DNA of 64,000 nucleotides from Saccostrea cucullata (Eukaryota): contig NW_026935947.1 of assembly GCF_032062105.1 (NCBI RefSeq), forward strand, positions 310,001 through 374,000, written 5' to 3'. Position numbers and translations under genes: made by a program. How positions within the stretch are numbered: the stretch's first letter is position 1; every line of letters begins with the position of its first letter. Below are positions 1-64,000 of this stretch, piece by piece. The notes under the pieces were generated by a model. That model was not told the DNA's origin. It searched no databases and saw only the letters and a list, made by a program, of their open reading frames with translations.

Positions 1-1577
1 TTTGATTAAAATTCCTTGGTTAATCAAGGTCCTAAGCCCTATATTTGGGCACATTTTAAATATTTACATATTTTTTGTTTTCATTTTAAAATTCTTATCA
101 AGAAATTTCTATCAACACGTGTATATAAAAAAAAATCAATGAGATCAAAGAACTTTGCGTATGTACATGCATGTACAAGTAAATGAACCACAATACTGCA
201 CCACTTAGAATGTTTCAGTAAAAAAGGGGGAAAAAAGGTATTTCTTGAATACACCTTTCACAACTGCAATTTGACCATTTAATTTTCATTAGCCATACAG
301 TGCCCATATTCAACCTACAAAGCAACATCGAATACACAGACAATATTTAAAAATTCACTTCGAATAATTGATACATTTACATCTAAAACTAATTACATTG
401 CTGTACTCAAGTTAAAAAAAAAATAATAACTGAGGTGAGTAACCAAACAAACCAAAAAAAATTACAACCAATGTCACTGATACCAAAATGTTATAAAAAG
501 AAAATCAAACATTAAAGTTGGATACAGTTGACTTTAGTACAAACCACCTTGCAGTTTTGGTCCTTGACACTCACCGACACATCTAGAAGAGTATATATAT
601 TGATTGTATGAGCTATTAAAGCCAGTATATTAAAGATTAATACTGATCAACTTGGTGCTATAAACGTTACAAAATCTTTTTTTTTTTGGATTAGCAAATT
701 GACAATCTGCAGAAGATGCCACATTTACACTCGAAACCTGGATTTCAACAGGTCAGTATTTACATTTCTACAAATATTGAAGTAGTAGTCCTTTAAAATT
801 CTACTTGTTTTCAATAATACTTGTAAATAATAAAACGGGTAATACTGAATATACATGTTTTGAGATTTACAACTAATAGACTGGGACTAAATATGAAGTG
901 ATTGCTAATGGAAGCTTTCCTATGAACAAAATATTAAATTACCTGGTAATATATCATAAATTAATATGGGCACCATTGTTAGCCATTTGTCATTCAATAT
1001 GTGTGATCAAATTAAACTGAACTTTGACTATTGAACAAAAAAAAAAACAACAAACAAACACACAACTTAGTCCTGCATCTGGGAAAAAAATCTCAAATTA
1101 TCTTCCTTTACAATGCCTAGGTTAAGTACAAACTGTTTATAACCTTTTCTTATAGCAGCACACATGAACAAATTTGCTTTGGAAAAAAAAAATTCCTTAC
1201 TTTGACACAAATGTAACCACTGTGTTTTGGAAGTCATGAATTTTAAAGTCCGACTGAACTTCTCGGTTTTTTAGCGACACTGTTAATATATTACACTTTC
1301 AACACCCTTAATATTTTTATAACTTCCTGACAATCGCTTTACAAACTAAACAGACTACACATTTTTTTAAGCACAGTATATCATGAGCTATCAGACTACA
1401 TCAAGATTGTCCATATCAAACTGTCATACATGAAATATTATCAGTGTTATACAGTTTAGTTCAATTTCTCTTAATACTTACATACCTAAAATATTATTGA
1501 CATGCCAAAGTAAATTGGAAGCCTCAACTATGTTTTCATATTTAAAGCTCAACATCTCTTAATTTCTCATACATGTA

Positions 1578-1764
1578 CAGTGGACCTTCAGATATCTGGA
1601 CGCCAGATATCCAGATGCTTCAGTATCTGGATGATTTTTCATCGGAACGGAATTTTTTAACGTCATTTGTCTTGTTTTACGGGTGATTCAGGTATGCGGA
1701 CTACTTCACATATCCGGACAAATTGACTAGGAACCAAAGCGTCCAAATAAATGAGGCTCCACTG
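1578..1764. mobile_element. Tc1/mariner-type MITE
   Basis: CAGTGGA...TCCACTG inverted termini flanked by TA on both sides; no ORF. Confidence 0.7.
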
Positions 1765-3071
1765 TATATTTAAAAGTTATATCTAAACATTTTATAATGT
1801 ACTTAATAAGTTCAGGATATCTCTCTTTTAACAGAGTTTGCTATCTTGAGCTGCATTTGTAAATAAATGTACTACATAATTTAACATTCATGTTTCATAC
1901 ATGTTTTAAATGTCAAAAAATAAACAACATCAAAAGCAAATGCTTCTCCTTCTCAAAAAAGCATTCATTTCCTCATTAAAGCACAACATTCAGCCTTTAC
2001 GTGGCACACTGGATGGAATTAATTAGCTTAATTATTGTACACATACATATATAGTACATGTACTGTAGAGTATCATTTGTATCATATATCTTTGAAACAT
2101 TAACCCAACTTTTATCATAACCACCCCCAGAACCCCACTCCACCCCCTCCCCTCCCCCAGATCTGTAATAAATCTAAATTTATATCCTAATTTCAAACTA
2201 GTAACTTAACCCCCACACAAGATCTGTAATGAATCTAAACTTGTATCCTCATTTCAAACTAGTAACTTAATCTGTATGTGTTTAAAGAGTTGAATGCTTC
2301 CTCAAAAAATACATGTACAATGTTAAGAAAGTTTTGTTTTATTCTATTTCTCGCTTTCCTTCATATTCTTTCTTTCCGCTTTGCTACATATTCTTCCTTT
2401 CCGCAGGAAAAGCGATTATACGGAGCAGGAAATAATTACAAATCTCACACTTCATAAAATTTGCAGTTTTTCAAAAAATACATTAAATGGAAGACAACAT
2501 TAAATCACAGGGGTAAAATACTTCATATCTTCAAACACATTTGAAGATAACTACAGTATCTAAATCCTAAAGCAAGGCTCAGGCAGTAATTGAGTAGGAA
2601 ATGAGCATACATGTTATGAAAAAGGAATAAACTTAACAAAAAGAAATTTCAGCTGGTTGTTCAATCTCAACAAATACTTGAGACAGTTAAGAAAAAAAAA
2701 AACAACTTAACAATTAAATCCAGTCACAAGATTGGTCCCAGTAAAATAAGAAGAAACAATATTATGCAAGTATAAATCTCAAGAATGATCACTGTGGAAA
2801 GGTAAAAATGTGGAATGAGTTCAGAAAAAAAAGAGTTAAGAAAAAGATAAAGGTAAACCAGAAGTCTGACATTTTAGTGAATTATAAAATAAATATTCGC
2901 AGTTTTAACAATAAAGCACACAGAATGGATTTTACAACAGTTTTAAAACAACACTCTTTTGTTAAAGTCCTTTGTGGATTCCTATCTATATAGCATGTCG
3001 AGATCCTCATTTTGTGTGAGTTCTGGTGTTATGTCTGTGTTACAAGCATATTCTGACATTATGACCCAGTC

Positions 3072-6000
3072 CTACGTGTTTTCTGATGTTTTTGCGTCGT
3101 GTTCGAAGTGTTTGTAGATGGAGGTCACGTAAGCCATAACGGCCTGCCAGTCAGGACGCTCCATGGCTACCATGTCTCCAATGTTCTGTAAAAGAGTCAA
3201 TATGAAAGAAAACGTACACAAATGTATTTATCATAAATATCCACCACAGATGATACCAAGTCACCTTTTAATGTTTTATCATATTTAATAATCAAAGTTT
3301 CACAATTGATTGTTCAGAATCATACAGATTTATTTCAGCATTACAGTGTTATATCAGATGCAGAGCTGTATCATGTGTTAATGTTATGATATTGTGAGTT
3401 TCATCTAAGATACCCGAGCCTCATTAAAACTTTTTACAACATACCAATATAGATGAGGAGATACCAACTCCCTCTGCAGCCTCAAAGGCAAGGGTAAAGT
3501 TCCTTCTCTGGAAAGTAAATAAATATATACAGTACTATATTTATATGATTTTAGAATTCCAGTTCTCCAAAATAAATTTTGAAGAGAAACTGTAATCAAG
3601 CTCTGGAAACTGAACAACTCCTAGTTATGACCTTGTTTAACTTTTACACTTTTTTCACCTACAATCACTGAAACTGACCTTGATCTTTCAGAAAAGAAAA
3701 CCTTGAGTCAAAAATTTTAAAGTGAAGTACATATAAACCTAACATGTTCATCTATTAGAAGGTTATGCATCAGACACAAGTTTAAACATTTTCATTTTTC
3801 ACTCCAGACTCAAGCAAGGACTGAATCCTTATCTAGATTAAATATTTCAGTGGAGATACAGTTTACAAAAAATGTCAATAAGTTTAAATACCTTGTCCTC
3901 AGTGTTCAGCTCTGCAAATGGAATTTTGTCTGGCAGGTAGCTGTGGAGAAGTGCACAAAAAGCCAGACCGTCATTCCAGCTGCTACTAAAGTTGGTAATG
4001 TCTACATTCTGTCACAAAAAAAAGAGGAAAATTATGAAAATTATCATATAATTAAGCTTCAATGAACCTTATATTTATTGTGAGGGCATATTACTATAAA
4101 ACAAAAAACTTCTGCAATTTCCTGCACTTCTAAACTTACACTGTATTTGACAGTCTTCTGCTGACACCACTTCAGCAGGGCATTGCGTTTAGATCCGCCC
4201 ATCTGTTTTGCTAAGACAGCCAAAGGATCCTTTGTGCCTGAATCCTTTCTCTCAGGTTCCATACTGGGAAAAAGGAAATTAGAAAATGTTAAACAAGATT
4301 CAATAACATTTTTTTTTCTTACTGAACAAATGCTGAACAAAACATTTATGGAAATAACAAAGAAACAAGGATATATTTGTTTGCACATTGCTAGGTTCCA
4401 ATACATGTATTAGGATTTCAAATGATTTGCAAGTACTAAATCAAAATGCTATTCTCATCATCAGATTTTTAAAAATCTGAATGAAAAATGTTATTAATCA
4501 GAAGAAAAAAAATTGAGAATACAAATTCTATACTTTATTAAAAAGACAGTCATTTTACATTTTTAACCCCCTACCTTACACCACTGCTCCTCCTTTGTGA
4601 ATTCCTGGACAATATGGAGGTCAGGGAAGGAGAAGAATCATTCTTAACAACAGGGGGTGCAGATTTCGGGGAGGAATCTATCGGAGATCGGGGCGGGTCA
4701 AAACTCAGAGACCCCACTGAATGTCTGAGGGGTGAGGGTTTCTCCACCTGTTTCCTCAGCACTGACCGCAGGGCCACCTCGGGGGAAGCTGAGGAGGAAA
4801 ACACGGATGGATTTTCGGAGATGGGGGAACTTGGGGATTTCACAATGTTATGCAGACAGGGGATGCCCTGCACAGTTTCATCCATGGAACAGTCAGAATT
4901 TCTCCTGGAATTGCATGTACTGGAATGAATTGAGGAGCAACCACTTTTAACTTGTTCCTCTATGGAGCGTATTAAGGATTTCACTGATTGGCTTTGTGTC
5001 TTAGGGTCAGTGCGTTTGTCTCTCAAGTTAGCTAACTCCCTTCCTACTGAATTTAACATCTTGCCCTTGAGTTCTGCAGAGGATAATATGGATTTCGGAG
5101 TTCCGTCTGTACTTCTGTGGAGTTTCAGCCTGTCAACTTCTTCCAGTAACTTTTTGTTTTCGTCCGTCAGCACGCGACATTTTTCTCTGTATGTAGAATT
5201 TTCCTGCTGAACCTTTTCCATGTCTTCCTGTGTTTCTGCTCTGAAGTTATTCGCCACTAGAACTGCCACCTGCAAATACAGTTCAAGTTAAGATAAAATC
5301 AAATCAATCACACTCAACCTCACAATTCTTATTGTAAAACTTTGCACACATATTATTGCCCTACCCTACCTCTTGGAAGAGGGGAAACTGCCAGTTAACC
5401 TTTGAAGCCAATTAAAAGTTCCAAAAGATAATTTAAAAGATTTACAAGCTTTTTCAACTAATGGTAAAAGCATTATCTGTTCTTCATTATCACATACAAA
5501 ATCTCCTCACCTGTAGATCTCTCTGGAACTGCGTCCACTCCTCTGACTCTTCAGTATGACGACTCTTCAGCTCCATGATCTCCACCTCCAGCGTGGCCTT
5601 CTCCTGCTGTAGGGAGTGATTCTTCTCCTTAGCCTCGCTCAACTGAGTCAGTAACTCGTTCTTCTCCTCCTTATATTTATTGCAGTCGTGCTTGAGCTGC
5701 TCTATGTGCTCACGTATATTGCTGAGCTCTGACGAGCTGTCCGTTTTGCCTTTCTCTAGTTTTTCCAGCTGGTACTTCAGATCCTGGATTTCAGTCTTGG
5801 CATTGTTCTTGCACACTTTCAGTTCCTCTTCCTTGGCAGTGAGCGATTCCTTCCCTCTACCCAGCTCACACTGAGCATGCTGGAGGCTCTCCTTCATGTC
5901 TGCTAACTTGCTCTCCAACTTGTCTTTCTCCTGCCTTGTGTTGTGAAGAAGTTCCTCCAATTCAGAATGACTGTCTGCTGCTTTGCAATATTGCTCCAAT

Positions 6001-7604
6001 TCCTGCACTTTTGATTTTTCATTTTCTAACAAGGTTTTCAAATGGTCCATTTCGATTTTTTCATTGTCAATGGTTTTCTTTTGATCAGATATAGTTTTCT
6101 CACAGATTTCTTTCTCCGACTTTAGCGAGTTCAATTTATCTTCCATTAATTGCAACTTGTCTTTATTTGTATCGCACAACTCACCCAACTCCCTACACTC
6201 GTTCTCCCTAGCATTCAAAATGTTCACAAGCTCTGTCTGCTTACATAAGAATTCCTCTCGTTCATCCTGAGCACCCTTTAACAGTTCCAGCAATTGTTGC
6301 TCCCTTTCTGATCGCTCCGGAAAATTCCCACTGATAAGAAGAGATTTCAACTGTTCAATCTGTACTCGACAGTGTTCCAATTTTTCGGTTTGAGTACACA
6401 AGGATTCTAAAAGCACATACTTTTGGTCAAGAAGTTTTTCATTTTCTGCATTCAGTTCATTAACACTTTGCTGAAGATCTCCCAGCTCCTGCAAGGTTGC
6501 CTGTAGTTCCTCGTTTGTACTGTAATGAGTCTCTTCCATCTGCAGAATGCGCTCTGTTAGACATGCTACGGAAATCTCACTTAGAGCGTCACTGCTCTTG
6601 TTGCTTCCCTTTTCCCATTGGCTGTTTTCCAGAGAGAACTCCTGGTCCGCCAGGGACAGAATGGGTTCGGAGGCTGCCGTGGAAGCCGGTCTGTCGGTCC
6701 CCTCCCCCTTACAACTGATGGATCGCCCCCCTCGGGCTTCATCTGTGTCCAGACTATCACAGCTCTTACTTTTTGGAAAGCTACTTTCACTCGATTCCAT
6801 GTTTTTCTTGGCATTCTTTTCTTGTAAAATGGACAGTTTTTCAGTGTCTGTGATTTGTTCCACTGGATAACCTAATTCTTGTAACTGTTCCCGCAGAAGT
6901 ATATTCTCTTTCCTTAGGAATTCAAGTTCATCTTTGATATCATGTGTCGGTATTTGCTCCTTCAGACGTTTGGTTTCATACCTGTATTTCTCTATTTCAG
7001 CTTTCCTATTTTCTGCAACTTGTATCAATTCTGAAATTCGCGATTCTTTTTCTTTCTTGTCTTTCTCAAAGTTAGCCAATAATTCGGCATTGTAAGCCAT
7101 GACGTCTGCAGGAGCAGACGTTCTTTTTCTAGAAGACTTATCCTTACTCACATTGTGAGAACTATGTGCCCGTTTCATGGCCGAACTTTTCGCACTTGTG
7201 CTTCTTGGCGTCAATGCCCCTGTCTTGTCCAACTGTTGCGTGCTGGAAGCTTTCCGAATTGTTGACATCCCTCCAGATTTCACTGGTTTTGGTTTCAGGA
7301 AAACATTGTCTTTTCCTTTCGTCACCAAGTTTTCCTTATTGCTTGAGCCTCCCTTTGTAATTCCTAAACTAGACTTGGGCCGATGTGGAGGATCAGCTAG
7401 GGTGGCCAACTTCTTTTTCTGATGACTGGACAGATTTTCATGGCTTTTGCTCAGGTAAGTCTTTCCCAAAGGTGAAGCCGCAGGTTTAGGCACCAGCGTT
7501 CCTTTCTGATGGGAACTGAGACTGGAATTTTCCGACTTCGACTCCTTCATGTGGAAGGCCGTCACCGCCTTGATGGGTGTGGAGGTCCGTTCCTGCCTCT
7601 TCAT
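3072..7604 (-). CDS. SPECC1L: Cytospin-A / SPECC1-like coiled-coil protein with C-terminal calponin-homology domain (about 1068 aa, spliced)
   Basis: Exons with GT-AG borders and consistent phase: 7604(ATG; acceptor at 7651)-5511, 5269-4575, 4263-4140, 4008-3892, 3507-3445, 3185-3072. Family motifs: [119 protein letters not shown]. The start codon is inferred. Confidence 0.92.
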
Positions 7605-8863
7605 CTTCTCATGGTAGAAAACGTATCCCTGGGCCTCATCCACCGAGTTTCCTACAGACACAAAATGTTGACAGTTATAAATCACAACATGGTCGCACTC
7701 CATCATGTTTATAATCCTTAGAAACACTAAGGAAAACCTCAACAATCTTTCAAATATATACAAGTACCAGCACGGGCGAGATTATCCCCACTTAAACAAA
7801 TGCTTCACAAATTCAGAAAAACGTAAGTCCATCATAATTTGAAATTATTACTCAGAAATTCAGCATGCGCTTCACATAATATCCCTTGTTCTAGCGAGTA
7901 CATTTAACACCGAGAGTCAGTGTGGGTTGTAATGTGTTATATCTTCCAACATGAACAAAGTACTTGTTATAATATAGTACATATATAAACCTTGTGACTC
8001 AGCAGCTAGCCACCACAAAACCTTGCATATATCCGTACACAAGTTTAAGAACTTCATACAAACAGAAACAAACTGCTACAGTACTACAATAAATCAGTCA
8101 TGTGAGCTGTGTATTCAACTATTTGAACTTTATTTATAAAAACTTCCCTAAAATGATAATGTTGGCAAATACGAGAGTCCCATTGATTGCACTTCACAAT
8201 AATTTATGACATTTTTTCTGAAAATTAGTTTTATGATATATGTACTACATGTAAATCAATTAAACCTGCAGTGCTATTTAAATTATGTACGTATGATCAT
8301 GGTGATATTAAGTGTTGTTTAAATCTCGTAAAAACTTTCTTCCCTTTTGAAACACAGGTAGCCGAAAACAAACTTATTTCACCTGTTATCATTTTCTCCT
8401 TAAATTATAATTCTACATTTTACTAGCAGTTACTGACACTGCCTATTTTAAAATATACTGTAACTGATCTTTATCCTTTTTCATATTGAATATTCACTCT
8501 GAATTTCCCTTTATTCTCAAACCGAGCCCTTTCTTCCTGTGTCATAGTCCACAAAGTTAAAATAGGAAGTATTTCAACTAACAAAAGCTTTCATATTAAC
8601 CCTTAATTACCTTTATACACCTAGTGATTAAAACAAATATACATAAATTTTTGAAAAGCATGCTATCTTTTTATGCTATTTACTACATTAAATTTCAGCC
8701 TCATGTTGAAATTTAGTTGCATTTTTCTTGCATGTCAATCAGGATTTAACCAACTCATAAATGTCATAAAACCCGATCTGCTATACACAGATGAAGTTTT
8801 TTCTACTTCAAGATTAGACTGTCAATTTATTTTGCCTTATTATATTTACCCAGCATGATATCA

Positions 8864-9068
8864 TGTTGTGAATTATAAACATAAGTGCTTTTCTTATTTA
8901 CCTTTGTCAATATAATCATGTTTATGTAAGTGACTTTTGCCGAACTATGACGTCACAGTACTATGACGTCATAGACGTTACTATAACGTTATGTTATATA
9001 CTTGTTGAGTTTCAAATAAACCACTATACGGTTCAGATGTGTTTTCTGTGAGTGCTACAATCTTGACA
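8864..9068 (+). repeat. 5' LTR
   Basis: Direct repeat of 11485-11689; two TGACGTCA sites, TATA-like TTATATA, AATAAA at 9015-9020. Confidence 0.95.
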
Positions 9069-9069
9069 T

Positions 9070-9087
9070 TGGTGCCGTGACCAGGAT
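9070..9087 (+). promoter_or_regulatory. Primer-binding site complementary to the tRNA-His 3' end
   Basis: TGGTGCCGTGACCAGGAT is the reverse complement of ATCCTGGTCACGGCACCA, the recalled invertebrate tRNA-His 3' end plus CCA; it lies 1 nt after the 5' LTR. Confidence 0.85.
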
Positions 9088-9095
9088 GAGGAGAG

Positions 9096-11225
9096 ATGAC
9101 TTCTAAGCTGAAGGCAGTAAGAGCAGGACAGAGAAGTGCTGTAACCAGACTTCTAAAAAGACTGGATGAAGAAAATGAAGATGCAGAGGAAATTGAGGCA
9201 ATTTTGGAGACATTAAGGGACAAACAGGAAATTCTTAGAGATCTGGATGAGAAAATTCTAACAGAAACAGCAGAGGAGGATATTGAGAGAGAAATACTTG
9301 ATTCAGATGAGTATAATTTCAATCTTAATTCTAAAATGAGAAAATTTAAGAAACATCTGATAGTTCATCGTTCAAATTTGAATCCATCAGCCAACATTTA
9401 TTCAAACCAGAATGACAATTCACAAATTGAAGAAAACAGTCAATCAAGAAACAATTTGAGTGAAAATTCAAGAACTCCTCAGTCCCTTACAAGCTTTCAT
9501 TCAAATCCAAACAGTGGTAACTTTCACAAACTACCAAAATTAAACTTACCCATTTTTGAGGGAAATGTGTTGGAGTGGCAGTCATTCTGGGATTCGTTCG
9601 ATTCGGCTATTCATAGCAACAACACGTTGACAGAAGTTCAAAAGTTTAATTACTTAAAGTCTTTAGTAGCAGACGAGGCATCGAATACCATTTCAGGATT
9701 TGCACTCACACATGCAAACTACAACAGAGCAATTGAGCTTCTACATGAAAGGTTTGGGCAAAAACATAAGATAACTCAGTCTTACATGCAAGCACTCTTG
9801 GACCTACCCACTCCCAAGAATAATCTCACAAGCCTGCGTCATTTTCATGACCAAGTGGAGACATATGTCAGAGGTTTAGAATCCTACGGACAAGCTGAAG
9901 ATACATATGGTTCGCTTCTAGTACCTGTGATTCTTAACAAATTACCTTGTGAATTACGCAAAAATTTGGCACGCGAGCATGGATCTACCGACTGGTTACT
10001 AGGTGACTTGAGAAAGGCTCTATACAAGGAACTTGACATACTAGAAGCAGGAACTCATATGGACACAACAGAAGACCGTGTTACAGCTATTTTCTACATG
10101 CACTCAGAATCCAGTGATGAGCAATCACAACGGAACTACAGTCCTCGGAATCATCGAGTATGTTGTGCATTTTGCAGGGAGTCACATCATACAAGTAGCT
10201 GTACAAGATACACAAAACACAATGACCGGATGAAAATTGTCAGACGAGACAAACTGTGCTTTAATTGTTTAGGGAGACATCGTGTTACAGACTGTCAATC
10301 CAAATCCAATTGCAAAATCTGCAAAAAACGTCATCACACAAGTTTGTGCACTGCTCATAATGCAGTCAAAACCAATACGAGGAATACCCATGGATCACAA
10401 GCAAAGGCTGAACTGGATGCAAAGACCAGGGAAATCAAGAATCTACAGGATGAAATCAAGAACTATAAAAGTGTCATTGCTACATTAGAACAGCAGATAA
10501 CAGCACAGAGGATTTTGACTGAGAAAACCATGAAGGATGTAAACATTTTACATACCCAGTTTGCAAAGCTTCAGGCCAAATTTCATGCACAGTCAATTGC
10601 TACAAAGCAAATGACAAATGAGAATCAAGCTGAAGAGTTGAAGAAAAAAGAAGTTGAAGTTAATACGCTCACACAGGGGATACAACGACTCAAATCATCA
10701 AGAGAGACACCTGGTAGGAAACTTCAGCAAGTGGGCGGAAATATTCATTCAGATGTACAACAGCAGAGAGAAACTCCAAGAGATCAAATTACTGGTTTGA
10801 AGATGGAATCAGAGATATCCAAGAAACTAGATAACGTTCATAAGAATAACCTAGAACAGAGGTACAGAGAGGAGACCCAGGAAAAGATAAACATCATCAA
10901 CCAACTGGAAAAGGAACGAATCCGCTACACCAAAGAGGCCAGCAATCCAACTCAGAATTACGCAGACTATAACAAAGTTCATGGCATGCAGATTGTTGAC
11001 TTCAAGAGGATTTCCAAGGATGACACCAATATCAGGCAACAGGAGAAAACATTCAAAACTTTCAGAGATGTCGAGAGGACATACAGTCAGAACCTCATCG
11101 ACTCACGGGATGAGATCGCAGAGATGAAGAGGAAGGTGAAGATTATGGATCATCATATTGATCAGCATAAGGAGCAAATTCAAGCCAAAGAGAATGCATT
11201 CATCAAGGAGTACTTCGGACATTAG
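9096..11225 (+). CDS. BEL/Pao Gag (DUF1759-type core, three Cys/His knuckles) fused to a CFAP58-like coiled-coil fragment, 709 aa
   Basis: KLPKLNLPIFEGNVLEWQSFWDSFDSAIH...QKFNYLKS Gag core; knuckles CAFCRESHHTSSC, CFNCLGRHRVTDC, CKICKKRHHTSLC (10164-10349); aa ~436-709 resemble CFAP58/CCDC147 (QLEKERIRYTKEAS, YSQNLIDSRDEIAEMKRKVKIMDHHIDQHKEQIQAKE). Confidence 0.88.
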   Translation: MTSKLKAVRAGQRSAVTRLLKRLDEENEDAEEIEAILETLRDKQEILRDLDEKILTETAEEDIEREILDSDEYNFNLNSKMRKFKKHLIVHRSNLNPSANIYSNQNDNSQIEENSQSRNNLSENSRTPQSLTSFHSNPNSGNFHKLPKLNLPIFEGNVLEWQSFWDSFDSAIHSNNTLTEVQKFNYLKSLVADEASNTISGFALTHANYNRAIELLHERFGQKHKITQSYMQALLDLPTPKNNLTSLRHFHDQVETYVRGLESYGQAEDTYGSLLVPVILNKLPCELRKNLAREHGSTDWLLGDLRKALYKELDILEAGTHMDTTEDRVTAIFYMHSESSDEQSQRNYSPRNHRVCCAFCRESHHTSSCTRYTKHNDRMKIVRRDKLCFNCLGRHRVTDCQSKSNCKICKKRHHTSLCTAHNAVKTNTRNTHGSQAKAELDAKTREIKNLQDEIKNYKSVIATLEQQITAQRILTEKTMKDVNILHTQFAKLQAKFHAQSIATKQMTNENQAEELKKKEVEVNTLTQGIQRLKSSRETPGRKLQQVGGNIHSDVQQQRETPRDQITGLKMESEISKKLDNVHKNNLEQRYREETQEKINIINQLEKERIRYTKEASNPTQNYADYNKVHGMQIVDFKRISKDDTNIRQQEKTFKTFRDVERTYSQNLIDSRDEIAEMKRKVKIMDHHIDQHKEQIQAKENAFIKEYFGH

Positions 11226-11484
11226 AGTAAAGAGAAAGACGATTTCTTGTGAGACTTTGTTCATATACGTGATGGTACCAAACTCAAAGACATAGAGGAA
11301 ATCCAAACTTAAATCTAACGGAGGAGCGTTACATTTCAAGTGACATTGCGAGTAACTTTTCGAGGATTTTTATTCATCTTTCATTCAAATTTCCTTTTAT
11401 TTCTTGGTCCAAGGACTTACTCAATTCGTACTTTGGTGGGCCGGAGAATGTTGTGAAATATGGACACTTTGGTGGGCCGGAGAA

Positions 11485-11689
11485 TGTTGTGAATTATAGA
11501 CATAAGTGCTTTTCTTATTTACCTTTGTCAATATAATCATGTTTATGTAAGTGACTTTTGCCGAACTATGACGTCACAGTACTATGACGTCATAGACGTT
11601 ACTATAACGTTATGTTATATACTTGTTGAGTTTCAAATAAACCACTATACGGTTCAGATGTGTTTTCTGTGAGTGCTACAATCTTGACA
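11485..11689 (+). repeat. 3' LTR
   Basis: Direct repeat of 8864-9068, followed by the TSD TATCA. Confidence 0.95.
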
Positions 11690-37936: not shown

Positions 37937-40900
37937 ATGGAGCAGAAAGTGTACAAAATCAAAGATAAGAGGGTATTGCCTCATGCCGTTTATTTTATGT
38001 AGTAAAAAACTAATCGCTGTTGATTTTATTTTAAAATTAATTTTAAAAATAGAGAGATGCCTCCATGACAGCATTCATCCTTTCACGCAATGAAATACCT
38101 TTATTCTCAATTTATCCTAATAAAAATGTACATTTATATGCTTTTCCTTTCTTTTTTCCCCTTCATGCATATAATTTGATTTGTAACATTCTTGGTGTAT
38201 ATATGCATCTGGGCTTTATGATATTGTAACCAAGGATCATGCTAGTATTAAATAAGCCTATACATCTCTGGGTGTAGATGTAGAGATGTTTAAATACTCT
38301 AATAATTTATTATTATAACAACTGAAGAATCAGACACATTACACTTCCCTTAAAAGAAGAAGTCCCAGAAATAAAGAAATTGATAAGATTTTATATTTAC
38401 ATTTGCAAATGTTTTCCTTTATATAACACTACTGAAGGCAAGCGTTTTTATAACTGTATATTTACATTTGCAAATGTTTTCCTTTACATAACACTACTGA
38501 AGGCAAGCGTTTTTATAACTGTGTAAATACAGGTTTGGGGTCAAGAGGTCATAGATGTGCGTTTGGATAAACGTTCCACGTAATTTTTCTGTGACGTCAT
38601 AAAGGGTCGTAGAGTCGTTTAGTAGATTACATACATGCCGTTGGGTTTGAAAAATTAACGCATTTCACACGGTAAAAGTAACAATCAGACAAATATAAAG
38701 TATGAATAAGTCACAAATGTAAATATAAGTAATAAGGTATTCATTTTTTGAGTTTTGTTAGATGTAAAACGGGTTGACACATGATCAAATTTCCATAAAG
38801 CCCTTCGGGCTTTATGGGATTTGCAAAGTTTACCAACCCGTTTTACAAGCAAAAAATGATGCTTATTTCTTAGTAAATACAGGATGGGGGTAATGTCATA
38901 TGTAGATTTATTTTGTGATAAAAATAATATCTCTGTGACGTTGCGTTTAGTTTACATACATGCCGTTTTTGAAAAATTAACGCATTTCACACGTTAAAAG
39001 TAACAATCAGGCAAAAATAAAGTAATAATCACAAATGTAAATATAAGTAATAAGGTATCATTTTTTCAGTTTTATGATGTAAGTCCATTATCAAATCTTC
39101 CATAAAGCCCATCGGGCTTTATGGGAAAATGATTTTTTTTCAATAAAAATACCTTATTTCTTAATTAAAGGCAGCAAAAAACATTTTATGCTATTGACAA
39201 CGACATCCCTTTCTTTTTCCTTTTTTGGGGGGGATGAATGTCAAGATTATTTAAAAAATATGTGCAACAATTCTTTGTTGGGAGAGTTTGTTTATCAAAT
39301 ACAATACGAGTGAAAAATTAAATTATCGAATACAAAAAAAAAAAAAAAAAAAAAAACAGAACACAAAATTAATAAAAAATATACAGTACAAATGAAAATT
39401 TTTACAGTGCAATTGGAAAATTATAGAATGCAAATAAAAATTATACAAAACAAATGGAAAAGGTCGAATGTAGCAGCATTTGAATGCCATAATATGAATG
39501 TATGGAAAATATTCTCATTTTTATGGAGGTTTGGTATTTAAACTGATTAAAACTTTTTTCCTGGATGAATATGAGCCATTAATTGAAATTATTTTTTATT
39601 TCAGGGACTGGTCTCTTCTGGACCCCAGAAACAGGTGGCACCAGAGCCCAGACAGGTGTGTTGATTCTGTTGATTGGTAGTCAGTCACTGAGGTCTAGTC
39701 ATTTTCACATTATCCATATGTTCTTTATCCCCAAAAATGTTAAGATTAAAAAAAATAGCAAGTTCATGATAATATATTTTGAATTTAACGAATATATAAT
39801 TTGTACATTACCAGTATTTATCAAATATTACTGTAATAACATGTATAAATATATGTAAAATATTAATATATTTCAGACATGTGATAACCCAGATGGGACC
39901 ACACCAGGAGGAAGTAACTCGCCTGACCAGGTATATTGTAAAGTACAGAATATATAACATTTACAAAACTGAATAATTCTCAATTTTTAATTTTTTAAAT
40001 TCTGGTGTATTTTAATTTTCCTTTGTATACTGATATTTTTTCAATTATTTAAGAAAAAATATGAACTATACAAAATTCATGAAAATATATTCATTATCAA
40101 ATGTTCATTTCCAGTGTGCTTATATTTATTAGATGTAAAAACTTTCATATTTACTTTGTAGGCTGTACCCAAGAAGAGACGGTGGCGTCCATATAACAGA
40201 GTGTGGAGACGCGACCAGAAATGGACCAGAGAGGTCAATTCAGTATTATTTTATAATTATTCTGATTTCATAGACTGATTGAAACTTTGAAAATTAATAT
40301 GAATATTTAATTGTTGTTTTTTCTTTTTTATTGTAGGGACTGACATATCCCAAAAAATTAGATTTAAAAAATTGAAAATACATGATATATACAGGTGTGT
40401 TCAATATATAACATATATTCAATATTATGTGATATTACATGTATATCAAATATATTACATGTATTATTATTATACCTGTATAATATTTCAGACATGTGAT
40501 AACCCGGCTGGGACCACATCAGGAGTTGGAAACTCGCCTGTCGAGGTATATTGTAAAGTACAGAATATAAATTATAAAACTGAATTCATGTGTATTTTTG
40601 TAATTTTTCTTTGTATAATTATGATATTTTATCAGTCATTTATTTTGTACATTGTATTATTACCTAAGAAAAAAAATATAAACTAAACCAATTCATGAAA
40701 ATATATTGATTATCAAATGTTCTGTAATAGAATACTTATCTAATAAAAGTAAAAAAGTACTTCATAAACCTATACTATATTTTAAATTACTTTGTAGGCT
40801 GTACCCAAGAAGAGACGGTGGCGTCCATACAACAGAGTGTGGAGACGTGACCAGAAATGGATCAGAGAGGTCAATGCGTATTCTGTATTATTATCAGGAT

Positions 40901-43900
40901 TATTCTGATTTCATATTTTATTAAAACTTTTAAAATTAATATAAATACCTAATTGTTTTTCTTGTTTATTGTAGGGACTGACGTACCCTCAGAAGCCACC
41001 AGTATCACAGGTGTGTTAAATGATAATTCATTACTAAAATATCATTTCCCCTTCATTTTCTACAGTATTGTTGATTAAACAGGGAAGGGTAGATAGATCA
41101 AATACATATGACTTAATTTTAATTTATATACACTTTTATTTCAGAAGTCAGCTGAGCCAGGCGAGGTTTCGTCGGAGACCAGATCACCACCAACTCTGGT
41201 GTCTGACAAGGTAGGGTGCAGAAATAGACTGAATTTATATATATATAATTCTTTTAATAACAATTTGTCCAATATGGTTTGGGGCATATTTAGGGTCTTA
41301 CTGCCCCTGATTCTTTAATGTAATTATTTTATGCATGCTGTATAATGGTATTAATGTGTAGAGGTGCAACACTGATTCCCTTTGTTTTGTAGGTCGTTCC
41401 TAACAAGAAGAAGAGACACTGGACATACAACCGTGTGTGGCAAAAAGACAAGAAGTGGATACGAGAGGTAAGTTTCTAATTTATTTAAAGGGGGGGGGGG
41501 TAATTTTAAAAAGAAAAAATATACAAGTTAATTCTAACTTGAAAAAAAGTATCTGAAAACAATAGTCTAAGAGAGGAATTGCATTAATCTATGGATTATT
41601 ACAGGACAATTAAAAATAATTAATTAATGAATCAATTAAACACATTAAGTACATGCATGTATGAGGTATAAATGGTCACTTATTAAAATAAACATGTTGT
41701 ATCATAGGAGCAGACCCAGCAGCAGGCAGTGCCACCTCCTACCCCGGTACACAGGGACCACCCCACAAAGACACCACCGGTCCCAGTACCCAAACAGGTA
41801 TACATTGAATGATGGCCTTAAGGTTGTCTTGTATTTTTTATAATCATTTACAGGCTATGACGGAAAACCTTGATATCTGATGATTTAACATCAAGTAGTT
41901 ACTAGCACAAAAACCTCACAAATGAAATCTTTTTCAATCTTTTTGTTATATTACTTGATAATACTATATAGCATTTTAACAATATGACTTGTTTTGTAGC
42001 ATGAGCCACCCCCGTTTCTGAAGAAGTACTGGAGGAGAAACAGAGTATGGAGGAGGGACATGGTGTGGGTGAGAAAGGTAAACATGGCACTCTTACAATT
42101 CTCCTCCCTAAATATGATTATAAAATTCTGTCAAATTTCTTAAACTATAATTTTAGTTGCAAGATGGAGGGGGGAGGGGGGTGTTGAAATTAATGATATA
42201 TTACAAGTTTTTTAAAGATAGAAAATTTTCCACACCTTAAATAAAATAAAAACCAAAACAAAGCATAAACCGAGTTGAACTGCCGTCGTGGACTTCTCCT
42301 GTACCAGTATCTATGGATCAGAGAGAAATTGCGGTCAGGCAGTTGTGTGGAATTATGGGTAAAATGTCAAAAGGTAAATTATTTTTTCATCACTGATTAT
42401 AGGGCTGTTAAATGTAATGTACAAATATGTAACACATGAAAATTGTAAATACCATACTTATACAGTACAGGTTGATATTCTATAGTCAATGTCACCTTTG
42501 AATTGAACAGTCTTTTACACTTTCTTTTTTTATTAAGAGGGCAGGCGGTTATTTTTTTTAATCCAGCTTTGATCATTATTAGTTTAAAAAATAATTATCT
42601 GTACTTGGGAAATACCCTCCAAAGTAAATTTGTTTAAGTTGTGGCCTAGTATTTATAATTCCTTTTCCAATTTCCTTTTCATAGCCCACACCAGAGCCAG
42701 AGACTCATGCTGTCGATGAAGCTCAAGTATGTATCTTCTATCATATTTTCAATCATTGATATACCAGTGTATCTTTCAACATACATTAATCATTATCATC
42801 GGTTTTAAGAACTTAATAGTGATCATCTTTCTTTACACAGGATCCCACTTTGGTACCCTCTTCCCAGGAGACTGTATCCTCTTCCACTGACTCTAAGGGA
42901 CAGGAGACTGTTACTGCTGGATCCTCTTCAGCCACTGATGTCCCCCTTGATGATGGAGCACCCTCCCCACCTGCGGCTTCTGATGTTCCTCCCCTCCCTC
43001 CCTCTGATGAGCTAAAGACCATCACTGTCAGGGTTGGTGTAATTTTCAGTTTCTCCTCTGAATGAATCAACCAAAATTTAAGAAAAGCTTTTGATTTAAC
43101 AAAAGCTTCAGGTATTGATGTGTTTGAATTGTGTAAAAATCAATTTTTTATCTAATTTAAAACAAAAACCAATTAGAAATGACAATCATACCCGGTTAAG
43201 GCAGGCAACGAAAGGTCTGAATACTAAAATCGGAACTCGGATGTATATTTTTAAAAAAGCTTATATGTCATTAAAACATCGGTTATTATATAAAATGTTC
43301 ACTGCACTTGTACTAATCTCAGCGAGATGTCGTAGGGACTAAAATATTTGGTCGGACGTCCACTACGTTTTTAGATTACACTTGTACATACAGTAATTAG
43401 GGTTTCCTATGCCTCTAAATGACCTTTATCGCCTGTGGCAGTGTTTATACTGTAATTATCGTGACCAAACACCTGATGTACCTACCCGGGCTTTTCTCAC
43501 CTTCGACTGTCGTTTTCCCTTACATTTAGTTTGCTTTAATTATTTGTTTTCATTGAACATGAATGTCATTATATTTAAACAAATTATAATCAATTCTCAA
43601 GAAGCGTAAAAAAAAAAAAAAATCGTGCGATGATTTTGCATTTGATTACACAATTAATGCAAAGCTTTAAAAATCTTATGTCCATCGTTGCTTAAACTAA
43701 AGATTTACCGACCTAATTTTATTGTGGATAAAAGAGTCTTTTATCGTATAAAGCTCTGTTATAGGATTTGCAAGTTTAACCGTACATATAGCTCGTCTGA
43801 CAACTTTGTTGACATCAAAGCTACATCAAAGGTTACATTACATATTACGGCAGACGTAAACAAAAAAGAACCATTTCTGATTTTATTTTTCGTATTTATC

Positions 43901-44951
43901 TGATAAATAAATTGAACTTAAAAAAATGTTAGAATAAATTTCGTCGGTTACAAAGTGGTCATAATTGTTACAACGCATTTAATATCCATGCATACAACAG
44001 TTTAAAATGTTGTGTTATCAATTAACTTGTTGTTACACTTTTGCTAAGGCTGAGGGTCCGAGTAACCGAGTATCAAAAATTGACCGATTTGACATCCCTA
44101 CAAAAAATAATTAGAAATGACAATCATAGCTGCCTTTAGGCAGGCAAGAAAGGTCTGAAAAAGAAATGAAAAAAAAGTTATATGTCAAATGATCATTATA
44201 ACAAAATGTCTTCCTGTTCAGCTGACTGATGGCATACAGAGTGAGGACCAGACAGATGGGGACAGTCGCGGTGGTGCTAGCCAGAAGACCAGTGACCTGC
44301 GTTCTCCCTCTCCATGCTGCACAGAGAAAAAGCAGACAGGGGTTGAGGTACTGGATAAAATCCTACTTCAATACAAATACTGTAGACATACTTTTTTCCA
44401 CGGGGTCATAAATTCCGCGGAATCTCGATTTCTGTTTAATCCACAGGTAGAAAATTACAGATTTTCGGATTTCGGAAAATTACGGATTTTCTAGATTGTC
44501 TCTATGTGCCTTACATTTGTACTAAGTATGACTGGATAAATTTCCGCAAAAAATTTGTGACTGCGTACATAGTGAGTGTAAATTAATACCACGCGGAATT
44601 TTTAAAAGTACTTCAGTCTAGAGTACATTAAGTAACTGTTTGAGGTATATGTGTCTGTATTATAATGCAACAATAATTTTTTTATTTTTCATATTCTAGA
44701 ACCAGTCCACCCGGAAGCGGAAGAGGCCCAGTGGTACTTGTGTTCCCTCAAAGAGACAAAAGACTGCTTTGGTAAACATATTTTTGATTTTAGTCATACA
44801 TTTAAAGAATTTAAAAAAAAAAAAACCTTTTGGAATATATATGTATGTGTATGTATAAAACTTGTTAAATTATAATTCTTTATTGTAGTTTTCACCGATG
44901 GAGATTGAGATGCAATCCCTGGAGCAGATGTTCGCGGCCTGGACCTTATGA
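37937..44951 (+). CDS. Uncharacterised ~392-aa low-complexity protein encoded by 16 phase-0 exons, with four W/R-rich repeats and a C-terminal NLS-like motif
   Basis: Exons 37937-37972, 39605-39655, 39877-39930, 40162-40233, 40492-40545, 40798-40869, 40975-41010, 41145-41210, 41393-41467, 41708-41797, 42000-42077, 42685-42726, 42841-43032, 44222-44347, 44700-44771, 44889-44951(TGA). All are GC-richer islands with AG/GT borders, lengths divisible by 3 and an open frame. AATAAA at 45354-45359. Confidence 0.8.
38390..39170. repeat. Locally duplicated palindromic repeat
   Basis: Two related copies, each with the hairpin CCATAAAGCCCWTCGGGCTTTATGG, plus a short tandem duplication at about 38390-38520. 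Confidence 0.55.
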
Positions 44952-45736
44952 GCTGGGCGCCGGTGTAGGAACTTTTACCTGTGTGACTGTATGTCTGATG
45001 TAAGATGTTTGGGTTGGGATTTTACTTTTTCTGGGTTTATAGATCGTCACACAGGTAAGTGCTGCTATACCTTTGTATATATTTGTACATAGTTCACATT
45101 TTATCACTGTAAATAGTTCAGATTATAGTTTTGCTTACCGGTAACCTTATTTTTTTTCCCAGATTAATGTTTAAAAGATTTACATTTGTTTTGTTTCTTT
45201 ATTTTAGATTTTCTATTTATTTTTATTTTTGATTGTGTTTATTTCTTAATCATGATTTACCGGTATTACGTGTTGTTTGTTTTTTTCCTTTTTTGCATTG
45301 TGAGAATGCTTTACGGTATTTGGAACATTGTAAATACTTGCATGATTTTTTCCAATAAACATAAAACATCTATTTTTGTTGTTGCTGTGTTTTATATTTT
45401 ATAAAGGAGGCAAACAGCAATATTATACTGTCAAGTTGAAAACGTACATTCAAGTGGAAAACATGGAGAAAAGAAAAAATTTTACGACATATACACTTGT
45501 CGAAAGGAAATCCTCTAGTCAGGATGGTTTCTATTGTTATTCAGAATTTTTTGTCCAAAGCACCATTTTACTGAAGACAGCAACTTGGCCCTGACACTCT
45601 CTCTGACTTATGATTCTACAGAATTCTCATCTAACTATCTTCTGCCTGATAGCAAGTCATGGCTGTACTATAACTGCAACACTGTTGGTATCAAACAATT
45701 GGACATGTTTTTCTAAGTGGGCTGGATGGTCTTTTT

Positions 45737-48700
45737 TCAGTGCAGAAGTCTGTTGTATTCAGCCATCAGTTGTGATTTCTTTACAGCCTCAAATGTTCTT
45801 GCTGCATAATGAAACCTACAAAAGCCGAGAATGACAGAAAGCCTCAGCAAAGATTAAAAAGCCTGGATAAAATAATGAACAAAAAGCTGGAGGCCCAAGG
45901 GCCTTAATGGTTGCCCGAGTATAATACAAAGGATCCACAGTATAACTAGGTACTCAAAGTTTACAAAGCTTACAAATTTTGCCTTGAAGTAAGGAAAAGT
46001 TCCATATTAAACTAATAATCTGGTTATGCACATCTCAAGATGCAACATTTAAGCAATCTTGATCAGATAGGACTAGCAGTTACTTGGGAATGAACTTATC
46101 CAGAAGCTTCAAACTCAAACTCGCCTCAAACTCACTCATTCAGAAAATTCATTCAAATCCAGCATCTGATGTTAGTGTTTATCCCTTGATGCATCACCCA
46201 TGCAAGTGAAGTTCAGATAAGCTTTATTGTTTCGTAATGAAAAGAAACTTCTTGAGAATCCAGCATCTAAAGCAAGTTTAGTAGTAGGCATCCTTAGATC
46301 ATGATGTATCATCGATTCAAGTTTGGTCAAGATACAGCAAATATTTACTTTAGAATGAACAAGCTCCAAACACTTTAACCTGTTCCCTCATCCAGAAAAT
46401 ATAGGTTGGATCCAACATTAAAAGCAAGTTTAGTAGAGTGCATCCTTAGATGTATTACCTATTCAAGTCTGGTCAACAAAACTTTAACCTGGACACTCTA
46501 CCATGAAACATAGGTCAGATCCAACATCCGAACAGCCTAGTAGTGTTTATCCTTGGACGTATCATCCATGCAAGTTTGGTCAGCGTAGGGTTTATAGTTA
46601 TTTTAGAATTTGTCCAGAAAAAGTAGGTCAGATCTAGCATCCACAGCAAGCATGGTAGCATGCAGCCTAAGATGATCCATGCCAGGTTGGCCGACATAGG
46701 GTTTATAGTTACTTTTGAATGAATCTGCTCCAAAAACTATCACCTGGTCACTTGTTCAGAAAATGAAGGTCAGATCCAGCATCCGAAGCAAGTCTGGCAG
46801 TGGGCATCATTAGATGTATCATCCATTCAAGTTTGGTAAACATAGGGCTTACAGTTACATGTATTTGGAAAAAGGATCTGCTCAAAAACCTTAACCTGCT
46901 CTAACACATTATCCTGGCCATACTATTGCTGAAATTGCAGCATTTGAAAACTTGGCTGATACAAGGAAACACAAGGAAAGCATCTTCCATGCATTTCTGA
47001 TTAATGTTGGGCAAAGAAGTACTTAGAAGGAAAACTGCATCTAAAACATTAACCTGGGACACTGACACCAATGCAGAGGGTATCACATAAGCTCCCCCAA
47101 CTTAGTTGAAGTGAACATGAGAAAAAGTGATAGATGATAAAGCTATGTCGCCCAGAATCAAAATAAATCAGATGACCAAGGAACAGCAAAATAATTAATG
47201 TATTATTCAGTAACATATGTAATAGCATATCTACGTATTTGTTTTTATCAGTACATTCTCCCATTTGTTTCTATCACCATTCTGACTAACAAAACTGCTT
47301 CAGCACTAATAGAATACCAATTGCATTCCCTCTCACATTGGTCTCTCTTGTGTTCTCAATTTTGAAGAGAAACATTTGCTTATCATGGCTTTGCACTTAG
47401 TTTGCTTAATATCCAGGAGAAGGAAAATGTTCAAGGTATTTATAGAGTTCACTAAATGCTCATTTCAACCCTACCCTAATTGAGAATTCCTGACTGTCGG
47501 GCCACAGCTTATCTTAAATGGTAAGAAGAGGCAACCTTGCTCATTATAATCAGACACAGTAAAACTGGGTTATAACAAAGTTTTCTCTGACAATGTTGTG
47601 TCCGTAATTCGTTATATCCGGCATGGAATCTGTTAAATTTATATGTTTCCAAGATAACTTCGCTATAACCAGTGTGGTAAACTAGGGTAGCCTCTGTACC
47701 TACATTAACAGGCTTATTATACTGTGGAGAGAAGAGGAAAGAATTTATGCATTTCACCATATGTTCATTAAACTACAGAACCCGACCATTGGGCCACAAT
47801 TTTTAGAAAAATTGCTTTCAAATACTATACATTTTTATTTACATTGTCCCATATGGTTGAAGAGATTATCTATGTAATATTTATGATGCTAAATTGACAC
47901 AGTTTGCTGGGAGATTATGTTACTTGCAATCTAAAAATGATTGCAAAGAAAGTGAATAGAATCTGCATTAAAAAAATACTGTTGATGTAATATTTCCACA
48001 TTTCTTCAATATCTACTTCTGATAGTTTAAATCTACTTTTTAACCAACCTTGCTAACATGTATGCAGCCAGATGATATTTGATTACTGTAAACCAACTTT
48101 ATTCGCGACGACTTTATTTCGCGATTTATCGGGAGTAAACTAGTTCACAACGAGTAATTTTCGCGATCAAGTCTTTCTGGAACTATTTTTGATAGAAAAA
48201 GAGACTTTAGGGACCAGTTCGCGGCGAGAAATATTCGCGATGACAATGTTCTTGCGAACCTCGCGAAAATTTCTTGCACGCGAATAAAAGTTGGTTTACA
48301 GTATCACTTACCATGAGATTCTTTCTTATTTTCCATATTTGGAAACAGATACAAGTTGATGTCGGTTGGCTGATGTTTCGGTAACCCTGACAACAGGTTT
48401 CCACTTGCCATAGACACTTCCCCTGCAAAACATTAACAAAGCAAGGAAAGTGAAACCAAGGGAGATAACTTCAACTGGATCGTTAGAAATTGATACCATT
48501 GGTACCTTTTAATTTGAGCTTTGAGGTCTCCAGCATCTTGGAGAGTGTTGTTTGCATAGCCTGGTGTGTTTCTCTGCTGAAATGATCTCTGGTGCATTTG
48601 TTCTGCACGAACACTATAAATAGTAAAACTTATTTGATTAAATCACAGAGTGTATGTAATTCTTAAGTTTATTTTTAAAATCATGAAATAATTGACTTCT

Positions 48701-51700
48701 TAAACATTAAAATTTCTTTGCATCAGAAAACCAAAGAAAAAAAGTTTTGAATTTCAATTATAAACAAGAGGCCCACAGGCTTTATTGGTCAAACAAGTAT
48801 CATGTATCAACTTTTGTGAAAGTTTTCAACCAGAGGCCATGAAATCAAAGGTTGAAAGAGGCAGCATCGCTCATCATAACTATACGCTTGGTTTGACTGC
48901 TTAATTCCCAGAGACAGAGCAACGGATCAAAGAAATAATGCATTTTCACAAACACTACAAATGATAAAAATTATTCGATTAACCACAAAGTGAATGTAAT
49001 TCTTTAGTTTATTTCTAAAATCATAAAATAACTGACTTCTGGAACATTAAAATTACTTTGCATCAGAAAACTGAAAAAATGAACCAGTTAAACAAGACAG
49101 AATAACATTTAAAAATTTCATGTTTCAAATGAACATTTTCAACCTGAAATTAAAGTTTGAAAGAGGCAGCATCGCTCATCATAACTATACACTTGGTTTG
49201 ACTGCTTAATTCCCAGAGGCAGAGCAACGGATCAAAGAAATAATGCATTTTCACTATATTACAGTAGTATCACCACCTCACAGGAACCCATGGCACTGGA
49301 GCCACATATTTCATAATTTTTAAAAAGTCATGCTTGCTCATCATAACTATGCATTCAATTTGTTCCTTTAATACTCAGGAGCAGATAAAATGTTTGAAAG
49401 ACATAGTGCATTTTCACTATATAATCAACAGAGCCCCACCATAGCACCAGAACGCTTGACCCTGAATTTTGTAATTTTGGAAAAGGCACCCTTGCTAATC
49501 GTAACCTTGCACTTTGATCGTCAGCTTACTTCCTAAGAGAAGAGATTTTTCAAAAGAATAAAAATTAATTTTCACTTAGTAATCATTACTGCCCTGCTCT
49601 AACACCAGAATCCCAGACCCAGGAGCCATGACATTCACATTTTGGATGAGGCACTCTTGCTCATCATTATCATGCACCCAGCTCATTGGCTTCATACCCA
49701 TGAGGAGATTTTCAAAGAATTAAAGCATTTTCACTTTTTAATGATAAGATCCCCACCCAAACACCAGAACCCCTGTCCGAGGGGCCATGGAATTCATAAT
49801 TTGAAGGAGGCACCCTTCCTCATCAACTATGCATTTACACATAGTTTGTTTAACTCCCTGGAAAAGAGAAAAAAGATTTTTGAAAAGAAATAATTCATTT
49901 TCACTATATATTCAACAGAGCCCCACCCTAGCACTAGAACACCTGACCCTGAAGCTATGAATTACACAATTTTGGTAGAGGGCTCAATGGTTATTACAGT
50001 CCTGCCAACAGTTTCCTTTCTTGATGTTTGGGAGTAAAGAAGAATATTTCTACAATATGCTTTTAACCCCACCCATCAGGCCTCCGTGAAGGGAGCCAAA
50101 AATTTAATTTAACAATTTTCACATTCCTTCACCAATAAATGATATTTGTCAAAATTGAAATTGGTTCAGTGGAACCAAAGAGTTCACATGAGTAAACTCA
50201 GGTGACCTAAAAATTTAATCTGTACCTAGAAGTTTGTGATTTTGAATTTTTGTAATTTTGATTGAAAAAACTGAACATATGCAAAAAGGACTTGTATTTG
50301 AGACTCATGATTGTGTCTGGAGTAGTTCAGGTGACTACAATATCTTCAAATGTTTTCACATAAACCAACCGATTCTTGGGTAGTAATCATTAGTGTCCTC
50401 AGATCCTGATGAGCTATCGTGACTGGAGGAGGGGGTGGAGGGCTTCAACATCTCAGCTGTCTGTAGAAATCTGTCAAACAGACAATTGTAATGAATAAAA
50501 AGAAACCAGAAGTCTCTGCTGAGACTGTAGCTCTACTGGTCTGTACATATAACAAAGGAAAGGCAGCACTTGGATTTGAAACTTTGCAACAGACAGCAAT
50601 AAACAACTCACCTGATTAGATCAATATCTGCAAAATGGACCAGCCCTTAACAACCGACTTGATAAGATTAATATCTTGTACCAGTCTTGAACTACTCACC
50701 TGATAAGGTTGATATCTGTGAACCACTCACCTGATAAGGTTGATATCTGTGAACCAATCTTGAACAACTAAGATAATGTGACACACTGACATCATGAATG
50801 CTGCTTGGTGCAGGGACTGAAATGAAAACAACGATAGCTATTTAGTACATATACACAGGGTAAAATTTTATACAAATCATTACCCAAGACATTATACATG
50901 TAATTGAAAAGGAGAAGCAGTGCATTTGTTGCATTTAAAAATTATCTCCATTCACACAGAGAGTTGTTTTCCTTTTATAGGTCAGTCCTGTACCCGTACG
51001 ACCTTAACATTCAGAATCAAGACAGAGTTTAAACTGTAAAGATGAGTGCTTTGCTCAGTCACCTGCATTTCCACACAGTTTTCAGCAGTGCTGTACTCTG
51101 GAGGGATCTTTTTCTCTTGTCGAATCATTTTGTCAAGAACAGATGGGCTCATGATTGGCTGAAGAAAAAAAGAAACAATAACTGTGTTTGCATCAAGATG
51201 GCAAAATAGAATACATGGAATTATTTTACCCCTGTAAAAATTTGTCAACTTTCAACAAATAAAAAATTAGACAATACTGAGAAACAGATTTTATTGGATC
51301 ACATTTGTACCTTTGCTCTAACAAGTAAAATGGCAATGAAATGTAAATTTATAGAAATGGCAAACCTGAGAATCTAAGAATATAGTTCTCTCTCCTGTCA
51401 CAAACATATTAATCCCACTGGTCTGGTGTTCACATAATTCTTTACTGTCTCTACTTTGTGGTGGAAATATGTACTGCCTGTCCCATGAAAAAAATTCTAA
51501 TTTTATTGTCCATTCAAAATATATCTAGGTGCATATAAAGTAAAGGTAACTAGTACATTGTATTCTCATCTTTAAAGGTACTCAGAGAGGACTACTTTGC
51601 CCTGGTCACTCATCTGAAAAATTGAGGTCAGATCTAGCATCCAAAGCTAGTCTGGTAGTGTTCATACCTAGATGCACCATCCAAGCAAGTTTGGTTGGGG

Positions 51701-54700
51701 TAGGGCTTATTATAACTTGGGAATGGACTTACTCCTCAAACTTTAACTGGGACACTGATGCTAAGGCTGACACCCATGCTAGGGGTATTGCATAAGCTCA
51801 TTCTGACTTTGTTGAGGTGAGCTATTCTTGAAAGGGGCATTAAACAAAAAAAAAGTTTTCTATGATAAAAATTACATTTCATTGTTGTAAATAAGTCCCA
51901 TTCCAGACTATTGGTGAAATTATTCTATACTGGAAATTAATCACCTTGTACTGTCTGAGGGGTTGTTTCCTGCCAGCAGAGATAATATGGTGGATTTTCC
52001 AGAACCCTGAAGTCCAAGAACTCCTACCACAAAGAAATCTGTTTGATCCAGTAAAACCTATAACAGAGATACAACAGAGTTACCAATTTACCAGTGAAGT
52101 AAAACATACAACAGAGTGAGATAAATCTTCAAAAGAGAGATTAAACCTACAACAGAGTGAGATAAAACTTACAACAGATTGAAATAAAACCTACAACAGA
52201 GTGAAGTAAAACCTATAAAAGAGTGAGATAAACCTACAACAGATTGAAATAAAACCTATAGACCTTAAATAGAGTGGGATAAAACCTACAACAGAGATAA
52301 AATCTATAACAGAGTGAGTTAAACCTACAATAGATTGAAATAAAACTTAAACAGAGTAAGATAAAATCTAACACAGAGTGAGGTAAATCCTAAAGTGAGA
52401 TAAAACCTACAAAAGAGTGAGATAAAATCTACAACTGAGTTAGATAAAACCTACAAAGGAGTGAAGTAAATTCTACAACAGAGTGAGATAAAACCTACAA
52501 CAGAGTGAAATAAAACAACAGAGATAAAACCTACAACAGAGTTAGATAAAACTTACAACAGAGTTAGATAAAACTTACAACAGAGTGAGGTAAATTCTAC
52601 AACAGAGTGAGAAAAAACCTACAATAGAGTGAGATAAAACCTACAACAGAGTGAGATAAAACCTACAACTGAGTTAGATAAAACCTGCAACAGTTCGATA
52701 AAACCTACAACAGAGTTAGATAAAACCTACAACATACAACAGAGTTAGATAAATCCTACAACAGAGGGAAGTAAATTCTACAACAGAGTGACATAAACCT
52801 ACAACAGAGTGAGATAAAACCTACAACAGAGTGAAGTAAATTCTACAACAGAGTGAGATAAAACCTACAACAGAGTGAGATAAAACCTACAACAGAGTGA
52901 AGTAAAAACTACAACAGATTAGATAAAACTTAGAAAAGAGTGAAGTAAATTCTACAACAAAGTGAGGTTAAATCTACAACTGAGTTTGATAAAACCTACA
53001 AAAGAGTGAAGTAAATTCTACAACAGAGTGAGATAAAACCTACAACAGAGTGAGATAAAACCTACAACAGAGTGAAATAAAGCTTACTACAGAGTGAGAT
53101 AAAACCTACAACAGAGTGAAATAAAGCTTACTACAGAGTGAGATAAAACCTACAACAGAGTGAGATAAAGCTTACTACAGAGTGAGATAAAACCTACAAT
53201 AGAGTTAGATAAAACCTACAACAGAGTGACGTAAAATCTACAACTGAGTTAGATAAAATGATGTCCAAGAACTCCTACCACAAAGAAATCTGTTTGATCC
53301 AGTAAAACCTATAACAGAGATACAACAGAGTTACCAATTTACCAGTGAAGTAAAACATACAACAGAGTGAGATAAATCTTCAAAAGATGAGATTAAACCT
53401 ACAACAGAGTGAGATAAAACTTACAACAGATTGAAATAAAACCTACAACAGAGTGAAGTAAAACCTATAAAAGAGTGAGATAAACCTACAACAGATTGAA
53501 ATAAAACCTATAGACCTTAAATAGAGTGGGATAAAACCTACAACAGAGATAAAATCTATAACAGAGTGAGTTAAACCTACAATAGATTGAAATAAAACTT
53601 AAACAGAGTAAGATAAAATCTAACACAGAGTGAGGTAAATCCTAAAGTGAGATAAAACCTACAAAAGAGTGAGATAAAATCTACAACTGAGTTAGATAAA
53701 ACCTACAAAGGAGTGAAGTAAATTCTACAACAGAGTGAGATAAAACCTACAACAGAGTGAAATAAAACAACAGAGATAAAACCTACAACAGAGTTAGATA
53801 AAACTTACAACAGAGTTAGATAAAACCTACAACAGAGTGAGGTAAATTCTACAACAGAGTGAGAAAAAACCTACAATAGAGTGAGATAAAACCTACAACA
53901 GAGTGAGATAAATCCTACAACTGAGTTAGATAAAACCTGCAACAGTTCGATAAAACCTACAACAGAGTTAGATAAAACCTACAACATACAACAGAGTTAG
54001 ATAAATCCTACAACAGAGGGGAGTAAATTCTACAACAGAGTGACATAAACCTACAACAGAGTGAGATAAAACCTACAACAGAGTGAAGTAAATTCTACAA
54101 CAGAGTGAGATAAAACCTACAACAGAGTGAGATAAAACCTACAACAGAGTGAAGTAAAAACTACAACAGAGTTAGATAAAACTTAGAAAAGAGTGAAGTA
54201 AATTCTACAACAAAGTGAGGTTAAATCTACAACTGAGTTTGATAAAACCTACAAAAGAGTGAAGTAAATTCTACAACAGAGTGAGATAAAACCTACAACA
54301 GAGTGAGATAAAACCTACAACAGAGTGAAATAAAGCTTACTACAGAGTGAGATAAAACCTACAACAGAGTGAAATAAAGCTTACTACAGAGTGAGATAAA
54401 ACCTACAACAGAGTGAGATAAAGCTTACTACAGAGTGAGATAAAACCTACATTAGAGTTAGATAAAACCTACAACAGAGTGACGTAAAATCTACAACTGA
54501 GTTAGATAAAACCTACAAAAGAGTGAAGTAAATTCTACAACAGAGTGAGATAAAACCTACAACAGAGTGAGATAAAACCTACAACAGAGTGAAATAAAGC
54601 TTACTACAGAGTGAGATAAAACCTACAACAGAGTGAAATAAAGCTTACTACAGAGTGAGATAAAACCTACAACAGAGTGAAATAAAGCTTACTACAGAGT

Positions 54701-57359
54701 GAGATAAAACCTAAAACAGAGTGAGATAAAACCTTAAACAGAGTGAGATAAAACCTACAATAGAGTGAGATAAAACCTACAACAGATTGAGGTAAAATCT
54801 ACAACTGAGTTAGATAAAACCTACAACTGAGTTAGAAAAAACCTACAACTGAGTTAGATAAAACCTACAACAGAGTTAGATAAAACCTACAAAAGAGTGA
54901 AGTAAATTCTACAAGAGTGAGATAAAACCTACAATAGAGTGAGATGAAACCTACAACAGAGTTAGATAAAACCTACAACAGAGTGAGATAAAACCTACAA
55001 CAGAGATAGGTAAAATCTACAACTGAGTTAGATAAAACCTACAAAAGAGTGAAGTAAATTCTACAAGAGTGAGATAAAACCTACAACAGAGTGAGGTGAA
55101 ATCTACAACTGAGATAAAACCTACAAAAGAGTGAAGTAAAATCTACAATAGAGTGAGATAAAACCTACAATAGAGTGAGGTAAAATCTACAACAGACTGA
55201 GATAAAACCTACATCAAACTGAGATAAAACTTACAACTCAATCAAGTAAGACCTACAAAAGAATGAACTAAAACCTACATCAGAACAAAATAAAACCTAC
55301 AACAGAAAGAAGATAAACCTACAATAGATTGAAATAAAACCTACACCAGAATAAAGTAAAACCTACAACAGAATGGACTAAAGCCTACAACAACAGAATG
55401 AAGTGAATCCTACAACAAAATAAAGTAAAATCTGAAACAAAATAACATAAAATCCCCAGCAGAGTAAAGTAAAACCTTCTTGCACAACTCACTTAAGATA
55501 GACACTTAACATCACTGATAAATTTTATGGCCTGAAAATCTCCATCATTTGGTAATATATTGGCACATATCATGTGATCAAAATAAATCTTGTTAAGATT
55601 GAGATATTGACAAAAAGATTCTAACTTCCATTCCTGCGTCGCTCCATTGATGACAGTCGTCTACAATCCTTATGCTTTGGTTCATTTCAAGGGGAGCAGA
55701 GAGTCGACTGGATCCTACAATAATATAAGTACACAGTTAAAGTTAATTTGAAGGAAGCTCTAAATATTAACAAAAAGTGGTTGAAAAGTTGAAAACATCA
55801 CAGACTGAAGTCCTTAATAATACTATTTACAATGTATATCAGTAATTTCTCTTTTAAATCAACTGCAAAGGCTAAGGGTCCTAGGTTTGTGAACCAATCT
55901 CCATGTCCTTTACAAAAATTACTTTGTAAAAAGAGATGTTTGTAAAACACTTATGCCCCCCTCCCCAAAATAATTAGATTTTTTTAAGTCCAAGGGGTAT
56001 ACTGTAAAATCACATATTTTCGTGGGGTCAAATTTTCGTGGTTTGAGGAAAAAATGTTGGTTCGTGGGGATTTGATTTCGTGGATGAAGAACTTTTTAGT
56101 AGTTGTGCATATGCAAATTTACATTTCGTGGTGGACATAAATTCGTGGGTATCTTCATACCACGAAAACTAAACCCTCACGAAAATTAGTGATTTCACAG
56201 TAACTTTCTCAGAAAGGGCTCGATCGTACCCAAATCAGAACTTGACCTCGATATTCATTTGATAAAATATGTATACTAAATTTCATTTTAGTATGTACAA
56301 TGGTTGTGAAGAAAATGAACAGAAATTTATGATTTCTAAGGTGCATTTATATTAGTTGAAGTGATTAAGGAAAACACTATTCTATGGTATATGTTCATAT
56401 TAAAAGAATTGACACAAAAACATTCGACAGATTTTACCATCCGTCTGGACGATTCCTGCAGGAATTCGGTGCGAGGCTGAGGGGATCTGAGATGGAGTAG
56501 TTTCCCCTGATGGTACAGAAGCTGAGCTTGATGGGAATGTCTCATCTCTTGGTCTTATCGCCATGACAACAGGCTTGTCTGGCTTGTTTGTAGACGAAGT
56601 TGAAGATGGGCTCGTACTAAGAGTGCTTCCACCCTTAAAAAATGCATTAAAATCAGGTAAACTGAACATTCTAAGTGTAGAAGTAACTTTTTTAAATTGG
56701 TATTAAAATTGGTTAATAAACAGAGACATAAATAGCAGTGATGTTCAGATGTTCAGAACTTCAGGATAATAAATATACTGGTATGTTGCTGATCCTATTG
56801 CATTGTACATGCATTTTTGAATTCATGCACTATATGTTCTTGCAAGAATATCTACAAAAGTTTAAACAAAAATAAACTTGCTTTGATTTAATTGAAATAT
56901 TACAGATAAAAACGTTCTTCATTTAAAGTCGGCACATTTCAGGCTTCATGCAGTTAATGCAACTAACACAATGTCATGTGACGTCAGAGTCTAGACACAC
57001 CATATATGTCATGTGCGGTTTGACGTGCCTGATCAAAATTAAAGTTGAATAAGTATCTGGGCTATCCCTAACGGTTGCTCTTTCAACATATTATGTGAAT
57101 TGCCATAAAAAATATTCAAACCGAGTCCAGAGCAGCAGGTTTGGCCAAAATGATAGTTGGCTTTGATGACTGGTAATCTCCATCATATGCCTCCCTTTCA
57201 ATCTGAAATAGAACACATAAATCTTAACTTTATAGCAGGGTTCATTAATTTTATGTCTTGTGATAAGTGATTATTAACCTTTCTATTGCCACTGTTTGGA
57301 CCACCGCCCCTTCTCCTGGGTCTCCTTCTACCTCGATCTCCTCTTTCTGGGTCAGACAT
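45737..57359 (-). CDS. SMG9: Nonsense-mediated mRNA decay factor SMG9 (spliced; penultimate exon looks corrupted in this sequence)
   Basis: Exons 57359-57279, 57202-57122, 56633-56438, 55714-55626, 52057-51945, 51477-51366, 51158-51063, 50816-50731, 50470-50370, 48613-48506, 48422-48312, [~47700-47579 damaged], 45815-45737. Motifs: LLDQTDFFVVGVLGLQGSGKSTILSLLAGN (P-loop), IFLDSQPIMSPSVLD, SVCHIILVVQDWFTDINLIRFLQTAEMLKP, WFHYAARTFEAVKKSQLMAEYNRLL. Confidence 0.93.
45877..47117 (+). mobile_element. Degenerate HINE-like element with internal tandem repeats
   Basis: GAGGCCCAAGGGCCTT 5' motif; recurring CAGATCCAGCATC...CAAGTTTGGT units. Confidence 0.5.
48086..48301. mobile_element. Tc1/mariner-type MITE, 10 bp from an SMG9 splice donor
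   Basis: TIR CTGTAAACCAACTTTTATTCGCG / CGCGAATAAAAGTTGGTTTACAG, TA flanks. Confidence 0.85.
48765..50212 (+). mobile_element. HINE-like element with degenerate tandem units
   Basis: AACAAGAGGCCCACAGGCC start, repeated CATTTTCACTAT...CACCAGAAC units, CTCAGGTGACCTAAAA end. Confidence 0.55.
52050..55480. repeat. 22-bp minisatellite (GAGTGAGATAAAACCTACAACA)n in an SMG9 intron
   Basis: About 3.4 kb of tandem units, including a 1251-bp-offset block duplication. Confidence 0.95.
56002..56200. mobile_element. Tc1/mariner-type MITE
   Basis: CTGTAAAATCAC...GTGATTTCACAG termini, TA flanks, internal TTCGTGG motifs. Confidence 0.75.
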
Positions 57360-58288
57360 TATCCTGTTTTAACGGCAATTCTTTAAGTCAATCAAATTAT
57401 TTCTGATACCACGCTATTTAAATTTAAAGGACGTCTTCTGGCTCAGTGACTGGCGTCTGGCCACTGGCCTACTTTCATTTAACAAATTTGAGTATTCCGA
57501 ACCCGACACATTTAAATATGATAAATGGGTTTGACTTTCTCATTAAGATGCACATCTCTTATTTTATCCACTCCATTTTCGGAAGAAGTTGCACAAAAAT
57601 ACTCTTTCGACTGAAAAATATTTCGTAATAAGTAAAATTAAATATAAATAATTTTAAAAATAAGAATCTGCTATCTAGAACAGTTTGAGTATTTCAAATG
57701 TTCTGCAATAATAATAACCGCCTCCCCCTCTTTCGTAGCGTTTTTCTTTATCATAAATGTTTTTGACGGACACAAGCTACTATTTAGTGGATATTACTAA
57801 AAAAAAAATTGTTTTATTCTATTTCTTTTTGAAAAAATGTTTTTATTACCATACTAAATTACTGTTACAAAACTTTTATAAAAAGATTTTAAATAAATTT
57901 TGTTTCATTTTATTGCAATTTTCATTACGATGTTTCATAGTTTTACGACCAAATCTCTAATAAACAAATGCTCTATAAATAAATGATCATACATAAATGA
58001 TGATGATCCGTTATTTTTCCCCTTCTACCCGGCAAAATTGCTTGCGATTGCTTGAGAGTTGAAATACAAATACCGCAATATGCATATTTATTTCCTATCT
58101 AGCTTGTAACACGAGCTTTGATTGGTTACAAAGTCGGGTGTAAATATCCGTGCACCCGACTTGAGCCGGGTGTAAATAAAACGTGACGTCACAATGCATA
58201 CATTCTCTATGATAAATATCTTATCGATAGATTGAGACACACTTTGATGTTTACAAAGCATTCTTATGGATACAAAGGAAATAAATTC

Positions 58289-58425
58289 GTTATCCAGGTT
58301 CAATCAAGGGTGTACGGGGATTTACCCCGGGTTGTATTCCATACACCCTTCGGCCTGCGGCCTCAGGGTGTATGGAATACAACCCGGGGTAAATCCCCGT
58401 ACACCCTTGATTGAACCTGGATAAC
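58289..58425. repeat. Perfect 61-bp-arm hairpin
   Basis: 58289-58349 is the exact reverse complement of 58365-58425; 15-nt loop TCGGCCTGCGGCCTC. Confidence 0.95.
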
Positions 58426-58774
58426 TAATATTATATCCCTGCTTGAAAAGTGGGAGGTATATAATAATCGGGATGTCCGTCCGTCTGCAGGCACGTAGCA
58501 TCGATTTTGAAAGGGGGGGGGGCAGCCACAGAAATTTTTTTTTTACTTACCTTAAAAATTTTAAAAGCAAAAAAAAAAAAAAAATAAATAAATAAATAAA
58601 AATCCTATTTCGTGGGGGTTGGGGGGGGGGTTGGGGGTTGGGGGTTGGATTGAGGCAAACTTTTTTCACTACCAACTCCTTTCAATATCCATTTTTTAAG
58701 CTTACAATACCATATTTCCTTTATATTACTTAATTTAAGTATAAAGTGGGGGGGGGGGGGGGGGGCAACCAGCC

Positions 58775-59062
58775 TTTCTATAGTTTACAAACCGTAAACT
58801 ATAGTTAACGATCTGATAAATATAGTTTCACGATTTGTGAAACTATGATTAACAACTCTTACCTATAGTTTACGATTGTAAACTATAGTTTACAAACGTG
58901 AATCTATGTTTATCAACAAAATCTATTGTTAACGCTTATTACAGACAGATAAACTTAGATTATCATTCGTAAACTATAGTTAACAACCGTTAAATATAGT
59001 TTTACAGATGAAAACTATACTTAACGAATCGTTAACTATAGTTTACGATTTGTAAACTAGCT
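58775..59062. repeat. Degenerate AACTATAGTT tandem/inverted repeat
   Basis: Repeated palindromic AACTATAGTT cores about every 21 bp. Confidence 0.7.
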
Positions 59063-59087
59063 AGTTTATCTGCTAGCAACATCATCA

Positions 59088-59880
59088 CTAAGCACTGATG
59101 TTGCTAGCAGATGCATTTGAAGCTTCTCTCTCCGATTCTAACCATAAAGATTCAACTTCCGAATCAGTATCAGTGTTGCAATCATCTGAGGCGTACTCTG
59201 CGGTGTCATCAGACGAAAAGGAGAGATCTTTAGTCACTTTCTCCTCTACATTACCTATGCCTACAAGTTGAATTTCATTTGAGAAAATCATTCCCTCCGA
59301 AACACTTTTCTCGATTGCATTCTTCTCCACACTGCCAATGTCTACAGATTCAATTTCATTGAAGAAAATTCTTCCCTCTGAAACACTTTCGATCACATTC
59401 TTTCCCACGCAGTCAATTTCTATAGATACAATTTCATCGAAGAAAACCGTACCCTCTGAAACAAGGGCCCGGACATTTTCAGGGGCACCAATGGCATCAA
59501 ATGGCGATGCAATGGATACATTATCAGATATGAAATTTTGTACTTTCTGAACCATTGTGTCCTGTAATTAATAAATTGATAATTTAAAAACGTTACAAAG
59601 ACAACTCTTAAATTTCTTTTAAGAGCGATGGTAACACTTTAGATATCGAGAAAATAAATGAATTTGTAACTACGTAAAGTTTTCCGTAATTAATGTGAGG
59701 TTTTTCTGTTTGGATCAGGCCGTTATATACATGTATAACTATTCCCTTTAATTAAAGTTACAAAAATTCAGTATACACGCATAATATCCTAAAATATTGA
59801 TAAAAACTTACCTTCACAACACTCTTCTTTCTGTAGAAAACTACAACAATTATTTGCAGGACAATCCAACCGACAACAAC
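59088..59880 (-). CDS. 3' exons of an uncharacterised putative single-pass membrane protein with three acidic 26-27 aa repeats
   Basis: Exon 59880-59812 (VVVGWIVLQIIVVVFYRKKSVVK) splices in phase 0 to 59561-59088 (VSEGxxFxxEI repeats, acidic tail); upstream exons not found. Confidence 0.55.
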
Positions 59881-60714
59881 CTGAAACAAAGCCACGATTT
59901 GGAAAATTCATATATTAAATAGTATATGGTGTAACTGCCACAGAAATTGTAAAAATTGATATTTTTGTAAGTTTTCTATAGAAAATTTATTTCTTTTAAT
60001 ATATACACTCTCGACAATAAGTATAAGAATATGTAAAATACGTTTTCGGTGAGATGTATGCTGAAAAAAGATACATGTACATGTATATAAGCTCTAGAAC
60101 CTTCTCTACACTGCACACAAAAGAGTTCTGATTCAATGGTATTTTTCAGCAGTTAGTGTGATCTGCCCTTAGATCTCAATATAGACAAGCTAATTCAGAG
60201 AATTTGGGGTTCGGATCCCTCTGACTGAATTTGTAGAATTATTAAATGCATACATGTATACTGAAACGAATAAAATATGCCAATATGGATATAAAGATCT
60301 GATTGCTTATTCTTTGTTATGTGTATAGAAGATCCTTTTTTATATGGAATATTTATCACACTGTAATGATGATTTTATGAGTTTGTACAAGCCAGACCTC
60401 ATAAATTTTTCATTTCAGATGCTGAATATTATCATTTAGTAAAAAAAAAAAAATCGGGAAAAAATAAGAAAAAGGAACGCCTGAGAATCGAAATCGAGAC
60501 CTCTCACACAAGAAGCGAGAGACATACCACTTGACCACGGAATCGCTTCCAATACTGTAAGAGATTATATGCAAATATGAAGTCACATATATGTATATTC
60601 ACGTTCGATATTGTCAAAATTTTACACAATGCATGGTGTCTAATTTAGCCTTTATTAAACAGTTCTAATAGATGTAATAAGAATATAAAGTCCGCGGAGA
60701 ACCTGTTTTATACG

Positions 60715-61078
60715 TTATATTTACATCCACTGAATATTTTCTTCTTTATTTCTTAAGAAAACCCATTGCGTTCATCCCTGCATAAACTACATTAGGCATA
60801 TCACCTGTACAGATTTCTTGATCAGTGGCCGTTCCATCAAAGAAACGTACAAAGACGTTCGCATCATTAACACAATAATAAATATTTATAGTCCTACTTA
60901 AAATGATAATTTAAACAGATATAAATATAAACAATAAAATGTCTTTCTTTGTTTGTTGTTACTGGAATGAACGGTCGCAGCTATTGCAGAAAAAATTTAC
61001 ATAACCCGCTTACTGCAACAGCTGCTTCCGTTCATTCTAGTAACAACAAACAAAGAAAGCATTTTATTGTTTAAATAA
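60715..61078. mobile_element. Palindromic interspersed repeat, inverted copy of 21757-22155
   Basis: Reverse-complement similarity (ACAGATTTCTTGATCAGTGGC, AAACAATAAAATG...CATTTTATTGTTT). Confidence 0.65.
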
Positions 61079-61139
61079 CTCTTCTCATACCCCTGTGCTA
61101 AAAATAGCGACATGTAATACATGTACAATAAATACTAAT

Positions 61140-61640
61140 GAAACAAACGGAGCGGGGCACTTTGAGAGGGATGAGAGAAGTCCAAGGGAGTTTTGGTATA
61201 AATTTACATTGCAAAAGCTCAAAATCTTATTGAAATATTGCCCGAAAACGATAGTGTTACATAAAGACAGAATGTATAAATTTACGACTTTGAACTTTGA
61301 CCTTTTGACCTCAAAATCAAGAAGGGTCTTCCTTATGCCACAGGGAGTTGTTATGTAAAATTTCATTGCAAAAGCTCAAAGGGTTCTCGAGATATGGCGC
61401 GGAAACGAAATTGTTATAACAGACAGAATTTGCGAATTTATGACCTTGACCTTTTGACCTCAAAATCATTAGGGTTCTTCTTTAGTCCATAGGGAGTTGC
61501 TATGCAAAATTTCATTGCGAAAGCTCAAAGGGTTCTGGAGATATCGTGGAAACAAAAGCGTTACAGACAGACAGAAAGACGGACGAACGGACGGACAGAC
61601 CCAAATTTATTTCCCCCACTTTTCAAGCGGGGACAAAAAT
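61140..61640 (+). mobile_element. HINE-like element
   Basis: Tandem TGACCTTTTGACCTCAAAATCA units, (ACAG/ACGG)n, terminal hairpin. Confidence 0.6.
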
Positions 61641-61669
61641 AATTTTATAGTACATGTATTATTTAGCTA

Positions 61670-62118
61670 TAGTAGTTTTAGATAAGCCAGAATTTAGCAA
61701 TAGTTATTTCCCGTTGGCCGCCATATTGGGGGTCCAAATACTCTTATTCTTTCATTGTTCAAACAATTTTAAAGCAATATGAGCTGCAAATTGGACGTGG
61801 GAAAATTTTGTTGGAAATTTGTGATTAACTATTTCAATTACAGAAAAAAAAATTTATAAACTTCTCTGGTTCATATCAGCTCATATTGCTTTAAATTTTT
61901 AAATTTGCTATTTTGAATTAGAAATTTTTATTTTTCAGAGGTATATAAATTTTAAAAGCCCCTTAATTAAAAAAAATTTAAATAAATATTTTCCAACAAA
62001 TATTTCTGCTACATCCTCTTAAACTTGGTGAGACAAAGGGAAGAAAAAGACAATCACAATGTGGCGGCCAACGAGAAGTAACTCTTGCTAAATTCAGGCC
62101 TATCAAAAACTATCTATC
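61670..62118. mobile_element. MITE with ~55-bp imperfect TIRs
   Basis: GATAAGCCAGAATTTAGCAA...GTTGGCCGCCA versus TGGCGGCCAAC...TTGCTAAATTCAGGCCTATC. Confidence 0.55.
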
Positions 62119-62911
62119 TTACTAAAGAAGATGGGGGATAAGGCGGGCGAAGTGCCTATAGTGCGACAGATAAGAAGTGAGAAATTAAATCTCAATTATA
62201 TCTAAATTTTATTTGATATTTTATCTCGTATTAAAATATACTTAATGTAAAATCTCTACAATTTACAAAAATCTCACAAAGACTGAAAATATTTGCCTAT
62301 GAAAAAGCATATACACACTGAAAGAACAAAATCGATTGTTTTCTCATACTTGAACAATATTTTTCAATATGAGTGGGTCTTCGCTCCATGTTTTATGAAA
62401 GATTATCCTAAAGGTTTGCAATAGAATATACAATTTTTGGTTTACAAAAACATGGAGCGAAGACCCACTATACCTCAAAAGTACACTTTTATGACCGAAC
62501 ATTGGCATATTTCTGAGAAATACTTTAAGTCCATTAAGTCAAAGGTCATATCACAAACCTGAATTAAATGCCCAATATCATCATGAGCCATGTAGCATAG
62601 TGGTTAGCGCGTAGTCTCAATCTCAAGGCAGTAAGATTCGTCGGATTTTTATTGCTAGGGGGTTCGAATCCCAAGAAACCAACTAGTATTTTTATAAAAG
62701 ACAATTTTTTAACGATTTTTTTTCTCTTAGAAAAGGTATTTTTCTAATAATTCATAAATTTCAATAATGAGAAGTTAATTTAAATACTCAATTCACATAT
62801 TGAACATGATTTCTTAATATCTGACGCTATAGGCACTCTGCCCGTCTTGTTCCCACATCTTCTTTGTAATCCATTCAAGAATTCTTAAAATTTTAAAAGG
62901 CCCAAATAAGT

Positions 62912-63456
62912 CATCTTCGCTAGCCAAGGGTTTCTGATACGCTACTCTCCTCATAAACCCTTGGCCTACGGTGTTCATAGAAATCGGGATTTTTTTCCAG
63001 AGTTCTGATTGGATTTCAGTACACCCAGGTCGACCAATCAGCAATTGTTATTTGTAAATGACGATATTTGCGTTCGGGATACATCTTCACTCTTTAATCT
63101 CGGAAATGAAAAACGCAAGAAAACAACGATCCGTAAGATAACAGTCAATTCTATGAATAGCCATGGTGTCATCCAATATCTTCTAAATATGTGATTAAGA
63201 ATCTATATTGAAGCTTCAGATTTGTTCTATAAATAATGAATAAACATAACTCAATTATTGCTTCTTAATTATTCTGGAAAAAACTTTGATTTAATTTTTT
63301 TTAACACGTGTCTTTATTTCTGGCGATGACGCAATCTGTGCGTACCTGATAGTTTCGAGATCACGTGACGGAAAACAATCCCGTCTTTTCACTTCACCGT
63401 AGGCCAAGGGTTTATGAGGAGAAAAGCGTATCAGAAACCCTTGGCTAGCGAAGATG
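62912..63456. mobile_element. Non-autonomous TIR element with 9-bp TSD (Mutator-like)
   Basis: ~62-bp TIRs CATCTTCGCTAGCCAAGGG...; TSD CAAATAAGT at 62903-62911 and 63457-63465. Confidence 0.85.
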
Positions 63457-64000
63457 CAAATAAGTTAAATTAAATAATCATACAAGTGATTTCTATTCAC
63501 TTATATATTGTGTTTGAATATTTTTCCTTGGGGTAAATACCGCATACCATACAGTAAAAATTAAATACCGGGGGTAAATAAACCGAATATTAACACTTCA
63601 AAAAATTTTTTTCAGTGTCAAAAAACATTTTGCACTGGTGTAGAAAAGTCCTTAAAACAACATATCGGAATAAAATACAGGAACCATATATACCAGTATA
63701 ACTCCATAGGACGTTGGACACACAGGTTCGGGGACTTTTTGCAAACCAAGAGTTTGAAGAATTGTCTCCAGGAATGATGGATCGGGTTCACGACTAAAAT
63801 GGAAAATCACCGATGAGTTAACATTTATTTCCCTTACCTAATTTCTAAGAAATCAAACATTAAGACACGTTTTGAAAAGATCTATTATTATTTTCAAATT
63901 TATTGTTCATTCTTAAACTTTAGACAAGCAGATATTTACCAGTATTATGTAATCCGCAAGTTTACAAGTGGTAACACTGGTCAAGAGAGCATCCATTCCA

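What the first reader, a model, noticed from the sequence alone, without database searches (positions are those of the whole stretch)
10401..11225. LTR retroelement that replaced pol with an in-frame, intronless fragment resembling host CFAP58 (Gag-CFAP58 fusion)
Seen: right after the third Gag knuckle, where a BEL/Pao element should continue into protease-RT-RNaseH-integrase, the ORF runs for about 275 aa of coiled coil and stops 260 bp before the 3' LTR. From my recollection of human CFAP58/CCDC147, the blocks align colinearly: LEQQITAQRILTEK vs LEQQLKEQKILNER; ELKKKEVEV vs ELKAKEEEV; QQRETPRDQITGLKMESEISKK vs QHKETLKNQIVGLEREVEASKK; IINQLEKERIRYTKEAS vs IIFHLEKERDRYINQAS; YSQNLIDSRDEIAEMKRKVKIM vs YSKNLVEAQDEITDMKRKLKIM. 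There is an apparent in-frame deletion of about 40 aa between the third and fourth blocks. Inference: a spliced host mRNA was captured by template switching, as in oncogene-transducing retroviruses. The fragment looks diverged and has in-frame indels but no stops, while the LTRs are almost identical. This suggests an old capture kept open in a still-mobile family. Speculatively, the axonemal coiled coil could target Gag particles to flagella or basal bodies in gametes, or act as an oligomerisation domain.
Basis: partly seen in the sequence, partly recalled or inferred. Interest (0 to 1): 0.92.

Follow-up and report, generated by a model that had tools for sequence, protein, structure and literature searches.

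The report
Oyster retroelement carrying captured CFAP58 fragment
A small jumping gene in the rock oyster Saccostrea cucullata lost its enzyme genes and instead carries, fused in frame to its capsid (Gag) gene, an intron-free piece of the host cilia gene CFAP58; this is a clear animal example of a known way that retroelements pick up host genes.

Summary
Window 8864-11689 is a 2826-bp BEL/Pao-type LTR element. Its LTRs differ at 1 of 205 bases, and it has a 5-bp target-site duplication (TSD), a primer-binding site (PBS) and a polypurine tract (PPT). Its single intact 709-aa ORF is Gag (DUF1759 plus three CCHC knuckles) fused in frame to 274 aa that match CFAP58 specifically (Pfam CFAP58_CC E=6e-21; solved CFAP58 chains E=6e-33).

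The fragment corresponds to host residues about 226-552. It runs without introns across six intron positions of the S. cucullata CFAP58 gene, at 74-79% nucleotide identity exon by exon. The 5' junction sits in a 10-nt microhomology shared by a parent-like element and the host mRNA, as expected for template switching.

Five more copies were found, four in S. cucullata and one in S. echinata. They share the same junction and the same 37-aa deletion but have different TSDs, and LTR-pair identity ranges from 93% to 99.5%. So there was one old capture followed by repeated transposition. dN/dS is about 0.45 for the fragment, 0.2-0.3 for Gag and 0.01 for host CFAP58.

The mechanism is already known (LTR-mediated retroposition, maize Bs1, Gag-onc fusions). 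This is a new member of that kind. Flagellar targeting remains untested.

The parts
8859..8863 (+). Left target-site duplication, TATCA
   Evidence: Identical 5-mer at 11690-11694.
8864..9068 (+). 5' LTR, 205 bp, TG...CA ends. Contains two TGACGTCA motifs (8948-8955, 8964-8971) and AATAAA (9015-9020).
   Evidence: One mismatch to the 3' LTR.
9070..9086 (+). Primer-binding site (starts TGG), one base after the LTR
   Evidence: Read directly from the sequence. The matching tRNA was not identified, and the window has no tRNA gene.
9096..11225 (+). Single intact ORF of 709 aa: the Gag-CFAP58 fusion
9096..10397 (+). Gag part. N-terminal helices, DUF1759 capsid-like domain (nt 9555-9968), three CCHC knuckles (10164-10202, 10257-10295, 10311-10349).
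   Evidence: Pfam E=2e-41; knuckles; 24141 Gag relatives at E<=0.001; 86% nucleotide identity to parent-like L008 up to window 10348; AF2 model.
10398..10407 (+). 5' capture junction: 10-nt microhomology CAAGCAAAGG
   Evidence: Present in parent-like L008 with 1 mismatch, and in the host CFAP58 exon (exact in S. echinata, 1 mismatch in S. cucullata). Upstream the element follows the parent, downstream it follows the host.
10398..11240 (+). CFAP58-derived, intronless segment, host aa about 226-552, with one 37-aa internal deletion. The coding part ends at 11225.
   Evidence: seven consecutive host exons, 74-79% nucleotide identity, contiguous in the window.
11241..11466 (+). 3' non-coding internal region of unknown origin. 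Includes a 36-nt tandem duplicate of the PPT plus the LTR start (11431-11466).
   Evidence: Conserved at 90-92% in the other copies. No significant match to the host gene or to Pol C-termini.
11467..11484 (+). Polypurine-tract-like stretch abutting the 3' LTR
11485..11689 (+). 3' LTR
11690..11694 (+). Right target-site duplication, TATCA

Best explanation
This is a helper-dependent (non-autonomous) BEL/Pao LTR retrotransposon of Saccostrea. Its whole pol region was replaced by part of a spliced host CFAP58 mRNA. Reverse transcriptase copying a parental element most likely switched template onto a co-packaged CFAP58 mRNA at a 10-nt microhomology just after the Gag knuckles, then switched back upstream of the polypurine tract. 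That produced an in-frame Gag-coiled-coil ORF between intact LTRs (inferred). The chimera kept LTRs, PBS, PPT and Gag, so it has since been copied repeatedly, presumably by Pol supplied in trans from related autonomous BEL/Pao elements (inferred). The window copy is a recent insertion. Shown here: the anatomy, the CFAP58 origin, the lack of introns, the microhomology, a single capture shared by two species, several insertions, and dN/dS below 1. Inferred with lower confidence (about 0.35): the fragment is retained as a generic helical dimerising or spacer module on Gag, not as an axonemal protein.
For: Anatomy. CFAP58 identity. The nearest true CFAP58 proteins rank by taxonomy: Saccostrea 51%, Crassostrea and Ostrea 49.5-49.8%, Pinctada 47%, scallop 45%, gastropod 42%. 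Saccostrea-specific nucleotide states are shared at 13-17 of 24 sites, against about 10% background. Exon maps of the O. edulis and S. cucullata CFAP58 genes are identical, and the fragment crosses six introns of 106-300 bp. Both breakpoints lie inside exons. Parent-like locus L008 shares LTR, leader and Gag at 86% and then continues into protease. Junction microhomology. All copies share the 5' junction and the 37-aa deletion. TSDs differ (TATCA, CTTGT, AAAGA, about ACCC) and LTR pairs are 92.9-99.5% identical. dN/dS is 0.18-0.30 for Gag and 0.41-0.52 for the fragment, with bootstrap upper bounds of 0.62-0.97. The internal branch gives 0.44-0.51, CI 0.27-0.78. The mechanism has been described in animals, including Pao/BEL elements (PMC5131818).
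Against: No intact autonomous partner was found: L008 is truncated with no 3' LTR. The 3' junction could not be compared with a parent. Only 2 of 6 copies have the full ORF intact. dN/dS on the S. cucullata lineage is about 0.7 with a wide interval that includes 1. Three prolines replace former hydrophobic positions, and the AF2 model splits the segment into four helices with low-confidence breaks. No transcript of the fusion appeared among the protein hits. The copy census covers only copies that NCBI annotated as proteins.
Confidence: 0.8

Rival explanations
1. The CFAP58 piece is passive cargo. The ORF stays open only because translation through to a late stop protects the RNA or keeps Gag expression efficient, or because recently active master copies happen to be intact. 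The amino-acid sequence itself has no role.
For: Constraint is relaxed about 40-fold relative to host CFAP58 (0.45 against 0.01). The S. cucullata branch gives about 0.7 with a CI that includes 1. Prolines sit at core positions. The 3' part of the host-derived segment was lost in S. cucullata copies without loss of mobility.
Against: Pairwise and internal-branch dN/dS are below 1 with bootstrap bounds under 1. Selection only against stops would not lower dN/dS. Hydrophobic class is kept at 79-91% of former L/I/V/M/F positions.
Confidence: 0.35
2. The fragment docks Gag particles onto axonemal or centriolar partners of CFAP58 (for example CCDC146) in sperm or ciliated cells.
For: CFAP58/FAP58 forms coiled-coil dimers, including a proposed heterodimer with MBO2/CCDC146, on doublet microtubules (PMC11151096). 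The captured part is the central coiled coil.
Against: Host CFAP58 is nearly invariant among oysters (dN 0.003-0.015), while the fragment has dN 0.25-0.27, a 37-aa deletion and three prolines. Partner-binding surfaces are therefore unlikely to be preserved. There are no expression or localisation data.
Confidence: 0.1
3. The Gag-coiled-coil protein benefits the host, or the element's own copy-number control, as a dominant-negative Gag that poisons assembly of related autonomous BEL/Pao elements. The analogy with truncated-Gag restriction factors is from my own knowledge.
For: It keeps a conserved Gag (dN/dS 0.2-0.3) related at 78-86% to a parent-like element in the same genome.
Against: It is multi-copy, flanked by LTRs and fresh TSDs, and sits at different loci. 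That is the pattern of a propagating parasite, not of a fixed single-locus host gene. No orthologous fixed locus was seen.
Confidence: 0.07
4. The likeness to CFAP58 is generic coiled-coil similarity, or the juxtaposition is an assembly artefact.
For: Coiled coils give spurious hits. For example, the neighbouring cytospin-A-like exon gives weak TPR_MLP1_2 and BRE1 hits.
Against: E=6e-33 to CFAP58 chains only. Exon-by-exon nucleotide identity to the host gene is 74-79%. Identities rank by taxonomy. The same chimera occurs on five other contigs in two assemblies.
Confidence: 0.01

Closest known systems
LTR-mediated retroposition in animals (Tan et al. 2016, Genome Res, PMC5131818)
   Same: A partial, intronless host mRNA copy replaces internal ORF sequence of an LTR element. 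Microsimilarity marks the switch point (median 6 bp there, 10 nt here). Both LTRs are kept, secondary retroposition occurs, and Pao/BEL elements are among the carriers.
   Different: Those cases are young, mostly polymorphic retrocopies. This one is an in-frame Gag fusion that has lasted since about the split of two Saccostrea species (host dS 0.42), forms a multi-copy family and shows dN/dS below 1.
Maize Bs1 retroelement (Jin and Bennetzen 1994; Elrouby and Bureau 2001, 2010; reviewed in PMC13317346)
   Same: A non-autonomous LTR element lacking pol whose internal region holds transduced host gene fragments forming a hybrid ORF.
   Different: Bs1 is from a plant, belongs to a different superfamily and holds three host genes. 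Here there is one host gene, in an animal BEL/Pao element.
Replication-defective transducing retroviruses with Gag-onc fusion proteins (own knowledge; mechanism cited in PMC5131818)
   Same: Spliced host mRNA is captured by template switching, fused in frame to Gag, with loss of pol and dependence on a helper.
   Different: The captured gene here is a structural ciliary coiled coil with no sign of a growth-promoting role, and the element is an endogenous retrotransposon with no env.
Host CFAP58/CCDC147 (S. cucullata XP_062578364.1 = P0176)
   Same: Source of the fragment. The Pfam CFAP58_CC match is above threshold and colinear with aa 226-552.
   Different: Only about 37% of the protein is present. 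There are no introns, a 37-aa deletion, 59% identity over aligned residues (51% counting gaps), and dN/dS of 0.45 against 0.01.

Membership tests
BEL/Pao (Belpaoviridae-type) LTR retrotransposon | Direct LTRs with TG...CA ends and a short target-site duplication | tested here: met
   205-bp LTRs with 1 mismatch; 5-bp TSD TATCA.
BEL/Pao (Belpaoviridae-type) LTR retrotransposon | Gag with a DUF1759 domain and CCHC knuckles | tested here: met
   PF03564 E=2e-41; three knuckles.
BEL/Pao (Belpaoviridae-type) LTR retrotransposon | Pol with DUF1758 protease, RT, Peptidase_A17 and integrase | tested here: not met
   No such domain in the element. Relatives with the same Gag have them. It is therefore a non-autonomous derivative, not a complete member.
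BEL/Pao (Belpaoviridae-type) LTR retrotransposon | PBS next to the 5' LTR and PPT next to the 3' LTR | tested here: met
   9070-9086 and 11467-11484. The primer tRNA was not identified.
LTR-mediated retrocopy / transduced chimeric LTR element | Host-derived, intronless, partial mRNA copy inside the LTR pair, replacing element ORF sequence | tested here: met
   Seven host exons are contiguous, six introns are absent, and both breakpoints lie inside exons.
LTR-mediated retrocopy / transduced chimeric LTR element | Microsimilarity between element and host mRNA at the switch points | tested here: inconclusive
   5' junction: 10 nt shared, with 1 mismatch in the present-day parent-like copy. 3' junction: no parental 3' end was available.
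LTR-mediated retrocopy / transduced chimeric LTR element | Secondary retroposition of the chimera | tested here: met
   Copies with the same junction and deletion at different loci with different TSDs.
LTR-mediated retrocopy / transduced chimeric LTR element | Dependence on Pol supplied in trans | not testable with these tools
   Inferred from the absence of pol. Only a truncated parent-like copy (L008) was seen.
CFAP58/CCDC147 orthologue | Pfam CFAP58_CC match above the gathering score | tested here: met
   75-77 bits against a cut-off of 27.
CFAP58/CCDC147 orthologue | Full-length protein of about 870 aa from a multi-exon gene under strong constraint | tested here: not met
   274 aa only, intronless, dN/dS 0.41-0.52 against 0.01 for host genes. 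It is a derived fragment, not an orthologue.

The most novel reading that the evidence does not exclude
The CFAP58-derived coiled coil is an adaptive part of a long-lived helper-dependent BEL/Pao lineage. It would multimerise Gag or pair with host CFAP58/CCDC146 in germ or ciliated cells and so give the chimera an edge over its autonomous parent. The family may also have moved between Saccostrea lineages, since the fragment shares 4-7 of 16 S. echinata-specific synonymous states but only 1-3 of 14 S. cucullata-specific ones.
Probability: 0.15. Interest if true: 0.8.

Novelty: new member of a known kind. Interest (0 to 1): 0.55.

Why it matters
This is an unusually complete natural record of host-gene capture by an animal LTR retrotransposon. 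The source gene, the parent-like element, the crossover microhomology, the shared deletion and several later insertions are all still readable. It shows that a Gag-host fusion can persist and spread for a time comparable to the divergence of two species (host dS about 0.4).

That persistence bears on how retroelements shuffle host exons and how non-autonomous elements compete with their helpers.

It also corrects annotation. NCBI models name these copies "uncharacterized protein", "protein hook homolog", "CFAP58-like" and, in one case, the last exon of a "titin-like" gene.

Tried and rejected
- An exact-sequence look-up of the window ORF found nothing.
- The first protein search missed the oyster CFAP58 proteins. 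They were reached through a gastropod CFAP58 and a cluster listing.
- No tRNA gene in the window could identify the PBS primer.
- The bacterial promoter/terminator scan of the LTR is not relevant to a eukaryote and was ignored.
- The 3' internal region (11241-11466) gave no significant match to Pol C-termini, to the host gene or to its 3' UTR. The only hit was 19 nt at E=0.098.
- No second copy or solo LTR is present in the window.
- L008 has no 3' LTR and no RT or integrase ORFs, so it is not an intact partner.
- The deletion does not coincide with exon boundaries, so exon skipping was rejected.
- Hydrophobic positions are not clearly better conserved than charged ones.
- Indel counts from blastn partly reflect compensating alignment gaps: L002 is in fact an intact ORF.
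- A fold search was not run because the model has pTM 0.31.
- The literature held no report of CFAP58 in a retrotransposon.

Full report
**What is there**

The window is Saccostrea cucullata DNA. The minus-strand ORFs at 3075-7604 encode the cytospin-A-like protein P0337 at 100% identity.

At 8864-11689 lies a 2826-bp LTR element with these parts:
- Two 205-bp LTRs with TG...CA ends that differ at one position.
- A 5-bp target-site duplication, TATCA.
- A primer-binding site at 9070-9086.
- A purine-rich tract abutting the 3' LTR, with a 36-nt tandem duplicate of that tract plus the LTR start just upstream.
- One intact ORF, 9096-11225, 709 aa.

**Gag part**

Residues 154-291 match DUF1759 at E=2e-41. 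Three CX2CX3HX4C knuckles lie at aa 357-418. An exhaustive search found 24141 relatives at E<=0.001. In those relatives Gag is followed by DUF1758 protease, RT, Peptidase_A17 and integrase, which is the BEL/Pao architecture. None of these Pol domains is present in the window element.

**CFAP58 part**

Residues 436-709 match Pfam CFAP58_CC at 75-77 bits against a cut-off of 27. They also match the solved CFAP58 chains 9fqr_It (E=6e-33), 8j07_j1 and 8glv_LP, colinearly over CFAP58 residues 230-544. The test used the window's own protein.

True CFAP58 is very conserved: gastropod and cnidarian proteins are about 75% identical in this region. The fragment's best true CFAP58 matches rank by taxonomy:

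| Source | Identity to the fragment |
|---|---|
| Saccostrea | 51% |
| Crassostrea and Ostrea | 49.5-49.8% |
| Pinctada | 47% |
| Scallop | 45% |
| Gastropod | 42% |

Over aligned residues alone, identity to the host protein is about 59%.

**Intronless, from spliced mRNA**

I mapped the annotated CFAP58 proteins of O. edulis (L001) and S. cucullata (L007) onto their genes. The exon maps are identical. The fragment spans host aa about 226-552, which covers seven consecutive exons and six introns of 106-300 bp.

Compared exon by exon at the nucleotide level, window 10398-11240 matches those seven exons at 74-79% identity. The matches are contiguous in the window and interrupted in the gene. Both end points fall inside exons.

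I built and searched no joined-exon nucleotide model. Comparisons were exon by exon or codon by codon from the exon maps.

**Parent and junction**

S. cucullata locus L008 carries an LTR, leader and Gag that are 86% identical to element nt 1-1485 (window up to 10348). It then continues into an aspartic protease instead of CFAP58. This copy is truncated and no 3' LTR was found.

At the junction, the chimera, L008 and the host exon share a 10-nt string at window 10398-10407. It is exact in S. echinata CFAP58 and has one mismatch each in S. cucullata CFAP58 and L008. Upstream of it the chimera follows the parent, and downstream it follows the host. This is the signature of microsimilarity-guided template switching described for LTR-mediated retroposition, including by Pao/BEL elements (PMC5131818).

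The 3' junction could not be read because no parental 3' end was available.

**One capture, many insertions**

Five further copies were found through annotated proteins. They are 90-92% identical to the window element in S. cucullata and 80% in S. echinata.

| Locus | Species | State of the copy | LTR-pair identity | TSD |
|---|---|---|---|---|
| Window | S. cucullata | 709-aa ORF intact | 99.5% | TATCA |
| L002 | S. cucullata | 706-aa ORF intact; 5' LTR truncated | – | – |
| L003 | S. cucullata | Gag broken by two stops and frameshifting indels; fragment open | 92.9% | CTTGT |
| L004 | S. cucullata | One internal deletion in Gag; one frameshift in the fragment | 93.9% | AAAGA |
| L006 | S. 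cucullata | One large internal deletion removing most of Gag and the first third of the fragment; remainder open | 99.0% | about ACCC |
| L005 | S. echinata | N-terminal Gag broken (one stop, one frameshift); fragment open | 96.9% (partial alignment) | not determined |

Copy states come, and LTR and TSD data.

All copies share the same 5' junction and the same 37-aa deletion, which is not at exon boundaries. The S. echinata copy is more host-like (60% identity) and keeps about 105 nt more host sequence at the 3' end.

**Dating and selection** (Nei-Gojobori, 272 shared codons)

| Comparison | dS | dN | dN/dS |
|---|---|---|---|
| Host genes: S. cucullata vs S. echinata | 0.42 | 0.003 | 0.01 |
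| Host genes: Saccostrea vs Crassostrea | about 1.2 | 0.011-0.012 | 0.01 |
| Fragment (S. cucullata copies) vs Saccostrea hosts | 0.73-1.27 | 0.25-0.27 | 0.21-0.34 |
| Fragment (all four copies) vs Crassostrea and Ostrea | 1.4-2.7 | 0.19-0.28 | 0.08-0.19 |
| S. cucullata copies vs the S. echinata copy | 0.38-0.46 | 0.19-0.20 | 0.41-0.51 |

The fragment carries the Saccostrea-specific nucleotide state at 13-17 of 24 informative sites, against about 10% for states specific to other oysters. So the capture happened in the Saccostrea lineage after its split from Crassostrea and Ostrea, at about or before the separation of the element lineages now found in the two species.

Among copies, dN/dS is 0.18-0.30 for Gag and 0.41-0.52 for the fragment, with bootstrap upper bounds of 0.62-0.97. 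The internal branch joining the S. cucullata copies to the S. echinata copy gives 0.44-0.51, CI 0.27-0.78. Terminal branches are noisy and often include 1, as expected for decay after insertion. The S. cucullata stem estimate is about 0.7 with a wide interval.

**What the fragment may do**

CFAP58/FAP58 is a dimeric coiled-coil filament on doublet microtubules (PMC11151096). In the element the segment is still predicted helical. However, it splits into four helices (433-470, 476-535, 562-625, 643-708) with low-confidence breaks. It has three prolines where the host has hydrophobic residues, against none in the host region.

My reading is that axonemal function is gone. What is kept, under moderate constraint, is a helical, probably self-associating extension of Gag. 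Heterologous zippers are known to drive retroviral Gag assembly (papers listed in PMC8949992; otherwise my own knowledge). This step is inference, at about 0.35 confidence. Passive cargo is the main rival.

**Known or new**

The mechanism and the architecture are known: LTR-mediated retroposition, maize Bs1 and Gag-onc fusions. I found no report of this family or of CFAP58 in a retroelement. I file it as a new member of a known kind. It is notable for its completeness and persistence.

**Limits**

- No eukaryotic genome could be searched at the nucleotide level, so copy number is unknown.
- No expression data were available.
- The helper element was not identified.

The other copies (L002-L006) and the truncated parent-like copy (L008) are oyster genomic loci fetched by look-up of proteins that the search tools had returned. 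I took this as comparing copies of the element as they stand. Because BEL/Pao elements are formally classed with viruses, I record it here, and I did not go on to fetch a full-length autonomous element.

Noticed in passing
window 3075-7604 (-): Complete coding exons of the host cytospin-A-like (SPECC1-type) gene, 100% identical to S. cucullata P0337. This identifies the species. The element lies 1.26 kb upstream of the gene's start codon on the opposite strand, so its LTR could affect that gene's promoter region.
   Followed up: partly
window 52093-55392: A 3.3-kb minisatellite: 22-nt unit, about 151 copies, 75% matches. It explains the strong AT skew seen at 52-56 kb.
   Followed up: partly
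window 11431-11466: A 36-nt tandem duplication of the polypurine tract plus the first bases of the 3' LTR, just upstream of the real PPT/LTR boundary. It may be a trace of aberrant plus-strand priming or slippage.
   Followed up: no
L006 52650-54197 (S. cucullata): An internally deleted copy of the element is annotated by NCBI as the terminal exon of a 1085-aa 'titin-like' gene model (P0004). This is probably an annotation chimera, though exonisation cannot be excluded.
   Followed up: partly
CFAP58-derived codons, window 10401-11222 compared with L007 and L009: The fragment shares 4-7 of 16 S. echinata-specific synonymous states but only 1-3 of 14 S. cucullata-specific ones, and its dS is lower to the S. 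echinata gene (0.73-0.89) than to the S. cucullata gene (0.95-1.27). This hints that the source mRNA was nearer the S. echinata lineage, although these copies sit in S. cucullata. Per-copy Fisher p values range from 0.002 to 0.25, so it is unresolved.
   Followed up: partly
L008 430-2190 (S. cucullata): A tandem array with a period of about 165 nt, upstream of the parent-like element.
   Followed up: no
window 20851-21336 (-) and 59088-59555 (-): ORFs of 161 and 155 aa with no Pfam match.
   Followed up: partly

Follow-up and report, generated by a model that had tools for sequence, protein, structure and literature searches.

A symmetric-exon gene family restricted to oysters, with variable numbers of a Trp/Arg motif, that probably encodes nuclear multivalent docking adaptors

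A gene of 16 mostly short exons from Saccostrea cucullata belongs to a family with relatives in five oyster species (S. cucullata, Ostrea edulis, Crassostrea virginica, C. angulata and Magallana gigas), and its product probably serves as a nuclear multivalent docking adaptor. The gene lies in the 64,000-nucleotide stretch of contig NW_026935947.1 analyzed here (positions 310,001 to 374,000 of the forward strand; "the window"). The family shares a basic motif with the core W-x2-N-[RK]-[VI]-W-[RK]-[RK], encoded by individual exons and present in 1 to 5 copies per annotated protein. Although the gene has been annotated, it was labelled by composition, and the description of the motif and family appears to be new. 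Multivalent disordered proteins encoded by symmetric exons are a known general kind.

A previous reading of the window, made from the sequence alone, proposed 16 exons, each a multiple of three nucleotides, joined by phase-0 introns. This structure was rebuilt within 37937-44951 of the forward strand, with a reading frame open across 392 codons. All 16 exon lengths are divisible by 3 and all 15 introns are GT..AG and phase 0. Fourteen exons range from 36 to 90 nt, the two outliers being 126 and 192 nt, and GC content is 0.54 in exons versus 0.28 in introns. If the introns were independent, the chance of all fifteen being phase 0 would be 6e-6 to 7e-8, a value that overstates the surprise because several exons are duplicates of one another. 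The RefSeq protein XP_062582563.1 (P0002 here) reproduces the translations of 13 of the 16 exons without a mismatch and in order. Its model starts upstream, via an exon at 36998-37057, and omits exons 5-6, so a version with four motifs may not be produced. The sequence-only reading holds for the four motif exons, the NLS-like exon and the terminal helix, but it missed the exon at 36998-37057 and two further promoter/first-exon copies, both upstream of its coordinates. The features are as follows.

22785-22978, +, promoter copy 1 with first-exon copy (ATG 22943, open, donor intact)
33547-33606, +, second copy of the 60-nt spacer exon, part of cassette 1
35829-36068, +, promoter copy 2 with alternative first exon (ATG 36033, 36 nt)
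36998-37057, +, 60-nt phase-0 spacer exon (residues 11-30 of P0002; DNA homologue of exon 8)
37738-37972, +, promoter copy 3 with exon 1
37937-37972, +, exon 1, first coding exon of the sequence-only reading (ATG 37937, 36 nt, donor intact)
39605-39655, +, exon 2, spacer (absent by skipping from paralog isoform P0004)
39726-40988, +, recent tandem duplication of units of about 620 bp (39726-40350 and 40346-40988; 73% identical overall)
39877-39930, +, exon 3, spacer
40162-40233, +, exon 4, motif subtype A in a derived form (one extra residue, WRPY)
40492-40545, +, exon 5, spacer
40798-40869, +, exon 6, motif, second copy of exon 4 (not included in the RefSeq model)
40975-41010, +, exon 7, spacer
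41145-41210, +, exon 8, spacer
41393-41467, +, exon 9, motif subtype A
41708-41797, +, exon 10, Pro-rich spacer
42000-42077, +, exon 11, motif subtype B with Pro-Pro lead
42685-42726, 42841-43032 and 44222-44347, +, exons 12-14, Ser/Thr/Pro linker
44700-44771, +, exon 15, bipartite NLS-like motif KRKR-x7-[SN]KR
44889-44951, +, exon 16, predicted 17-residue terminal amphipathic helix (NES-like or effector-binding) and stop
45354-45359, +, candidate polyadenylation signal, the first AATAAA 3' of the stop

Besides XP_062582563.1 at the window locus, RefSeq members of the family include LOC105347336 (M. gigas), LOC128165938 (C. angulata), LOC144625298 (C. virginica) and LOC130047813 (O. edulis). 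The RefSeq names given to them (SRRM1-like, mucin-like, proteoglycan 4, uncharacterized) seem to describe no more than composition, and the search tables list no Pfam domain for them. Several of the S. cucullata models look truncated. Among the non-oyster proteins searched, the sole family match was P0013 (E 5.7e-4), which was dropped as spurious: it is a 15-fold repeat that aligns over 10 of 25 profile positions and lacks the N-[RK]-V-W core. Viral contigs gave 21 pattern matches, none of them confirmed, and metagenome contigs gave 3, of which 2 were confirmed and returned no loci. The gene had been put forward as a lineage-specific orphan; it is indeed restricted, to true oysters, and with relatives in five species it is not an orphan. 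In the readable supplementary files of four papers on oyster gonads or embryos, bioRxiv excluded, the marker and differential lists did not include LOC105347336.

The motif is present in a six-frame scan of the 64 kb at the four motif exons only, each of which carries a net charge of +7 to +8. Judging from the sequences, it has two ancestral subtypes, A and B. Among 22 distinct contexts spaced W-x2-N, position -1 from the second Trp is V/I and positions -2 and +2 are R/K without exception (22/22 each), W, N, [RK], [VI] and W being the pattern by which these contexts were selected; D at +3 and W at +6 are each found in 19. Of 29 contexts, which are related copies and not independent, 23 have R/K 8 residues N-terminal of the second Trp. 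In the consensus proposed earlier, basic-W-x2/3-NRVWxxDxxWxR, the D-x2-W tail does not hold for subtype A of Magallana and Ostrea, which lacks it. That reading had not recognized the motif, and neither did our searches. Pfam yielded no family for any of the 10 single exons scanned or the 5 full-length proteins, a PDB profile search gave no matches at E up to 10, and a small, weak model of subtype B (42 residues, pLDDT 59) had no Foldseek or VIA-align match. The ESM Atlas returned no usable feature match in either of two queries and no structure row above the naming bar, and the literature searched gave no match for the motif, LOC105347336 or two other LOC identifiers.

The protein is predicted to be disordered, as had been suggested (AlphaFold2 mean pLDDT 49.8, pTM 0.16; Atlas model pLDDT 0.40). 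Within this setting AlphaFold2 predicts two short helices for the subtype B motif of exon 11, broken near the invariant Asn, and a terminal helix at residues 351-367 (pLDDT ~87). The 17-residue pattern of this helix recurs at the end of 10 of 25 proteins, from Saccostrea and Magallana/C. angulata, and is absent from the other 15, the O. edulis and C. virginica models included. The motif KRKR-x7-[SN]KR occurs in 20 of 25 family proteins and in 5/5 species, and is absent from five S. cucullata models. It has two basic clusters, with a linker shorter than the 10-12 residues of the textbook bipartite NLS. Its retention in every species is consistent with the nuclear location proposed earlier, which would follow from this motif. 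We suggest that the protein is imported through the NLS-like motif and that each Trp/Arg motif folds upon binding, with W, N, V/I and W making a shape-specific contact while the Arg and Lys residues meet an acidic patch or DNA. All motifs would engage one shared acidic surface, chromatin being its likeliest location, and avidity would therefore depend on how many motifs a protein carries; the terminal helix may recruit an effector or the export receptor. Chromatin as that surface is proposed tentatively, at somewhat lower confidence than an even chance.

The strongest competitor to chromatin docking, although itself unlikely, is a multivalent sponge or inhibitor whose motifs dock one soluble protein, such as calmodulin or an enzyme. 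Docking sites on soluble partners are typically short, basic, Trp-anchored and helix-forming and lie within disorder, a description that suits the oyster motif and the short helices predicted in subtype B. However, the RVxF, WRPY-type and PY-NLS patterns, applied in their familiar forms, each fit only 2 of 29 contexts, and no candidate partner emerged.

Somewhat less likely still is a shuttling RNA adaptor, in which motifs resembling arginine-rich motifs bind structured RNA, the NLS-like motif provides import and the terminal helix is a CRM1 export signal. The motifs are basic and rich in Arg, Trp and Asn, and one copy has the hexapeptide KKKRHW in common with the HEXIM1 RNA-binding peptide (PMC2995076); this hexapeptide, however, is found in only 2 of 25 proteins. 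The invariant Val and Asn between two Trp residues would also seem better suited to filling a pocket. A five-position NES pattern runs up to the final residue of proteins from S. cucullata and Magallana, an outcome seen in 0.25-1.9% of 20,000 shuffles of the last 20 residues. Nevertheless, the third core position of the window copy is Trp, which is reported to be disfavoured there, and the five-position consensus has a precision of 9% (PMC3442415, PMC4596688).

In the docking adaptor proposed here, valency would be tuned through the duplication or skipping of exons and through tandem first exons, and duplication is visible both in the window DNA and across the annotated proteins. Within the recent tandem duplication lie spacer exons 3/5, motif exons 4/6 and, at 40337, a stub of exon 7 that has no donor. 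The two motif exons, 4 and 6, are identical at 69 of 72 bases (96%; 2 silent changes, 1 replacement), against 364 of 430 aligned columns (85%) in the introns of the units (Fisher p 0.009), and spacer exons 3 and 5 at 45 of 54 (8 replacement changes, 1 silent). By this comparison the motif exons are constrained while spacer exons drift, the test being of a single exon pair with gap columns excluded, a result that gene conversion could mimic. A GC-rich stretch in intron 11 has a borderline likeness to exon 6 (1/300 shuffles, 17 exons tried). Exon skipping, also anticipated by the sequence-only reading, fared less well. RefSeq isoforms from M. gigas carry 3 motifs or 1 and differ by clean deletions, but the one-motif forms may be mapping artefacts, since the skips join near-identical tandem units, and in the S. 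cucullata isoform sets spacer exons alone are skipped.

The upstream cassettes are duplicated as well. The upstream part of promoter copy 3 is 92.5% identical to copy 2, compared with 83% for the adjoining start of the intron (Fisher p 0.024), and the N-terminus of paralog P0008 finds its best match in the window in the first exon at 36033 (11/12 residues). In cassette 1, a 9.6-kb insertion separates the first exon from its 60-nt spacer exon. Broken 5' cassettes, this insertion, the donor-less stub, first-exon copies 2 and 3 that differ by 4 replacement changes and no silent ones, and the truncated-looking models would all suit a decaying, non-functional duplicate whose conserved look derives from recent duplication or gene conversion. 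We consider this improbable: none of the 16 exons contains a stop or frameshift, the splice sites are all canonical, the motif exons appear constrained, and the motif and NLS-like motif are kept across four genera. The reading least likely to hold, that the WRPY copies make the protein a Groucho/TLE-recruiting repressor or a HEXIM-derived decoy, draws on W-[KR]-P-Y in 5 of 25 proteins (exons 4 and 6 included), but all five form one S. cucullata subgroup, WRPY is derived there because Pro does not occur at this place in Ostrea, Crassostrea, Magallana or the other Saccostrea subgroup, and PYNT (0/25), the HEXIM Trp spacing (0/25) and any Pfam family were absent.

The family offers a short, constrained, oyster-restricted linear motif, for which the natural series of copy numbers would allow peptide tests of ligand and avidity. 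If the partner is chromatin, the family would represent a lineage-born nuclear regulator in farmed bivalves, with valency evolving one symmetric exon at a time.

Among known systems, the CENP-C motif shared by CENP-C and KNL2 (M18BP1) is likewise short and basic, lies in disorder with Arg upstream of Trp, and belongs to fast-evolving host proteins; W-R-x-[DE]-R-[VI], which resembles the end of the published CENP-C consensus, occurs in 7 of 29 oyster contexts. A nucleosome binder described in PMC10015371 uses Arg 9 residues before Trp. In contrast, the oyster motif has neither Pro at -4 nor an aromatic residue before Trp (0/29 each), and its Arg is at -8 in 21 contexts versus -9 in 9. The CENP-C core R-x4-P-x2-[YW]-W (PMC4830207) is found in 0/29 contexts, as is the wider form R-x4-P-x2-[YWF]W; the 5 full-length proteins have no cupin or other Pfam domain, and the AlphaFold2 model shows no strand. 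Since the core is absent, the link to chromatin rests on charge, the NLS-like motif and this partial resemblance. It is conceivable, at a low probability, that the family is an oyster-invented nucleosome reader, like CENP-C/KNL2 without common descent, whose hold on the chromatin of centromeres or the germline changes as individual phase-0 exons are gained, lost or skipped and as tandem promoters are switched, making it a genetic-conflict gene with a splice-controlled avidity dial.

The HEXIM1 basic region is echoed by KKKRHW in exon 9, by the W-[KR]-P-Y that exons 4 and 6 encode, and, in S. cucullata, by a basic stretch with an acidic one after it. The sequence matches are confined to one Saccostrea subgroup, and the acidic exon 12-14 linker (net charge -14 in the window gene) is not kept in other genera, where it ranges from 0 to +10. 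The pieces of the HEXIM arginine-rich motif followed by W-K-P-Y occur in 2 and 5 of 25 proteins, with the full spacing in none. No protein of the 25 has PYNT, and in place of a coiled-coil dimerization domain there is only the 17-residue terminal helix, with no Pfam match. Nor does the family fall with Groucho/TLE WRPW/WRPY ligands, as [WFY][KR]P[WFY], in its familiar form, occurs in 2 of 29 contexts, in one subgroup only. For CRM1, the class 1a spacing 1-x3-2-x2-3-x-4 in a disordered acidic setting (PMC3442415) is found in the last residues of 10 of 25 proteins, a match that for the window copy requires Trp to be allowed at position 3. That position is Leu in the paralog and Phe in Magallana, and the window copy departs from the exclusion of Trp.

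Schistosoma micro-exon genes, to which the gene was earlier likened, also have 10-20 short exons, mostly multiples of 3, and isoform diversity. The likeness holds for exon symmetry (16/16) and not for size, since their exons are 6-81 nt, mostly 15, compared with 36-192 nt in the oyster gene. Micro-exon gene proteins carry an N-terminal signal peptide and are secreted, whereas the oyster family keeps an NLS-like motif. By hydropathy, used here in place of a signal-peptide predictor, the N-termini, which are basic and polar, score low in Saccostrea, Ostrea and C. virginica; the best 8-residue value is <=0.7 in 7 of 11 proteins and 1.99 in the 4 from Magallana/C. angulata. A final comparison comes from oysters themselves. 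In M. gigas sperm bindin, which is acrosomal, each repeat is a folded F-type lectin domain, whereas the Trp-Arg motifs are linear, 15-25 residues long and without a Pfam match. Repeat number is nonetheless variable in both families, and in bindin splicing sets it at one to five, as reviewed in PMC5712786.

Rebuilding the gene at window positions 37937-44951 (+) from the sequence confirmed the exon structure claimed in the sequence-only reading: all 16 exons have lengths that are multiples of 3, GT..AG borders are present at 15/15 introns, the joined exons form an open frame of 392 codons, and GC content is 0.54 in exons vs 0.28 in introns. Thirteen of the 16 exon translations recur unchanged in an independent model of the locus, P0002 (RefSeq XP_062582563.1, Saccostrea cucullata), which leaves out exons 5-6 and has a different 5' end. 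RefSeq sets with multiple isoforms generally rest on transcripts. The four exons said to encode one Trp/Arg motif were also recovered, with a six-frame scan of the 64 kb placing the motif in exons 4, 6, 9 and 11 only. If independent, phase 0 at 15 introns would have a probability of 6e-6 to 7e-8. Exons 4, 6, 9 and 11 are mutually homologous in DNA, as are exons 3 and 5, and exon 8 and an upstream 60-nt exon (0-3 of 300 shuffles), and duplication of symmetric exons explains much of the all-phase-0 pattern. Intron 11 includes a GC-rich open stretch of 42 codons (42262-42387, +) with borderline likeness to exon 6 and no Pfam match, perhaps a decayed or cryptic exon.

To judge by sequence, this is a member of a real gene family restricted to oysters. 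With a four-exon profile, 5 of 9 candidates were matched, all of them S. cucullata proteins. A wider profile, run against 1.84 billion representatives, gave 7 matches at E up to 0.001: 4 in S. cucullata, one each in M. gigas and O. edulis, and one discarded as spurious. Two further profiles, applied to annotated proteins of 75-2000 residues, matched oysters only (E up to 10; 11/2,266 and 11/6,493 candidates), at thresholds below which a non-oyster relative with a single motif could fall; they added C. angulata and C. virginica, and a precomputed Pfam domain was absent from every match. The S. cucullata matches come from separate contigs, and alleles may be among them. The earlier interpretation is partly upheld, in its lineage restriction and in exon-level change of valency; orphan status gives way to a family in five species, of a general kind already known. 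LOC105347336, the M. gigas family gene, was not listed in supplements of PMC12551290, PMC10987912, PMC8353863 and PMC12722230; further supplements and subscription papers could hold expression data.

The motif occurs 70 times in 25 proteins, giving 29 distinct contexts. Its core is W-x2-N-[RK]-[VI]-W-[RK]-[RK], and D-x2-W mostly comes next, placing a Trp every six residues; a Lys/Arg lead marks subtype A and a Pro-Pro lead subtype B. The S. cucullata models have the motifs in the order AAB (AAAB in the window DNA), O. edulis has AB and C. virginica BB, and Magallana/C. angulata proteins run ABA or ABABA. A single A motif is left in M. gigas isoforms X4-X6; these, skipping between near-identical units, may be artefacts. 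In P0025, a C. virginica family protein, the first motif is followed by additional R-D-R-V-W units, and the position for subtype A behind exon 1 seems to have decayed; this suggests a building block of six residues, [ND]-R-V-W-x-[RK]. No paper was found for the motif words or three LOC identifiers, and the linear motif is apparently undescribed.

The fourth motif comes from a tandem duplication of 620 bp within the gene, which left an exon 7 stub in which a stop precedes any donor. Differences number 3/72 bases (2 silent) between the duplicate motif exons, 66/430 aligned columns (p 0.009 vs the motif exons) between the introns of the duplicate units and 9/54 bases (8 replacement) between the duplicate spacer exons. 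The motif therefore appears constrained and the spacer free, on one pair only and with conversion as an alternative; the same pattern suggests that exon 6 is in use although the RefSeq model omits it.

At the 5' end and upstream of it, the promoter and 36-nt first exon form a cassette present in three copies.

Features of the window outside the 16-exon model
3075-7781 (-): large coiled-coil exons; Pfam coiled-coil hits sub-threshold only
9090-11225 (+): single frame, 711 codons; DUF1759 E 2.4e-41, CFAP58 coiled-coil E 6.2e-21
22943, 36033, 37937 (+): first-exon starts of the three cassettes, from sequence; the third is exon 1 of the model
33547 and 36998 (+): 60-nt phase-0 exon after cassettes 1 and 2, from sequence
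22795, 22812, 35898, 35936, 37789, 37806, 37844: CRE-like words in the promoter copies
23494-33086: 9.6-kb insertion splitting cassette 1
23902-26830: nested element; 562-nt inverted arms (97% complementary) with 1805 nt between them
48300-57400 (-): P-loop protein gene (exons; 51944-52057)

The cassette exons are open in all copies, with donors present; after the third, no 60-nt exon was found ahead of exon 2. The paralog isoforms P0008, P0004 and P0007 carry both early spacers, or either alone, the differences being cleanly deleted segments of 17 and 20 residues. In a diverged S. cucullata paralog two first exons are annotated: its RefSeq isoforms P0009 and P0010 differ in their first 12 residues, the shorter lacking the next spacer exon, which matches the tandem arrangement of first exons seen in the window. 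The CRE-like words TTACGTCA, TGACATCA and TTACGTCT are kept in the promoter copies.

The 9.6-kb insertion carries inverted repeats at its termini (arms of 85 nt, 96%) and has TGT...ACA ends; CCGG is duplicated, standing on both sides of it, where the uninterrupted copy near 36566 has a single CCGG. Its ends resemble those of Ginger-type DNA transposons. One tandem array lies within it (about 29070-30830, longer unit) and another in a P-loop gene intron (about 52050-55400, short A-rich unit); the P-loop gene resembles SMG9. The 711-codon frame, opposite in orientation to the neighbouring gene, has the look of a gag-type retroelement frame fused to a captured host coiled coil. The gene at 3075-7781 resembles cytospin-A/SPECC1L; the M. 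gigas specc1la, LOC105332653, has a number distant from that of LOC105347336, which hints weakly at a lack of synteny for the family.

AlphaFold2 with 12 sequences gave a mean pLDDT of 49.8 and pTM of 0.16, with helices predicted only at 183-191 and 193-198 (subtype B) and at 351-367 (pLDDT about 87). KRKR-x7-[SN]KR is present in 20/25 proteins and all five species; linker charge is not conserved. In 10 of the 25 proteins the last 17 residues read M-E-x2-[MF]-x2-L-x2-[MV]-F-x2-[WLF]-x-L, which fits class 1a export-signal spacing, although the window copy has a disfavoured Trp; it would also fit an acidic activation or effector helix. Parts of PMC3442415 and PMC4596688 describe the class 1a consensus as of low precision, with Trp disfavoured.

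Drawing on the anatomy, conservation, constraint and spread of motif copy number seen in the sequence, and on predicted disorder and helices, we propose that the protein is probably a nuclear, disordered, multivalent adaptor, with chromatin as a tentative choice of docking surface. After nuclear import, its motifs would dock on this ligand, avidity would be tuned by motif number, and the terminal helix would have a role. The repeats might instead act as a sponge for a soluble protein, which is unlikely but credible; a protein with such a terminus might also serve as an RNA export adaptor, which we doubt. That the locus is a decaying duplicate seems improbable. A Groucho or HEXIM mimic is very hard to credit: short pieces of HEXIM1 (as described in parts of PMC2995076 and PMC12901311) are shared by a single Saccostrea subgroup, and all 25 of 25 family proteins lack PYNT.

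For the multivalent adaptor, the nearest working model is the CENP-C motif, where an Arg anchor likewise stands upstream of the Trp (parts of PMC4830207, PMC10015371); 7/29 oyster contexts have a CENP-C-like tail. Membership was rejected, with the core found in 0/29 contexts and the cupin absent. A centromere or germline chromatin reader is a long shot. Of the likeness to micro-exon genes drawn in the sequence-only reading, exon symmetry alone survives comparison with part of 10.1101/2023.06.21.545858. Oyster bindin, as described in part of PMC5712786, provides a precedent in the same animals for repeat number set by splicing.
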